Shown piece by piece: positions 1-64,000 of a stretch of 64,000 nt of DNA; the stretch's first letter is position 1, and each line of letters starts with the position of its first letter. The position numbers were made by a program, and so were the translations under genes. The stretch comes from an uncultured bacterium (lineage in GTDB: Bacteria > JACRDZ01): NCBI GenBank assembly GCA_964457585.1, contig CAYWFU010000007.1:5275-69274 (forward strand). Reading direction: 5' to 3'. Below the pieces are notes generated by a model. That model had not been told where the DNA came from and made no database searches. It worked only from the letters and a program-made list of their open reading frames with translations.

Positions 1-681
1 AGAAAAGATGGCTTATCTCCACAGAATGCCATTACCTTAATTTTTCCTTTTTCTAAACCAGACGATGAACCTGTTACTGTTAAGGAAACATACAAAGGTC
101 CTATAACTGACAGAATAGCGAGTCTTGATATATCATTCAAAATACCTAATAAATTTATTTCACCTATTGGTTTATCAGGAATGAAACTTTACTGGGAATA
201 TGGAGCTGAAGATTTTGAAAATATTGATAAACTTTATAGATTTCCCTGGTTTGGAGCTGCCAGTGATATAATTGGAATGTATGTTGATTCTGGAACAACA
301 GATTTTAGAATTGAATATACAACTATGAAATCTACTGATCGAGTGTATTGGTACAGCCATAGCCAATTTAAGGATGGGTACAGACATTATGGGCAAATAA
401 TAGGACATCATCTTGGAGGATGGGGAGATGATATTTTTTTCAGGATTACTCATCCTATAAAAAATAATTTGAAATTTATTTTTGATTTTGATCAGGAAAA
501 ACTTGCTCGTGAAATAAATGGTGAATTTAATTTAAAAACGCACTATAATATAGGATTGAATTATAAATTATCAGATGAAACAGAGTTAATTTTTAATAAT
601 AGATTTGAAATATTAAAACCATTTGATTCTGATTCATCAAATGAAACTATTTCTCAATTGGGAGTAAAATATAGTTTTTAA
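1..681 (+). CDS. outer-membrane beta-barrel protein, 5'-truncated at window edge (possibly capsule-assembly Wzi-like)
   Basis: Frame 1 is open from nt 1 with no stop before the annotated Met at 181, so the gene begins upstream of the window. C-terminus ...LGVKYSF ends in Phe as OM beta-barrels do. Amphipathic strand pattern. Sits next to wzz. Confidence 0.5.
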   Translation, partial: RKDGLSPQNAITLIFPFSKPDDEPVTVKETYKGPITDRIASLDISFKIPNKFISPIGLSGMKLYWEYGAEDFENIDKLYRFPWFGAASDIIGMYVDSGTTDFRIEYTTMKSTDRVYWYSHSQFKDGYRHYGQIIGHHLGGWGDDIFFRITHPIKNNLKFIFDFDQEKLAREINGEFNLKTHYNIGLNYKLSDETELIFNNRFEILKPFDSDSSNETISQLGVKYSF

Positions 682-777
682 ACTCCCCTGCCCCTCTTTG
701 AAAAAAAGAGGGGAATAAAGAGGTATTATGTAGACTTAATTCTGTGGTGCTGTACTAAGAAAAATAAGAGAGAAATT

Positions 778-1173
778 ATGAAAACAAAAAAGAGTGTTAA
801 TGCAACTAAACAAAAAAAAAATGAACATGAAATTGGATGCAGACCATGGGGGAAATATATTGTTCTCGATGAAGGGGAAAAATATAAAATAAAAAAAATA
901 GTTGTAAATCCTGATGGGAAATTAAGCTTGCAAAAACATATCCATCGGTCTGAACATTGGATTGTAGTAAAAGGTAAAGCAAAAGTGACAATTGGGGATA
1001 AAAAAATAGTCATTAATGAAAATGAATCGGTTTTTGTTCCTAAAACAACCTATCACAGACTTGAAAATGAAGAAAAAATACCATTAGAAATTATTGAAGT
1101 TCAGAATGGAGAATATCTTGGAGAAGATGATATTATTAGGGTAGAAGATATTTATGGAAGGAATAAGGTATAG
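778..1173 (+). CDS. cupin-domain protein, mannose-6-phosphate isomerase type II C-terminal-like
   Basis: RPWGKY...HIHRSEHWIVVKGKAKV...ESVFVPKTTYHRLEN...IIEVQNGEYLGEDDIIRVEDIYGR matches the cupin_2 domain of ManC/PMI. Too short to be full ManC. Confidence 0.65.
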   Translation: MKTKKSVNATKQKKNEHEIGCRPWGKYIVLDEGEKYKIKKIVVNPDGKLSLQKHIHRSEHWIVVKGKAKVTIGDKKIVINENESVFVPKTTYHRLENEEKIPLEIIEVQNGEYLGEDDIIRVEDIYGRNKV

Positions 1174-1232
1174 GAATAGTTGTCCTAATTTAATTATTAA
1201 ACAATCCGATGATTTAAATTGAAAGGTATAGC

Positions 1233-2492
1233 ATGATACAGCCTGATGAGCATTTAGGGAAAAAAGGAAATGAGATAAATTTAATAGAGCTTCTGGTAAT
1301 TATTATAAAATACCGCTGGATGATTATAGGTTTTACTTTATTAGCAAGTATTTTAACAGTTATTTATAGTTTAAAACTACCAAATATTTATAAGGCTACT
1401 GCAAAAATTTTTCCGCCAGCAAAAGAAAGTTCATCATTAAATGCACTTGCTTCACAACTACCAGGGGGGATGGCTTCTATTGCAAGCGGTGCTTTAGGTA
1501 TAAAAGATCCATCAGAATTATATATTGGTATGTTAAGAAGTCATGCTATAAATGATAAAATTATAGAAAAATTTGATCTTATGAAAGTATATGAAGCCAC
1601 ACACATTAATGAGGTTAGAGGAATAGTGGAAGGTAATTCATCTTTTGAAGCAGATAAAAAGAGTGGGATAATAAGTATTAGCGTTGAAGACGAATCTCCT
1701 GAAAGAGCGGCAGGTATTGCAAATGAATATGTGAATTTGCTTAGAGGATTAAATAATAAAATAAATTTAACTTCTGCACAAAAAGAGCGGATATTTTTAG
1801 AGCAGAGATTAAAAATAGCTAAAGATGAATTAGTAACAGCTCAGGAAAATTTTAAAAAATTTCAACAAGAGAATAAAGCCATAGATATTTATGTTCAGGG
1901 AAAATCTGTTATGGAAGCAGGAGCTAGCCTTCAAGGATTAATTATTGAGTCAGAAGTAGAATTAAAATCATTGCAAACTTTATTAAGTCCTGACAGCGCT
2001 CGAATTAGGGCGCTAAAGGAAAAAATAAAAGAGTTAAAAAAACAATTAAAAGGGATAGAGGGAAATAATAATATTTTATTATCTGATTCAGATAATATTT
2101 CAAGTAAGTTTTATACTCCAATTAGTGATATCCCAGCAATTAGTGTTAAATATGCAGATTTATTTCGTGAAGTAAAAATACAGGAAACATTGTTCGAAAT
2201 TTTAATAAAACAATATGAATTAGCTAAAATTAATGAAGCAAGAGAATCTTCAAATATTCAAGTTCTAGATTTAGCAGAAGTTCCAGGGAAAAATGAAATA
2301 ATAAGACCAAAAAGAAGGCGGATGATAATGATAGTTAGTTTTTCAGCTTTCTTTTTAAGCATATTTTTAGCTTTTTTTATAGAATGGATAAAAAAAATAA
2401 ATCAAAATGATCCTGATGGATATCAAAAATTAAATATGATAAAAAATAGTATTACTACGGATTTTAAAAAAATATTATTTTGGAAGAATTAA
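1233..2492 (+). CDS. wzz: polysaccharide co-polymerase / chain-length determinant (Wzz-type, no kinase domain)
   Basis: N-terminal TM (LIELLVIIIKYRWMIIGFTLLASIL), long periplasmic coiled-coil region, C-terminal TM (MIMIVSFSAFFLSIFLAFFIEWI). Typical PCP-1 architecture. Confidence 0.75.
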   Translation: MIQPDEHLGKKGNEINLIELLVIIIKYRWMIIGFTLLASILTVIYSLKLPNIYKATAKIFPPAKESSSLNALASQLPGGMASIASGALGIKDPSELYIGMLRSHAINDKIIEKFDLMKVYEATHINEVRGIVEGNSSFEADKKSGIISISVEDESPERAAGIANEYVNLLRGLNNKINLTSAQKERIFLEQRLKIAKDELVTAQENFKKFQQENKAIDIYVQGKSVMEAGASLQGLIIESEVELKSLQTLLSPDSARIRALKEKIKELKKQLKGIEGNNNILLSDSDNISSKFYTPISDIPAISVKYADLFREVKIQETLFEILIKQYELAKINEARESSNIQVLDLAEVPGKNEIIRPKRRRMIMIVSFSAFFLSIFLAFFIEWIKKINQNDPDGYQKLNMIKNSITTDFKKILFWKN

Positions 2493-2540
2493 AAAATTTA
2501 GTGTTAAGATTTCGATCATTAAAAAAAAACAAATAGAGGA

Positions 2541-3557
2541 GTGAATGTGTTAAAAGGTAAATCTATACTAGTTACTGGAGGAACAGGTTCATTTGGTAAA
2601 AAATTTGTAGAAATAGTCTTAAATAAATATCCTGAAATTGAGAGATTAGTTGTTTATTCTCGAGATGAACTTAAGCAATTTGAGATGACCCAGATATTTT
2701 CAGATAAAAAGTTTCCTCAGTTAAGATATTTTATTGGTGATGTAAGGGATAAAGATCGGTTATTTCGTGCTATGGAAGGAATCGATATTGTAGTTCATGC
2801 TGCTGCACTGAAGCAGGTACCTGCTGCTGAGTATAATCCATTTGAAGCAGTGAAGACTAACATTATTGGCGCTCAAAATGTAATTGAAGCTGCTATTGAC
2901 AGAGGAGTTAAGCAGGTAGTAGCTTTAAGTACAGATAAAGCTGCTGCGCCCATTAATCTGTATGGAGCTACAAAACTTTGTTCAGATAAGATTTTTGTTG
3001 CAGCTAATAACTTTAAAGGGAAACATGATATTAAGTTTTCAGTTGTTAGATATGGAAATGTTTTAGGGAGCAGAGGGAGTGTTATTCCATTTTTTATAGA
3101 AAAACGCAAATATGGAGTTGTACCTATCACTGATAAACGAATGACTAGATTTAATATTACTTTAGATGAAGGTGTGAAATTTGTTCTTTTTGCGTTAAAA
3201 AATATGTGGGGAGGAGAGATATTTATACCTAAAATACCAAGTTATCGTATTTTGGATGTAGCAGAAGCTATTGCCCCTGGTGTAAAACAAGAAATAGTGG
3301 GTATTAGACCAGGTGAAAAATTACATGAGGAAATGATTACTGAGACAGATGCATTAAATACTGCAGAGTTCGATAATTATTATGTTATATTCCCATCTTT
3401 GCAATTATGGTCAATAGAGGATTTTATAAGAACATTTAAAGGAAATATGTGTCGGGAAAATTTTAAATATAACAGTGAAATGAATACTGATTGGCTTACT
3501 GTTGAAAGGATAAGAGAATTAATTAAGCAACATATAGATCCAAATTTCTTAGCTTAA
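2541..3557 (+). CDS. pseB: UDP-N-acetylglucosamine 4,6-dehydratase (inverting), PseB
   Basis: ILVTGGTGSFGK Rossmann motif and YSRDELKQFEM, closely like Campylobacter PseB/FlaA1; ~336 aa. AGGAG at 2535-2539 suggests the real start is the GTG at 2547 rather than 2541. Confidence 0.8.
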   Translation: MNVLKGKSILVTGGTGSFGKKFVEIVLNKYPEIERLVVYSRDELKQFEMTQIFSDKKFPQLRYFIGDVRDKDRLFRAMEGIDIVVHAAALKQVPAAEYNPFEAVKTNIIGAQNVIEAAIDRGVKQVVALSTDKAAAPINLYGATKLCSDKIFVAANNFKGKHDIKFSVVRYGNVLGSRGSVIPFFIEKRKYGVVPITDKRMTRFNITLDEGVKFVLFALKNMWGGEIFIPKIPSYRILDVAEAIAPGVKQEIVGIRPGEKLHEEMITETDALNTAEFDNYYVIFPSLQLWSIEDFIRTFKGNMCRENFKYNSEMNTDWLTVERIRELIKQHIDPNFLA

Positions 3558-3569
3558 TAGTGAATAAAT

Positions 3570-4736
3570 ATGAGAAATTGTATTCCTTATGGACATCAAT
3601 CTATATCTGAAGAAGATGTTGATGCTGTTATTGAAGTGTTAAGATCTGATTGCCTTACACAGGGTCCAGCGATTGAACGCTTTGAAAAAGCTGTTGCAGA
3701 TTATTGCAACACAAAATACGCGGTAGCGGTAAACAGCGCTACATCTGCGCTTCACATTGCATGTATTGCTGCAGGATTAGGGAAAGGGGATATTTTATGG
3801 ACTTCTCCTAATACATTTGTAGCTTCTGCAAATTGCGGATTATATTGTGGAGCTTCAATAGATTTTGTAGATATAGACTCTCATACATATAATATAAGTA
3901 TAAACGAACTTAAAATTAAATTGAAAGAATCAAAATCAACAGGAAAGCTTCCAAAGATAGTTATTCCTGTTCATTTTGCAGGACAGTCATGCGATATGGA
4001 AGCTATTTCACGTCTTGCAAAACAATATGCTTTTAAAATTATTGAAGATGCATCACATGCAATTGGGGGGGCTTACCAGAAGAGTCGAATAGGGTCATGC
4101 TTTTTTTCCGATATGACTGTTTTTAGTTTTCACCCGGTAAAAATTATTACAACTGGCGAAGGGGGAATGATTCTAACCAACTCCAGGGATTTGTTTAATA
4201 AACTTGTTCTTTTACGTTCACATGGGATTACTAGAAATACTGAATTTATGGCGGGGGAAACACACGGACCATGGTATTACCAGCAGATTGAGTTGGGTTT
4301 TAATTATAGAATGACAGATATGCAAGCAGCTCTTGGGTATAGCCAGATGAAGCGTATTGATGATTTTGTATATCGTCGTAATTATTTGGCAAATCGATAT
4401 ACCCAATTAATGAAAGATTTACCTTTATCTTTACCTTATCTAGATGTAGATTCATATTCAGCTTATCATTTATATGTTATATGTTTAAAGCTGGATAAGA
4501 TTAATAAATCTCATCGTCAAGTATTTGAAGAACTCAGGAGTGCGGGTATTGGTGTGAATTTACATTATATTCCAGTGCATACACAACCTTATTATCAAAA
4601 ATTAGGTTTTAAAATAGGGGATTTCCCAGCAGCAGAAAAATATTATTCAGAAGCGATTAGTTTACCTTTATTTTATTCGCTTAAAGAAAAAGATCAAGAT
4701 TATATTATTAATTCCATAATAGAAGTATTAAAATGA
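3570..4736 (+). CDS. pseC: DegT/DnrJ/EryC1 PLP-dependent aminotransferase, PseC-like
   Basis: IPYGHQSISEEDVDAV...LTQGP N-terminus and overall DegT-family fold; immediately follows pseB; stop overlaps next start (ATGA). Confidence 0.75.
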   Translation: MRNCIPYGHQSISEEDVDAVIEVLRSDCLTQGPAIERFEKAVADYCNTKYAVAVNSATSALHIACIAAGLGKGDILWTSPNTFVASANCGLYCGASIDFVDIDSHTYNISINELKIKLKESKSTGKLPKIVIPVHFAGQSCDMEAISRLAKQYAFKIIEDASHAIGGAYQKSRIGSCFFSDMTVFSFHPVKIITTGEGGMILTNSRDLFNKLVLLRSHGITRNTEFMAGETHGPWYYQQIELGFNYRMTDMQAALGYSQMKRIDDFVYRRNYLANRYTQLMKDLPLSLPYLDVDSYSAYHLYVICLKLDKINKSHRQVFEELRSAGIGVNLHYIPVHTQPYYQKLGFKIGDFPAAEKYYSEAISLPLFYSLKEKDQDYIINSIIEVLK

Positions 4737-5461
4737 AAATAGTTATAATTGTTCAGGCGAGAATGACATCTGTTCGATTGCCAGGTAAAGTTTTAAAAGA
4801 AGTGCTTAATAAACCACTGTTAGAATATCAAATAGAAAGACTCAAACGTGTAGCTTATAAAGATGAAATAATAGTTGCAACAACTTTAAACAATACTGAT
4901 CAGCCGATTGTTGAATTATGTAATAAATTATTAATATCTTTTTATCGCGGACCAGAAGATGATGTGTTATCCCGTTATTATAATGCAGCTTTATATACAA
5001 ATGCGGATGTTATTATTAGAGTAACTTCGGATTGTCCTATCATTGATCCAAATGTAATTGATAAAACCATACGTTTTTATCTTGATAATAATTCTAAATT
5101 TGATTATGTTTCTAATTGCTTGAAACGTACTTATCCAAGAGGGATGGATACTGAAGTTTTTCCTTTTAGAGTATTAAAAGAAGCTTATAATGAAGCAACA
5201 AAAAAAATGGAGAGAGAACACGTTACTTCATTTATTCATAAACAACCTGACCGTTATCGTTTAGGTAATTTTTTTTATTATCAAGATAAAAGTAATCATA
5301 GATGGACAGTTGATATGCCTGAAGATTTTGAACTGATAAAAAAGATTATTGAAAATCTTTATATGAAAAATCAGGAATTTACTTTAGAAGATGTATTAAA
5401 AATGTTTGAAGAAGATCCTAATCTTTTTTTAATAAATGCACATATTGAACAAAAAGTTTGA
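4733..5461 (+). CDS. pseF: nonulosonic-acid cytidylyltransferase (CTP_transf_3; PseF by synteny, SpsF/KdsB-like sequence)
   Basis: MKIVIIVQARMTSVRLPGKVL N-terminal nucleotide-binding motif of the KdsB/NeuA/SpsF superfamily; sits in the canonical pseB-pseC-pseF position. Confidence 0.6.
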   Translation: MKIVIIVQARMTSVRLPGKVLKEVLNKPLLEYQIERLKRVAYKDEIIVATTLNNTDQPIVELCNKLLISFYRGPEDDVLSRYYNAALYTNADVIIRVTSDCPIIDPNVIDKTIRFYLDNNSKFDYVSNCLKRTYPRGMDTEVFPFRVLKEAYNEATKKMEREHVTSFIHKQPDRYRLGNFFYYQDKSNHRWTVDMPEDFELIKKIIENLYMKNQEFTLEDVLKMFEEDPNLFLINAHIEQKV

Positions 5462-5490
5462 AATAAATTTTTTTTAAAGGAGCCTGATAA

Positions 5491-6111
5491 ATGGGAAATT
5501 TTAAAACAGAGCAAGAAAAGTTTTGGGCTGGTAATTTTGGAGATGAATACACCTCTAGAAATCAAGGTGTAAAATGTATAGCCAGCAATCTTGCATTATT
5601 TGCAAAGATTCTAAATGAAACCAAGACTATTAAATCTGTAATTGAATTTGGTGCAAATTTAGGATTAAATTTATTAGCGATTAAACAACTTTTACCAGAG
5701 GCTAAGTTATCAGCTATAGAGATTAATTTAAAAGCAGTTGAGTATTTAAATAAAATTGACGATATAAAAGTTTACCATAAATCAATTCTCGATTTTTTAC
5801 CTGAATGTAATCACGATTTAGTGCTTATCAAAGGGGTATTGATTCATATCAATCCTGACAGCCTGCCACAAGTTTACGATTCGCTTTATAATACAAGCAG
5901 TCGTTATATTTGTATTGCTGAATATTATAATCCAAGTCCAGTTGAAGTTATTTATAGGGGTGAAAAAGGTAAATTGTTTAAACGTGATTTTGCTGGTGAA
6001 ATGTTAGATAGATTTAAAGACCTTCAGTTGGTTAATTACGGTTTTGTTTATCGCAGGGATGAAAAATTTCCGCAAGATGATATCACTTGGTTTTTATTAG
6101 AAAAAAAATAA
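5491..6111 (+). CDS. SAM-dependent methyltransferase, pseudaminic-acid-biosynthesis-associated methylase-like
   Basis: Motif I VIEFGANLGLNL; ~200 aa. Placement inside the pse cluster matches the Pse-associated methylase family as I recall it. Confidence 0.5.
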   Translation: MGNFKTEQEKFWAGNFGDEYTSRNQGVKCIASNLALFAKILNETKTIKSVIEFGANLGLNLLAIKQLLPEAKLSAIEINLKAVEYLNKIDDIKVYHKSILDFLPECNHDLVLIKGVLIHINPDSLPQVYDSLYNTSSRYICIAEYYNPSPVEVIYRGEKGKLFKRDFAGEMLDRFKDLQLVNYGFVYRRDEKFPQDDITWFLLEKK

Positions 6112-6138
6112 TTAAATTATAAGTATTGGAGATAAAAA

Positions 6139-7284
6139 ATGAATTATTGCAAGAGATGTGTTATGCCTGATACAAAACCGGATCTTTATATAGATCAGGA
6201 AGGCGTTTGTAATGCATGCAGGAGTTATGAAAATAGGAAGAGTATTAATTACGATCAACGTAAAAAAGAATTATTAACAATACTTGATAAATATAGATCA
6301 AAAGATGGAAAAAATTGGGATTGTATTATACCTGTCAGCGGGGGAAAAGATAGTCATTATCAAGTTATTAGAATGCTTCAATTTGGAATGAATCCATTAT
6401 GTGTAACAGCTTCAACATGTGACCTTTCAGAAATTGGGCGAAAAAATATTGAAAATATAAAAAAACTTGGAGTGGATTATTTGGAATTTTCTCCAGATAA
6501 AATCATAAGAAGAAAACTAAATCGAATAGGTTTAACTCAAGTTGGAGATATCTCATGGCCTGAGCATGTAGGGATATTTACTATTCCCGTAAGAGCGGCA
6601 GTTCAATATAATGTTCCTTTACTTATATGGGGAGAAAATTCGCAACATGAGTATGGTGGACCTGCATCTGCTAGTGAAAATAATATATTAAATAGGCAAT
6701 GGCTTGAAGAGTTTGGAGGGTTATTAGGATTACGTGTTTCTGATATTATTGGTTTGGATGGAATAGAAGAAAAGCATCTTATTCCTTATAATTATCCTGG
6801 TGATGAAGAACTTAAGAGAATCGGCGTTACAGGAGTATTTCTCGGGCATTATATTCCATGGGATGGTTATTCAAATGCTTTAATAGCTCAGGCTCATGGG
6901 TTTACAACATTGAATACTACTGTTGAGGGTTCTATTGTAAATTATGAGAATTTAGATAATTATCATACGGGTATTCATGATTATTTTAAGTTTTTGAAAT
7001 TTGGTTTTGGCCGTGCAACTGATATAGCCTGTCTTCATATAAGAAGAGACCGTATTACCCGTCAGGATGGTATTGAGTTGATAAATAAGCATGATGGTAA
7101 ATTCCCATGGACATATTTAGGAAAACCTATTGAACAGATTCTTTATCCGCTTGACCTAACGATTGATGAGTTTATAAAAATCTGTGATCGCTTCACAAAT
7201 AAGAAAATATTTCGTACAAATTCAAAAGGTGAGTTGTGTAAGGATAAGCATGGTAATTTAATTCTTATTAATAGTTGCAAATAA
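6139..7284 (+). CDS. N-acetyl sugar amidotransferase (WbuX/PseA-like, PP-loop ATPase)
   Basis: N-terminal Cys cluster CKRCVMPDT...CNAC, PP-loop SGGKDS. Accompanied downstream by HisH-like and HisF-like genes, as in the WbuX/Y/Z triad. Confidence 0.75.
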   Translation: MNYCKRCVMPDTKPDLYIDQEGVCNACRSYENRKSINYDQRKKELLTILDKYRSKDGKNWDCIIPVSGGKDSHYQVIRMLQFGMNPLCVTASTCDLSEIGRKNIENIKKLGVDYLEFSPDKIIRRKLNRIGLTQVGDISWPEHVGIFTIPVRAAVQYNVPLLIWGENSQHEYGGPASASENNILNRQWLEEFGGLLGLRVSDIIGLDGIEEKHLIPYNYPGDEELKRIGVTGVFLGHYIPWDGYSNALIAQAHGFTTLNTTVEGSIVNYENLDNYHTGIHDYFKFLKFGFGRATDIACLHIRRDRITRQDGIELINKHDGKFPWTYLGKPIEQILYPLDLTIDEFIKICDRFTNKKIFRTNSKGELCKDKHGNLILINSCK

Positions 7285-7347
7285 CCCAAGTTAAAGTATT
7301 GTTATAATAAAAAATTATTAATATAGTAAAAAGAAAGATGAAAAGTT

Positions 7348-8292
7348 ATGCATAATTTACCATTTCCAAGAGTTATCCGAATAGAACCGGCTAGCTTATG
7401 TAATCTAAAATGTTCACATTGTCCTACAGGGACTATTAAATTAGAACGTGGGATAATGGACATAACAACATTTCAGATTGTTATTGAAAATATAAAAAAA
7501 AATATTGATTTTATAAAAGTAGCAGTAATGTATCATGGAGGGGAACCTCTTATTAACAAAGACCTGTCCATGATGATATCAGAAGTAAAAGATATAGGTA
7601 TCCCCTTTGTAAAGACTGTATCAAACGGAATGTTTCTAAATGAAAAATCGACTGAAGCTTTAGTTAAAAGCGGGTTAGATAGTATTGAAATTTCCATTGA
7701 TGCAACAAGTTCAGAAATTAGCGATTTTGTTAGAAAAAATAGCAACTCAAAAAAAATAATGGAGAACATAAAAAGATTTATATCTATTAAAGATGAGTTA
7801 AAATTAAGCACTCCAGAGGTTTTTATTGCTACAACCCAATTCAAAGACAAAGCATCTACATTTGTTGAAGCTCAGGTTCCTAAATACCTTCTGGATGAAT
7901 TTCGGGATTTATATAAGGAGAAAAAGCTTAATTTCATATCGACTTACGCAATGCTATGGCCTCACATGGAAGTAGACACATCAATATATGATGTATTTTG
8001 TATTAAAGAGTCAAAAGGAGCCAATGATACCTGCGATCACCTTAATAATACTATGACAATAAGATGGAATGGGGATATTGTCCCTTGTTGTTATGACCTT
8101 ACAAGTAGATATGTGATTGGCAACATCCATTCTGAAAAACTTTCAGAGATATGGAATAATGCTAGGCACAAAGCAATAAGGGATGGAATATTAAACAAAA
8201 AGTTCATTGGGCCTTGCAAGAGTTGCAATATGGTATTACCTGGTAATTATATATCATTGAAAGAAGAAGTAATACGCAGAGTCACAGGATAA
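7348..8292 (+). CDS. radical SAM enzyme with C-terminal SPASM/twitch-like Cys-rich domain
   Basis: CNLKCSHCPTG (Cx3Cx2C) near N-terminus; C-terminal NGDIVPCCYD...GPCKSCN auxiliary-cluster motif. Confidence 0.75.
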   Translation: MHNLPFPRVIRIEPASLCNLKCSHCPTGTIKLERGIMDITTFQIVIENIKKNIDFIKVAVMYHGGEPLINKDLSMMISEVKDIGIPFVKTVSNGMFLNEKSTEALVKSGLDSIEISIDATSSEISDFVRKNSNSKKIMENIKRFISIKDELKLSTPEVFIATTQFKDKASTFVEAQVPKYLLDEFRDLYKEKKLNFISTYAMLWPHMEVDTSIYDVFCIKESKGANDTCDHLNNTMTIRWNGDIVPCCYDLTSRYVIGNIHSEKLSEIWNNARHKAIRDGILNKKFIGPCKSCNMVLPGNYISLKEEVIRRVTG

Positions 8293-8296
8293 TATT

Positions 8297-8911
8297 ATGA
8301 GCTTGATTGTAATAGATTATGGTATGAGCAACCTTGGATCAATAAGACGTTCATTTGAGGAATGCGGTGCAGACGTAATTGTTTCTGATGATCCTCAAGA
8401 TTTGAAATTAGCAAGTCATATTGTACTTCCCGGTGTAGGTTCGTTTTCAGATGGCATGATAAATCTCCAGAAAAAGGGATGGGTACATTCTATTAAAGAG
8501 GCGGTTGTTGAAAAGCAAATCCCTTTACTTGGTATTTGTCTAGGGATGCAGCTACTTGCAGACAAAGGCTATGAGGGTGGTAATATTACAGGTCTTGAGC
8601 TGATACATGGGGAAGTTAAAAAATTAGAAACTAATTCTCAATCAGAAAGAATTCCGCATGTGGGATGGAATGAAATTATTAAAAATATTTCATCTCCGCT
8701 TTTTTATGAAATACCGGATAGATCGGATTTTTATTTTGTTCATAGTTATCATTTTATACCTAATCAAAGAGAAAATATTTTAGCTTTTACACCATATTGT
8801 GATAATTTTGTTTCGGCTGTTGTAAATAATAATGTTTATGGAGTACAATTCCATCCGGAAAAAAGTGGACGTTTTGGAATGCGGCTTCTTAAAAATTTTA
8901 TTAATATATAA
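8297..8911 (+). CDS. imidazole-glycerol-phosphate-synthase HisH-like glutamine amidotransferase (WbuY-like)
   Basis: Class-I GATase motifs GICLGMQLL, HVGWN, FHPEKS. Confidence 0.85.
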   Translation: MSLIVIDYGMSNLGSIRRSFEECGADVIVSDDPQDLKLASHIVLPGVGSFSDGMINLQKKGWVHSIKEAVVEKQIPLLGICLGMQLLADKGYEGGNITGLELIHGEVKKLETNSQSERIPHVGWNEIIKNISSPLFYEIPDRSDFYFVHSYHFIPNQRENILAFTPYCDNFVSAVVNNNVYGVQFHPEKSGRFGMRLLKNFINI

Positions 8912-8926
8912 GGAGTTAGTAAAAAA

Positions 8927-9715
8927 TTGTTAAAAGTTCGTTTGATACCTACTTTACTATTGAAGGATGTTGGTTTAGTAAAAGGTATTGGTTTTAACAG
9001 CTGGCGCAGAGTTGGTACAGTTATGCCCGCAATCAAGGTTTATAATACCAGACAAGTGGATGAGCTTATTATTGTTGATATTACGGCATTTAGAGAAGGT
9101 CGTTTACCAGATTGTGATCAAATAAAAGATTTTTCAGCGGATTGTTTTGTACCTTTAACCATAGGCGGCGGGATACGTAGTTTTGATGATATAAGGAATT
9201 TACTTCGTGCCGGAGCAGATAAAGTATGTATCAATAGCATAACTTATGAAAAACCTGAATTTATCAAAGAAGCTGCAAATAAATTTGGTTCGCAGTGTAT
9301 AGTTGTAAGCATTGATGTGGGGAAAAAAAATGATGGAAGTTATGAGTGTTTTAGTTATTCAGGATCAAAATCAACAGGAAAAGATCCTGTAACTTGGGCT
9401 AAAGAGATTGAATCTTTAGGTGCGGGAGAATTATTAATCACATCTATTGAAAGAGATGGAACTATGCAGGGATACGATTTAGAGTTAATTAAAAAAATTA
9501 CTAAAAGTGTAAATATTCCAGTAATTGCTTCAGGTGGTTGTGGAAATTATAATCACATGTATGAAGTTATATCTTATTCCGGAGCTTCTGCTGTAGCAGC
9601 AGCAAGTATTTTTCATTTTACTCATCAAACACCAATGGAGGCAAAGCTTTTTTTATCATCTAAAGGAATGCCGGTAAGAAACGTAAATATTAATAAGAAT
9701 ATAATAGAGAATTAA
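8927..9715 (+). CDS. HisF-like cyclase subunit (WbuZ-like)
   Basis: MLKVRLIPTLLLKD N-terminus like HisF (RIIPCLDVKDG), (beta/alpha)8 pattern, GGGIRS. TTG start. Confidence 0.85.
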   Translation: MLKVRLIPTLLLKDVGLVKGIGFNSWRRVGTVMPAIKVYNTRQVDELIIVDITAFREGRLPDCDQIKDFSADCFVPLTIGGGIRSFDDIRNLLRAGADKVCINSITYEKPEFIKEAANKFGSQCIVVSIDVGKKNDGSYECFSYSGSKSTGKDPVTWAKEIESLGAGELLITSIERDGTMQGYDLELIKKITKSVNIPVIASGGCGNYNHMYEVISYSGASAVAAASIFHFTHQTPMEAKLFLSSKGMPVRNVNINKNIIEN

Positions 9716-9717
9716 TT

Positions 9718-10752
9718 ATGTCGATAAATGTTATGTTTAGAGCAGATTCGTCATCGATTATTGGTACAGGTCATATAATGCGTTGTTTGACTTTGGCAGA
9801 TTCTCTAAAAGAAAAAGGTGTTGAAATAAGTTTTATTAGTATTAAAGAAAAAGGAAATTTAATACAATTAATTGAAGAAAAAGGATATAAGGTTTATAAA
9901 TTACCTATAAAATCTGATGAGAAAAAAACCTTAGATATATTAAAAAACCAAAAATCTACAATAGATTGGCTGATAATAGACCATTATAATATTGATACTT
10001 TTTGGGAAACCAAATTTAATAAATTTGTTAAAAAAATAATGGTAATTGATGATCTGGCAAATAGAAAACATAATTGTGAGCTTTTATTAGATCAAAATTA
10101 TTATCTTAAAAAAAATAGATATAAAGGATTAATTTCTAATAAATGTAAGCAATTAATTGGCCCTGATTTTGCATTAATTAAAAAAGAGTTTTTAAAGTTA
10201 CGAAAAAAATTAGAACCACGTACAGGAAAAGTAAAACAAATATTGGTTTTTATGGGTGGTGCAGATTTTACAAATGAAACTTCAAAAATACTAAAAGCTA
10301 TTAAATTGTTGAATAATCCTGGTATTAAATTTAATATTGTTATAGGCCCTGCTAATCAGTATTACAATAAATTAAAAAAAGAAATAGCCAAAATATCAAA
10401 TGCTGTTTGTTTTTATAATATAAATAATATGGCCGAATTAATGTTTAATGCTGATTTATGTATCGGAGCATGCGGTTCTACAACATGGGAAAGATTAATT
10501 ATGGGTATTCCAAGTATTGTTATTATTATTGCTGATAATCAAAAAGAAAATGCTGAAAGTCTTGATAAAAAAGAATGTATAATAAATCTTGGATTTTATA
10601 ATAAGGTTACTATTAAAAACGTATTTACAAAAATAGAATATTTAATTAACAATCCTAATATTATTAAACGAATGAGCAAAAAAGCGCAAAAAATTGTTGA
10701 TGGCAAAGGTACTGGCAGGGTTACAAATATTTTATTAAAGGCAGGTCAATAA
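9718..10752 (+). CDS. pseG: UDP-2,4-diacetamido-2,4,6-trideoxy-beta-L-altropyranose hydrolase, PseG
   Basis: FRADSSSIIGTGHIMRCLTLA matches the PseG N-terminal signature [21 protein letters not shown]; GT-B-like length. Confidence 0.8.
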   Translation: MSINVMFRADSSSIIGTGHIMRCLTLADSLKEKGVEISFISIKEKGNLIQLIEEKGYKVYKLPIKSDEKKTLDILKNQKSTIDWLIIDHYNIDTFWETKFNKFVKKIMVIDDLANRKHNCELLLDQNYYLKKNRYKGLISNKCKQLIGPDFALIKKEFLKLRKKLEPRTGKVKQILVFMGGADFTNETSKILKAIKLLNNPGIKFNIVIGPANQYYNKLKKEIAKISNAVCFYNINNMAELMFNADLCIGACGSTTWERLIMGIPSIVIIIADNQKENAESLDKKECIINLGFYNKVTIKNVFTKIEYLINNPNIIKRMSKKAQKIVDGKGTGRVTNILLKAGQ

Positions 10753-11456
10753 TGTCAATAAAAAACAGGATAGTAATTGCAACTATTAAGTCATGGAATA
10801 TAGCAAACGCAATAAAATTTAAGAATATTCATAGCGAAGAATTTGAAACGTTAATAATTACTAAAAAAGAAGATTTGAATTTAAATTATATAAAAGATTT
10901 TGATCCAAAATATATTTTTTTCCCGCATTGGTCATGGATAATTAAAAATGATATATACGATAATTTTGATTGTATAGTTTTTCATATGACAGATTTACCA
11001 TTTGGAAGAGGAGGCAGTCCCCTTCAGAATTTAATTATAAATAAAATTTACAATACAAAAATTTCTGCCATTAAAGTAGACGGTGAAATAGATACTGGTA
11101 AAATTTATTTTAAAGAAGATTTTTATATAGGATTGGGTAATGCAGATGAGATCTTTCAAAGAATTTCAGAATTAATATTTTTTAAAATGATACCAAATAT
11201 TTTGAAAAACAATATAATTCCACAAGAACAAACAGGCGATATAACTTATTTCAACAGAAGAACTCCGGAAGATAGCGATATTTCTAAAGCTAGTTTAAAC
11301 AATTTTGATGATTTATATGATTTTATTAGAATGTTAGATGGGGAAGGTTATCCAAATGCTTTTTTAAAACTTGGAAAATTTAAAATATCCTTTAAAGAAA
11401 TATCTGAAAAATCTGATAAAGTTACAGGAAGATTTGAAATTGAGGAGGAAAAATGA
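10752..11456 (+). CDS. formyltransferase-domain protein (Fmt/PurN N-terminal-like)
   Basis: HMTDLPFGRGGSPLQNLII resembles the formyltransferase catalytic core (His...Asp, SLLP-like loop); overlaps neighbours by ATGA. Confidence 0.55.
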   Translation: MSIKNRIVIATIKSWNIANAIKFKNIHSEEFETLIITKKEDLNLNYIKDFDPKYIFFPHWSWIIKNDIYDNFDCIVFHMTDLPFGRGGSPLQNLIINKIYNTKISAIKVDGEIDTGKIYFKEDFYIGLGNADEIFQRISELIFFKMIPNILKNNIIPQEQTGDITYFNRRTPEDSDISKASLNNFDDLYDFIRMLDGEGYPNAFLKLGKFKISFKEISEKSDKVTGRFEIEEEK

Positions 11457-12130
11457 AAAGAGTTCTTATTGTTGCTGCTCATCCTGACGATGAAGTTTTA
11501 GGTTGTGGCGGAACTGCTGCGAGATTAATAAAAAACAACTATGAAATATTTACTCTTATTCTTGGCGAAGGAATTACTTCAAGAGATTATATAAAAAATA
11601 TAGAAAATCGAAAAAAAGAAATTGATGAATTGAAACATGAAATAAAACAAGCAAATAAAATTATTGGGATAAAAAACGTTTTCACTTTTGATTTTCCTGA
11701 TAACAGGTTTGATACAATTGCTTTATTGGATATTGTAAAAGCTATTGAAAAAATAAAAAATGAAGTTAACCCGGAAATTATATTTACACATTATGAAAAA
11801 GATTTAAACATTGATCATAAGATTACTTTTAACGCAGTAATGACTGGAACCAGACCATTTGGTAAAGAAATTGTAAAAGAAATATATTCTTTTGAGATTC
11901 CGTCTTCAACAGAATGGAATTGTCCTTTGAGTTTCTCCCCTGATGTTTTTTTTGATATTGATAATACACTTGAATGTAAATTAAAAGCAATAGAAGCATA
12001 TAAAACAGAATTAAAAGAATTCCCTCATCCAAGATCTATTGAAGGGATTAAACGGCACGCAAAATATTGGGGTATATGTGTTGGTTTAAATCAAGCCGAA
12101 GCATTCAAAAGTATAAGAGTAATAAAATAA
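11453..12130 (+). CDS. PIG-L/LmbE family N-acetylglucosaminyl deacetylase
   Basis: VLIVAAHPDDEVLGCGGT zinc-binding AHPDDE motif. Confidence 0.85.
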   Translation: MKRVLIVAAHPDDEVLGCGGTAARLIKNNYEIFTLILGEGITSRDYIKNIENRKKEIDELKHEIKQANKIIGIKNVFTFDFPDNRFDTIALLDIVKAIEKIKNEVNPEIIFTHYEKDLNIDHKITFNAVMTGTRPFGKEIVKEIYSFEIPSSTEWNCPLSFSPDVFFDIDNTLECKLKAIEAYKTELKEFPHPRSIEGIKRHAKYWGICVGLNQAEAFKSIRVIK

Positions 12131-12142
12131 TTATAATAATTA

Positions 12143-12691
12143 TTGAATATACTGGTTAACTCAATGAAAAAATTAAAAAAAAATTTTAAGATTGAAGACG
12201 GCATTTTTATTAATTTTGTTAATATTAATGTTGAAGAAAAAGAAATAGTTCGAAATTGGAGAAATGATAAAAATATCAGACAATGGATGTACAATGATCA
12301 TAAAATTTCTTCTTTGGAGCATGCTGAATTTTTAGAAAAATTAAAATATGATAAAAAAAATTTTTATTGGCTTATAAAAAAAAATCAAGAGTATATAGGT
12401 GTTATTTATTTTAATAAAGTTGATTTAAAAAATAAAAATGCATATTTTGGTATTTATACTAATCCTGAAAACTATAAAAAAGGGAATGGGCAATTAATTT
12501 TTAGATATTCAAAAAAAATAATTTTTGAAATAGCTAATTTTCATACAATAAAATTGGAAGTAATTGAAAATAATCATAAAGCTATAAATTTTTATAAAAA
12601 AGTTGGATTTTTCAAAGAAGGAACTTTAAAAGAATTTATTTTTAAAGATGGAAAATGGCTTGATGTAATTATTATGGGCATTGTAAATTAA
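12143..12691 (+). CDS. pseH: GNAT N-acetyltransferase, PseH-like
   Basis: VRNWRND..IRQWM, EHAEFLEKL, YWLI....IGVIYFN......AYFGIY parallels Campylobacter PseH (KWRNHPDINQFM ... FGLY). Likely true start at Met 12164. Confidence 0.75.
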   Translation: MNILVNSMKKLKKNFKIEDGIFINFVNINVEEKEIVRNWRNDKNIRQWMYNDHKISSLEHAEFLEKLKYDKKNFYWLIKKNQEYIGVIYFNKVDLKNKNAYFGIYTNPENYKKGNGQLIFRYSKKIIFEIANFHTIKLEVIENNHKAINFYKKVGFFKEGTLKEFIFKDGKWLDVIIMGIVN

Positions 12692-12727
12692 TATATTATA
12701 TCAAATAATAAAAAAGGGGAAGAATAG

Positions 12728-13780
12728 TTGAATCCAATTCAAATTAGTAATAAAAAAATAGGGCAGGGTTATGAACCATTTATTATTGCTGAAATGTCAG
12801 GGAATCATAATCAGTCATTAGAAAGAGCTTTAGCTATAATTGAAGCAGCAGCAAAAACAGGTGTCCATGCTTTGAAGCTGCAAACTTATACGGCAGATAC
12901 AATGACTTTAGATATTGAAGAAGGGGATTTTTTTATTGAAGATCCAAAAAGTTTATGGAAAGGAACTTCATTATATAAACTTTACCAAAAAGCTTACACT
13001 CCATGGGAATGGCATGAGCCTATTTTTAAGCGGTGTAAAGAATTGGGCTTAATCGCGTTTAGTACTCCTTTTGATGAGACATCTGTGGATTTTTTAGAAA
13101 AATTGAATGTCCCAGCATATAAAATAGCATCATTTGAAAATAATCATATACCTTTAATTCGTAAAGTTGCATCTACGGGAAAACCTATGATTATATCTAC
13201 CGGTATGGCAACAATAGCAGAGCTTGATGAAACAATCAGAACAGCAAGAAATTCCGGCTGTAATGATATAATATTGCTCAAATGTACAAGTACATATCCT
13301 GCTACACCGGAAGATGCAAATATCATGACCATACCGCATATGCACAAATTATTCAATGTGCAGGTTGGCTTATCCGACCACACAATGGGAATAGGTGTTG
13401 CAATAGCAAGTGTAACATTGGGAGCAACAGTTGTTGAAAAACATTTCACACTAAGACGTGCTGATGGTGGTGTGGATTCAGCATTTTCAATAGAACCGGA
13501 AGAAATGCAAATGCTTGTAAAAGAAACTAATAATGCATGGCAGGCGTTAGGAAAAGTTAATTACGGCCCAACTAAAACAGAAAAATCATCGATGAGATAT
13601 CGAAGATCTCTTTATGTGATTCAAGATATTGAAGCAGGAGGGCAATTCACCCATGATAATATTAAGGCAATTAGACCGGGTTTTGGTTTACCAACTAAAT
13701 ATATTGAAATAATTATTGGAAGAAAAGCAAAAAAAATAATTAAAAAAGGCACTCCTTTATATTGGGATTTAATTTTTTAA
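12728..13780 (+). CDS. pseI: pseudaminic acid synthase, PseI (NeuB family, full length with C-terminal SAF domain)
   Basis: PFIIAEMSGNHNQSLERALAIIEAAAKTGVHALKLQTY NeuB TIM-barrel signature plus C-terminal antifreeze-like domain; TTG start. Confidence 0.85.
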   Translation: MNPIQISNKKIGQGYEPFIIAEMSGNHNQSLERALAIIEAAAKTGVHALKLQTYTADTMTLDIEEGDFFIEDPKSLWKGTSLYKLYQKAYTPWEWHEPIFKRCKELGLIAFSTPFDETSVDFLEKLNVPAYKIASFENNHIPLIRKVASTGKPMIISTGMATIAELDETIRTARNSGCNDIILLKCTSTYPATPEDANIMTIPHMHKLFNVQVGLSDHTMGIGVAIASVTLGATVVEKHFTLRRADGGVDSAFSIEPEEMQMLVKETNNAWQALGKVNYGPTKTEKSSMRYRRSLYVIQDIEAGGQFTHDNIKAIRPGFGLPTKYIEIIIGRKAKKIIKKGTPLYWDLIF

Positions 13781-13846
13781 GAATAAGTCTTCATAGTGTT
13801 GAATATGTTTTATAATTAGTTTTAATATGATAAAGAATAGGGGGAT

Positions 13847-14611
13847 ATGAAATTGAAAAATAAAATAAGTCAAGACAAAATTTATAGCACAGAGGAACAA
13901 CTTAGTGTTAAAACACAATTGGGTGATTTGTTTGAGTCTGATAGAGGGCAAACATCTGATAAATTAAGCGCTTTTACAAAGTATATTACCAGACAAGATT
14001 TAAGTCTTTTTCTGGCACGATATGAAATTTTTAAAAAAGTCATGGGTATTAAAGGCTCAATTATTGAATGTGGAGTTTATTTTGGAAATGGGCTTATGAC
14101 TTATTCACAACTGAGTGCTGCATTGGAACCAATAAATTATAATCGACGAATTATAGGTTTTGATACATTTTGCGGGAACAAGGGGGAAACGAAAAACGAT
14201 TTACCTAGTAAAGCAGCTGCTGGTTTAACGCAAGCACAATATGATATTGATTCAGAAAATGAAATACTAAAATGTATAAATATTTATGATAAAAATCGTT
14301 TTTTAAATCATATTTCTAAAGTAGAGTTGGTAAGGGGAGATATTATTAAAACAATTCCACAATATATTATTGAAAATCCACACTTAATAGTGAGTATTTT
14401 AGAGCTATCTGTAAATCTTTATGAGCCGACTAAAGTCGCATTAAAACATATCTTACCAAGAATGACAAAAGGGTCAATTATTTCGGTTAATACTTTGAAT
14501 GAAGGGATTTTTCCTGGTGTAACTTTGGCTATTAAAGAAGAATTGGGAATTAATAATGTGTGTATTCAAAGTTTTGAATATGCACCAAACCTCTCTTATA
14601 TTGTTTTATAA
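13847..14611 (+). CDS. TylF/MycF-family class I SAM-dependent (O-)methyltransferase
   Basis: IIECGVYFGNGLMTYS and IIGFDTFCG resemble macrocin-O-methyltransferase family motifs (E.GV..G.S ... FDSF.G). Confidence 0.5.
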   Translation: MKLKNKISQDKIYSTEEQLSVKTQLGDLFESDRGQTSDKLSAFTKYITRQDLSLFLARYEIFKKVMGIKGSIIECGVYFGNGLMTYSQLSAALEPINYNRRIIGFDTFCGNKGETKNDLPSKAAAGLTQAQYDIDSENEILKCINIYDKNRFLNHISKVELVRGDIIKTIPQYIIENPHLIVSILELSVNLYEPTKVALKHILPRMTKGSIISVNTLNEGIFPGVTLAIKEELGINNVCIQSFEYAPNLSYIVL

Positions 14612-14654
14612 TTTAATATCTAATCACCATTCTTAAAATTCAAGGATAAAATAA

Positions 14655-15944
14655 ATGAAGTTTCGTTATATGAAAAGATTTATCGATGAATTAATAGAAT
14701 ATTTTCTTGTGAATTTAAAGGGTTATAAGAATTCAAAAGATTCTGAACTATTAAACAATACTATTTCTTTGAAAAATAAGTACAAAGGAGAGCGGCTGTT
14801 TATATTTTTTTCAGGGGTGAGTATAAAAAAAATAAATTTGGATATTTTCAACAACGAATATACAATGGCAACAAATTATTTTGTACTTCATTATAAGTTT
14901 AAAAAACTTAATTTTGATTTTTATAGTATGGTTGCTTCTTGGAATATGAAAGAAGCCATTAACTATGAGTGGCTTACCGGTATTGTCTATAATAAAGTGA
15001 AACCGGAAATGAAGATATTTCTTCATTCCTCATCGCATAGCTGGCTTTCAAATATACCTTCATATAAACCCGAGATTACGTATTATGTTTCACCCTTACC
15101 TAATGGATTTCCTGATTATTGCAATGTGCAGGATTCAATGAAAGGAGTGTTCACTTGTAGCATATCTTTAGCAATACATATGGGATTTAAAGAAATTTAC
15201 CTTGTTGGTTCAGATTATACAAAATCACCGCAAATTGTAGGACATTTCTATGATGGGGAATATGTTAAGCAAGAGCCAACCAAAGAATTGTTAGAAATGC
15301 ACACTAATGTAAATGAATATGCGAAAAAAAATGGGGTAAAAATTTTTAATATAATTGAAGACGATTTTAAAAGTCCCATATTTGAGGGTATTAATATAAA
15401 TGACATTTATGCTCTTTTTAATAATCAAAATAAACAGTCTTATACTGATAAATTGATTGATAGGATCGATGCTTTAGTATTCGATTTTGATGGTGTATTG
15501 ACAGACAATTTAGTATATGTTGATCAGAACGGTAATGAACAGGTTTGCTGTAATCGAGGTGATGGACTTGCTTTTGATGCGCTTCGCAAGCTTAATATAA
15601 AGACTTTTATTATATCTACCGAAACAAATTCTGTTGTGGCAGAACGGGCAAAAAAATTAAAAATTCCTGTACAACAAGGTATTGCCAATAAACTGGAAGC
15701 ATTAATATCTTTAGCAAAAAAAGAAAATATAGATATAGCTCGTATATTGTATGTTGGAAATGATTTAAACGATCTGGAAGTTATGAAAACATGCGGGTTG
15801 TCTGCCTGTCCTGCGGATAGTCATGAAAGAATTAAAGAGATTAGCCGTTTTAAATTAAAAACTTTAGGTGGAAAAGGACTCGTTCGAGAGTTAGTAGAAG
15901 ATTTATTAAAAATAAATATTGAAGAAATTCTATATAAAAAATAA
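14655..15944 (+). CDS. fusion protein: N-terminal DUF115/MptE-like (Maf-type) domain + C-terminal KdsC-type HAD sugar-acid phosphate phosphatase
   Basis: N-terminal half: LFIFFSGVSI ... SISLAIHMGFKEIYLVGSDYT, the DUF115 pattern. C-terminal ~165 aa: ALVFDFDGVLTDN...GDGLA...YVGNDLNDLEVM...ADSH, the KdsC HAD motifs I-IV. Confidence 0.7.
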   Translation: MKFRYMKRFIDELIEYFLVNLKGYKNSKDSELLNNTISLKNKYKGERLFIFFSGVSIKKINLDIFNNEYTMATNYFVLHYKFKKLNFDFYSMVASWNMKEAINYEWLTGIVYNKVKPEMKIFLHSSSHSWLSNIPSYKPEITYYVSPLPNGFPDYCNVQDSMKGVFTCSISLAIHMGFKEIYLVGSDYTKSPQIVGHFYDGEYVKQEPTKELLEMHTNVNEYAKKNGVKIFNIIEDDFKSPIFEGININDIYALFNNQNKQSYTDKLIDRIDALVFDFDGVLTDNLVYVDQNGNEQVCCNRGDGLAFDALRKLNIKTFIISTETNSVVAERAKKLKIPVQQGIANKLEALISLAKKENIDIARILYVGNDLNDLEVMKTCGLSACPADSHERIKEISRFKLKTLGGKGLVRELVEDLLKINIEEILYKK

Positions 15945-15964
15945 AAAAAGGAGGAATTGAATTA

Positions 15965-16795
15965 ATGTTTATTATTGCAGAGATAGGAATCAATCATAAT
16001 GGTGATTTAAAAATCGCCAAACAGCTTATTGATGTTGCAAAGATCGCTGGTTGTGATGCAGTCAAATTCCAAAAAAGAACCATAGATTTGGTTTACACTA
16101 AGGAATTATTGGATTCACCGCGGGAAAGTCCATGGGGAAAAACACAGCGAGCCCAAAAAGAAGGCTTAGAGTTTAATTATGCTCAGTATAAAGAAATAGA
16201 CGATTATTGTCGTCATAAAGAAATTGAATGGTTTGCGTCTGCCTGGGATCATGAAAGCCAGAAATTCATAAGACAGTTTGATTTTAAACATAATAAAGTT
16301 GCATCAACAATGATAGTTGATGAGAAATTTTTAAAAATGGTTGCGAGCGAAGGAAAACATACATTTATATCTACAGGGATGAGTTCCCTGGATATAATCG
16401 ATAAAGCTGTTCAAATTTTCAGGGATATGAAATGTTCATTTGAACTTATGCATTGTGTTGCTACATATCCTATGAAAGATGAAGATGCAAATCTTAATTG
16501 TATTCCTATGCTTCGTGAGCGATATAAATGCGATGTTGGATATAGCGGACATGAAACAGGTTTGGCTATATCCTACGCTGCTGCGGCATTTGGAATATCC
16601 TCACTTGAAAGACATATAACATTAGACCGCGCTATGTATGGTTCCGATCAATCTGCTTCTGTTGAACCTATAGGTATTATGCAATTGGTTGGAGGTGTGC
16701 GAAAAATTGAACGTGTGCTTGGAAATGGTAAAAAAACAATTATAGAAGCAGAAATTCCAATTGCAAAAAAACTTCGTGCGCATATTCAAGGGTAA
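15965..16795 (+). CDS. NeuB-family sugar-phosphate/PEP-condensing synthase, short form lacking the SAF domain
   Basis: MFIIAEIGINHNGDLKIAKQLIDVAKIAGCDAVKFQK NeuB catalytic barrel; only 276 aa, no C-terminal antifreeze-like domain. Confidence 0.75.
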   Translation: MFIIAEIGINHNGDLKIAKQLIDVAKIAGCDAVKFQKRTIDLVYTKELLDSPRESPWGKTQRAQKEGLEFNYAQYKEIDDYCRHKEIEWFASAWDHESQKFIRQFDFKHNKVASTMIVDEKFLKMVASEGKHTFISTGMSSLDIIDKAVQIFRDMKCSFELMHCVATYPMKDEDANLNCIPMLRERYKCDVGYSGHETGLAISYAAAAFGISSLERHITLDRAMYGSDQSASVEPIGIMQLVGGVRKIERVLGNGKKTIIEAEIPIAKKLRAHIQG

Positions 16796-16806
16796 AGGGG
16801 AAAATT

Positions 16807-18246
16807 ATGATTATTAAAGATAAACGTAAATTTTTAAATGAAGAAACATGTTATAGTCCTGATTTTCATATAGCGGACTATGAATTGGGAAAATATTCTT
16901 TTAACGAATCCGCACTTTCAAATCTTGGAATTAAATCAACTATGACCAAATCTGAAGACTTATGGAAACGCGGGCGTAAAATTATTCCCTGTGGTACTCA
17001 GACACTTGGAAAGAGCCCGATAGGTTTTATTGATGGCGTTGCCCCTAAATATTTATCACATGGAAAAGGCGGCCGAGTCTGGGATGTTGACGGAAATGAA
17101 TATATAGATTGCTGGCTTGCCTGTTTACCAATAACGTTTGGATATCGTGTTGAAGAAATAGATAATGCTATAATCGAGCAGGTAACAAAAAGCGGAATTA
17201 CTTTTTCCCTAATGCATTCATTAGAGGTGGAAGTTGCTGAAATGCTGCAGGAAGATATTTCAATTGCTGAACAAATAAGGTTTACAAAAAACGGTTCTGA
17301 TGTTTGTGAAGCTGCTGTTCGTTTAGCAAGATATTTAACAAAACGAGATAAAGTTATTACTTTAGGTTATCATGGTTTTCATGATTGGTATATAGCAAGC
17401 ACTGATCGTAATGGCGGAATTCCTGATTGCATAAAAGAAAGAACTTTGCGTTTTGCTTATAATAATATTGATAATTTAAAAAAATTGTTTGATACAAATA
17501 AAAATGAGATAGCCTGTGTAATTATGGAGCCTACTATTTTTGAAGCTCCTAAGGATGATTTTTTAGCTAAAGTAAAAGATGTTTGTCATAAAAATGGAGC
17601 ATTATTGATTTTTGATGAAATGCTCACTGGTTATAGATTCTCAACTAACGGTGCAATGTCTTTTTTTGAAGTTGAGCCGGATTTAGCTACTTTCGGAAAA
17701 GGAATTGCTAATGGAATGCCGATAGGCATTCTCGTTGGATTAGAAAAACACATGCGAGGATTTGAAGAAGTTTTTCTTTCAAGCACTTATGGCGGGGAGA
17801 CTCTTACTCTTGCGGCAACATTAGCAGGTCTTAAGTATCACCGTAAGAATGATGTTGTTGGCCACATGTGGCAAATAGGGAAAATTGTTCTGGATAATTT
17901 CAGACAATCGATCAAAAAATTTAATTTAGAAAAAAACATATCAGCTATTGGTTACCCTGTACGACAAACATTGACTTTTAAAAAAGATAATGGGGAACCT
18001 GATTATAGCTTAGCAGGTCTTTTTCAACAGGAAATGCTGAAAAATGGTGTGCTATGCAATTCAGGACTTGGTTTTTGTCATAAACATTCTGCTAATGATG
18101 CTATGCATGTAGCAAGAAGTTTTGACAAAGCATGCTTATTAATGCAAGAAGCTATAAAATCCGGTAACCTTGAACGTTATTTAAAAGGTAACCCTGCGCA
18201 ACCTGTTTTTCGTGGATTGCGCGATCAGAAAGTAACATCAAATTAA
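16807..18246 (+). CDS. class-III PLP aminotransferase (glutamate-1-semialdehyde aminomutase-like)
   Basis: Fold-type I class III pattern; the catalytic-Lys region contains DEMLTGYRFSTNGAMSFF, with the lysine in ATFGKGIANGMPIGIL. Confidence 0.75.
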   Translation: MIIKDKRKFLNEETCYSPDFHIADYELGKYSFNESALSNLGIKSTMTKSEDLWKRGRKIIPCGTQTLGKSPIGFIDGVAPKYLSHGKGGRVWDVDGNEYIDCWLACLPITFGYRVEEIDNAIIEQVTKSGITFSLMHSLEVEVAEMLQEDISIAEQIRFTKNGSDVCEAAVRLARYLTKRDKVITLGYHGFHDWYIASTDRNGGIPDCIKERTLRFAYNNIDNLKKLFDTNKNEIACVIMEPTIFEAPKDDFLAKVKDVCHKNGALLIFDEMLTGYRFSTNGAMSFFEVEPDLATFGKGIANGMPIGILVGLEKHMRGFEEVFLSSTYGGETLTLAATLAGLKYHRKNDVVGHMWQIGKIVLDNFRQSIKKFNLEKNISAIGYPVRQTLTFKKDNGEPDYSLAGLFQQEMLKNGVLCNSGLGFCHKHSANDAMHVARSFDKACLLMQEAIKSGNLERYLKGNPAQPVFRGLRDQKVTSN

Positions 18247-18255
18247 AAGGACATC

Positions 18256-19083
18256 ATGCTAGGAAGTTCATTGTTTGGAGTAATGCAGGGCAGATTACTT
18301 CCTAAATATAAAGGACGTTATCAAGCCCATCCATTAGGATATTGGCAGGAAGAATTTTTTATTGCTGCAAAATTTGGTTTGGATATTATTGAATTTATTC
18401 TTGATTATGAAGATGCTGAAAAAAATCCAATTTTATTTGATCCTGATTCAATATGTAAAATAATTGAAAAAACAGGAGTGAAAGTAAAAAGCGTATGCGC
18501 AGATTATTTTATGGAAGCTCCTGTATATTCAAACCCTGATAGCAGTGCTATTCTTGAACGTTTAATTCGAAATGCGAGTATTGTTGGAATACGTGATATT
18601 GTTATCCCATGTGTGGATAAATCCAGTCTTCATGGACGCAAAGAAGCAGCATCATTTATTGAAAATTTGCTTGCTGTCATTCCTTTAGCAGAGAAAACAG
18701 AAGTGAATTTGGCTCTTGAAACTGATTTGCCCCCGGATGATTTTGCATGGTTGTTATCACAATTTAATTCTAAAGTAGTGACAGTTAATTATGATACCGG
18801 TAACAGCGCTTCTTCAGGGTATAATCTGATTGAAGAATTTGAAGCCTATGGTGATCGCATTACTGATATACATATAAAAGATAGAATTTGCGGAGGAGGC
18901 TCGGTATTATTAGGTACCGGCAATACAGACTTTGATGCACTTTTTTTATTTTTATCAAAAAACAAATTTAGTGGACCATTAATTATGCAAGCTTATCGAG
19001 ATGACGAGGGTATTGAGATTTTCAAACAACAACAAAAGTGGATACAAGATCGGTATAATAGATTTATAGAAAGGATTAAATAA
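18256..19083 (+). CDS. xylose-isomerase-like TIM-barrel sugar(-phosphate) isomerase/epimerase
   Basis: Metal-ligand motifs LALETD and DIHIKD typical of the AP_endonuc_2 / xylose isomerase-like TIM barrel. Confidence 0.55.
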   Translation: MLGSSLFGVMQGRLLPKYKGRYQAHPLGYWQEEFFIAAKFGLDIIEFILDYEDAEKNPILFDPDSICKIIEKTGVKVKSVCADYFMEAPVYSNPDSSAILERLIRNASIVGIRDIVIPCVDKSSLHGRKEAASFIENLLAVIPLAEKTEVNLALETDLPPDDFAWLLSQFNSKVVTVNYDTGNSASSGYNLIEEFEAYGDRITDIHIKDRICGGGSVLLGTGNTDFDALFLFLSKNKFSGPLIMQAYRDDEGIEIFKQQQKWIQDRYNRFIERIK

Positions 19084-19844
19084 TGTCAAATGTAAACGTA
19101 GTTGCTTTAATTCAAGCTCGGGGAGGTTCTAAAGGTGTACCGGGAAAAAATATACGACCATTGGGTGGATACCCTTTAATAGCATGGTCAGTAGTAGCAT
19201 GCAAATTATGTAAAAATATTGACCGAGTTGTTATTTCAACAGACAGCCATGAAATCGCTGATATAGGAAAGAAATATGGGGCAGAAGTTCCTTTTATGCG
19301 TCCTGCTGAATTCGCTACTGATACAGCTAATGATTTAGATGTTATTAAGCATGCATTAGGATGGTTCAAAGATGTTGAAAAAAGAATTCCTGATTTAATA
19401 ATTCAAATTAGACCAACGACGCCGCTGCGAGAACCATCTTTAATGGATGATGCAATTCGTTTGATGCAGAAACATCCTGAAGCTACTGGATTATTATCGG
19501 TATTTGAAATGCCTGAATCTCATTGCAAAATGTTCGGCATGAAGAAAGATGGGTTCTTACATGGATTATGTCCTGATGATCCGCGTCCTGAATATTTTAA
19601 TTTACCACGTCAAGTATTTCCTCCAACATATTTTGCAGGCGGATATATTGATATTATCAAACCAGGCACAGTATTAGATTTGAAAATGTGTTATGGTGAT
19701 CGTATACTTGGTTTTATTTCACCAGATAGCGGTGAAGTTGATAGTCCGGAAGATTTTAAACGTTTAGAATATTTAATGAGCGATTATGGGCAAACAGTAT
19801 ATGAATATTTAAGGAAAAATTTTTATGAAAAAAACTGTAATTGA
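19083..19844 (+). CDS. acylneuraminate (CMP-nonulosonate) cytidylyltransferase, NeuA family
   Basis: VALIQARGGSKGVPGKNIRPLGGYPLIAWSV classic NeuA N-terminus. Confidence 0.8.
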   Translation: MSNVNVVALIQARGGSKGVPGKNIRPLGGYPLIAWSVVACKLCKNIDRVVISTDSHEIADIGKKYGAEVPFMRPAEFATDTANDLDVIKHALGWFKDVEKRIPDLIIQIRPTTPLREPSLMDDAIRLMQKHPEATGLLSVFEMPESHCKMFGMKKDGFLHGLCPDDPRPEYFNLPRQVFPPTYFAGGYIDIIKPGTVLDLKMCYGDRILGFISPDSGEVDSPEDFKRLEYLMSDYGQTVYEYLRKNFYEKNCN

Positions 19845-20652
19845 TATATTTGATTTGACTGGAAGAGTAGCTATTATTACAGGCGGCGCAGGTTTGCTTG
19901 GTATAAAACATGCTGAAGCTATATCAGAATTAGGCGGGATTCCGGTTCTACTTGATATATCAAAAGAGGCAATAGATGCAGCAGTTGTTAAAATAAATAA
20001 GCCTTGTGCGGGACTTATAGCTGATATTACCGATGAAAAAGCATTAACTGACACGCTAGAACGTGTAGTACATGATTATAATCGGATTGATATTTTAATC
20101 AATAATGCGGCAGATAATCCAAAAGTCGAGAGTAAAGAATTTGCGAGCAAACAATGGTGCAGGCTGGAAAATTTTCCTCTTAACGCATGGGAAAAAAGTA
20201 TTTCTGTAGGATTAACAGGAGCATTCCTTTGTTCAAAAGTTTTTGGTACTGAAATGGCAAAACGTGGTAAAGGAGTTATTCTCAATATTGCTTCAGACCT
20301 TGCTGTTATTGCTCCCGATCAACGAATTTACCGCACACCAGGATTATCTATAGAAAACCAACCTGTTAAGCCTGTTACTTATTCAGTGGTAAAAGCTGGA
20401 TTGATAGGACTAACACGTTATATTGCCACTTATTGGAATGAATTTGGTGTGCGCTCAAATGCACTTGTGCCGGGTGGCGTATACAATGAACAGCCGGATG
20501 ATTTTGTTCAGCGTTTGACCAATCTTATTCCTATGGGACGAATGGCAAATGCTGATGAATATAAAGCCGCAGTGGCATTTTTAGTTTCCGATGCCTCATC
20601 TTATATGACAGGCGCCTCTCTGGTAATCGATGGTGGAAGAACCGCATGGTGA
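19825..20652 (+). CDS. short-chain dehydrogenase/reductase (classical SDR)
   Basis: TGGAGLLG dinucleotide motif, NNAA, catalytic YSVVK (YxxxK). Confidence 0.85.
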   Translation: MKKTVIDIFDLTGRVAIITGGAGLLGIKHAEAISELGGIPVLLDISKEAIDAAVVKINKPCAGLIADITDEKALTDTLERVVHDYNRIDILINNAADNPKVESKEFASKQWCRLENFPLNAWEKSISVGLTGAFLCSKVFGTEMAKRGKGVILNIASDLAVIAPDQRIYRTPGLSIENQPVKPVTYSVVKAGLIGLTRYIATYWNEFGVRSNALVPGGVYNEQPDDFVQRLTNLIPMGRMANADEYKAAVAFLVSDASSYMTGASLVIDGGRTAW

Positions 20653-21899
20653 GTCCTTCAGATAATTTAGTGCAAAATAACAATCAAAAATGGTATTTAT
20701 CATATAGCATAAATTTATCAGAAAAAAGTATTTATACATTTTTATTTGTTTTATCATTGATTTACTCAACACTATTAATCAGAATAATGAATCCCTTAGT
20801 CAATAATGAGCATCTTACGTATTCCTTATTGGTGATAGAGGAATATGTTTTATTGTTCATTTTATTAGTTTGTTATTTTTTACGGAATTCGATAAAAATA
20901 CCTGATATTACAATGACAGTGCTGGTGATAGCATATATGTATTTTTCAGCATGGATAAAACATGATGCGGATATTTATTATTTAAAATTATCAATATTTT
21001 TTTTTCTTCACTATTTAGTTTATATTAATATTTTTGAACGATTGGATAAACGTATAGTTTTTTATATTCTTATGCTGTATGGATTTCTTATTTCAATATT
21101 CTATATTAATTTAATGTATTCAAATGTTAATATTATTGCATCGACAGAAGTTGCAGGACATCTCGGCAAAAGAGGTTCCTCTGAAGAATTTGGTATGCTT
21201 ACTAATGTAAATAATATTTCAATGATATTAGTTGGAATTTCAACACTTTTAGTAGTTATAAAACATAATTTTGAGATTAGTAAAAAAATGATATTATTAT
21301 CATTAATTCTACATTTAACAGTATTATTAGTTTTAATAATCAATGCAACCGTTTCAGCTATTTTATTTTTCATTTCTTTATTAATTTATGATCTTTATAA
21401 AATGTATGGTTTTTCTAGTTTCGCAGTTTTATTATTAATTATAAGTGTAATAGGCTATTTTGGATTTAATATATCTAATTTATTAATATTTCAACGTGCG
21501 GAGTCCGGTGCTACATTTGATATTAGAATAATAAATATGATGCAATCACTTGATATATTTAAAAATAATCCATTTTTTGGCATTGGTCATTCACTCATTG
21601 CTGAAATAGAGACAGGATTGGTTTATTCTACTGATCATAATTTTTACACAAAACTTTTGGGTGCTGAAGGAATGATTGGTTTTTTATTATATGGTTGTTT
21701 TTTTTATAATTTTTTACGTTCACGTAGAGTATATTTCAAAGGTCTAAACCTGTTACGTTTCTATTTTTTATTTTTCTTGATTTTCACACCCGCCGGTTGT
21801 TCAGTTATGATGATTGTTGCAGCTTTAATTTATGAGATTAGCGGATATTATTCAATTTCAAATAATTCTCATATAAACGAAAATGGATATTTGATTTAA
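20646..21899 (+). CDS. polytopic membrane protein, Wzy polymerase / O-antigen-ligase-like
   Basis: About 10 hydrophobic helices with one larger loop; the only Wzy-like candidate in the locus. Real start probably an internal Met. Confidence 0.45.
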   Translation: MVSPSDNLVQNNNQKWYLSYSINLSEKSIYTFLFVLSLIYSTLLIRIMNPLVNNEHLTYSLLVIEEYVLLFILLVCYFLRNSIKIPDITMTVLVIAYMYFSAWIKHDADIYYLKLSIFFFLHYLVYINIFERLDKRIVFYILMLYGFLISIFYINLMYSNVNIIASTEVAGHLGKRGSSEEFGMLTNVNNISMILVGISTLLVVIKHNFEISKKMILLSLILHLTVLLVLIINATVSAILFFISLLIYDLYKMYGFSSFAVLLLIISVIGYFGFNISNLLIFQRAESGATFDIRIINMMQSLDIFKNNPFFGIGHSLIAEIETGLVYSTDHNFYTKLLGAEGMIGFLLYGCFFYNFLRSRRVYFKGLNLLRFYFLFFLIFTPAGCSVMMIVAALIYEISGYYSISNNSHINENGYLI

Positions 21900-21901
21900 A
21901 C

Positions 21902-22573
21902 ATGAATATTTTAAAAGATAAATTAAAGAAATTGCGAAGAAAAATTTATTGTTTCCGTTTTCCATATTTTAAAGCTTATGCTAATTTATTGATTAAATTT
22001 AATTTTTCAATAAAATTATTTTTAATTTGGTTGAAAAATGTATTATTTTTTGATCAGATGATAAGATTTCAATGTAATAAAGTTGGTAAAAATATATTTA
22101 TTTGGAAGGAATATCCATCAATTTTAAATAAAGGATATATTGAAATGGGAGATAATATAAATATATTTGGGGAAAATTATTTTAGAGTCGGGATTATCCT
22201 TTCTGATATTAATAAACCAAGATTGATCATAGGTAATAATGTTGATATTGGGTATCAATGTGATATTAATGTTGCGGGTATCGTTAGTATTGGTAATAAT
22301 GTTTTTCTAGCAAATGGTGTGAAAATATTTGATAATAATTCACATCCATTAGATATAAAAGAAAGACAGCATAAATCTCCTTTAGCAAATGAACATATAT
22401 CTCCTGTTGTTATAAAAGATGATGCATGGATTGGAATAAATGCAATAATTTTAAAAGGGGTTACTATAGGTAGAGGTGCAATAATAGGAGCAGGATCTGT
22501 TGTAACTAAGGACATTCCAGATAATGTAATTGCAGTGGGTAATCCAGCCAGAGTTATTAAGGATATTAAATAA
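21902..22573 (+). CDS. hexapeptide-repeat (LbH) sugar O-acetyltransferase
   Basis: Tandem [LIV]G..xx[IV] hexapeptides: IGNNVDIGYQCDINVAGIVSIGNNVFLANGVKI ... IGINAIILKGVTIGRGAIIGAGSVV. Confidence 0.8.
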   Translation: MNILKDKLKKLRRKIYCFRFPYFKAYANLLIKFNFSIKLFLIWLKNVLFFDQMIRFQCNKVGKNIFIWKEYPSILNKGYIEMGDNINIFGENYFRVGIILSDINKPRLIIGNNVDIGYQCDINVAGIVSIGNNVFLANGVKIFDNNSHPLDIKERQHKSPLANEHISPVVIKDDAWIGINAIILKGVTIGRGAIIGAGSVVTKDIPDNVIAVGNPARVIKDIK

Positions 22574-22737
22574 AAAAGCAATATTTTATAAATATAAAAA
22601 ATATTTATATTTTTGATTAAGGAATATCAATAATGAGTTCGGAGAAAATTTGTCAGGTTTGTGGAACATATGATTTAAAGGAGAGATTCAATTAGATGTG
22701 TGCTTAGGAAAAACTCAAACATATAGAAGGGGAAAAA

Positions 22738-23679
22738 ATGGAAACAAAAAATGATAATACAAAAAAGATGACGGTTAGCGAAACTTATAGTAAGTATGTT
22801 TTTTCAGAATGGCCTGATGTTTTGGGAGACCTGTACGCGAAATATAAAGACCGTAACCATGTCGTTACTTATAAAGGAAATATTAATAATGTATTTCGAG
22901 CTGTATTTGTGTTCGATTATTTAAAAAAATTTTTTCCTAATGGTTGCAAAGTTATCGATATTGGTTGTGGTATAGGTTATATCTCTCATTACCTGTCTAA
23001 AAATGGTTATGATGTCCATGCCTTCGACGCTAGCGATACTGGAATCTTAAAAGCTAAAGAAGTAGCGAGTCAGATCGGTATTAATCCGGATATATTTGTG
23101 TGTCATGACCATACATACCTTGAAAAAGTTCCTAGTGAATCTGTAGATGTTGCACTAGCGATGGGGTTTCTTTATTATCTGGATGAAAAGACCAGAGATT
23201 ATTGTTATAAGCAAATTAACAGAATCTTAAAGAAAAAGGGGCGTTTTTTAATGACTGGTAATAATAAATTATTTGAAGCTTTTGCTCTAAATGATACTAC
23301 ACTTAAATTTTGGGCAGAGATGATAGATGATTTTTCTCCAGTATCGAAGTTGCTTACTCCAAAAACGACTCTTGATGCTTTATGTGAAAAAGTCAAAGTA
23401 CCAAAAAGAATATTTGAAGAAAAGAGTATCAGCAAAAAATTTAAGTTACTTGAAGATAATCCGCTGACTTTCCATAAAGATTTACGTGAGTATGATTTTG
23501 AAGTTGAAGAAATACTTTATCCCGATAGTCATTTATTAATTCCCGCCCTTGAAGCTGAAGTTGATCAAGATGCTTTGTTGAAATTAAAAGCTGAATATTG
23601 TGTTCAGAAAGCCAGAGACTGGCGAGGTATATTTATGTGTTATGAATTTCTTGCCTTTATGCATAAGGGCGCTGTTTAA
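22738..23679 (+). CDS. class I SAM-dependent methyltransferase (Methyltransf_11/23-like)
   Basis: Motif I VIDIGCGIGYIS, motif post-I DVHAFDAS. Confidence 0.7.
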   Translation: METKNDNTKKMTVSETYSKYVFSEWPDVLGDLYAKYKDRNHVVTYKGNINNVFRAVFVFDYLKKFFPNGCKVIDIGCGIGYISHYLSKNGYDVHAFDASDTGILKAKEVASQIGINPDIFVCHDHTYLEKVPSESVDVALAMGFLYYLDEKTRDYCYKQINRILKKKGRFLMTGNNKLFEAFALNDTTLKFWAEMIDDFSPVSKLLTPKTTLDALCEKVKVPKRIFEEKSISKKFKLLEDNPLTFHKDLREYDFEVEEILYPDSHLLIPALEAEVDQDALLKLKAEYCVQKARDWRGIFMCYEFLAFMHKGAV

Positions 23680-23763
23680 TTATAAGATGTTATTTAATGT
23701 TTAATTTTTGATTGAATAATTTATTTTTATAAATATAATATTATTTATGGATAAGGAGTTATT

Positions 23764-25146
23764 ATGGTAGTAGAAAAGTATCAATTTAGTCTTGAACCAA
23801 AAAAAGTTCCACTAGTGGAAACAAAAAATCGTCGAATTAAAACAGCAATCCCTGCTCCGGGAACAAAAGAGCTTATGGAGCGAATTGCAGCTGTTGAAAG
23901 TTCCAATGCAATGGATCAGCTTCCTGTAATATGGGATAGAGCTTTAGGCCATCAGATTTTCGATCCATGGGGAAATTGTTGGATAGATTTTACATCAACT
24001 ATATTTGTGACAAATGTCGGGCATGCGCATCCATACATGAAAGAATCGATAAAAAAACAAATGGATAATCTGATGCATTCATATAGTTATCCAACTGAAA
24101 TTCGTGCTCGTTATGTTGAAAAATTAATTGCATTTACCCCTAGCAATCTTAAGAAAGCTTCTCTTTTTTCAACAGGGACAGAAGCGGTTGAAAGAGCAGT
24201 TAAGATTGCGCGGCTTTATGGCTTAAAATCTAATCCTGCACGAAAACTTATTGTTGGATGGGATGGAAATTTTCATGGTAAAACCATGGGATCTCAAATG
24301 GTTGGCGGACAGCATGCTGATAAATATTGGATAGGTTATCTTGATCCAAATATGACACATCTTCCATTTCCATTTCCATGGGTTATGGAAAAATCAGGAT
24401 TAACAGGTGAGGAGAAGTTCAAACAGGATATTAATTCATTAAAAGAAAAAGGTATTAATTTAAAAGATATAACTGCTTTTATTGTTGAAACATTTCAAGG
24501 TTGGGGTGCAGTTTTTTATCCTAAAGATTATATCCAAGCAATGAGATGCTGGGCAGATGAAAATGATGTATTATTAATATTTGATGAGATTCAAGCTGGC
24601 TTTGGTCGTACAGGACGCTTGTTTGCTTATGAACATTATGATGTGAATGCAGATGTTGTAATTTGTGGTAAAGGAATTTCAGGAAGTATTCCTCTTTCTG
24701 CTGTAATTGGCAGAGCTGATGTAATTGATCTTGATCCTGCGTATACAAGTACTCATGGCGGGCATCCTCTTGCATGTACAGCCGGACTTGCTAATATAGA
24801 AATTTTTGAAAAAGAAAATCTTATAAGTGAGTCAAAGCGAAAAGAAGGAATATTTCTTTTTGAATTAAATCGATGGAAAGAACATTTCCCAAAAAGAATA
24901 GGCAGAATTTTAGGTAAAGGAATGATTTGGGGCGTTTACATTACAACTCCTGGAGGAAAAGACGAACTCGATACTGTTTTTTGTGATAAAATTATTGAGC
25001 GCGCTTTGCAGAAAGGCGTGTTCAACATCAGAACAGGCAAGGGAACCATCAAAATAGGTCCGCCTTTAAACATTCCGGATGATGCATTGATTGAAGGTTT
25101 ACGAGTGATAGAAGAGAGTATATCCGAACTTATAAAAAATAACTAA
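23764..25146 (+). CDS. class-III PLP aminotransferase (second paralogue)
   Basis: IFDEIQAGFGRTGRLFA, CGKGISG (catalytic Lys), THGGHP; AT-III family. Confidence 0.8.
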   Translation: MVVEKYQFSLEPKKVPLVETKNRRIKTAIPAPGTKELMERIAAVESSNAMDQLPVIWDRALGHQIFDPWGNCWIDFTSTIFVTNVGHAHPYMKESIKKQMDNLMHSYSYPTEIRARYVEKLIAFTPSNLKKASLFSTGTEAVERAVKIARLYGLKSNPARKLIVGWDGNFHGKTMGSQMVGGQHADKYWIGYLDPNMTHLPFPFPWVMEKSGLTGEEKFKQDINSLKEKGINLKDITAFIVETFQGWGAVFYPKDYIQAMRCWADENDVLLIFDEIQAGFGRTGRLFAYEHYDVNADVVICGKGISGSIPLSAVIGRADVIDLDPAYTSTHGGHPLACTAGLANIEIFEKENLISESKRKEGIFLFELNRWKEHFPKRIGRILGKGMIWGVYITTPGGKDELDTVFCDKIIERALQKGVFNIRTGKGTIKIGPPLNIPDDALIEGLRVIEESISELIKNN

Positions 25147-25206
25147 TTTTGTATACTATTTTCAGCAAAATACTTACGAAATTATTATAATTATATTTTA
25201 TATTTA

Positions 25207-25568
25207 GTACTACAGCGCTATAGTGAGATAGTGCGACAGAGCGACCAATGGCATTGACACTAAATCTATTATTAAATTGAGCATTGAGCATTGACAATTG
25301 AGCATTGAGCATTAAATCATCCTTTTGCCTATTGTTTTTATGCTGTTATTAATAATTTTACATAATTTATTACATTCTTTCATAGTATAATCTATGGAAT
25401 TATTTTAGCCCTTAATGCTCAATTGTCAATGCTCAATGCTCAATCGTCAATTTAGTGTCAATGCCATTGACAGAGCGACAGCCTGCAGTATGAGATGACT
25501 AGAACTGACAATAGACACAGGCTAACTTGCATAAAACTGTCGTACTATCGCACTGTAGCGCTGTAGTA
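25207..25568. repeat. MITE-like non-coding element with 18-bp terminal inverted repeats and long internal inverted repeat of (TTGAGCA)n / ATTGACA units
   Basis: Terminal inverted repeat tactacagcgctatagtg (25209-25226) vs cactgtagcgctgtagta (25551-25568), 1 mismatch. Inner arms ~25228-25314 vs ~25411-25481 are largely reverse-complementary. TTAG directly flanks both ends. No ORF. Confidence 0.55.
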
Positions 25569-25606
25569 TTAGTATTCACATATTAATAATTAAGGAGAAT
25601 ATAGTA

Positions 25607-26995
25607 ATGAGAATTCTTTTAATAGCTTATGATAATGATTCACATATTTCGGTTTTTCCTCTCGGTTTGGCATATATAGCAGCTGTTTGTAGAAATGCAG
25701 GTCATGATGTGGTGATTTACAATCAAGATATTCATCACTGGTCTGAATCACATTTATTGGAGTTTTTGAATAAAAATAAGTTCAATGTAGTTGGGTTGGG
25801 TGTTGTAGGTGGTTATTATCAATATAGAAAATTGCTAAAAATATCAGGAGCAATTAATAAAGCAAAGAATAAACCTTTTTACATTATTGGTGGACATTGT
25901 CCCTCTCCCGATCCGGAATACTTTTTGAAAAAGACACAAGCAGATGTTGTAGTAATTGGAGAAGGTGAAAATACGATACTGGACTTGTTAAAAGTGTTAG
26001 AAGAGAAAAAAGATATATCATCTGTTGATGGAATTGCGTTTATGAAGGATGGAAGATGTTTTCAAACACCTAGACGTGCACTAATACAAGATATAGATAA
26101 TATTCCCCACCCTGCATGGGATTTATTTCCAATGGAGCACTATGTTTTATTGCGAGAAGCAAATGCCAAAAAAACCGAACGTAGTATGCATGTCTTATCA
26201 GGCAGAGGATGTATTTTTAAATGCAATTTTTGTTATAGAATGGATGAAGGTTACAGAGCAAGGTCTTCCGACGCTATAATAGAAGAAATAAGGAAATTAC
26301 AAAAAGAATATTCTATTTCATATATCGACTTCCTAGATGAACTTTTTATGGTTTCAGAAAAAAGGACAATCGAATTATGTGAGAGCTTTATTAAATCAAA
26401 GATTAAATTTAATTGGTTTTGTAGTGGGAGATTAAATTTTGCCAAGACAGATGTTCTTAAACTTATGAAAGATGCAGGATGTGTGTTTATTAATTATGGA
26501 ATTGAGTCATTAGATGAAAATGCTCTACGTGTTATGAATAAAGCTCTTACTGTTAAACAAATTATTACGGGTATTGAAAATACATTATCAGTTGGAATAA
26601 GCCCGGGTTTAAATATTATATGGGGAAATATTGGAGAAACAATTGAATCATTAAAGATGGGAGTTGATTTTTTATTAAAATATGATGACCATGCACAAAT
26701 GAGAACAATCAGGCCTGTAACACCATATCCAGGATCTCCGCTTTATTATTATGCTATTGAAAAGGGTCTATTGAAAGACTGTAAAGATTTTTATGAAAAT
26801 AAGCATATTAATTCTGATTTATTAGCAGTTAATTTTACCAATTTGACTGATGACGAATTCCATAAGGCATTATTTGAAGCAAATAAAATACTTATAAATA
26901 AGTACTATGATTCTCAAAACAAAAAAGTAATCGAAAATGCATGTAAGCTATATTTTGATAAGGATGTCTCATTCAGAGGGTTTAGACAGACTTGA
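25607..26995 (+). CDS. B12-binding-domain radical SAM enzyme (class B), paralogue 1
   Basis: N-terminal cobalamin-binding Rossmann-like domain (ILLIAY...GLGVVGG...IIGGHCPS), then SGRGCIFKCNFCYR CxxxCxxC. Confidence 0.8.
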   Translation: MRILLIAYDNDSHISVFPLGLAYIAAVCRNAGHDVVIYNQDIHHWSESHLLEFLNKNKFNVVGLGVVGGYYQYRKLLKISGAINKAKNKPFYIIGGHCPSPDPEYFLKKTQADVVVIGEGENTILDLLKVLEEKKDISSVDGIAFMKDGRCFQTPRRALIQDIDNIPHPAWDLFPMEHYVLLREANAKKTERSMHVLSGRGCIFKCNFCYRMDEGYRARSSDAIIEEIRKLQKEYSISYIDFLDELFMVSEKRTIELCESFIKSKIKFNWFCSGRLNFAKTDVLKLMKDAGCVFINYGIESLDENALRVMNKALTVKQIITGIENTLSVGISPGLNIIWGNIGETIESLKMGVDFLLKYDDHAQMRTIRPVTPYPGSPLYYYAIEKGLLKDCKDFYENKHINSDLLAVNFTNLTDDEFHKALFEANKILINKYYDSQNKKVIENACKLYFDKDVSFRGFRQT

Positions 26996-27027
26996 ATTTA
27001 GGTATAGGAATTTGAAACGCTCGATAA

Positions 27028-27055
27028 GTAGAGACGCAAAATTTTGCGTCTCTAC
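27028..27055. terminator. perfect 10-bp-stem hairpin gtagagacgc-aaaatttt-gcgtctctac, 33 bp after the stop at 26995
   Basis: Read directly from the sequence. The identical 28-mer recurs at 53954-53981, where it is followed by a T-run. Confidence 0.5.
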
Positions 27056-27129
27056 ATGAAATTTTTGTAGTTGCCTGATTTATCAGGCTTAATTTAATAT
27101 TCGAATATTTGTGAGAGGTAAATAGTAAG

Positions 27130-28341
27130 ATGGAAAAAAATATTATATTTTTTGTTATCCAATCACTTAATGATGATTATGCAAGGAAGTTTGGTTTTGA
27201 TTTACTCAAAAAAAGAGGATTTGATATATATATTTTTAATCTCTTTAATTGGATTTTCAAAAATGCCCAGGAGAAATTTCCACAACACAATAAGCTGGAA
27301 CCAATTAACGACATCAAACAGGTAAAAATTTGTAATCAAGAAGAACTATATAATGCTTTGCGTAATATAAAAGGATGGAAAGTGGTATTTTTATCTACCC
27401 CAGTGACGCCAGTCCTACTTAAAACCTTACAAAAATTGGATATTCCTTATATAATATATCCTTCTTGGGGATGTGTGCATGGAGTCCAACAAAAGAGATT
27501 TTTATTGTTGAGGGTATATAATGCTATTTCAGAGTTGTTTACATCTCCTTTGAATAGAATGCTCGCATTTGTAATACATAAGAGAACAGAATATAGTATA
27601 AAAAAATATCCTCCTACCTATACTATTACAATGTTTAAGAAAGATAATACAATAGATTTAGAAAGAACGAAAGTTATTCTTAATCATGCCTTTGATTACG
27701 ATCGCTATCTTCAAAATAAAGATAAGCCAAGACCAAAATATATTTTTGCAGGAGATTATATTTTATTATTACCTAATCATACTTGGCCTATTCATGATTA
27801 TTTAGTAGTCAAAGGAATGATAGGTAAAAGTGCAGTAACCAAAGAAGAATATCAAATTTTGATTAATCATGCATTAGACAATATTGAGAAATTAACAGGG
27901 AAAAAAATAATTATTGCAGGATATCCTAATGCGACTAAAGATGAAGATATATATGAAGGAAGACATTTTGTTCTTGGTGGAGATACGGAACAATTGGTCA
28001 AATATTCTTCCGGCGTCATGGGGCACCATACAAGCGCGTTTAATTTTGCCATAATACATAATAAACCAATACGCTTGATTAATTTTAGAATATTAAAAAA
28101 TGATAAACATTTTGATAAATCGATGAAACTTTATGAGAATGTACTTAGAACTGAAAGCAAGTATGTTGATACTTTTGAAGATTGCCATAAGCTAGTGGAA
28201 GAGGGTATGTTTGTCTATAATCGGGAATTATATAGTGAATATATGAGAAAATATGTTATTTCAGAAGATGTTGCTGCACTTCCGTTAAAGCTATACTGGG
28301 ATAGAGTGGCTGATGCGCTTGATGCTGATATAGAGGCATAA
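27130..28341 (+). CDS. hypothetical protein (possible novel GT-B-like transferase)
   Basis: 403-aa ORF with good coding character and no motif I can assign; flanked by two B12-radical-SAM genes. Confidence 0.3.
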   Translation: MEKNIIFFVIQSLNDDYARKFGFDLLKKRGFDIYIFNLFNWIFKNAQEKFPQHNKLEPINDIKQVKICNQEELYNALRNIKGWKVVFLSTPVTPVLLKTLQKLDIPYIIYPSWGCVHGVQQKRFLLLRVYNAISELFTSPLNRMLAFVIHKRTEYSIKKYPPTYTITMFKKDNTIDLERTKVILNHAFDYDRYLQNKDKPRPKYIFAGDYILLLPNHTWPIHDYLVVKGMIGKSAVTKEEYQILINHALDNIEKLTGKKIIIAGYPNATKDEDIYEGRHFVLGGDTEQLVKYSSGVMGHHTSAFNFAIIHNKPIRLINFRILKNDKHFDKSMKLYENVLRTESKYVDTFEDCHKLVEEGMFVYNRELYSEYMRKYVISEDVAALPLKLYWDRVADALDADIEA

Positions 28342-28351
28342 GGAGACAAGT

Positions 28352-30166
28352 ATGTCAGATATCGTATTTATACAATTACCCCTTTGGGGGATTGGTGTCC
28401 CGCCTCTCGGCACAGCTTTGCTGAAAAGTTATTTAAAACAGCATGGTGTGACATCTACAATATTCGATGTGAATATTCATGCTTATTCTATAAGAGGTGA
28501 AAGATTTGAAGATTATTGGGATGTGAAAAATGGGTGGAATCATGTAAGCAGCGAAGAGAAAATGGTTGAATTTTACAATAAATATAGAGCCCTATTTTCA
28601 TTTTATATAGATAAAATTGAAAAAATTAATCCACGTATTGTTGGGCTGACTATTTATTACTCTAATATGATACTTTCAAAAATATTTATCGAAGAGCTTA
28701 AAAGTAAATGTCCATTAATTAAAATTATTTTAGGCGGACCACATGCCACGGAGTTTAGTAAAGATGAACTTCTTTCATCTCCGTCAGTTGATGCTGTCAG
28801 CTTAGGTGAAGGCGAAAAAGCAATACTTGCATATTATAATGAAGTTCTTAACGAAAAGAACGAAAGCTTACCGGGCATTGCATACAAAAAAAATAATTCT
28901 GTAATCGAAGCAAAACCCATAGAATATATTAAAAATTTAGATGATCTTCCATTCCCTGATTTTGATGATTTTAATTTGTCTTTATATTTCACAGGGAGAT
29001 ATGTTTATCTACCGAGTTATATTTCAAGAGGCTGTATTAATAAATGTATTTATTGTACAGAAAGAAGCTTCATGAAGCAGTTTCGTTTTAGATCTGCTAA
29101 AAGAGTTGTTGATGAATTTGAATATTTTTTAAAGAAATATCCGGCAGTAAAAGGAATTCGAATGTGCGATAGCATAACAAACGCAAGCATTCCAATGCTT
29201 AATGAATTTTGTGATCTGATGATAGAAAAAAAGATACCTTTGAGCTGGAGTATGGAAAATGCCGCAATTCGAAAAGAAATGCGCACACCTCTTTATAAGA
29301 AACTTAAAAAAGCGGATTGTACATTAATAGGTTATGGAATGGAAACACCTTCTGAAAAATTGTTGAAAAACATTGGGAAAACACTTGCGCAAGGTGTTGA
29401 TATAGAAAAAGTATTAAAAGAAGGAAAAAAATCAGGAATACATATTAGTGTGAATATTATGTTCGGCCTTCCGGGTGAAACAGATGAAGATTTTGAAAAT
29501 CTCCTAAATTTTCTTAAAAAAAATAGAAAGTCTTTAAGTATGGTAAATCCTTCACTTAATCTTTGTGCCTTTTTTCCGGGATCATTAGGTTATAGTACTC
29601 CGGAAAAATATGAAGTTGATATGACTCATGGACCGGATTTTTGGAAGACTATTGATAATAAAAATAATTTCCCTATTAGAATGAATAGATTTGAAAAATT
29701 TATTCTAGAAGCAAAAAAAAATAAACTGGATAATTTTTTGAATGCTACGGAAATTCCAAATAAAAATCAGCGGCTATTTGAATATTATTGCGCAGTGGAA
29801 GATAAGGAAAACGCATTAAAATATTATAATTTGATATCTGAAAAGGATTTAACCGGCGAGTACACAAAACTTTATAATAAACTTAACGGAGATAATAGTT
29901 CTAATGATTTGACATATGTTGTTTCAAATTTTATTCAATCTCTTAATAGTAAAGAAAGAGATGTTGCAATTAGACAATCCTTAAGCTGGCTTATAAGTGA
30001 GTATGAGAAGAAAGGTATATTTTTAGAAAATACATGGTCAAAAGATATTCATCCAATTAAAGCACGTATAAGGGATTTGATTCATAGAGCAATAGGAATT
30101 CATTATATTGAAAAAAGAATTAACGGCGTTCTTGAGATTTTAAAAATTGCAAACAGACAAGAATGA
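28352..30166 (+). CDS. B12-binding-domain radical SAM enzyme, paralogue 2 (long form, 604 aa)
   Basis: VFIQLPLWGIGVPPLG..., ILGGPHAT B12 domain; ISRGCINKCIYCTE cluster motif; extra ~150-aa C-terminal extension. Confidence 0.8.
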   Translation: MSDIVFIQLPLWGIGVPPLGTALLKSYLKQHGVTSTIFDVNIHAYSIRGERFEDYWDVKNGWNHVSSEEKMVEFYNKYRALFSFYIDKIEKINPRIVGLTIYYSNMILSKIFIEELKSKCPLIKIILGGPHATEFSKDELLSSPSVDAVSLGEGEKAILAYYNEVLNEKNESLPGIAYKKNNSVIEAKPIEYIKNLDDLPFPDFDDFNLSLYFTGRYVYLPSYISRGCINKCIYCTERSFMKQFRFRSAKRVVDEFEYFLKKYPAVKGIRMCDSITNASIPMLNEFCDLMIEKKIPLSWSMENAAIRKEMRTPLYKKLKKADCTLIGYGMETPSEKLLKNIGKTLAQGVDIEKVLKEGKKSGIHISVNIMFGLPGETDEDFENLLNFLKKNRKSLSMVNPSLNLCAFFPGSLGYSTPEKYEVDMTHGPDFWKTIDNKNNFPIRMNRFEKFILEAKKNKLDNFLNATEIPNKNQRLFEYYCAVEDKENALKYYNLISEKDLTGEYTKLYNKLNGDNSSNDLTYVVSNFIQSLNSKERDVAIRQSLSWLISEYEKKGIFLENTWSKDIHPIKARIRDLIHRAIGIHYIEKRINGVLEILKIANRQE

Positions 30167-31404
30167 ATAAATTAAAAAAAATACTTATCTATACAGATGT
30201 TCCGTATTTTGCAGGATGTGAAAATGTTTTAGAGAATATTGTTTCATATACAAAAATAAATACTGAATTTGAAATTGTTTTTTGTTATAGAAGAAGTCAT
30301 CAATACACTTATGATTTAAAAAATAGATCAATAAATGTTCCTATATTTCCTGTCTTTGTACTTTCAAACGATCCGATTTTTTCTTTTTTAAAAAATATAT
30401 TCGGAACAGGTTTATTATATCGTCTTGCCAAATTGCCTTTTTCTATAATAGAAAGAAGCTTTGTACTTTCCATAGTAAATTTTTTTATTCTATATAGACT
30501 TGTCTGCAAACATGCACCGGATATTGTACATATTAATAATGGCGGATACCCGGGTGCGGCAACATGCAGAGTTATGGCTTTATCTGCAAAAAAGGCGGGT
30601 ATTAAAAAAATAATATTTACTGTAAACAATATTGCCTGTCCACAAACAGGAATAATTGATAAACTTTTAGATAAAGCTATAGATGCACGAGTTAACTATT
30701 TTACAACTGCATCGCATGCAGCGTCTAATCAACTTACAATATCTAGAGGTTTTTATAATGATAAATTAAAAGTTATAGCAAATACAATTTTATTTGATGG
30801 GGAAAAGTTGAAATTTACACCCAGGCTAAGAAAAGAATTTAGTATTCCCAAAGATGTAAAGATTATAGGATCTGTTGGCTTATTAACAAAAAGAAAAGGC
30901 TATCATGTTCTGATTGAAGCGGCTAAACAAATTGTAACTTATTCAAATTGGTGCATATTCATTTTTGGAGAAGGAGAAGAACGTGAAATTCTCAATGAAA
31001 TGATAAAAAAAAATAATTTATCAGATAGAATTTTTTTACCGGGATTTCGTTCTAATATTATGGATTATGTATTGGATTTTGATGTATTTGTGCTTCCTTC
31101 AACAAATAATGAAGATTTACCGAATGTTATTAATGAAGCTATGCTACTGGGAAAGCCTGTAATTGGAACCATGGTTGCTGGTATTCCTGAACAAATTGAC
31201 GATGGTGTAACAGGTTACCTTGTAAAGCCCCAAGACGAGAAAGAATTAAGTGAAGCATTAGCAAAAGTTACACAAATGAGTTATAATCAACTTGAAAACA
31301 TGGGGAAATCAAGTAAAAATAAATATTTGAATCAATTTTCATATTGTAAATCAATGGATAAATATTATACCTTATATAAGAGTTTAGCTTTAATTGTACA
31401 ATAA
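30163..31404 (+). CDS. glycosyltransferase family 4 (GT-B, group 1)
   Basis: C-terminal domain FVLPS...E.LPNVINEAMLLGKPVIGTMVAGIPEQIDDGVTGYLV, the EX7E-type GT4 signature. Confidence 0.8.
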   Translation: MNKLKKILIYTDVPYFAGCENVLENIVSYTKINTEFEIVFCYRRSHQYTYDLKNRSINVPIFPVFVLSNDPIFSFLKNIFGTGLLYRLAKLPFSIIERSFVLSIVNFFILYRLVCKHAPDIVHINNGGYPGAATCRVMALSAKKAGIKKIIFTVNNIACPQTGIIDKLLDKAIDARVNYFTTASHAASNQLTISRGFYNDKLKVIANTILFDGEKLKFTPRLRKEFSIPKDVKIIGSVGLLTKRKGYHVLIEAAKQIVTYSNWCIFIFGEGEEREILNEMIKKNNLSDRIFLPGFRSNIMDYVLDFDVFVLPSTNNEDLPNVINEAMLLGKPVIGTMVAGIPEQIDDGVTGYLVKPQDEKELSEALAKVTQMSYNQLENMGKSSKNKYLNQFSYCKSMDKYYTLYKSLALIVQ

Positions 31405-31430
31405 CAATTTTTTTGAAATTTGGAGGTTAA

Positions 31431-32360
31431 ATGAAAGTTTTAATTACAGGTGGATTTGGTTATATAGGGTCCTGGCTTAGCAATTATTTTTGTAAAAATG
31501 GATATGATGTACATATTCTTTCAAATTCGAATGATAGATTTTTAAAAGGTGTAAATTATAATTTTATTAAAGCAGATGTATCTAATATAAATGAATTAAA
31601 ATCTAAAGTTAAAGAAAATTATGATTATTGTATTCATCTGGCAAGTAATAATGATTATTTTATAGAAGGTTATGCGGAAAAAGCACTTCATATTAATGCT
31701 CTTGGAACCAGAAATATATTAGAAACAATTGTTAATAAAAATATTAAAAAATTTATCTATTTTTCCACATCTCATGTTTATGGAGCTGCAAAAGAAATGG
31801 TTGACGAATCTTTTCTGCCAAATCCTCTAAATGATTATGCTTGCACACAATTATTTGGGGAGTACTATGTAAGACAATTTGGTATAATAAATCAATTACC
31901 TTATACAATTGTGCGTCCTACAAATGGGTATGGTGCCCCAAAATTTTTAAATACAACGAAATGGTATCTTGTATTTAATTCTTTGGTTAGATCAGCTTAT
32001 GAAAATAAAGAAATAATATTAAATTCAGATGGACAGGCAATGAGAGATTTTATTTGGATTGGAGATATTTGTAAAATTATTGAATCCATTTTGATTACTA
32101 AAGAGACAGTCAATGAAATAATAAATTTATCATCAGGAAAAATGTATAAAATTATTGAAATAGCTGAAATAGTAAAAAAAGTTTATGAAAGCAGATATAA
32201 ACGTTCTATATCTATAAAAATTAATCCTAATAATAATCCCAAATTTTATTCACTTAAAATAAGTAATCAAAAATTGTGTAAACTGATTAATTTTCATCCA
32301 AATGAGAAATTTTTAGAGGAAGCTGATAGTATTTTTTCTTTGCTTGAGGGAGGACGTTAA
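31431..32360 (+). CDS. NAD-dependent sugar epimerase/dehydratase (extended SDR)
   Basis: MKVLITGGFGYIGSWL; YxxxK present in YGAAK region. Confidence 0.8.
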   Translation: MKVLITGGFGYIGSWLSNYFCKNGYDVHILSNSNDRFLKGVNYNFIKADVSNINELKSKVKENYDYCIHLASNNDYFIEGYAEKALHINALGTRNILETIVNKNIKKFIYFSTSHVYGAAKEMVDESFLPNPLNDYACTQLFGEYYVRQFGIINQLPYTIVRPTNGYGAPKFLNTTKWYLVFNSLVRSAYENKEIILNSDGQAMRDFIWIGDICKIIESILITKETVNEIINLSSGKMYKIIEIAEIVKKVYESRYKRSISIKINPNNNPKFYSLKISNQKLCKLINFHPNEKFLEEADSIFSLLEGGR

Positions 32361-32365
32361 TAATT

Positions 32366-33169
32366 GTGCAACCACTCGTTTCTATTGTTACTCCTATGTT
32401 TAATGCTGAAGCTTATGTTTCACAGACAATTGAATCTGTTTTGTCTCAAACTTATTCAAATTGGGAAATGATAATTGTTGATAATTATTCAACAGATAAA
32501 AGCAAAGAAATTGTCCATGAATATTGTAAAAAAGATAATAGAATAAAGCTTGTCAAGTTAGATTATAATTCAGGTGGTCCGGCCAGACCTCGTAATGTAG
32601 GAATAAAAAATAGCAAAGGTGATTTTATTGCTTATTTAGATGCAGATGATTTATGGCAAAAAGATAAATTGGAAAAGCAGTTAAATTTTTTTCAAAATAA
32701 TCCTGATGTTTATTTATGTTATTCGACTTATCAATTGATAAATGAAAATAGTACAAAATTAGATGTAATGCTTGAAAAGCGTAAAAAATCTAATGGTTGC
32801 ACTTTTGAATCACTTTTTCTTTCTTTTAATTTTATACCAAGCGCCTCTGTAATGATAAAAATATATGATAAAGAAGTAATATTTTTTGATGAGAATCCAA
32901 AACTGGTTGCAGCAGAAGATTTTGATTTATGGTTAAGAATAGCTAAAAGTAAAAAAATAGGTTTTATTGATGAACCATTGTTGTTATACCGAATACATGA
33001 AAATAACACTTCCGGAAATGTAAGCTACCGCATTTCAAGAAATTGGAATTTAATACAAAAATGGAAAATAGAAGTTAATAATATATTACTTGTTAAAAAA
33101 TATTTTTTATTTTTTATTTACGTAATATTTTCTTTTTATCGAGCTGCTATTCGAGAATTTAACAAATAA
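32366..33169 (+). CDS. glycosyltransferase family 2
   Basis: VSIVTPMFNAEAYVSQTIESVLSQTYSNWEMIIVDNYSTD ... YLDADDLW (DXD); GTG start. Confidence 0.8.
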   Translation: MQPLVSIVTPMFNAEAYVSQTIESVLSQTYSNWEMIIVDNYSTDKSKEIVHEYCKKDNRIKLVKLDYNSGGPARPRNVGIKNSKGDFIAYLDADDLWQKDKLEKQLNFFQNNPDVYLCYSTYQLINENSTKLDVMLEKRKKSNGCTFESLFLSFNFIPSASVMIKIYDKEVIFFDENPKLVAAEDFDLWLRIAKSKKIGFIDEPLLLYRIHENNTSGNVSYRISRNWNLIQKWKIEVNNILLVKKYFLFFIYVIFSFYRAAIREFNK

Positions 33170-33181
33170 TAGGAGGGTAAT

Positions 33182-34123
33182 ATGCCAGGGAATTGTACTT
33201 GTAGCCTAGAAAATAAAAGTGAATTTGTAACGATATATAAACATCTCACAAAAGAAGATGAACAACATCTGGGTAAAATGGAGATACATCGTTGTTTGAA
33301 TTGTTCATTAGCATTTGCAAATCCCCAGCCCGATATATCAAAACTCGAATATTATTACGACAAAATATATAGGAAAGAAGGAAGACCAAATTTTATAAGC
33401 AATCCGGAAAAGACTGGGCCGGGTAATCTGGAAAAATCACAGTATGCTTATATTGCTAAATACGTAAATTTATCCAATATAAATAGTATTCTTGATATTG
33501 GTGCTGGTTATGGATTTTTTTTACGTGAAATAAGAAAAATGCATTCTTCCATAGAATTATTTTTTGATGATTTAGATATTAAATCTACACAATATTTAGA
33601 AAAATATAATATAAATAGGTACGATCATAAAATAAATAATAGTATAGATTTAATCATTTCTTCACATAATTTGGAACATTTTACTACACCTGATGCTTTT
33701 TTTGAAAAAGTTAAATTTATATTAAAACCAAAAGGTTATCTATTTATTGAAGTTCCAAACGATTCTTTTGATAGTAAAAAAAGTGAAGAAAAATCGCATT
33801 ACAGCCCTCATTTATTGTTTTTTTCAAAAAAATCACTTCAATTTTTTATGGAAAAACATGGTTTTAGAATAATTAATATTGAAACATGCGGATGGCCAAT
33901 TAATACCGAAATTGAGCTTCTTAAATCTGAAATGAAAGTATATAAAGATCAAGATATTGTTAAAAGTTTGCACAATAAATTTGCAAGTCTGATTCCGACA
34001 AATTTAAAGGAATTTATACGAAGAAAAATTTTAAATAAAAGTAATATTGACCTAACCTTGGAAAATTTCAATTATGGTGGTGATAGGCGCGCTATTAGAG
34101 CAATAGCTGTCTTTGATAAATAG
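33182..34123 (+). CDS. class I SAM methyltransferase with N-terminal zinc-ribbon
   Basis: N-terminal CTCS...HRCLNCSLAF (CxC...CxxC), then LDIGAGYGFF motif I. Confidence 0.65.
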   Translation: MPGNCTCSLENKSEFVTIYKHLTKEDEQHLGKMEIHRCLNCSLAFANPQPDISKLEYYYDKIYRKEGRPNFISNPEKTGPGNLEKSQYAYIAKYVNLSNINSILDIGAGYGFFLREIRKMHSSIELFFDDLDIKSTQYLEKYNINRYDHKINNSIDLIISSHNLEHFTTPDAFFEKVKFILKPKGYLFIEVPNDSFDSKKSEEKSHYSPHLLFFSKKSLQFFMEKHGFRIINIETCGWPINTEIELLKSEMKVYKDQDIVKSLHNKFASLIPTNLKEFIRRKILNKSNIDLTLENFNYGGDRRAIRAIAVFDK

Positions 34124-35420
34124 TAATAAATATATTATGAAAAAGATTTTTAACAAATTTATGAATGTATTGCCGTATTTTCCGCGGCAAAGATATGGGA
34201 TTTTTACGGGAACTAATAGTATACAAGAATGGAATGAGGCAATTCGTTCTCTGTTAACTTTTGAGAGTAGTGATGTTTTAGATGTAATTAAGGAATATGA
34301 AAATCGTTTTGCTAAAGTTGTCGGGGTTGAACATGGAGTTAGTTTTGGTGCAGGCAGGATGGCGCTATATGCAATATTAGAAGTAATGAAAATCGGGCAG
34401 GGAGATGAGGTTGTTATTCCTGCATTTACCTGTGTTGTTGTTCCAAACGCAATTATTTATAGAGGAGCGCGTCCGGTTTATGTGGACATTGATCCTCAAA
34501 CGTTTAATATTGATGTAAAGCAGGTCGAAGCTGTTATTAGTCCGTCAACTAAAGCTTTATATGCACAGCATACTTTTGGGATTCCTTGTGATCTTAAAGC
34601 ACTTTGTGAAATCGGAAAGCGGCACGGTATACCTGTTATTGAAGATTGCGGTCATGCGCTTGGATCAAAATATGAAAATAAATTTGTAGGGTCTATTTCC
34701 GATGTTGCCTATTTTACAACTGATCATTCTAAAGTGATTAACACTCATTTAGGCGGAATGGCTGTAACTAATAATTATGAGTTAGCACAACGTCTAAAAA
34801 CTATACAGGAAAAAACACCATTTTTAGATTCATCAACAAATCGACGAATGCTCTTTTCTTTTATTGTGGAATATTTTTGTTTTTCTCCATATTTTTTATG
34901 GTTTGGTAGTTTTTTACATAAAATTTTTGCCAAAATTGGATTATTGTTTTATTTTCATGATGAAATGTTGACAGAGTTACCAAAAAAATATCCTTATCCA
35001 TGCAGGTTGTCGGCTCAGCAAGCTAAGATTGGACTTTCACAGCTTGATCTGCTTGAAAAAAACATAGCTCATCGTCGTATGATTGCAAGCTGGCTGGAGG
35101 AAAAGATAGGTTGGTATGGTTTTAATAAGAATGAAATTGATAATTTTGCATGGCTTAGATATTCTTTTTTAGTAAAGAATCGTGATGAATTTATAAAACG
35201 GTTTTCAAAACATTTTGATCTTGCTGTATGGTTTACCAGTGTGGTTGGCGGACGTAATTCTGATTTTGAGGCAGTCGGTTATAAAGTGGGAAGTTGTCCT
35301 GTTGCTGAACACGTTGCACAACATATAGTAAATTTTCCTACTCATAATCGCATTCCCCTAAATATTATAAAAAGAGAAATAGAAAAAAATTTAGACTGGA
35401 TTAAAAGGCAGAGACTTTAA
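34113..35420 (+). CDS. DegT/DnrJ/EryC1 PLP-dependent sugar aminotransferase (with hydrophobic insertion)
   Basis: GAGRMALYAILEVMKIGQGDEVVIPAFTCVVVPNAI ... DCGHALGS, the DegT pattern. Unusual ~45-aa Phe/Leu-rich insert (LFSFIVEYFCFSPYFLWFGSFLHKIF...). Likely start at Met 34137. Confidence 0.75.
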   Translation: MINSNKYIMKKIFNKFMNVLPYFPRQRYGIFTGTNSIQEWNEAIRSLLTFESSDVLDVIKEYENRFAKVVGVEHGVSFGAGRMALYAILEVMKIGQGDEVVIPAFTCVVVPNAIIYRGARPVYVDIDPQTFNIDVKQVEAVISPSTKALYAQHTFGIPCDLKALCEIGKRHGIPVIEDCGHALGSKYENKFVGSISDVAYFTTDHSKVINTHLGGMAVTNNYELAQRLKTIQEKTPFLDSSTNRRMLFSFIVEYFCFSPYFLWFGSFLHKIFAKIGLLFYFHDEMLTELPKKYPYPCRLSAQQAKIGLSQLDLLEKNIAHRRMIASWLEEKIGWYGFNKNEIDNFAWLRYSFLVKNRDEFIKRFSKHFDLAVWFTSVVGGRNSDFEAVGYKVGSCPVAEHVAQHIVNFPTHNRIPLNIIKREIEKNLDWIKRQRL

Positions 35421-35433
35421 AAGAAAGGCATTT

Positions 35434-36528
35434 ATGTTTTTTGATAAATTTAAAGGTGCACGAGTATTAGTTACAGGACATACAGGTTTTAAGGGATCAT
35501 GGCTATCTGCATGGCTTATAAGATTGGGAGCGCAGGTTACAGGTGTTTCAATTGGTATTCCAACTGAGCCATCCAATTTTATTGTTTCAAATCTTAATGA
35601 AAAAATGGAAGATAAACGAACTGATATAGGGGATATTGAGCAATTACGCACAATAGTAAATTTTGTTCAGCCGGATTATGTATTTCATCTTGCTGCTCAA
35701 TCTCTTGTACGCTATTCTTATACTAATCCCATTGAGACTTATCGTACGAATGTTTTAGGTACAGCACATGTTTTAGAAAGTTTAAGAATTTTAAATAAGC
35801 CTTGTGTTGCTGTTATTATTACAAGTGATAAATGTTATGATAATGTTGAATGGGTATGGGGATATAGAGAAACAGATCGTCTTGGCGGAGTTGATCCTTA
35901 TAGCGCTTCAAAAGGTGCGGCAGAGATTATAATCCGTTCGTATGTTCATTCATTTTTCCCTGCTAATGGACGAGTGCGTATTGGTATTGGACGCGCTGGG
36001 AATGTTATTGGAGGAGGAGATTGGGCATGTGATCGCATTGTTCCTGATTGCATAAGAGCATGGGCAATGAATAAAGAAGTTTTATTAAGGAATCTTCATG
36101 CTACTCGTCCATGGCAGCATGTATTAGAGCCGTTAAGCGGTTATCTTCTTTTAGCAGCGCAACTGCCAGACAAACCGGAACTGCATGGCGAACCCTTTAA
36201 TTTTGGGCCGCCTTCAGATCATAATTACAGCGTTCTAGAATTAGTAAAAGAAATGCAATCTTATTGGAATGGCGCTAACTGGCGCGATATTTCAGAAAAA
36301 GAAATTCATCGCAAAGAAGCAGGGCTTTTGAAACTAAATTGTGATAAAGCATTGCACCTACTTAAATGGAAAACAGTAATGAATTTTAAAGAGACAGCAG
36401 AAATGACAACGAATTGGTATAGAAATTATTATTCCAATGATAATAAAAATATGTGGCAGATAACAAGCAGCCAAATAGATCAATATACGAAATTGTCTTT
36501 TGATAGAGGAAATTTATGGGCGAAGTAA
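35434..36528 (+). CDS. rfbG: CDP-glucose 4,6-dehydratase
   Basis: KGARVLVTGHTGFKGSWLSAWL N-terminus characteristic of RfbG/DdhB; followed by cupin and rfbF. Confidence 0.8.
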   Translation: MFFDKFKGARVLVTGHTGFKGSWLSAWLIRLGAQVTGVSIGIPTEPSNFIVSNLNEKMEDKRTDIGDIEQLRTIVNFVQPDYVFHLAAQSLVRYSYTNPIETYRTNVLGTAHVLESLRILNKPCVAVIITSDKCYDNVEWVWGYRETDRLGGVDPYSASKGAAEIIIRSYVHSFFPANGRVRIGIGRAGNVIGGGDWACDRIVPDCIRAWAMNKEVLLRNLHATRPWQHVLEPLSGYLLLAAQLPDKPELHGEPFNFGPPSDHNYSVLELVKEMQSYWNGANWRDISEKEIHRKEAGLLKLNCDKALHLLKWKTVMNFKETAEMTTNWYRNYYSNDNKNMWQITSSQIDQYTKLSFDRGNLWAK

Positions 36529-36962
36529 AAATTGCTGATTTAATAATAACGCCTCTTCGCATTATCCCTTTAGCAGATGGAGATGTTTTTCACGGTATGA
36601 AGTCATCTGATCTGGGATATAAAGGTTTTGGCGAAGCTTATTTTTCTTCGATAAAGAAGAACGCAATAAAAGCATGGAAGCGCCATAATAAGATGACTCT
36701 GAATCTGATAGTTCCAGTTGGAGCAATTCGTTTTGTTATTTATGACGATCGCGAAAAATCGATAACAAAAAATTGTTTTCAAATTGTCGAATTATCCAGA
36801 GAGAATTACTGCAGGTTTACTGTTCCACCGTGTGTCTGGATGGGATTTAAAGGATTAAGCGATGAAGTGAGCTTATTGTTAAATATTGCTGATATATCAC
36901 ACGACCCTAATGAAATTGAACGAAAGAGCATTGAAGAAATTAAATATGATTGGAGTAAATAA
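36516..36962 (+). CDS. small RmlC-like cupin (putative CDP-4-keto-6-deoxyhexose epimerase/isomerase)
   Basis: 148 aa, beta-rich; GYKGFGEAYFSS reminiscent of RmlC/FdtA-type cupins; sits between rfbG and rfbF. Confidence 0.45.
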   Translation: MGEVKIADLIITPLRIIPLADGDVFHGMKSSDLGYKGFGEAYFSSIKKNAIKAWKRHNKMTLNLIVPVGAIRFVIYDDREKSITKNCFQIVELSRENYCRFTVPPCVWMGFKGLSDEVSLLLNIADISHDPNEIERKSIEEIKYDWSK

Positions 36963-36965
36963 AAT

Positions 36966-37730
36966 ATGAAAATAGTTATTTTAGCCGGTGGATTTGGAAC
37001 ACGAATGTCTGAATATACTGAAGTTATTCCTAAGCCAATGGTAACTGTCGGTGGAAAACCTATTTTATGGCATATCATGAAAACCTATGCGAAATACGGA
37101 CATAAAGATTTTTATATTGCTCTTGGCTATAAAGGAGAGATGATAAAAGATTATTTTATTAATTATAGAGATCTTAATGCGGATTTTACTATTGATCTTT
37201 CTAACGGGCTGGTAGTATCTCATCAAACAGATAATGTGGATTGGAAAGTTACTCTTGTTGATACAGGTTTGGATACATTAACAGGTGGGCGTGTAAAACG
37301 ATTACAGCCATTTATCAGTAATGAACCATTTTTGCTTACCTATGGTGACGGAGTGGCAGATATAAATATTGATCAGTTAATCGCATTTCATCGTAATCAT
37401 AGAAAAATGATAACAGTCAGCGCTGTCCATCCTACTGCTCGTTTTGGTGAATTGAGTTTTGATAGAGAAAAGGTTATATCCTTCAAAGAAAAACCTCAAT
37501 TGAATCAAGGTTGGATTAATGGAGGTTATTTTGTAGTTGAACCCGCATTTTTCAATTTGATTAAAGATGATAAAACTATTTTAGAACGTGAACCCTTGGA
37601 AAATGCTGCAAGAATGCATGAATTGATGGCTTTTAAACATAATGGATTTTGGCAATGTATGGATACAAAGCGGGACCGCGATTTGCTTGAAGAATTATGG
37701 CAGTCAGATTCTGCACCATGGAAGGTATAA
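36966..37730 (+). CDS. rfbF: glucose-1-phosphate cytidylyltransferase
   Basis: MKIVILAGGFGTRMSEYTEVIPKPMVTVGGKPILWHIMK, a near-canonical RfbF N-terminus. Confidence 0.85.
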   Translation: MKIVILAGGFGTRMSEYTEVIPKPMVTVGGKPILWHIMKTYAKYGHKDFYIALGYKGEMIKDYFINYRDLNADFTIDLSNGLVVSHQTDNVDWKVTLVDTGLDTLTGGRVKRLQPFISNEPFLLTYGDGVADINIDQLIAFHRNHRKMITVSAVHPTARFGELSFDREKVISFKEKPQLNQGWINGGYFVVEPAFFNLIKDDKTILEREPLENAARMHELMAFKHNGFWQCMDTKRDRDLLEELWQSDSAPWKV

Positions 37731-37734
37731 ACAT

Positions 37735-38856
37735 ATGAGAAAATTGATACGACTTTCGAAATCTTGTATTGGTGAAGCAGAAAAAAAAGCTGTTATGAAT
37801 GTTTTAGATCGAGAACTTTTAGGTATGGGAGCCGAAGTTCAAAAATTCGAATCTGCTTTAAAGGATTTTTTTGAGCGTCAAGCTGTATGTGTTGTAAATG
37901 GAACTTCTGCTTTACATCTGGCTGTTCAAGCATGCGGTATTGGTTTTGAAGATGAAGTATTACTTCCTTCTCTCACTTATATTGCATCTTTTCAAGCTAT
38001 TTCCGCAACAAATGCAACACCAGTGGCATGTGATATTGATCCTATAACTTTAACTCTTGACTGGCGTGATGCGGAAAAACGTTTAACTAAAAAAACTAAA
38101 GCTATAATGCCGGTTCATTTTACCGGTGGAGTGGGAGATTTAGAAGGAATATACGAATTTGCCAAAAAAAATGGTTTGCGTGTTATAGAAGATGCTGCTC
38201 ATGCTTTTGGATCACAATATAAAGGTAAAAAAGTCGGCAGTTTTGGTGATATTGCCTGCTTTAGTTTTGATGGAATTAAAAATATTACATCAGGAGAAGG
38301 CGGATGCGTAGTTAGCGAAGATGCTGCAGTTTTACAGCGCACTAAAGATGCCCGTTTATTAGGTGTTGAAAATGACACAGAAAAACGTTTTAATGCTCAG
38401 CGCAGTTGGGATTTTGATGTTACCAGGCAGGGTTGGCGATACCATATGAGCAACATTATGGCGGCAATTGGAATTGAACAATTTCGCCGATTACCGGAGT
38501 TCATTGCAAAGAGGCAGGAACTGGCTAGATATTACGACGAGCAATTTGCAAAAAGCATTTCTATAAAAACTATTCCTCATAACTATTCTTTAATATCGCC
38601 TCATATATATATTATACGTATAAAGGGATTAAAAGATCGCATTAAATTACAATCGCGACTTTTGGAATTAGGAATAGAAACGGGAGTTCATTACAAACCT
38701 AATCATCTGTTGACTAAATATAAAGAAATTGTAAAATTACCTTTAACAGTAACAGAAAACGTTTATCAAGAAATACTTACTCTACCCTTACACTTCGATC
38801 TAAACAAGTTGGATATCGATTATATATGCAAATCTTTGCTTGAGGCTGTATCATGA
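37735..38856 (+). CDS. DegT-family PLP aminotransferase/dehydrase (CDP-sugar pathway)
   Basis: Start moved to ATG 37735, residue 32 of the track ORF, just after the rfbF stop. MNVLDRELLGMGAEVQKFE ... DAAHAFGS ... SFDGIKNITSGEGG, the DegT signature. Confidence 0.8.
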   Translation: MRKLIRLSKSCIGEAEKKAVMNVLDRELLGMGAEVQKFESALKDFFERQAVCVVNGTSALHLAVQACGIGFEDEVLLPSLTYIASFQAISATNATPVACDIDPITLTLDWRDAEKRLTKKTKAIMPVHFTGGVGDLEGIYEFAKKNGLRVIEDAAHAFGSQYKGKKVGSFGDIACFSFDGIKNITSGEGGCVVSEDAAVLQRTKDARLLGVENDTEKRFNAQRSWDFDVTRQGWRYHMSNIMAAIGIEQFRRLPEFIAKRQELARYYDEQFAKSISIKTIPHNYSLISPHIYIIRIKGLKDRIKLQSRLLELGIETGVHYKPNHLLTKYKEIVKLPLTVTENVYQEILTLPLHFDLNKLDIDYICKSLLEAVS

Positions 38857-39836
38857 ACGAAAATCAGCCGCTTGTTAGTGTTATTATGAATTGCTACAAT
38901 GGTGGCAAGTACGTTGGCAAAGCCATTGAATCTGTAATAGCGCAAAATTATAAAAATTGGGAAATAATATTCTGGGATAACGCCAGCAATGATAACAGCG
39001 CATCTATTGCGAAAAGCTACAATGATTCACGTATTCGTTATTTTAAAAGTGATACAACAACCCCGCTTGGAGAAGCCAGAAACAATGCGGTAAAACAGGT
39101 GAAAGGTGATTATATTTCGTTTCTTGATTGCGATGATATCTGGATGTATGAAAAGTTACAGCTGCAGATAGATTTTTTAATAAAAAATAAAGATATTTCT
39201 TTTTTATATTCTAACGCATGGGTAAGATTCTCTCCAGAAAAAAAACGTATTCTTTATTCTCGTTTTTCAACATTACCTGCTGGAGATATTTTTAGTCATT
39301 TGCTCATCAATAACTTTATTAATTTGCAAACAGTAATATTCAGAAAACAGTTATTAGATGGATTAGAACAATGGTTTGATCCGAAGTTTGAAATAGCTGA
39401 AGAGTATGATTTGTTTCTTAGAATGCTTTATGGTAAAAAATCCGCATATTTAAGTGAACCTCTTGTAGAATATAGAATTCATAATTCTATGAGTACTATA
39501 TCCAAATTTCATTTAATTCCAAACGAATTGGAATTGATTTTAAAAAAATTAAAGGATATCGTCCCAAATTTGCATAAAAATTATCATAAAAATTTACAAT
39601 TTTATTATGGAAGGATAGCATTAACAGCAGCAACACAATGTTTAATTGAAAAGGATAAAAAAAATGCAATTTTAAAATTGTATCCATACAGATATTTAAA
39701 TATAAAATATTTTTTATTATTTTTAATTATGCATATATCTGTTCTATTATCAATAATTATACTCAGTACAAAAAATTCAGGAGCAAGAGGCGCTTTAAGT
39801 ACAATTAAATCTGAGGTAAAGAAAAATAAAAAGTAA
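38853..39836 (+). CDS. glycosyltransferase family 2 with C-terminal TM segment
   Basis: VSVIMNCYNGGKYVGKAIESVIAQNYKNWEIIFWDNASND ... FLDCDDIW. Confidence 0.8.
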   Translation: MNENQPLVSVIMNCYNGGKYVGKAIESVIAQNYKNWEIIFWDNASNDNSASIAKSYNDSRIRYFKSDTTTPLGEARNNAVKQVKGDYISFLDCDDIWMYEKLQLQIDFLIKNKDISFLYSNAWVRFSPEKKRILYSRFSTLPAGDIFSHLLINNFINLQTVIFRKQLLDGLEQWFDPKFEIAEEYDLFLRMLYGKKSAYLSEPLVEYRIHNSMSTISKFHLIPNELELILKKLKDIVPNLHKNYHKNLQFYYGRIALTAATQCLIEKDKKNAILKLYPYRYLNIKYFLLFLIMHISVLLSIIILSTKNSGARGALSTIKSEVKKNKK

Positions 39837-39843
39837 TATAAGA

Positions 39844-40959
39844 ATGAAAAAATATAAAATATTCATTAATGGTATTGCTGCTCGACGGGGTGGCGGTGTA
39901 ACTTATCTCAATATTTTATTATTTTTTTTATTAGAACGTGAGGACGTAGATGTAACAATTTATGGCTTTTCTCGTATAAATTCCGAACTACGAAATAATA
40001 AAAAACTTAAAATTATTGATCTAACTTTTGTTCATAGAAATATTTTTTTTCGAATATTGCTTGAAAAGATATTCTTCCCTTTTGTAATTTGGCTTAAAGA
40101 ATTTGACATAGCTTTTTTCCCGAATGGAATGGTTACAGGATATGTTCCATCATCAACAAAATCTATAACAATGTTTCAAAATATGCTGCCCTTTAGTGAC
40201 AGAGACATAGCTAAATTTCCTATTGGGTATGATAAATTTCGTTATTGGTTTTTAAAACAAGCATATTTGAAAAGTTATAAAAAAGCTGATCATGTAATTT
40301 TTATATCCGAATATGCGCAGTATGTAATTACTCAATTTGTACCGGAAATTAAAATGAGATCTTCAGTCATTCCCCATGGTATTCCGGAGGTATTCCGAAA
40401 ACAGAAAAAAGTAGACACATCGTTGCCTATGTTATATGTGTCGATTTATAATGAATACAAACATCAGATCGAAATAGTAAAAGGGCTGGCTCTTTATAAA
40501 AAAAAGTATGGAACTGCACCGCGTTTACAATTAGCAGGATTTGCTAAAAAAGAATATTTAAAAAAACTTAAACAAGTAATTCATGACTTGAATCTTGATA
40601 AACATGTAGATATACTAGGCCCAATACTGTATGAGGATATTCCTGATTTATATCAAAATTCAGGGTGGGTGATATTTGGCTCAACTTGTGAGAATTGTCC
40701 GACAATTTTATTAGAGGCAATGGGAAGCGGAAGTCCGATTATTTGTTCATCATATCAACCAATGCCTGAATTTTTAAAAGATGCGGGTGTATATTTTGAT
40801 CCTGAAAAGCCCGAGTCCTTTGCCAATGCATTGGAAATTGCTATAAGTTATTCACAGAAAGAAGTTCAGGACATTGGAAATAAGACCTATAACATTGCAT
40901 TGAAGTATACATGTAAAAAAAATGTTAATGAAACATGGAAAGTTTTTTCTGGAGAATAA
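39844..40959 (+). CDS. glycosyltransferase family 4
   Basis: C-terminal FGSTCENCPTILLEAMGSGSPIICSS (GT4 E...E motif region). Confidence 0.75.
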   Translation: MKKYKIFINGIAARRGGGVTYLNILLFFLLEREDVDVTIYGFSRINSELRNNKKLKIIDLTFVHRNIFFRILLEKIFFPFVIWLKEFDIAFFPNGMVTGYVPSSTKSITMFQNMLPFSDRDIAKFPIGYDKFRYWFLKQAYLKSYKKADHVIFISEYAQYVITQFVPEIKMRSSVIPHGIPEVFRKQKKVDTSLPMLYVSIYNEYKHQIEIVKGLALYKKKYGTAPRLQLAGFAKKEYLKKLKQVIHDLNLDKHVDILGPILYEDIPDLYQNSGWVIFGSTCENCPTILLEAMGSGSPIICSSYQPMPEFLKDAGVYFDPEKPESFANALEIAISYSQKEVQDIGNKTYNIALKYTCKKNVNETWKVFSGE

Positions 40960-40987
40960 AATAAATATTTTTATATAGGAGAAAAAA

Positions 40988-42430
40988 TTGAACATATTGT
41001 TCATATATTCATTGCAAGATGCGAGATCTTCTCAAAAACCTTTACAGAATCAAGGGCAGATGCAGTTTGGTATATCATATATATCAGCTTTTTTAAAAAA
41101 ACATCGACATAATACAAAATTACTTGTTTTAAACAGAGAAGCAAAAAAAGAAAAAATAGCAGCGGTAATTAGAGAATTTAAACCGAGGTTGATATGCTTT
41201 TCTACGGTAACAATTGAGTTTGAATTTATAACTCAAATTGCTAAAGATATTAAGAAAAATTTTCCTGATATTTTTTTGCTGATTGGAGGAGTTCATGTTT
41301 CTTTAAATCCTTCGGAAAAGATGCTTGAAGTTTTTGATGCATTATGTATCGGAGAAGGAGAGTATCCAACTTTTGAATTAATCGAACAATTAGAAAAAGG
41401 GTTTTTCCCTTCAAAAATTTTAAATCTTTGGATAAAAAATAAATCAGAAATAGAAAAAAATAAAACACGACCTTTTTACCAAAATTTGGATGAATTGCCT
41501 TTTCCTGATAGAGATATATGGATGGATTGGATACAAGAACCAACAACAGGGTATACTATTCTTCTTGGACGAGGGTGCCCTTTTATTTGTGCTTATTGTT
41601 CAAATCATGCTATAAGAAGATTAAGTGACGGAAAATATGTTAGACAGAGATCGTCTGAAAATATTATCGGTGAATTGAAAGAACTAACAGATAAGATTCC
41701 TTCCATAAAAAATATTTATCTTGAAGTTGAAACTTTTGGCGCAAATAAAAAGTGGGCTATTGATTTATGTGAAAAATTAAGAGATTTTAATAAAAACAAC
41801 AAAAAAGAAATTTTTTTTGGAACGAATTTACGAGTGACACCTAATAAAGATTATGATCAACTTTTTGCAGAGTTGAAAAAAAGCAATTTTACTTTTATTA
41901 ATATTGGGCTAGAATCCGGTAGTGAAAGAGTTCGGCGAGAAGTGCTGAAAAGAAATTATTCAAATGAAGATATTATTAAAGCTGTTTCATCCGGTAGAAA
42001 ACATGGATTGAAAATCAAATTTTTTAATTTAATTGGTATTCCTGGTGAAACTTATAATGATTTTATGGAAACCGTGAAAATGAATAGAATTTGTTTGCCT
42101 GACACGAATTATTTATCTATATTTTTCCCATATCCGGGAACCTCATTACATAAGTTATGTATAGAGCAAGGACTAATAACAAATAAACTTGATACTCAAA
42201 TGGAAAGAAGAAGGTCAACATTAAATTTACCTGACTTTAGTAAAAAACAGATTCAAACGTGTTTTGTATGGTTTGAATACTATGCGTTTAAAGGATGTAA
42301 GCCGATATATAAAATATTATCCAAAGTTATGGTGAATAAAATTCATTCTAATTATTATTTGAATTTATGTTATAGAAGGTTAACATCGTTAACTTTTTTT
42401 AAAATTTTGAAAAAAAGTTTACAATCATAA
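40988..42430 (+). CDS. B12-binding-domain radical SAM enzyme, paralogue 3
   Basis: LLIGGVHVS, GEGE B12-domain features; GRGCPFICAYCSNHA cluster motif; TTG start with AGGAG 8 nt upstream. Confidence 0.8.
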   Translation: MNILFIYSLQDARSSQKPLQNQGQMQFGISYISAFLKKHRHNTKLLVLNREAKKEKIAAVIREFKPRLICFSTVTIEFEFITQIAKDIKKNFPDIFLLIGGVHVSLNPSEKMLEVFDALCIGEGEYPTFELIEQLEKGFFPSKILNLWIKNKSEIEKNKTRPFYQNLDELPFPDRDIWMDWIQEPTTGYTILLGRGCPFICAYCSNHAIRRLSDGKYVRQRSSENIIGELKELTDKIPSIKNIYLEVETFGANKKWAIDLCEKLRDFNKNNKKEIFFGTNLRVTPNKDYDQLFAELKKSNFTFINIGLESGSERVRREVLKRNYSNEDIIKAVSSGRKHGLKIKFFNLIGIPGETYNDFMETVKMNRICLPDTNYLSIFFPYPGTSLHKLCIEQGLITNKLDTQMERRRSTLNLPDFSKKQIQTCFVWFEYYAFKGCKPIYKILSKVMVNKIHSNYYLNLCYRRLTSLTFFKILKKSLQS

Positions 42431-42475
42431 AATATTAAACAAATTTGAGTTTTAAAAATTTAAGAAAGAATAACA

Positions 42476-44200
42476 ATGAAATCTTTTTTTAAAAAATTTA
42501 TATTCATTTTGGGTGATGAAAAATCCAAACTAAAATATCTAACAGCGCTTTTTTTGTTATCATCATTATTAGATGTTCTTGGTATAGCATTAATAGGTCC
42601 ATTTTTTAATAAGCTCAATAATAGCAATACAGGAATTACATTAAATATAGCATCTAATTCTACAAAAGAATTTATTGCATGTATGATTATTTTTGTGTTT
42701 GTTTTTAAAGGAATAGTTGCATATTTTGTTAATAAAAAAATACTTTATTATTCATATAATCAACAAGGTATTTTAATTAAAAAAATAATGAAGTCATACC
42801 AGAAATGCCCATTAGAAAAAATAATATCAATAAATACAGCAGAGGTTATTAACATAATAAATAATTTTACAAATACTTTTGCCAGCAGTGTTTTAATGAA
42901 TATATTGTCTTTGGCTGCAAATTTATTAATAGTTATCGCAATCATTTTATTTTTGGCAATACAAAATATTATGATTATTTCTATTTTGGTTGCTTTAATG
43001 GTTATTTCTACTCTATTTTATGATTTCTTTTTTAAGAAGAGCTTAAAAAAGACAGGTGTTATAGCCGCACAAGCTCAGGAAAATATTATAAAGTGGGTTA
43101 ATCAATCATTAGGAGGATTTAAAGAAATAAATCTTTTAAATGTAGATAAATTTTTTTATGAAAAAGTATCAAAACAAACTGATGATTATGCTGAGTCGAA
43201 TTCCATTGCCAATGCATTACAGCTTATTCCGCGTTATGTAATTGAAGATACAGTAATTATATTTGTAGTATCAATTTTAATAATTCAATATAGAACCTCA
43301 GGAAATATTAATGAGATAATGGCTTTATTAAGTATGTATGCAGTTAGCGCAATTAGACTAATGCCTGCTGTAAATGAATCTATAAGATCAATTAGTAAAA
43401 TGCGATTTTCATTACCTGTTATTGATAAATTATATGATGTTTTACAAAATTTAGAATTTGAAGAATCTTTTCAATCTAATAAAGATAGTTCATTATTTAA
43501 AAATTTTAATGAAGTTAAATTACTTGATGTCTCATATAAATATCCCGAGACCAAGAATTACGCATTAGATAATGTCAGTATTGCTATACAAAAAGGCCAA
43601 TCAATAGGTATAATAGGAAAATCAGGATCAGGAAAAACAACACTGGTAAATATTATTCTCGGATTACTTGCTATTCAAAAAGGCTCTCTTGTTGTAGATG
43701 AAATTGTTATAAATGATAAAAAAAAAATGTATGACTGGAGAAAACATTTGGCTTATATTCCTCAGGATATATTTTTGCTTGATGATTCAATTGCGCGAAA
43801 TATAGCCTTTGGTATTAATGATTCTGATTATTCCGAATCGCAGATATTGCATGCGCTTAAAGTTGCTCATTTATATGATTTTGTAAATACTTTACCGAAT
43901 AAATTGGATACAATGGTTGGAGAACGCGGTGTGAAATTATCCGGTGGACAAAGACAAAGAATAGCAATAGCCAGAGCAATTTATCATGATAGAAATATAA
44001 TTGTGATGGACGAGGCTACGTCTGCGCTCGATAACGAAACGGAAAAAACAATAGTTGATGCAATAGAAGGATTAAAAGGTGATAGAACGCTAATCGTTAT
44101 CGCTCATAGACATACAACGCTAAAAAATTGTGATTATATATATAAAATGGAGGATGGGTCAATTGTTGCTCATGGCAAATACGACTCAATTTGTAAATGA
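42476..44200 (+). CDS. ABC exporter, fused permease + ATPase (MsbA-like)
   Basis: Six N-terminal TM helices; Walker A GKSGSGKTT, signature LSGGQRQRIAIARA, Walker B IIVMDEATSALD. Confidence 0.85.
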   Translation: MKSFFKKFIFILGDEKSKLKYLTALFLLSSLLDVLGIALIGPFFNKLNNSNTGITLNIASNSTKEFIACMIIFVFVFKGIVAYFVNKKILYYSYNQQGILIKKIMKSYQKCPLEKIISINTAEVINIINNFTNTFASSVLMNILSLAANLLIVIAIILFLAIQNIMIISILVALMVISTLFYDFFFKKSLKKTGVIAAQAQENIIKWVNQSLGGFKEINLLNVDKFFYEKVSKQTDDYAESNSIANALQLIPRYVIEDTVIIFVVSILIIQYRTSGNINEIMALLSMYAVSAIRLMPAVNESIRSISKMRFSLPVIDKLYDVLQNLEFEESFQSNKDSSLFKNFNEVKLLDVSYKYPETKNYALDNVSIAIQKGQSIGIIGKSGSGKTTLVNIILGLLAIQKGSLVVDEIVINDKKKMYDWRKHLAYIPQDIFLLDDSIARNIAFGINDSDYSESQILHALKVAHLYDFVNTLPNKLDTMVGERGVKLSGGQRQRIAIARAIYHDRNIIVMDEATSALDNETEKTIVDAIEGLKGDRTLIVIAHRHTTLKNCDYIYKMEDGSIVAHGKYDSICK

Positions 44201-46329
44201 AACAATTAATTCAATCTTATAAAACTGGGGAACTTGGATTATTTGAAATTCCAGAACCTATATGCGGCAAAAATGGAATATTGATAAATACCACTGCTTC
44301 TCTTGTTTCTGCTGGTACAGAAAAAATGATAGTGGATATTGCAAAAAAATCTCTTCTTGGAAAAGCTAAGGCACGTCCTGACCTTGTTAAACAAGTAATT
44401 GAAAAAATGAAACAAGAAGGGATAATGAACACCCTTGAAAAAGTATTTAACAAACTTGACACTCCGATCCCTCTTGGGTATTCTTGTGCTGGCAATGTGA
44501 TGGAAATTGGCAAAAATATATCCGGTATTTCAATTGGTGACAGAGTAGCTTGCGGCGGAGCAGGTTATGCAAATCATAGCGAGGTAAATTATATACCGAA
44601 GAATTTATTTGTAAAAGTACCTGATAATGTTGATGATATTGGAGCCTCTTTTGTTACTGTGGGAGCAATTGCCCTGCAAGGTGTTAGACAGGCTTGTCCA
44701 GCTATTGGTGAGATTATTGCAGTAATAGGGCTTGGTCTTATTGGACAATTAACCATTCAGATTCTTAAAGCTAATGGTTGCAAGGTACTTGGAATTGACA
44801 TTGATGACAATAAATTGAAACTTGCCAAAGAACTTGGGGCTGATGTGGTTTGCAAATCAGAAGAGATTATTTCTACTGCCTTGCAATTCAGTAATGGTTA
44901 TGGTGTAGATATCAGTATTATTACTGCTTCTACTACTAGCAATCAACCTATTATAGATGCTGGTGAAATTACAAGGATTAAAGGAAAAGTTGTTGTAGTA
45001 GGAATGGTTGGTATGGATATACCACGAAATATTTATTATAAAAAAGAACTTGATGTCCGACTTTCTATGGCTTACGGACCGGGACGATATGATACTAATT
45101 ATGAACAAAAAGGGATAGATTACCCGTATGGTTATGTTAGGTGGACAGAGCAACGAAATTTTATAGCTTTTCTTGATTTGATATCATCAAAAAGTATCAA
45201 TATTAAGTCTTTAATAACTCACAGATTTAAATTTTATGATGCAATGAATGCATATCAACTAATTCAAGATAATCTCGAACCATATCTTACAATAGTTTTT
45301 GAGTATCCTCACTCTGTAAACCAGGATGGACGATTAAAAGGACGTACAGTTATTCTCAATTCAAAAATATTTTCATACAGTCGACAAGATGTTGTAGTTG
45401 GTTTTATAGGTGCCGGCAATTATGCAAGTCTAATTCTTCTGCCAGCTATAAAAAAAGCAGGGGTCAAGCTTAAGACTATTGCATCGTTAACAGGTATTTC
45501 TGGAACAAAGCTTGGTCAAAAATTTGGTTTTGAAAAAAGCACTACAAGCATAAATGAAATTATTGATAATCCTGAGATTAATACTGTTATTATAGCAACG
45601 CGTCACGATTCGCATGCAGACCTGGTTCTATCAGCATTAGGTGCGGGGAAACATGTTTTTGTAGAGAAGCCTTTATGTATAAGCATAGATGAACTCGACA
45701 AGATTGAAGCTGCTTACTCAAAAATCAGAAATCAAAATTTAAAACCACCGTTATTGATGGTTGGATTCAATCGACGTTTTTCTTTGCTAATTCAAAAAAT
45801 GAAAACTTTACTGGATGGAATGAAAGAACCGAAAAGTATGGTTATGATGGTGAATGCAGGTAAAATACCTTTTGAGCATTGGACTCAAGATCCAAAGGTC
45901 GGAGGTGGTAGGATAATTGGCGAAGCATGTCATTTCATTGATCTTTTGATGTATTTAACCATGAGTAAGGTACATAAGGTCTCGATTGATAAGATTAAGG
46001 GTGTCTCCGATACCGTCAGTATACAGATGTCCTTTGTAGACGGATCAATTGCTACAATTCATTATTTTGCTAACGGTTGTAAGGATTTCCCAAAAGAACG
46101 GCTTGAAATCTTTTGTGGTGAAAAAATTTTACAACTCGACAATTTTAGAACATTGCGGGGATGGGGCTGGAAAAATTTTACTCGTAATAAGTTGTGGTCT
46201 CAAGACAAGGGGCAAGTTAACAGCGTTAAAGCTTTTTTTGAAGCTATACATGCAGGTGGCGAACCACCTATACCGATTGAAGAAATATTTGATGTAACGC
46301 GGATTACTTTGGATTTATCGCAACAATAA
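44197..46329 (+). CDS. bi-domain oxidoreductase: N-terminal MDR zinc-type alcohol dehydrogenase fused to C-terminal Gfo/Idh/MocA oxidoreductase
   Basis: N-terminal half: GLGLIGQLTIQILKANGCKV Rossmann of MDR. C-terminal half: VVVGFIGAGNYASLILLPAI, then EKPLCIS (GFO/IDH/MocA EKP motif). Confidence 0.75.
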   Translation: MKQLIQSYKTGELGLFEIPEPICGKNGILINTTASLVSAGTEKMIVDIAKKSLLGKAKARPDLVKQVIEKMKQEGIMNTLEKVFNKLDTPIPLGYSCAGNVMEIGKNISGISIGDRVACGGAGYANHSEVNYIPKNLFVKVPDNVDDIGASFVTVGAIALQGVRQACPAIGEIIAVIGLGLIGQLTIQILKANGCKVLGIDIDDNKLKLAKELGADVVCKSEEIISTALQFSNGYGVDISIITASTTSNQPIIDAGEITRIKGKVVVVGMVGMDIPRNIYYKKELDVRLSMAYGPGRYDTNYEQKGIDYPYGYVRWTEQRNFIAFLDLISSKSINIKSLITHRFKFYDAMNAYQLIQDNLEPYLTIVFEYPHSVNQDGRLKGRTVILNSKIFSYSRQDVVVGFIGAGNYASLILLPAIKKAGVKLKTIASLTGISGTKLGQKFGFEKSTTSINEIIDNPEINTVIIATRHDSHADLVLSALGAGKHVFVEKPLCISIDELDKIEAAYSKIRNQNLKPPLLMVGFNRRFSLLIQKMKTLLDGMKEPKSMVMMVNAGKIPFEHWTQDPKVGGGRIIGEACHFIDLLMYLTMSKVHKVSIDKIKGVSDTVSIQMSFVDGSIATIHYFANGCKDFPKERLEIFCGEKILQLDNFRTLRGWGWKNFTRNKLWSQDKGQVNSVKAFFEAIHAGGEPPIPIEEIFDVTRITLDLSQQ

Positions 46330-46343
46330 GGAGATGGTATGAT

Positions 46344-46424
46344 AGTGTCAGAGAGTCAAAGTGTCAGAATAAAATCTCAAAATTCCTTTGCTCTGACTCT
46401 CTGACACTTTGACTCTCTGACACT
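46344..46424. repeat. perfect 25-bp inverted repeat (agtgtcagagagtcaaagtgtcaga / tctgacactttgactctctgacact) with 31-bp spacer
   Basis: Read directly; arms at 46344-46368 and 46400-46424. An SD-led 21-codon ORF (46339-46404) runs across it. The motif ctctgacac recurs at 55921-55942. Confidence 0.7.
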
Positions 46425-46442
46425 TATCCCTAAGGAGAATAT

Positions 46443-47414
46443 TTGAAAAAAATAGATTATATAGAACGTATTTTTTCTGCTTATATTTTGAGAAAAAATA
46501 GTCAACTAACTTTTTGGCATGAAAATCCGGAGATCAATACTGACGCAGATACACAAGGGATAGGGCAGTATTATATGACTTTTGCCAAAAAAGCATGTTA
46601 TCCGGGTCCGTTTGATTCCATGGGTGTGCCGATGCTTAATTATCATGGGAAAGTGGGTAAACAGTATAACCCTATTGCTATAGCGCATTTTGCACTGGCT
46701 AACTATAATTTAGCAAAGAAAACAAATGACAAATTATATTATGATCGTTTTTATAAAAATGCTCAATGGTTACTGGATAATCTTGCAATAAATTCAAAGG
46801 GATGTTATGTTTGGTACCATCATTTTGATTTCGAGTATTTTCGTCCATTACTAGCTCCATGGTTTTCAGGGCTAGCTCAAGGGCAGGGATTATCAGTACT
46901 TGTCAGGACTTATGTCGAAACTAAGGATAATAGATATATCCATGCAGCGGATGAGGTTTTTAGGTCGCTTGATATAGTTATTGATGATGGTGGTGTGCTA
47001 TTTAAGGATGATCAAAAACGCTTATGGATTGAAGAGTATATCGTAACCCCACCGACTCACATATTAAATGGATTTATATGGGCATTATGGGGTATTTATG
47101 ACTATTACTTGCTTACCAGATCTAATAAAGCTCTTCTTCTTTACGAATCATGTGTTGAGACATTGTCAGAAAATCTTTATCGTTTTGATGCTGGTTTTTG
47201 GTCGTACTATGAGCTAACACCACAGAGAATCAAATCGCTTGCAAGTCCGTACTATCATAGTCTTCATATAGTTCAACTGAGAATTATGCATAAGTTGACA
47301 AAGAAAAAGATTTTTTCCGAATATGCAGATAAATGGGAAAAATACAGTCAATTTTTCATTTTTAAAGCTTTGGCAATATTATATAAAATTTGTTTTAAAT
47401 TTATTTATTATTAA
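46443..47414 (+). CDS. hypothetical protein (possibly D-glucuronyl C5-epimerase C-terminal-like alpha-toroid)
   Basis: TTG start with AAGGAG 5 nt upstream; Trp/Tyr-rich repeats. Family assignment is only a weak impression. Confidence 0.3.
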   Translation: MKKIDYIERIFSAYILRKNSQLTFWHENPEINTDADTQGIGQYYMTFAKKACYPGPFDSMGVPMLNYHGKVGKQYNPIAIAHFALANYNLAKKTNDKLYYDRFYKNAQWLLDNLAINSKGCYVWYHHFDFEYFRPLLAPWFSGLAQGQGLSVLVRTYVETKDNRYIHAADEVFRSLDIVIDDGGVLFKDDQKRLWIEEYIVTPPTHILNGFIWALWGIYDYYLLTRSNKALLLYESCVETLSENLYRFDAGFWSYYELTPQRIKSLASPYYHSLHIVQLRIMHKLTKKKIFSEYADKWEKYSQFFIFKALAILYKICFKFIYY

Positions 47415-47427
47415 ATGAGGTTATAAA

Positions 47428-48921
47428 ATGAGAATTTTACTGATAGATCCTCCTACTAATTGTTTTACCGGGCTTATGAAAAGGGGCTATCCAATTGGAT
47501 TATGCATGCTTGCTGCTGTAGCTAAAAATGAAGGAATCCAGGATGTAAGTGTTTATGATGTAGATAAGTCTTTGCCTCCTACATATGGTCTGAATTTCAG
47601 CAATCAAAAACAAAATATGGCTCGTTTTCTCGATGGAGTAAATAATCTTGATCATCCTGTTTGGAAAAGCATAAGCCAAACACTTGATTCCTTTAAACCG
47701 GATATTGTTGGTATAACCACAATGACGATACAGTATGCTGCGGCAATGCGTGTTGCTCAAACAGTTAAATCATGGGACAAAAAGTGTCCTGTTATTGTGG
47801 GAGGCGCTCATACCAGCGTAATGCCCATCAGTACAATTGAATGGCCTTATATTGATATGATAGTCAAAGGAGAGGGAGAGGAAGCTTTTAGGCAAATTAT
47901 TCAAAGATTAAAAGATGGGCAGACAGATATGTCTGATATACATGGAGTTATAACCAAAAGTAATGCTTCTATGACAAATATACCGCCAATTGAAATTTCT
48001 GATTTAGATATTCTTCCTATCCCGGCAAGAGAAATGCTTATGCATAAAGAGCGCTATACTCCTGAAGATTTGGCATTGATTTTGACTTCACGCGGTTGCC
48101 CTTATCATTGCAGTTATTGCAGTAATTTTTCAAGAAAAACGCGTTTTAGATCAATCGAAAATGTAATTAATGAAATTGAGATTGTTAAGAATAAATATAA
48201 CGCTTCGCAATTTATGTTTAAGGATGATTCTTTTTCTTTAAGACGTAACCGAGTTGAAGAATTTTGTCGAAAACTTCATGAAAAGAAATTGGATATAAAT
48301 TGGGAGTGTACAACGCGTCTTGACTTGTTAGATGATAGTCTTGTTAAAATGATGATGTCCGCAGGGTGTAATCGTATAGGTGTAGGTGTTGAATCCGGCG
48401 ATGAACAAATGCTTCAAATCTATAGTAAGAGACTTACAAAGGATCAGATACGAAAAGGAGCAAAAATATTAAATGCCAATAAAATGTTTTGGACTGCTTA
48501 TTTTATGATGGGATTGCCAATGGAAAGTGAACAGCAGATTTATAGTACCATTGGTTTTATGAAAGAAATAAAACCTTCATATGCAGCAATAGGTATTTAT
48601 AAACCTTATCCTGGCACAAAACTTTTTGATATGGCTGCTGATCTGGGATTGGTAGATGCTAATGTGCCGAATGAACACTTTTTAAATACAAATCCAGTGG
48701 ACTATTTTTTCAAAGATGCAGGTAAAAGATGCGCTTATATCTCTCTAGACAAACTGACAGAATTAACCTGTTTTATGGAACAAGAATTTGAAAAGTATAA
48801 TAAAAAATTTTCAAAAATATTTAAACGAGCAATTTCAAGATATAAATTGTATTTATCTGACTATAAGAGCTTTACTACGGATATAAAAAGGATTATTAGA
48901 TGGTATATTCCTAAAACATAG
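47428..48921 (+). CDS. B12-binding-domain radical SAM enzyme, paralogue 4
   Basis: MRILLIDPP... (same N-terminus style as paralogue 1), VIVGGAHTS, GEGEE; SRGCPYHCSYCSN cluster motif. Confidence 0.8.
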   Translation: MRILLIDPPTNCFTGLMKRGYPIGLCMLAAVAKNEGIQDVSVYDVDKSLPPTYGLNFSNQKQNMARFLDGVNNLDHPVWKSISQTLDSFKPDIVGITTMTIQYAAAMRVAQTVKSWDKKCPVIVGGAHTSVMPISTIEWPYIDMIVKGEGEEAFRQIIQRLKDGQTDMSDIHGVITKSNASMTNIPPIEISDLDILPIPAREMLMHKERYTPEDLALILTSRGCPYHCSYCSNFSRKTRFRSIENVINEIEIVKNKYNASQFMFKDDSFSLRRNRVEEFCRKLHEKKLDINWECTTRLDLLDDSLVKMMMSAGCNRIGVGVESGDEQMLQIYSKRLTKDQIRKGAKILNANKMFWTAYFMMGLPMESEQQIYSTIGFMKEIKPSYAAIGIYKPYPGTKLFDMAADLGLVDANVPNEHFLNTNPVDYFFKDAGKRCAYISLDKLTELTCFMEQEFEKYNKKFSKIFKRAISRYKLYLSDYKSFTTDIKRIIRWYIPKT

Positions 48922-50177
48922 TGATGAAATCCGATATGAAATCAAATACAAGTCCTAAAAATTTTTTAATTATAACGCAATATTATTATCCTGACATTAC
49001 TGCAGCAGCTTTTAGAATCAGGGAAACTGTTGATATCTTAAAATCAAAAGGACATAATATTGTTGTTGTTGCGGCAAAACCTCACAAAGGGGAATCTGTA
49101 AATAAAATCCAGATTGATGATGGGGGTATAAAAGTAATCAGAGTCCCAATAATTAAATATCGGGGCAAGGGAAAATGGAATTACATTTTACATTACCTGT
49201 CATTTATGATAATGGCAATCTTAGCTGGTTTATATAGAGTTAAAGGCAAAAAAGATGTGGTTATAGCATCGAGTCCTCCGTTATTTGTCGGAGTTGCTGG
49301 ATTAATAGTATCAAAATTTAAAAGAGCCAGATTTGTTCTTGATATAAGAGATATTTGGCCTGATTCGGCAGTTGTTACCGGTCAATTAAGCAAAAACAGT
49401 TTACTTTATAAATATGCTAAAAAAGTTGAGAAAAGATTATATAAAGTAAGCCATCTTATATCATGTGTTGCAAAACCAATGGCAGCTTATATTGGAGATA
49501 TTGTTGATTCTAAAAAAGTTGTTGTTGTCTATAATGGATTAGCAGAAAAATATTCAAAATTAGATAATATTGAAAAATCATCAAGTAAAAATATTTTATT
49601 ATCTAAGGATAAAATAAATATTGTATATGTCGGTAATATGGGATGGTGTCAGGATTTAAAATTAATATTAATATCTGCCCAGCAAATTAAAAACGAAGGA
49701 ATAAATAATATTGTTTTTTATTTGATTGGCGATGGAGTAGAAAAAGAAGAATTATTAAGAATAAAAGAGGAAAAGCAAATCGGAAATGTAATTATTGCTG
49801 GACCTGTTGAAAAAAGTGAAGCAGTAAACTTAATTTATAACAGTTCAGTTCTTTTTTTACAATTGAAAGATGATAAAACAATGGAGAAAACAATTCCTTC
49901 AAAGGTTTTTGATTATATGATAGCAGGAAAACCAATATTATTTGGAATTCAAGGTGAAGGGAAAGAGATTTTGAGTAATGTAAAAGGTAACATTTATTTT
50001 GATTCTGGTTCTGTTGAATCATTTAATGAAGCACTTATAAAAATTCAAAAGAATTACAATTTTTTTGCAGTGTATGCAAAAGAAAATCGAGAAATTGTAA
50101 TTAAAGATTATAGTAGAGAAAAAATGGTTGAAAGACTTGAAGAGAGAATACAAAATTTTTTTTATAAGGATATATAA
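48921..50177 (+). CDS. glycosyltransferase family 4 (WbuB-like)
   Basis: FLIITQYYYPDITAAAFRIRETVDILKSKGHNIVVV N-terminus typical of WbuB-type GT4; GT-B length. Confidence 0.75.
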   Translation: MMKSDMKSNTSPKNFLIITQYYYPDITAAAFRIRETVDILKSKGHNIVVVAAKPHKGESVNKIQIDDGGIKVIRVPIIKYRGKGKWNYILHYLSFMIMAILAGLYRVKGKKDVVIASSPPLFVGVAGLIVSKFKRARFVLDIRDIWPDSAVVTGQLSKNSLLYKYAKKVEKRLYKVSHLISCVAKPMAAYIGDIVDSKKVVVVYNGLAEKYSKLDNIEKSSSKNILLSKDKINIVYVGNMGWCQDLKLILISAQQIKNEGINNIVFYLIGDGVEKEELLRIKEEKQIGNVIIAGPVEKSEAVNLIYNSSVLFLQLKDDKTMEKTIPSKVFDYMIAGKPILFGIQGEGKEILSNVKGNIYFDSGSVESFNEALIKIQKNYNFFAVYAKENREIVIKDYSREKMVERLEERIQNFFYKDI

Positions 50178-50178
50178 C

Positions 50179-51249
50179 ATGAGAATTATATTAGTAGCTG
50201 GCGCAAGACCAAATTTCATGAAAATAGCGCCAATTGTGCATGAATTAAAAAAAAATTATAATAGAGTCGCATGGAAACTTATTCATACAGGACAGCATTA
50301 TGATTATGAGATGTCAAAAATTTTTTTTGAAGATCTTGATATATCCGAGCCGGATTATTTTTTAAATGCTGGTGGCGGAACCCATGCGGAACAAACAGCG
50401 AAGGTCATGGTTGAATTTGAGAAAGTATGTATAAAAGAAAAACCTGAAATTGTCGTTGTGGTAGGAGATATTAATTCTACTCTTGCATGTTCAATAACTG
50501 CAAAAAAATCAGGGGTTAAATTAGCTCATATCGAAGCAGGTTTAAGAAGCAGAGATATGCTTATGCCCGAAGAAATAAATAGAATAGTAACAGATTCAAT
50601 CTCGGATTATCTTTTTGTAACAGAAAAAAGCGGTATGAATAATTTAGTTAATGAAGGAAAGGAAAAAGAGAAAATATTTTTTGTCGGCAATATAATGATT
50701 GATACTTTACATTACAGCCTGGAAAAATTAAAAAAAATAAAGCCCTTTGAAGTTAATTCTTTAAAATATGCTGTTGTTACATTACATAGACCTTCAAATG
50801 TTGATAACAAAGATAAACTTGAAAATATTTTTTTAGCATTAAACCATATTGCTAAAGATATGGATATCTTTTTCCCTATTCATCCCAGGACAAAAAAAAA
50901 TATAGAAAATTTTAATTTAAACCATTTATTAGATAAAAGAATTAAAATAATACCTCCAATGTCATATCATAAGTTTCTAAACTTATGGAGGAATTCTGTT
51001 CTTGTTTTAACAGATAGCGGCGGAATACAAGAAGAAACTACTGTTTTAGGCATACCCTGTTTTACAATCAGAGATAATACAGAACGGCCAATAACTATCG
51101 AAGAAGGTACAAATATATTAGTGGGTACTACTTTTGAAAAAATAACAGAAGAATACAATAAAATGAAAAACGGTATTAAGAAAAATGGAAAAATTCCAGA
51201 ATTGTGGGATGGTAATACTGCGCAAAGAATTTTGAAAGTACTTATTTAA
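50179..51249 (+). CDS. wecB: UDP-N-acetylglucosamine 2-epimerase (non-hydrolysing)
   Basis: MRIILVAGARPNFMKIAPIV...IHTGQHYDYEMS, the canonical WecB/MnaA N-terminus. Start at second Met (50179) of the track ORF. Confidence 0.85.
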   Translation: MRIILVAGARPNFMKIAPIVHELKKNYNRVAWKLIHTGQHYDYEMSKIFFEDLDISEPDYFLNAGGGTHAEQTAKVMVEFEKVCIKEKPEIVVVVGDINSTLACSITAKKSGVKLAHIEAGLRSRDMLMPEEINRIVTDSISDYLFVTEKSGMNNLVNEGKEKEKIFFVGNIMIDTLHYSLEKLKKIKPFEVNSLKYAVVTLHRPSNVDNKDKLENIFLALNHIAKDMDIFFPIHPRTKKNIENFNLNHLLDKRIKIIPPMSYHKFLNLWRNSVLVLTDSGGIQEETTVLGIPCFTIRDNTERPITIEEGTNILVGTTFEKITEEYNKMKNGIKKNGKIPELWDGNTAQRILKVLI

Positions 51250-51323
51250 AGTATAGGAATTTCATTTGACTTTTTTAAAAAATAAATGATATATTTGATT
51301 GTAAATAATGGAGGTATGTTAAA

Positions 51324-51911
51324 ATGTTTAATAAAGAAATAAATGTAAACCCGAATAATGCATTACCAATACATCGATTTACAATTGATGAATATTATCA
51401 TTTAGCTGAAGCAGGCATTTTACATGAGGATGATAATGTTGAGCTTATCGAAGGGAGGATAATTGACATGACACCTATTGGAAGTAAACATGCGTCATGT
51501 GTAAAGCGTATTATAGAATTATTAACTGATAGATTACAAAAAAGAGCAACTATTGGGGTACAAGATCCTATTGATTTAAATGAACAAACTGAGCCAGAAC
51601 CGGATATAACTATTTTAAAAAAACGTTCGGATTTTTATGCAGAACATCATCCTCGTCCTGAAGATGTATTGTTAATTATTGAAGTAGCAGACAGTTCTAT
51701 TAACTATGATCGTTCAATTAAAATTCCGCTTTATGCTAAAAGTGGAATTCAGGAAGTATGGTTAATAAATCTTATAGAAAATATTATTGAAGTATATCAA
51801 AATCCATCACAGATAGGATATAAAATTTGTAAAAAAGTATATAAAGAAGATACAATTTCACCATTATGTTTTTCTGATATTAATATAAAAGCATCGGAAA
51901 TAGTTGGATAA
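51324..51911 (+). CDS. Uma2-family (DUF820) putative endonuclease
   Basis: FTIDEYYHLAEAGIL....VELIEGRIIDMTPIGSKHASCV...DITIL...PDLVIEV-like layout of PD-(D/E)xK Uma2 proteins. Confidence 0.75.
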   Translation: MFNKEINVNPNNALPIHRFTIDEYYHLAEAGILHEDDNVELIEGRIIDMTPIGSKHASCVKRIIELLTDRLQKRATIGVQDPIDLNEQTEPEPDITILKKRSDFYAEHHPRPEDVLLIIEVADSSINYDRSIKIPLYAKSGIQEVWLINLIENIIEVYQNPSQIGYKICKKVYKEDTISPLCFSDINIKASEIVG

Positions 51912-51968
51912 AAGATGATAATAAAAGCAAAAGTGGATATTGCCCAAAAGATAAGTTAGGGTTAATTT

Positions 51969-52547
51969 ATGATAAAGGAATGGACTTTAAATTATATTTC
52001 TGATCTTAAAAATGTTTTTGATAATTTTCCAGTGGAAAAATTTGAGAAAATAGCAAATATACTTCTAGATACATATGAAAGAGATTGTACAATTTTTACA
52101 TTTGGTAATGGTGGAAGCGGGTCTACGGCTTCACATCTTGCTTGTGATATTAATAAAGGAGTAAGTCAGGAATTAAATAAAAGATTTAGAGTTATATGTC
52201 TTAATGATAATATCCCTACTTTGCTTGCATATGCTAATGATCTGTCGTATGAGGATGTATTTGTTGAACAATTAAAAAATTTTTTAAAACCTAATGATGT
52301 TATAATAGGAATTTCCGGAAGTGGAAATTCTAAAAATATTTTAAAAGCAATCCAATATGGAAATGAAAATTCTGCTATAACAGTTGGTTTTACAGGTTTT
52401 GATGGAGGAAAACTTGCGGTTATAGCAAAAGAATCCTTTATCGCTCCTTCAAATGATATGCAAAAAATTGAGGATGTACATTTAATTTTAACTCATATAT
52501 TTATGCAAATATTTATAAGAAAATTAAAAGAAGAAGATGCAAAATAA
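51969..52547 (+). CDS. SIS-domain sugar-phosphate isomerase (GmhA/DiaA-like, sedoheptulose-7-P isomerase family)
   Basis: FGNGGSGSTASHLACDI and ISGSGNS, the SIS motifs of GmhA. Confidence 0.7.
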   Translation: MIKEWTLNYISDLKNVFDNFPVEKFEKIANILLDTYERDCTIFTFGNGGSGSTASHLACDINKGVSQELNKRFRVICLNDNIPTLLAYANDLSYEDVFVEQLKNFLKPNDVIIGISGSGNSKNILKAIQYGNENSAITVGFTGFDGGKLAVIAKESFIAPSNDMQKIEDVHLILTHIFMQIFIRKLKEEDAK

Positions 52548-52586
52548 TGATACTCCAGAAATATATATTTTCAAAGGGAATTACTA

Positions 52587-53957
52587 ATGTTATTAAAACG
52601 TTTATCTAAAAAAATGGCTTTGGTTTTTTTAGGTGATATCTTTTTAATATTATTTGCTCAATATTTAAATGATCTACTATTTTTAAAATTTACTTCAAGA
52701 CCAATCCCCGCAAGTTTTGACATGTTATTTGTTACTGCAATTTTCTGCTTTATTTTTTATATTTTTGATTTACATGATCCAAATATAAGTTTTAAAGGTA
52801 CGCGTTTTTTTACTAAATTTTTAATTGCAATTCTAATTAGCAGCGGGATTGTCTCAATTAGTTTTTATTTTAGATTTTCATTAGAATATGGACGGATAAT
52901 ATTTCTTTCCAGTGTGATATTAATAGGATTTTTAACTTATACATGGCGTTTATTTTTGAATAAATATTTTAGAGAATTAACTCCTGAAAAAAAAATTATT
53001 ATTGTTGGTGCAGGACGTGCCGGATTAGCAATGTATAAAACATTAAAAGGGAGAAGATTTTATAAAGTAGTTGGTTTCCTTGATGATGACGAAGAAAAAA
53101 TTGGTAAAGTAATGGGCTCACCGCAAGTTATAGGAAATACTTATTTAATGAATGATATAATTAATAGTCGTAAAGCGGATATTTTAATCCTCGCAATTAC
53201 ACATCAAAAAAATCCTGAAATTTTTAAAATTATGCTTGACGCTAAAATGAAAGGTATTGATGTTTATGATATGCCGACATTCTATGAAATAGTTAATTGC
53301 GAAGTTCCTGTTGAGCATATCAAGGATTCGTGGTTTGTTTATACTGAGCTGTCAGGTGTAAAGGTTGGGATTTATAATCGTCATATTAAAAGGATTTTAG
53401 ATATTTTATTATCCTTTTTTCCTTTGATATTAACCTTGCCTGTTACAGTTGTAACCGCATTATTAATAAAATTGGATTCAGCAGGCCCAATATTTTATAT
53501 TCAGGAAAGAGTTGGATTAAATAATAAAATATTTAAGATAATAAAATTCCGTTCAATGAAAAAAAATGCGGAAACGAATGGGGCTGTTTGGGCACAAGAA
53601 AATGATTCCAGAGTAACAAATATTGGTAAAATAATCAGGAAATTGCGTATTGATGAAATACCGCAATGCTGGAATGTTTTAAAAGGTGATATGAGTTTTA
53701 TTGGTCCAAGACCTGAAAGATCAGAATTTATTGAACACCTGTCGAAAGAAATACCATATTATACCTTAAGGCATTATGTTCGTCCAGGGATTACTGGCTG
53801 GGCACAGGTAAATTATCATTACGGAGCATCAAAAGAAGATGCATTGAAAAAATTACAATACGATTTATATTATATAAAAAATTTGTCATTTGTTATAGAT
53901 TTACATATTTTATTAAAGACAGTCAAAGTAATATTATGGGGTAAAGGATCAAGGTAG
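52587..53957 (+). CDS. undecaprenyl-phosphate hexose-1-phosphate transferase (WbaP/bacterial sugar transferase family), initiating enzyme
   Basis: Four N-terminal TM helices plus Rossmann-like linker; C-terminal catalytic domain KIIKFRSM, IDEIPQCWNVLKGDMSFIGPRPE. Confidence 0.85.
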   Translation: MLLKRLSKKMALVFLGDIFLILFAQYLNDLLFLKFTSRPIPASFDMLFVTAIFCFIFYIFDLHDPNISFKGTRFFTKFLIAILISSGIVSISFYFRFSLEYGRIIFLSSVILIGFLTYTWRLFLNKYFRELTPEKKIIIVGAGRAGLAMYKTLKGRRFYKVVGFLDDDEEKIGKVMGSPQVIGNTYLMNDIINSRKADILILAITHQKNPEIFKIMLDAKMKGIDVYDMPTFYEIVNCEVPVEHIKDSWFVYTELSGVKVGIYNRHIKRILDILLSFFPLILTLPVTVVTALLIKLDSAGPIFYIQERVGLNNKIFKIIKFRSMKKNAETNGAVWAQENDSRVTNIGKIIRKLRIDEIPQCWNVLKGDMSFIGPRPERSEFIEHLSKEIPYYTLRHYVRPGITGWAQVNYHYGASKEDALKKLQYDLYYIKNLSFVIDLHILLKTVKVILWGKGSR

Positions 53958-53981
53958 AGACGCAAAATTTTGCGTCTCTAC
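53954..53981. terminator. bidirectional rho-independent terminator: hairpin gtagagacgc-aaaatttt-gcgtctctac followed by TTTTTATTTTT
   Basis: Overlaps the TAG stop of the 52587 gene and the stop of the convergent minus-strand gene (53978); T-run downstream. Confidence 0.8.
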
Positions 53982-54508
53982 TTTTTATTTTTAATATAAA
54001 AAGAAGATACTAAAAAATCCACATCTAAAAATGATGAATTCATTTCCTTTGGTCTAATATGAATTTGAGTTATTTTTATAGATTTATTTTTATGTTCAAT
54101 ATTATATAAAAAAGAGATTAAATTACTTAATTGAACTTCCTCAAGTTTGACTTCTATTGTATCCACCTTGTATGATTTATCCCCTTTTCCGCTTAATGGC
54201 CTCATTTGTGATATTTTTTCTTTAATTTGTGATTCAGAAGCCAATTTTTCTAAATAGGAGAAAATAGCAAAATCTTCTTGTTTTTCATTTAATTGTTCAT
54301 AAAGTTTTTTCTTTTTTAAAATAATATCAGAATATTCCGCTTTTAATTCCATAATTTTTAATAAGTCTTTCTCTTTATTATTTATTTGAATTTCCAGAGT
54401 ATGCAATTTATTATTTAATGGAGAAATAATAAATTGATAAAAAATATAAAAAACGATAAAGAAAGTACCAATAATAATATAGATTTTTTCACGCTTTTCT
54501 AAAGTCAT
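53978..54508 (-). CDS. membrane-anchored coiled-coil protein (PilO/GspM/FtsB-like topology), function unknown
   Basis: N-terminal TM IYIIIGTFFIVFYIFYQFII, then Lys/Glu-rich heptad region; GAGGA SD 4 nt upstream of ATG on minus strand. Confidence 0.45.
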   Translation of the reverse strand: MTLEKREKIYIIIGTFFIVFYIFYQFIISPLNNKLHTLEIQINNKEKDLLKIMELKAEYSDIILKKKKLYEQLNEKQEDFAIFSYLEKLASESQIKEKISQMRPLSGKGDKSYKVDTIEVKLEEVQLSNLISFLYNIEHKNKSIKITQIHIRPKEMNSSFLDVDFLVSSFYIKNKK

Positions 54509-54642
54509 ATTATCCTCATAAATTAATTTAATTTATATTTTACCACATAAAATTTAAAATTAAAAGAATATATAAAATAAACTTGACATAACGTATCTAA
54601 CAGAATTAAGATGCGTAATACATTAGTCTGAATGGAGCAATT

Positions 54643-55473
54643 TTGAAAAAAAAGAATGCTAAAAAGAAAATAACTAAAAAAGAAAACACATCTTTTGAAA
54701 AACTTGTTGATTTAATGCAAATTTTACGAGGTGAAAAAGGATGTCCATGGGACAAAGAACAAACTCATAAAAGTCTTAGAAATTGCCTGCTTGAAGAGGC
54801 ATACGAAGTTATTGAGACTCTGGATGAAGAAAATCCTGATAAATTAAAAGAAGAATTAGGAGATTTGCTTCTGCAGATACTTTTTCATTCTCAAATAGCG
54901 AAAGAAAATAAACATTTTACAATAGATGATGTTGTTAAAGCAATCATAGATAAAATTATACGCAGACATCCGCATGTGTTTTCCAATGTATCGCTCAAAA
55001 ATTCAAAAGAAGTTTTACTAAATTGGGAACAAATTAAATTAAAAGAAAAAAAAGATGCCGGGTATTCATCAATTTTGGATGGAATACCAAAATATATTCC
55101 ATCACTTTTAAAAGCGCATAGAATTCAAGATCGAGTTGCAAGAGTAGGGTTTGACTGGGAACATATAAGCGATGTATATAATAAAATAGATGAAGAACTT
55201 AAAGAATTTAAAGAAGCATATGAAAGAAAGGATCAGAAAGCTATTCTTGAAGAATTAGGAGATGTATTTTTTTCATTGGTAAATATAGCGCGTTTTTTAA
55301 ATACAAACCCTGAAGAAGCGCTGGAGAAAACAATCAGCAAATTTATAAAAAGATTTAAATATATAGAAAAGCATATCCATTCAAAGAAAAAATCATTTAC
55401 TGATTATGATCTTGTTGAACTTGAAAAATTATGGGAAGAATCGAAAAAAATTAAATCAAAGATAAAATCATAA
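54643..55473 (+). CDS. mazG: nucleoside triphosphate pyrophosphohydrolase MazG (tandem MazG domains)
   Basis: GCPWDKEQTHKSLRNCLLEEAYEVIE and EELGDLLLQI (first EExxE domain); second domain EELGDVFFSLVNIAR. Confidence 0.85.
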   Translation: MKKKNAKKKITKKENTSFEKLVDLMQILRGEKGCPWDKEQTHKSLRNCLLEEAYEVIETLDEENPDKLKEELGDLLLQILFHSQIAKENKHFTIDDVVKAIIDKIIRRHPHVFSNVSLKNSKEVLLNWEQIKLKEKKDAGYSSILDGIPKYIPSLLKAHRIQDRVARVGFDWEHISDVYNKIDEELKEFKEAYERKDQKAILEELGDVFFSLVNIARFLNTNPEEALEKTISKFIKRFKYIEKHIHSKKKSFTDYDLVELEKLWEESKKIKSKIKS

Positions 55474-55867
55474 TTCCAGCAACAGTATTTGATATAAAAT
55501 CATAATAATAAATTATTCCAGATATATTAGAAATATAACCGGCAATTAAAGATCCTATCCCAAAAATAATTAAAAAAATAGCTATCAAATAATGAAATTT
55601 TTTTGAAATAGTATTATTTACAATTTCTTTATAAAATAAAAAAAATATTATTCCAAATGCTGCAAAAATAATAAGAGAAGAGCGGTAGAAGTAAAAAAAG
55701 AATGGATTGTTTATCCAGCTTATTGGGAATTTTGTCCCGGTAATAAATATGAAAAAGTTGAATAAAGATATATCAGAAAAAAAAAGTAATATACCAAGAG
55801 AAGTATACTCTACAGCTTTAAATAAATATACAAATTGTAGTAGTCTATTTTTTATTGATAATTGCAT
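55451..55867 (-). CDS. small 4-TM membrane protein (uncertain)
   Basis: Hydrophobic ORF of 138 aa; its 3' end overlaps mazG by 23 nt on the opposite strand. No motif. Confidence 0.25.
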   Translation of the reverse strand: MQLSIKNRLLQFVYLFKAVEYTSLGILLFFSDISLFNFFIFITGTKFPISWINNPFFFYFYRSSLIIFAAFGIIFFLFYKEIVNNTISKKFHYLIAIFLIIFGIGSLIAGYISNISGIIYYYDFISNTVAGIMILSLI

Positions 55868-55944
55868 ATATTTATCTCAGGAAATTGGAAATTGAATGTT
55901 AAAGTACTATGGTACTTATTCTCTGACACTCTGACTCTTTGAAA

Positions 55945-58900
55945 CTATTCTTTAATCTGAACAGGTATTTCTTTCCATGCGGAACCATTTCCCAGTTGTC
56001 CAAATCCATTATATCCCCAGCTCCAGACTGAACCATCTGATTTTAAAGCTAATGAATGATATGCTCCAGCAGAGATTGCTATCCAGTTATTATCATTATT
56101 AATCTGAATAGGGATATTTTTTCCTTCTATGGAATCATTCCCTAATTGTCCGTACCAGTTATATCCCCATGCCCATAATGTTCCATCTGATTTCAAAGCT
56201 AATGAATGTTCCCTGCCGGCAGAAATTGCTATCCAGTCATTATCAGCATTGATTTGAATAGGAGATGCATTATCTTCATTAGTATTGTCTCCAAGTTGAC
56301 CATAAAGATTTTTCCCCCATGCCCATAATGTTCCATCTGATTTCAAAGCCAATGTATAGTTACCTCCGGCAGAAATTGCTGTCCAATTATTATCGCCAAT
56401 TTGAACAGGAGAATTACTATCTTCATGATTATTTATACCTAACTGTCCAAATTCATTATTCCCCCATGCCCAGAGGGAGCTATCTGATTTTATTGCTATT
56501 GTATGATACTCTCCGGCAGAAATAATGCTCCATTTATTATCAATACCAACCATAACGGGTAAGTTTTTATTTACAAAAGATCCTTCGCCAAGTTGTCCGT
56601 AACTATTATTCCCCCATGCCCATAATGTTCCATCTGTTTTTATTGCTAATGAATGATACCATCCGGAAAAAGTTGATTCCCATTCATTAATTCCAGTCTT
56701 AATTGGAGTATCGCTGTTTTCATTTGTCCCATCACCTAATTGTCCGAATTCATTATCCCCCCATGCCCATAATGTTTTATCTGATTTTAATGCTAATATG
56801 TTATATACCCCTGTAGATATAGTTTGCCAGTCGCTTTCAGTATTAAATAATGTTAGATTATTTAAATTTTTTCCCGTATTATTCCCCATTTGCCCATATA
56901 AATTATTGCCGCTTACCCATAAAGTATTATCCATTTTTAATAAAATAGTATGATACCCGCCAGCATAAATTGCTTTCCAGTTATAATCAAAATTAATTAA
57001 ATTTGGTATATTTTTTGTTTTGTCAGCCATTTGTCCATATCTATTATCACCCCACGCCCAAAGTGATTTATCTGATTTTAATGCTATAGTATAATATCCG
57101 CCTGCATAAATTGATATCCAATTATTGTTATCATCAATTTTTGTTGGTATTTTTTTATTTATTGTCGAATTGTCGCCAAGTTGCCCAAATTCATTATTCC
57201 CCCAAGCCCAGATTGTGCCATCAGATTTTAACGCGACGGTATGATATATTCCGGCAGATATTACTATCCAATTGCTATCAGTACCAATTTGAACCGGACT
57301 ATTTTTATTTTCATTTGTACCAATCCCCAATTGCCCAAATTCATTATTCCCCCAAGCCCAGATTGTACTATCTGATTTCAAAGCAATAGAATGGTATTCT
57401 CCCAGTGAAACTGCTGCCCATTTTCCAGCAGCATTTACTTTTGCTGGTTTGTTTTTTTCTATATTTGTTCCATCTCCCAATTGTCCATATTCATTCGTTC
57501 CCCACATCCATAATGTATTATCCGATTTTATTGCAGCACTGTGTTTTTTCCCTGTAGAAATTGTTCTCCAATCCGGACTTGTACTTATTTTTGTTGGAAT
57601 ATTTCTATTTATTCGGGTCCCATCGCCTAATTGACTATATTGATTATTTCCCCATGCCCATAATGTACTATCAGATTTTATTGCTATTGTATGTGTTTCA
57701 CCGGCTGATATTTTTATCCATTTATCATTCCCAATTTGAACAGGTTCAAGACGGCTCATTTCCGAAACATTCCCTAATTGACCAAATTCATTATCCCCCC
57801 ATGCCCATAAAGTATTGTCAGATTTTATCACAATTGTATAAGCTTCACCTGCGGATATTTCTATCCAATCATATATGTTATCTAAAAGAGAAACTTTATT
57901 TATTTTTTCTGTGATATAACTATTTACCTGCCCGTCTTTATTGTATCCCCAGCCCCATAAAGAGCTGTCAGATTTTATAGCTAAAATATGATAATGACCA
58001 GCAGAAATTTTTTCCCATAAAATAAATCTTTCCGTATTAAATTTTATTGAATAATCTGTATTTAATGAATTTCCTGATAAATCTTTTATCCTGGTAGTAA
58101 TTGTAATCGTATATTTTGAACTATGTGTAAGTATTGTATCAGGAATGAATGTAATAGAAGTTTCATTTGAAATAATCGTACCGGAAATAACTGAATTATT
58201 AATGTCTTTAACAAAGAAAGTTGCTTTATTAATTGTTGATACCTCAATAGGTTCAGAAAAAAAAGCTTCAATTTTTGAATCAATAGCAATATTTATAGCA
58301 TTATTTTCCGGAGTTGTTGATATAACTTCAGGCGGTGTTGTATCCTTAATTCTGCCGGTATTAAATGTAAAAATATAAGCGGTTTTAAGATTGTTTTCTG
58401 ATAAATCTTTTATATCAGTGGTAATTGTAACAATATATTTTGAATCAGGAATAAGATCTTCATTTGATATAAAAGTAGCTGTTGTTCCGCTGTAAGTGAC
58501 TGTACCAATAGTGAGAGCATTATCAATATCTCTTTTTATCTGAAATGTCGCAGTTGTGATTGTGGATATATTAATTGATTCAGAAAAAGTAGCTGTGATT
58601 CGTGTATTAAAGGGTAAATTTGAATCCCCGCTTTCCGGAGTTGTTGATATAACTTCAGGCGGAGTTGTATCTGATATAGACCCTGTAGTAAATGACCATA
58701 CATAATCAGTTCCCATTTCATTGCCAGATAAATCTTTTACCTTTGCAGTGATTGCTGCTGTATATATAGTATCTGCTTCAAAATTCTCTTCTGGAATAAA
58801 TGTTAATGTTGTTCCATTATACATAATTATCCCGGCAACAGGATAATTATCAATATTTTTTATAATTTGGAATGTTTCTGAACTGATTGTTGAAATGTCC

Positions 58901-60120
58901 ATTGGTTCTGAAAATAGCGCAGAAATATTTGTACTGAACGATATATCAATAGCTTTATTTTCTGGACTTGTTTGTATGATTTGAGGTGGAATAGTATCAG
59001 TAATCAAACCTATTGTAAATGACCATTTATAGTTTTCTATTAATGTATTACCTGATAAATCTTTTATATTTTTTGAAATAATAGCAGTATATACTACACC
59101 GGGAATAAGGTCATTTTCAGGTATGAAAGTTATTGTTGTTCCATAATATTTAACTGTCCCTTTAATTGGAAGAAAATCAATATTACTAATAACCTGAAAT
59201 ACATCATTGGTAATTGTCGATACATCTATTTGTTCTGTAAAAATTGCTACAATGTTCGTGCTAATTGGTACATTAATAGCGTCTTTTTCAGGAGTTGTTA
59301 ATGTTATTTTGAGTGGTACGATATCAATATTTAAACCTGTTGTAAATGACCATGAATATGATTCTAAAAGTGAATTACCAGATAAATCTTTTATTTCCGT
59401 TGTAAGAGTTGCTGTATATTGTGTATTATAAGACATATTATTTTGGGGAATGAATGTCGCTGTATTTTCATTGTATATAATTTCTCCTGAAATAGTGGCG
59501 CTGCCTGATATATTTACTATTTTAAATGTTTCTGAATTAAGTGTTGTTTTATCTATTGGTTCAGAAAACATTACAGTAATTTTTGTGTTCAAAGGGACAT
59601 CAACTGTACCATTTAATGGGTTTGTTAATATAATTTGCGGAGGAATAAGATCAGGAATAGAAACAGCGCCGGTGGTAAATTTAAAAATATAATCAGATTT
59701 TAAATAATTTCCTGATTTATCTTTTATTTTTGAAGTTATTGTAACAGAATACTGTGTAGCAGGAGTTAATTCAGGATTTGATGCAAATTCAGCAATTGTA
59801 TTACTATATATAATTTCTCCCTGAACAAATGATGAATCTGATAAATTCATCACTTTAAATGTATCAGAAGTGATGGTTGTTGAATCAATTGATTCAGAAA
59901 ATGTTATAGTTATTTTAGTATTAATAGGTATATCTGTTGAATTATCTGCCGGGCTTGTTGCTATTATATAAGGAGCTGTGGTATCGAGTAAAGGTTTAAT
60001 TGAATCTGTGTGTTTTTTAGATTTGGATTTTCCAATGCATGAAAAAGCAAAAATAAAAAAAATAATAAATAGAATATTGATAATTTTATACAAAAATTTA
60101 AAATTATAATTTGGTATCAT
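55945..60120 (-). CDS. large secreted/surface protein: signal-anchor + 6 tandem SbsA-type Ig-like (Big_5) repeats + 14-blade RCC1-like beta-propeller
   Basis: N-terminal hydrophobic IINILFIIFFIFAFSCIG. Six ~108-aa repeats (T.PP.IISTTPEN.AINI....I.A.FSEPID.STI...TF.V.......GT..Y.GTT.TFIP...L.....YT.TIT..IKDLSGN.L...Y.W.FTTG). Then 14 repeats of LW[AG]WG.N.[FY]GQLG.G. Confidence 0.85.
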   Translation of the reverse strand: MIPNYNFKFLYKIINILFIIFFIFAFSCIGKSKSKKHTDSIKPLLDTTAPYIIATSPADNSTDIPINTKITITFSESIDSTTITSDTFKVMNLSDSSFVQGEIIYSNTIAEFASNPELTPATQYSVTITSKIKDKSGNYLKSDYIFKFTTGAVSIPDLIPPQIILTNPLNGTVDVPLNTKITVMFSEPIDKTTLNSETFKIVNISGSATISGEIIYNENTATFIPQNNMSYNTQYTATLTTEIKDLSGNSLLESYSWSFTTGLNIDIVPLKITLTTPEKDAINVPISTNIVAIFTEQIDVSTITNDVFQVISNIDFLPIKGTVKYYGTTITFIPENDLIPGVVYTAIISKNIKDLSGNTLIENYKWSFTIGLITDTIPPQIIQTSPENKAIDISFSTNISALFSEPMDISTISSETFQIIKNIDNYPVAGIIMYNGTTLTFIPEENFEADTIYTAAITAKVKDLSGNEMGTDYVWSFTTGSISDTTPPEVISTTPESGDSNLPFNTRITATFSESINISTITTATFQIKRDIDNALTIGTVTYSGTTATFISNEDLIPDSKYIVTITTDIKDLSENNLKTAYIFTFNTGRIKDTTPPEVISTTPENNAINIAIDSKIEAFFSEPIEVSTINKATFFVKDINNSVISGTIISNETSITFIPDTILTHSSKYTITITTRIKDLSGNSLNTDYSIKFNTERFILWEKISAGHYHILAIKSDSSLWGWGYNKDGQVNSYITEKINKVSLLDNIYDWIEISAGEAYTIVIKSDNTLWAWGDNEFGQLGNVSEMSRLEPVQIGNDKWIKISAGETHTIAIKSDSTLWAWGNNQYSQLGDGTRINRNIPTKISTSPDWRTISTGKKHSAAIKSDNTLWMWGTNEYGQLGDGTNIEKNKPAKVNAAGKWAAVSLGEYHSIALKSDSTIWAWGNNEFGQLGIGTNENKNSPVQIGTDSNWIVISAGIYHTVALKSDGTIWAWGNNEFGQLGDNSTINKKIPTKIDDNNNWISIYAGGYYTIALKSDKSLWAWGDNRYGQMADKTKNIPNLINFDYNWKAIYAGGYHTILLKMDNTLWVSGNNLYGQMGNNTGKNLNNLTLFNTESDWQTISTGVYNILALKSDKTLWAWGDNEFGQLGDGTNENSDTPIKTGINEWESTFSGWYHSLAIKTDGTLWAWGNNSYGQLGEGSFVNKNLPVMVGIDNKWSIISAGEYHTIAIKSDSSLWAWGNNEFGQLGINNHEDSNSPVQIGDNNWTAISAGGNYTLALKSDGTLWAWGKNLYGQLGDNTNEDNASPIQINADNDWIAISAGREHSLALKSDGTLWAWGYNWYGQLGNDSIEGKNIPIQINNDNNWIAISAGAYHSLALKSDGSVWSWGYNGFGQLGNGSAWKEIPVQIKE
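55948..58020. repeat. 14 ~150-bp degenerate tandem coding repeats (RCC1 blades)
   Basis: Recurrent ccatgcccataatgt / ccaagcccagattgt / attattcccccatgccca segments on the + strand every ~150 bp (the reverse complement of WAWGNNE...). Confidence 0.7.
58020..59985. repeat. six ~325-bp degenerate tandem coding repeats (Big_5/SbsA Ig-like modules) inside the 55945..60120 gene
   Basis: Protein-level periodicity mapped back to DNA. Generates a ladder of out-of-frame ORFs on the + strand (58145, 59207, 59450 ...). Confidence 0.7.
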
Positions 60121-60252
60121 ATATAAAATTATACGTTATTATTATGTATAACTCAAGTTAGGCTGCTTTCGGCATTTTTTGAGCAAATAGTAATTGACAT
60201 TTTTTTCAAATACTTTATACTTTCATAGTTCAATATTTTAGAGGATTAATAA

Positions 60253-61803
60253 ATGAGAAAATATCTTCAACACATTTTAGTTTTTGCTGGAATATTAATT
60301 TTTTTTGGATATATTCAATCTGTTGCAGAAAAGGTAGTATGCAACGATGTTTTTTTTCATATTAAATATAGTTTTCTTTTACGTAAAAATGGTCTAATCA
60401 GAGAACTTCCATGGCTGCAATATACAATAATGAAAGATGGCTGGGTTGATCATCATTTTTTATTTCATGTTTTTCTCATTCCTTTTACATTTTTTAGCAA
60501 TTTAATATGGGGTGCTAAATTTGCTGCAATTTTTTTTGCGAGCATAGCATGTTTTAGCTGTTATTTTTTAATGGTAAAATATCAAATAAAGTATTCAATA
60601 TTCTGGACCGCATGCCTTCTGGTCGGAAGCTGGTCATTTTTATTTCGCATGAATATGACCAGGGCGCAATCAATGGGCCTTACTTTTTTTATAATTTCAA
60701 TTGGTTTATTGTTAAGAAAGAAATATGCTGCGCTGGGAATTATATCATTCTTTTTTATGTGGCTTTATCAATTGTCAATTCTCTTGATTCCTATTGTTTT
60801 GATTGCGGTTATTATTGATTGGATACAGGGAAATAAATTTGACTATAAAATTTTATTGGTAACAATATCTGGACTTCTGTCCGGACTGATTATTAATCCA
60901 TATTTTCCGCAGAATGTTAAATTTTTTTATTTGCATGTATTTAAAACAGCATTAAATCTGGAACGGCTTAATGCAGGCGGTGAATGGCTGCCTTATGATT
61001 CATGGTTCCTTGTAATTACTAGTTTCCCTCCATTTGTATTATTTTTTACAACAATTTTTTTAGCTTTTATAAATAATCAAAAACTATCGCGTAGCACGGT
61101 AATTTTATTTACAATTACTATATTATTTTTTTTAATGTACACAAAATCGAAACGATTCATTGAATACTGGCCGCCATTTCCGATATTATTCAGCGCATTT
61201 GCTTTTAATGATTTTTTAGAAAATAATAGTTTTAAAGAAAAATTTGATTTCCTGAAAAAATTTATATATATTCCTTTAGGAATAATTTTAATTGTTTTAT
61301 TTATTATTAATATAAAAATAGCTCGTTCTGAAATCGATGGAGCGAATTATACTTATCGTTATCAAAAATCTGCCAGATGGCTTGAGCAAAATACTTCTGC
61401 AGGTGATATAATTTATACAACTGATTGGGATGATTTCCCTGAATTATTTTTTTTCAACTCAAAAAATTATTATATTGTTGGAATGGATCCTTCATGGATG
61501 TTTTATTATGATAAGAAACTTTATAAAGAATGGGATGATATTAATTTAGGAAGAGCCTGCGATCCGGATGTTATTTCAAAGAAATTTAAATCCAGATTTG
61601 TTTTTACTGATAATAAGCATGGCGGTTTTATAAATAATGCAATGACAAATGAAAGATTTAAACGGGTATATAGTGATGAGGAAGCATCGATTTTTGAAGT
61701 GCTCCCGCCTGATGTTAATAAAAATAAGAAAGCTTCAAAATTATCTAAAATGCCATTTAACATAAAAAATCTTATTCGGAGAAAATTTGGCGGCTTTTTA
61801 TGA
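60253..61803 (+). CDS. polytopic integral membrane protein, possible GT-C-fold (ArnT/PMT-like) glycosyltransferase
   Basis: About 11-13 TM helices with an early loop DGWVDHH and a large C-terminal soluble domain; topology like GT-C enzymes. No firm motif. Confidence 0.35.
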   Translation: MRKYLQHILVFAGILIFFGYIQSVAEKVVCNDVFFHIKYSFLLRKNGLIRELPWLQYTIMKDGWVDHHFLFHVFLIPFTFFSNLIWGAKFAAIFFASIACFSCYFLMVKYQIKYSIFWTACLLVGSWSFLFRMNMTRAQSMGLTFFIISIGLLLRKKYAALGIISFFFMWLYQLSILLIPIVLIAVIIDWIQGNKFDYKILLVTISGLLSGLIINPYFPQNVKFFYLHVFKTALNLERLNAGGEWLPYDSWFLVITSFPPFVLFFTTIFLAFINNQKLSRSTVILFTITILFFLMYTKSKRFIEYWPPFPILFSAFAFNDFLENNSFKEKFDFLKKFIYIPLGIILIVLFIINIKIARSEIDGANYTYRYQKSARWLEQNTSAGDIIYTTDWDDFPELFFFNSKNYYIVGMDPSWMFYYDKKLYKEWDDINLGRACDPDVISKKFKSRFVFTDNKHGGFINNAMTNERFKRVYSDEEASIFEVLPPDVNKNKKASKLSKMPFNIKNLIRRKFGGFL

Positions 61804-61928
61804 TGAATTATATTAAAGAAAAAAGGGTTTTATACCGATTTATTTAAGTATATCAGGAACAAAAATAGTAAATGAATAAATATTTACTCATCACTCATTG
61901 CTCATTGCTATCTTTTTATGGAGTATTT

Positions 61929-64000
61929 ATGATAAAAAAAACAGTAAATTTAAAATTAATTTTTCTTTTTGCAATATTTTTTTCTTTTATAGTTAATATT
62001 CACGCACAAAGTCTGGATGAAGATGAGCATTATCATATTGCGCTTAACGCTTTTACTGATCAATTATTTGATCTGGCATTAAATCAGTTTAATAAATTTA
62101 TTGAAAATTTTCCGGAAAGCAAAAAGATAGATAAAGCGCAATATTTAATAGCTGAATGTAATTATAAACTCGGAAAACTGGAAGATGCAATTATAAATTT
62201 TGAAAAACTGATAAATAAATATCCGCAGAGTGAATTCATTGAAGATGCTTATACTAGAATCGGAGAAGTATATTTCCTGCAAAAAAAATATGATAAAGTA
62301 ATTACGCAATATACTAATTTATTAATTTATAATCCCAGGAGTAAATACGCAGCTGATGCCCAGTACTGGATAGCCGAAGCATATTTTAACTTAAAGAATT
62401 ACAATAGAGCTATTCTGTATTATCAAAATATAATTACTAATTTTAATAAAAGCAAAAAGGTTCCATTTGCTTATTATTCAATTGGTTGGTGTTATTTTTT
62501 AGATAGTAAATTTGAAAATGCGATAAAAATGTTTCAGCAGGTTATAAAACAGTATTCCGAGATGCCTATAGTTGAATCATCCAGATATTATCTCGCAGAA
62601 TCATTTTTAAGAATTGGAGACAGCAATAATGCTATTATAGAGTTCAATCAATTTATTAAATCATATCCTGACAGTAAATTTATTGATAATGCATATTATT
62701 ATAGAAGTGAAGCATATTTCAGGCTTAAAGATTATACAAAAGCGCGCGAAGGGTATTATAATTTAAAAAATAAATTTCCTGACAGCCAGTGGTTTGATGA
62801 TGCGGCATATAATATTGGCCTTACTTATTATTATGAAAAAAATTATGATTTTGCGGTTGTAGAATTTTTAAATTTCACAAAAGAATTTCCAAAAAGCGAA
62901 TGGATTCAATATGCAGTTCAGAAAATCGCTCAGGTATATGAAGATACCAATAAATACGGAGATGCGGTAAAACGATATAACGAATTAATAAAAGGCAATA
63001 GCGAAAATGAAGTCAAAGATAATTTTTATTATGGAGTGGCATATGCTTATTTTAAATTAGGTTTATATGATTCCTCAATTAATGCCGCAAATAAAGTTGT
63101 TGCTGAATATAAAAATAGCAAATTGGTTTCGCCTTCTTTATATCTTGTGGGTGAAAATCTTTTTTCGCAAAAAAAATATATTGAAGCAATAAAAATTTAT
63201 GAAGAAGTTCTAAAGAGCAAAGCTCCATCAACTCTTGAAGCAGATGCTAAGTATAAAATAGCTCTCTCATATTTTTATTTAAAAGACTATAAAAAATCTT
63301 CTGAATTATTTGAAAATCTGCGTAAAATAAAAGAGTTTAAATCATATGATAAACTCGAATTCCTGATAGCTGAAAGCTATTATCAGCTTGGTCAGTATGA
63401 TATGGCTCTTGCAGTATATAAAAAAATAATTAAAGATTTTCCTGATAGTGAAATTATTAAAGAAGCTCAGTTTGGAGCAGCATGGGTGCATTTAAAAAAA
63501 GGCGATGATTTATTAGCGACACAAAATTTTGAAATTTTAGCAGAGAAATACAAGAATACCGATATTGGAAGTAAAGCAAATATTCAATTAGCAAAAATAT
63601 TTGCAGATAAGAAAAAATATAAGGAAGCAGTTAAATTTTATTCCAGTTTTGTAAAAAATTATCCTCAGCATCCTGAAGCCAGCGACATGCAATATCAGCT
63701 TGCCTGGTGTTATTATAATTTAGATAAATTTGCTGAAGCAAGAGCAGAGTTTAAAGTTTTGTTAAGCCAATATCCAAAAAGTTCCATAAAAGATAATGCG
63801 CAATATTGGCTTGCATGGTCATACTTTAGAGAAAATGATTTTAAAAATGCTATACAGGAATTTAAAAAAATAGAAATCGAGTATCTAAAAAGCAATTTGC
63901 TGATTGATTCGATTTTTCGTATAGGAGATGCATTTTATAATTTGCAGAATTATGATAAAGCAATAGAGAGCTATAGTGTTGTAATCAATAAATCTCCAGG
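61929..64000 (+). CDS. TPR-repeat protein with signal peptide (YbgF/BamD-like TPR_6 repeats), 3'-truncated by window edge
   Basis: Hand-translated frame open from ATG 61929 to the window end with no stop. N-terminal LIFLFAIFFSFIVNIHA signal. Many repeats of ...F..L...YP.S....A.Y.....Y... Confidence 0.8.
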   Translation, partial: MIKKTVNLKLIFLFAIFFSFIVNIHAQSLDEDEHYHIALNAFTDQLFDLALNQFNKFIENFPESKKIDKAQYLIAECNYKLGKLEDAIINFEKLINKYPQSEFIEDAYTRIGEVYFLQKKYDKVITQYTNLLIYNPRSKYAADAQYWIAEAYFNLKNYNRAILYYQNIITNFNKSKKVPFAYYSIGWCYFLDSKFENAIKMFQQVIKQYSEMPIVESSRYYLAESFLRIGDSNNAIIEFNQFIKSYPDSKFIDNAYYYRSEAYFRLKDYTKAREGYYNLKNKFPDSQWFDDAAYNIGLTYYYEKNYDFAVVEFLNFTKEFPKSEWIQYAVQKIAQVYEDTNKYGDAVKRYNELIKGNSENEVKDNFYYGVAYAYFKLGLYDSSINAANKVVAEYKNSKLVSPSLYLVGENLFSQKKYIEAIKIYEEVLKSKAPSTLEADAKYKIALSYFYLKDYKKSSELFENLRKIKEFKSYDKLEFLIAESYYQLGQYDMALAVYKKIIKDFPDSEIIKEAQFGAAWVHLKKGDDLLATQNFEILAEKYKNTDIGSKANIQLAKIFADKKKYKEAVKFYSSFVKNYPQHPEASDMQYQLAWCYYNLDKFAEARAEFKVLLSQYPKSSIKDNAQYWLAWSYFRENDFKNAIQEFKKIEIEYLKSNLLIDSIFRIGDAFYNLQNYDKAIESYSVVINKSP

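Follow-up and report, generated by a model that had tools for sequence, protein, structure and literature searches.

The gene and its domains

An ATG-started open reading frame, without an earlier in-frame start, occupies positions 55945–60120 on the minus strand of the window (the whole 64,000-nt stretch that was analyzed). It forms a complete coding sequence for a protein of 1391 amino acids, with its stop codon at 55945–55947, and the product is identical to an NCBI protein (P0001) on a 76.6-kb contig. Pfam searches returned Big_5 six times (E 7.3e-129), RCC1_2 14 times (6.2e-134), RCC1 12 times (5.6e-152) and WD40_RLD in four stretches (1.6e-220), all far over the gathering scores. The same search found no SLH, CWB2, T9SS or RTX module. 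The protein has no C-terminal sorting signal and ends directly after its last blade.

A consensus scan located a promoter-like site (TTGAGT-17-TATAAT; 60128–60156, minus strand) 8 nt upstream of the ATG, back-to-back with a plus-strand site of the divergent gene at 60194–60221. Note that these sites should be considered weak evidence, since their number in the region is not above shuffle expectation. On the other side, 77 nt downstream and on the same strand, lies an ORF for a hydrophobic protein of 138 amino acids (55451–55867). It has no match in Pfam, overlaps the 3′ end of the MazG gene by 23 nt, and is unrelated to the ORF that occupies the corresponding site in L027. Possibly it encodes a co-transcribed small membrane protein; otherwise it is spurious.

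N-terminus

A signal anchor had been proposed in the initial annotation. This was rejected because the h-region spans only ∼15 residues (13–27) and is followed by a lipobox (FAFSC) that holds the sole cysteine of the protein, Cys28. The N-terminus, which is also the only hydrophobic segment, is better read as a lipoprotein (SPase II) signal peptide (MIPNYNFKFLYKIINILFIIFFIFAFS followed by C; residues 1–28, positions 60037–60120, minus strand); the mature protein would begin with Cys28, which is predicted to be lipidated. The sequence fits the core of the PROSITE PS51257 pattern and fails its auxiliary rule (K/R within the first seven residues) by one, the first K/R being at position 8. A lipobox recurs in every full-length relative of the same architecture (seen in P0003, P0048, P0054 and P0116), and in 74 of the 110 Big_5-array matches with an intact N-terminus. 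Between the cysteine and the first Ig-like domain is a Lys/Ser-rich tether, IGKSKSKKHTDSIKPLLD (residues 29–46; 59983–60036, minus strand), read directly from the sequence; P0003 carries an analogous one, GGGSSKKKKQQSD.

Ig-like domains of the proposed stalk

Six tandem Big_5 (SbsA-type) Ig-like domains, as the initial annotation had proposed, were found both by Pfam and by a motif scan. They occupy residues 47–702 (58015–59982, minus strand) with a period of 109 amino acids (47–155, 158–266, 267–375, 376–484, 485–593 and 594–702), and pairwise identities are 53–65% at the nucleotide level and 34–52% at the amino acid level. The modules had also been described as Ser/Thr-rich. Their S+T content is indeed 26.3%, but this is generic for the domain: the median among 118 Big_5 proteins is 27.5% (5–95% range, 22.6–31.8%), and the protein ranks 83rd of the 118. 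Proteins with Big_5 arrays bear many different C-terminal heads, for example DUF3494, which together with the frequency of the lipobox among them indicates that Big_5 serves as a generic stalk.

RCC1 propellers

The motif scan placed 14 blades at residues 721–1365, spaced by 47–50 amino acids. Identity between blades is 53–73% for nucleotides and 33–71% for amino acids; blades 1, 7 and 8 diverge most, and the shortest spacing (47 amino acids) is that from 7 to 8. TRF found no long-period array, so the earlier description of the repeat DNA as degenerate holds for modules and blades alike.

An AF2 model of residues 690–1391 (mean pLDDT 87.7) contains 56 strands, or 14 times four, and its pLDDT dips at model residues 340–360 (protein residues 1029–1049). 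Foldseek matched the model to UVR8 with an E value of 7e-40 and an rmsd of 1.4 Å over ∼360 columns at 27% identity. The TM score of this superposition is 0.87–0.90 when normalized to the target and 0.48 when normalized to the query. UVR8 has seven blades and covers half of the model, which implies one seven-bladed propeller per half, and so two propellers, in agreement with the double seven-bladed propeller proposed at the outset. In the predicted fold, propeller 1 (blades 1–7) comprises residues ∼703–1045 (56986–58014, minus strand) and propeller 2 (blades 8–14) residues ∼1046–1391 (55948–56985, minus strand), their common boundary being approximate. Between the two halves, identity is 48%. 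HERC2, RPGR and RCC1 were also matched; BLIP-II was not among the top 50 Foldseek matches, which were eukaryotic UVR8, HERC2, RPGR and RCC1 proteins. These share the seven-bladed fold, but they are intracellular guanine nucleotide exchange factors (GEFs), photoreceptors or adaptors, whereas the propellers described here are in tandem and predicted to be extracytoplasmic. Nothing suggests a GEF or photoreceptor function.

Relatives and host

The best full-length relative, P0003 (MBI5207493.1, “Ig-like domain-containing protein”), comes from a Candidatus Firestonebacteria MAG (GCA_016212735.1) and is 47% identical over 96% of the query. It likewise has 14 blades, but differs in having seven Big_5 domains instead of six, a basic C-terminal tail and another genomic context (M48 peptidase, reverse transcriptase). 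Its propellers show 47–51% similarity to those of the 1391-residue protein, about equal in any pairing, which shows that the repeat consensus accounts for the resemblance; whether the two proteins are true orthologs is uncertain. Six relatives (P0003, P0009, P0048, P0054, P0116 and P0378) share a lipobox, a short low-complexity tether, 5–18 Big_5 domains and 7–28 RCC1 blades, with P0048 (five Big_5, seven blades) and P0378 (18 and 28) as the extremes. The genes that neighbor members of this architecture encode an M48 peptidase, CRISPR components or trpD.

An uncultivated, Firestonebacteria-like diderm is the probable host. The MazG protein of the window is 73% identical to one from the same Firestonebacteria assembly as P0003, and a Wzi-like gene, Wzz, a GspM-like gene and a YfiO/BamD-like TPR match are diderm indicators.

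Proposed function

We consider it somewhat probable that the protein is a lipid-anchored, exported, non-enzymatic binding protein, likely a surface adhesin or receptor. Following Sec export, lipoprotein processing would leave acylated Cys28 as the membrane anchor. The 18-residue tether and the six Big_5 domains would then make up a stalk some 25 nm long, which may hold the two RCC1/BLIP-II-type propellers off the membrane as a ligand-binding head. The protein most likely resides at the cell surface, where the propellers could capture a macromolecular ligand, such as a protein or glycan on other cells, particles or matrix. Neither a ligand nor a binding-site motif nor a conserved partner gene could be identified for the protein.

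Parts of this arrangement have precedents. The RCC1/BLIP-II group is mostly bacterial, and BLIP-II of Streptomyces is a secreted propeller whose sole activity is to bind protein tightly (PMC9218822). It too has seven short blades of ∼40–50 residues, but it is a single free propeller without a lipid anchor or an Ig stalk. In LdtMt2 of M. tuberculosis, a putative lipoprotein, a lipobox cysteine is likewise followed by tandem Big_5 domains that space a C-terminal functional domain from the membrane (PMC3605043), although it has two Big_5 domains, an L,D-transpeptidase head in place of a propeller, and a different envelope type.

These precedents also allow the protein to be read as a periplasm-facing binder, inhibitor or scaffold within the envelope, a fairly unlikely alternative. 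Most lipoproteins of diderms do face the periplasm, and a surface-export signal or partner (Slam, a T2SS operon, T9SS) was looked for and none was identified. Inhibition by an RCC1-type propeller is known from BLIP-II (PMC9218822), and the Big_5 spacers of LdtMt2 let that enzyme reach peptidoglycan (PMC3605043). Against this location, six extended Ig-like domains plus two propellers would approach or exceed the length of a typical periplasm, and a place on the cell surface is clear for those relatives that carry SLH anchors or InlB-type repeats. Long Ig-like arrays are, moreover, typical of surface adhesins.

Adjacent glycan locus

Every ORF of at least 120 amino acids in positions 1–53957 is on the plus strand, and most are glycan-synthesis genes. 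The last of them, a WbaP-like gene, ends at 53957, 1988 nt from the gene for the 1391-residue protein, which bears out the distance of 2 kb given earlier. The locus ends at a strong hairpin terminator (53951–53984, plus strand; 15-bp stem with six GC pairs, followed by a T-run) found by a terminator scan at the end of the WbaP-like gene. GspM-like and MazG genes then separate it from the convergently oriented gene studied here. The terminator, the intervening genes and the orientation argue that there is no operon link to the glycan locus.

The locus had been likened to S-layer glycosylation (slg) clusters, where nucleotide-sugar genes accompany a WbaP-like initiator, an ABC exporter and a Wzy_C-type transferase. 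The initiator, the exporter and a pseudaminic acid (Pse) pathway are present, PseB, C, G, H and I all scoring above NCBIfam cut-offs. The likeness itself was not supported: the exporter is of the fused MsbA/PglK type, not Wzm/Wzt, the Wzy_C match is under the Pfam gathering score, and the structural gene lies outside the locus. The additional Wzi-like and Wzz genes mark a diderm capsule or O-antigen locus, not a Gram-positive slg cluster.

The same annotation saw in the protein a plausible glycan acceptor or S-layer-like adhesin; on this reading, the Ser/Thr residues of Big_5 would be O-glycosylated with a Pse-containing glycan of the 54-kb locus that a Wzy_C-type or other oligosaccharyltransferase would transfer from undecaprenyl-PP. 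Besides the proximity of so large a locus, with its initiator, PglK/MsbA-like flippase and weak Wzy_C protein, seven D-[ST]-[AILVMT] sites, most of which fall on the borders between modules, are consistent with this. S-layer and further proteins of Tannerella carry an O-glycan that ends in Pse/Leg (PMC5420450, PMC6120980), and O-antigen synthesis machinery is shared by OTase-dependent O-glycosylation (PMC12871550). We nevertheless regard it as quite improbable, and found no specific support for it. Such a Ser/Thr content and “DTTPP” junctions are common to Big_5 arrays whatever the phylum, and linkage to a glycan locus was absent in three relatives; the most closely related assembly has both MazG and the Big_5-RCC1 gene away from any such locus. 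Although Big_5 is named after SbsA, the protein lacks the SLH or other S-layer anchoring module of SbsA/SgsE-type glycoproteins (Geobacillus, Paenibacillus) and would be attached by lipid, which is not the usual attachment of bacterial S-layers. That the gene lies next to the glycan locus is most likely a coincidence, a matter of proximity only.

Divergent glycosyltransferase

Across a 132-nt intergenic region, a divergent gene (60253–61803, plus strand) encodes a polytopic protein of 516 amino acids with more than 2000 homologs and no match in Pfam or NCBIfam. Its AF2 model (pLDDT 85.5, pTM 0.86) matched STT3 best in Foldseek (E 3e-10, TMq 0.68), then ALG12, PglB, AglB, DPY19 and ArnT. As modeled, it is a GT-C-fold glycosyltransferase of an unannotated family, closest to oligosaccharyltransferases; sequence-level similarity to solved GT-C structures was not detected. 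Within the family, D32 in the first loop is an invariant acidic residue, and a D-W-D-D-F-P motif ∼28 residues past the last transmembrane helix is invariant. One homolog sits in a type IV pilus gene cluster. The enzyme may possibly be a functional partner of the 1391-residue protein, tying it to glycosylation.

That the two form a dedicated pair, in which the enzyme would draw on a polyprenyl-phosphate-linked sugar to glycosylate the stalk or tether of the lipoprotein in the periplasm, much as TfpW acts on pilins and PMT/OST on their substrates, is very doubtful: the back-to-back promoter-like sites, the invariant acidic motifs, the resemblance to protein-modifying enzymes (STT3, PglB, AglB, DPY19) and the pilus-cluster homolog, which recalls the GT-C pilin glycosyltransferase TfpW (bioRxiv 10.1101/2020.04.19.049825), speak for it, but GT-C enzymes also act on lipids and glycans (ArnT, ALG and Emb are among the matches), family members are absent from 66 loci (775 kb) around RCC1 or Big_5-RCC1 relatives, and five other contexts of the family contain no Big_5 or RCC1 neighbor.

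A recurrent class of probable surface proteins

The preferred reading is a lipid-anchored surface adhesin or receptor. Other proteins, too, are predicted from sequence to bear RCC1 propellers as exported heads, attached by different anchors. One from Paenibacillus (sp. NPDC057934, locus L003) has a signal peptide, ∼13 blades in four RLD stretches (two propellers) and beta-sandwich spacers, and its RCC1 region is 41% identical to that described here. It differs in that its propellers are N-terminal, its spacers are Cadherin-like, and three C-terminal SLH domains attach it to a Gram-positive wall. A Syntrophomonadaceae protein combines a signal peptide, an RLD and eight InlB-B-type repeats, and extracellular giant proteins with RCC1 domains have been described (bioRxiv 10.1101/2023.11.21.568195). 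The 1391-residue protein belongs to a recurrent, so far uncharacterized class of probable surface proteins.

Gene and domain content

The gene for the 1391-aa protein lies at 55945-60120, the position given in the initial annotation, on the reverse strand, with an ATG start and 1391 codons; the ORF listing contains no in-frame start codon 5' of this ATG. An identical copy of the protein is already present in NCBI, encoded on a contig of 76.6 kb. Pfam searches returned Big_5 (PF13205) at 422 bits in six stretches (gathering cut-off 23.6 bits, E 7.3e-129), the best of which spans HMM positions 3-105 of 105, together with RCC1 (495 bits, 12 stretches), RCC1_2 (433 bits, 14 stretches) and the RCC1-like-domain model WD40_RLD (732 bits, E 1.6e-220, four stretches). 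The six Big_5 modules occupy residues 47-702 with a period of exactly 109 aa. A motif scan placed 14 regular RCC1 repeats, or blades, in residues 721-1365 at a spacing of 47-50 aa, and the chain stops directly after blade 14. Both repeat counts had been proposed initially, and both are recovered by Pfam and the motif scan. No NCBIfam model matches the protein. Matches to CopC and PASTA in the first Ig module were discarded as cross-matches, as no stretch passes on its own.

Pairwise identities are 34-52% (amino acids) and 53-65% (nucleotides) among the Big_5 modules, and 33-71% and 53-73%, respectively, among the blades. Tandem Repeats Finder detected no long-period array. This blank result and the nucleotide identities of 53-73% rule out recent repeat amplification, in agreement with an earlier description of the repeats as degenerate and not recently amplified; by this comparison, the repeats are old. 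Note that the RCC1-coding part (window 56001-58000) has a GC fraction of 0.349, versus 0.291 for the Big_5 part and ∼0.30 for the window on average. This difference stems more probably from the abundance of Gly, Ala and Trp in the blades than from a foreign source. Derivation from a phage or mobile element was likewise rejected; no such genes are nearby except a lone Uma2 nuclease gene in the glycan locus.

Structure of the RCC1 region

A structure prediction, suggested in the initial annotation for the proposed double seven-bladed propeller, was made with AlphaFold2 for residues 690-1391 using a small alignment of relatives. The model (mean pLDDT 87.7, pTM 0.61) contains 56 strands, or four per blade, and its confidence drops at the N-terminus and around protein residues 1029-1049. 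The best Foldseek match in the PDB is the seven-bladed UVR8 (E 7e-40, rmsd 1.4 Å over ∼360 columns), followed by the RCC1-like domains of HERC2, RPGR and RCC1. Superposition on UVR8 gave TM scores of 0.87-0.90 relative to UVR8 and 0.48 relative to the query, so that half of the query fits one closed seven-bladed propeller almost perfectly. Because half of the query is matched in this way, 14 equals two times seven, the spacing between blades 7 and 8 is short (47 aa), and divergence is greatest in blades 1, 7 and 8, the model supports two tandem seven-bladed propellers rather than one large ring. A single 14-bladed ring is opposed by the query TM score of 0.48 at an rmsd of 1.4 Å, by the pLDDT dip at the blade 7/8 junction and by the same divergent blades.

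N-terminus

The N-terminus had been described as a signal anchor. Residues 1-28 are MIPNYNFKFLYKIINILFIIFFIFAFSC, in which the hydrophobic core is only ∼15 residues long and ends F-A-F-S-C; no second hydrophobic segment is found in the protein, and Cys28 is its sole cysteine. For lipobox detection we used the core PROSITE pattern {DERK}(6)-[LIVMFWSTAG](2)-[LIVMFYSTAGCQ]-[AGS]-C, with the Cys at position 15-35, and the stretch FIIFFIFAFSC ending at Cys28 fits it. The auxiliary PROSITE rule (K or R within the first seven residues) is missed narrowly, with Lys at position 8 and then 12, and the n-region is still charged. An 18-residue Lys/Ser-rich tether directly follows Cys28, and P0003, a relative from Candidatus Firestonebacteria (MBI5207493.1), has an analogous GGGSSKKKK tether.

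All full-length relatives of this architecture carry a lipobox (LSVSC in P0003, VAAC in P0048, LVSC in P0054 and LAAGC in P0116), as do 74 of the 110 Big_5-array proteins that have an intact N-terminus. The signal anchor was rejected because the h-region is too short and the lipobox is conserved in relatives. Given the short core, the lipobox with its sole cysteine and the lipoboxes of relatives, the protein is best read as a putative lipoprotein.

Relatives

The Big_5 half of the protein matches hundreds of proteins from many phyla, each with 2-18 Big_5 domains (median 9). The modules that follow these arrays vary widely (DUF3494, other Ig types and so on), and Big_5 thus behaves as a generic stalk. 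Its combination with RCC1 recurs only rarely, in P0003, P0009, P0047, P0048, P0053, P0054 and P0116. P0003 is 47% identical over 96% of the query and has seven Big_5 modules and 14 blades; P0048 (931 aa) has five Big_5 modules and a single propeller of seven blades; and in P0053 (Desantisbacteria, 876 aa, partial) the Big_5 and RCC1 blocks are interleaved. The two propellers of the query are 47-51% identical to those of P0003 whatever the pairing, and 48% identical to each other. Since all pairings give equal identity, the likeness reflects the repeat consensus and not position-by-position orthology.

RCC1 relatives are very numerous: with residues 594-1391 as the query, an exhaustive HMMER search matched 207,701 representative clusters at E ≤ 1e-3, of which 65,575 reach E ≤ 1e-30. 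Giant proteins with several propellers make up the top 149 clusters (median, 36 blade motifs), and only one of these, P0378 (3274 aa, 18 Big_5 domains, 28 blades, lipobox), carries a Big_5 stalk. Among P0378, P0053 and P0048 the two modules are freely shuffled. Evidently, both the number of propellers and the length of the stalk can evolve. Exported proteins that are anchored differently may likewise bear RCC1 propellers as heads: one from Paenibacillus combines a signal peptide and ∼13 blades with two Cadherin-like and three SLH domains, and RCC1 proteins of Syntrophomonadaceae carry InlB-B-type repeats.

Scans of genome collections and metagenomes (JGI) found relatives in the RCC1 region only and no close kin, and literature searches found no paper on Big_5-RCC1 proteins. 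Public databases already contain both domain families, their fusion and the lipobox, under no more specific annotation than “Ig-like domain-containing protein”. The anatomy of the protein holds nothing unexpected, and the class is functionally uncharacterised.

Host and proposed organization

The best matches of the MazG protein of the window, each at 73% identity, are a Firestonebacteria protein of GCA_016212735.1, the assembly that also encodes P0003, and one Poribacteria-labelled protein; remaining matches are at 61% or lower. We infer a Firestonebacteria-like host with a GC content of about 30%. A diderm envelope is suggested by a Wzi-like gene (cut by the window start), Wzz, a GspM-like gene and the YfiO/BamD-like match of a TPR protein. 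The last is encoded at 61929-64000 on the forward strand, with its C-terminus beyond the window end; it has at least 690 aa, a signal peptide and little other than TPR repeats. Its assignment as a Slam-type surface-lipoprotein exporter was rejected, as the TPR_Slam match is a weak cross-match amid much stronger generic TPR matches.

The best-supported reading of the 1391-aa protein is a lipid-anchored Ig stalk with a propeller binding head, for which we infer surface exposure, a ligand and lipidation alike. The protein would be exported by Sec and then processed as a lipoprotein, with acylated Cys28 serving as the membrane anchor. The tether and six Ig-like domains would form a stalk of ∼25 nm, and two RCC1/BLIP-II-type propellers at its tip would be the binding head. 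BLIP-II, a secreted RCC1-type binder, is a near functional analogy (PMC9218822), and LdtMt2 is a putative lipoprotein with Big_5 spacers ahead of a functional domain (PMC3605043). Surface adhesins built on long Ig arrays offer another parallel. The same lipid-anchored chain could instead face the periplasm as a binder or scaffold, which we consider unlikely, although it fares best among the alternatives.

Relationship to the glycan locus

In the initial annotation, the protein was proposed as a glycan acceptor or S-layer-like protein, owing to its Ser/Thr-rich Big_5 modules and a nearby ∼54-kb locus (window 1-53957) likened to S-layer glycosylation (slg) clusters. Every ORF of at least 120 aa in this locus is on the forward strand, and the majority are glycan genes. 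PseB, PseC, PseG, PseH and PseI all exceed their NCBIfam equivalog cut-offs, and the pseudaminic-acid pathway is thus well supported. Between them, the pseudaminic-acid module and a second nonulosonic set take up 2541-13780 and 15965-19844 (forward strand). The second NeuB-like synthase reaches neither the NeuB nor the PseI cut-off; it is accompanied by an aminotransferase, a TIM-barrel protein and a CMP-transferase (cytidylyltransferase) of its own, so the locus may make two different nonulosonic acids.

The locus also encodes many GT1, GT2 and GT4 enzymes. Four B12-binding radical-SAM enzymes (25607-26995, 28352-30166, 40988-42430 and 47428-48921) and a SPASM radical-SAM enzyme (7348-8292), all on the forward strand, suggest C-methylation or other radical modification of sugars; the number of radical-SAM genes is unusually high. 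A HisH-like glutamine amidotransferase and a HisF-like cyclase are paired inside the Pse module (8297-9715, forward strand). Such a pair typifies the amidotransferase systems by which sugars receive acetamidino groups. The Uma2-family putative restriction endonuclease gene (51324-51911, forward strand) lies between the UDP-GlcNAc 2-epimerase and SIS (GmhA-like) genes.

The components that prompted the slg comparison are real. The last gene of the locus (52587-53957) encodes a WbaP-like initiator (Bac_transf, E 9e-70), and an ABC exporter and nucleotide-sugar genes are present, as is ORF 20646-21899, whose Wzy_C score of 30.8 bits is under the 31.7-bit cut-off and which has no NCBIfam match. 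Given Wzz, this ORF could as well be an O-antigen polymerase or ligase as a WsaB-like O-oligosaccharyltransferase. However, these components are common to any undecaprenyl-PP-linked pathway, and the Wzi-like and Wzz genes found in the locus are hallmarks of a diderm capsule or O-antigen. Gram-positive slg clusters use a Wzm/Wzt (ABC-2) exporter, whereas the exporter here is a fused TMD-NBD protein of the MsbA/PglK type, with approximately equal PglK and MsbA scores that are both far under cut-off. The locus accordingly departs from the slg pattern of a Wzm/Wzt exporter without diderm O-antigen or capsule components.

Five lines of evidence reduce the tie between the protein and the locus to proximity. 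First, the locus ends at a strong hairpin terminator with a 15-bp stem (53951-53984). This hairpin is common to the WbaP-like gene and a convergent, lone GspM/T2SS-M-like gene (53978-54508, reverse strand), and is potentially bidirectional; no other secretion or pilus genes are near the GspM-like gene. Second, the gene for the 1391-aa protein lies beyond the terminator in an orientation convergent to the locus, separated from it by the GspM-like gene (reverse), MazG (forward) and a 138-aa ORF. This very hydrophobic ORF (55451-55867, reverse strand) lies 77 nt downstream of the gene and shares 23 nt with the 3' end of MazG. Pfam does not match it, it does not resemble the equivalently placed ORF in the Firestonebacteria locus compared with the window (L027), and it may be a small membrane protein or spurious.

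Third, synteny was tested in more distant relatives only, and in three relatives of the same architecture the gene shows no linkage to a glycan cluster. The neighbours are an M48 peptidase and a reverse transcriptase for P0003, huge surface proteins and a CRISPR locus for P0116, and trpD for P0054. Fourth, the nearest related assembly shows no such linkage either, and its MazG neighbourhood is free of glycan loci and of Big_5-RCC1 genes. Fifth, the Big_5 modules are indeed Ser/Thr-rich (26.3%) but this is ordinary for the domain, with a median of 27.5% over 118 Big_5 proteins, among which the query ranks 83rd. Likewise, Big_5 arrays of all phyla contain the D-T-T-P-P junctions that fit the O-glycosylation motif of Bacteroidota. 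In addition, Pfam detected no S-layer anchoring or secretion module (SLH, CWB2, T9SS CTD or RTX/T1SS signal) in the protein. These results remove the specific support for glycosylation and do not disprove it; we regard a glycoprotein or S-layer protein as improbable. Ser/Thr-rich Big_5 modules next to a glycan locus do not, by themselves, predict a glycoprotein.

The divergent GT-C neighbour

Divergent from the gene across a 132-nt spacer is a gene for a 516-aa polytopic membrane protein (60253-61803, forward strand) that has over 2000 homologs, 480-530 aa in length, and no Pfam or NCBIfam match. Its AlphaFold model (30-sequence alignment; pLDDT 85.5, pTM 0.86) has a predicted GT-C fold with a C-terminal extracytoplasmic domain. 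The top 11 Foldseek matches in the PDB are eukaryotic STT3 subunits (E 3e-10 to 2e-8, query TM score 0.62-0.68), followed by ALG12, PglB, AglB, DPY19 and ArnT. From these matches, the modelled protein is a GT-C-fold glycosyltransferase, predicted to use a lipid-linked donor at the outer face of the cytoplasmic membrane.

Invariant positions in the family are D32 (first loop), H36, D66-H67-H68 (a D-H-H triad), H72 and D391-W-D-D-F-P396. Neither a WWD[YW]G motif nor STT3 (PF02516) sequence homology was found; the family has the invariant D-W-D-D-F-P motif instead, ∼28 residues past the last long helix, a placement that may resemble the position of WWDYG in oligosaccharyltransferases (OSTs). A profile search found no solved PDB protein with sequence similarity to the family.

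Elsewhere, family members adjoin a CHRD protein, ECF-sigma and DUF5667/5666 genes (two Chloroflexi) and a sugar epimerase. One lies inside a type IV pilus cluster (L030), which recalls TfpW, a pilin-modifying GT-C enzyme (bioRxiv 10.1101/2020.04.19.049825). An HMM search of 66 loci (775 kb) around RCC1 or Big_5-RCC1 relatives found no member of the family. Genomic context does not tie the enzyme to the 1391-aa protein. That the divergent genes encode a dedicated enzyme/acceptor pair is improbable, slightly more so than the glycoprotein proposal. Least probable of all is a full protein-glycosylation module of a candidate phylum, in which a minimal, highly divergent OTase relative with an STT3-like fold and DWDDFP replacing WWDYG would glycosylate the Thr/Ser-rich stalk from a lipid carrier, possibly with a Pse-containing glycan of the adjacent 54-kb locus. 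If true, this would define a new bacterial OTase family of more than 2000 members with a first candidate substrate.

Implications

The 1391-aa protein adds one example to a recurrent, uncharacterised bacterial envelope class with Ig-like stalks that present RCC1-type propellers. We know of no environmental RCC1 surface protein with a known ligand, and for this reason a tractable protein of 1391 aa whose domains are cleanly laid out could be of use in finding ligands. More useful is a by-product of the analysis, the GT-C family, which is unmodelled in Pfam and NCBIfam and whose predicted fold is nearest to oligosaccharyltransferases. If its members modify proteins, the known repertoire of bacterial protein glycosylation would widen.
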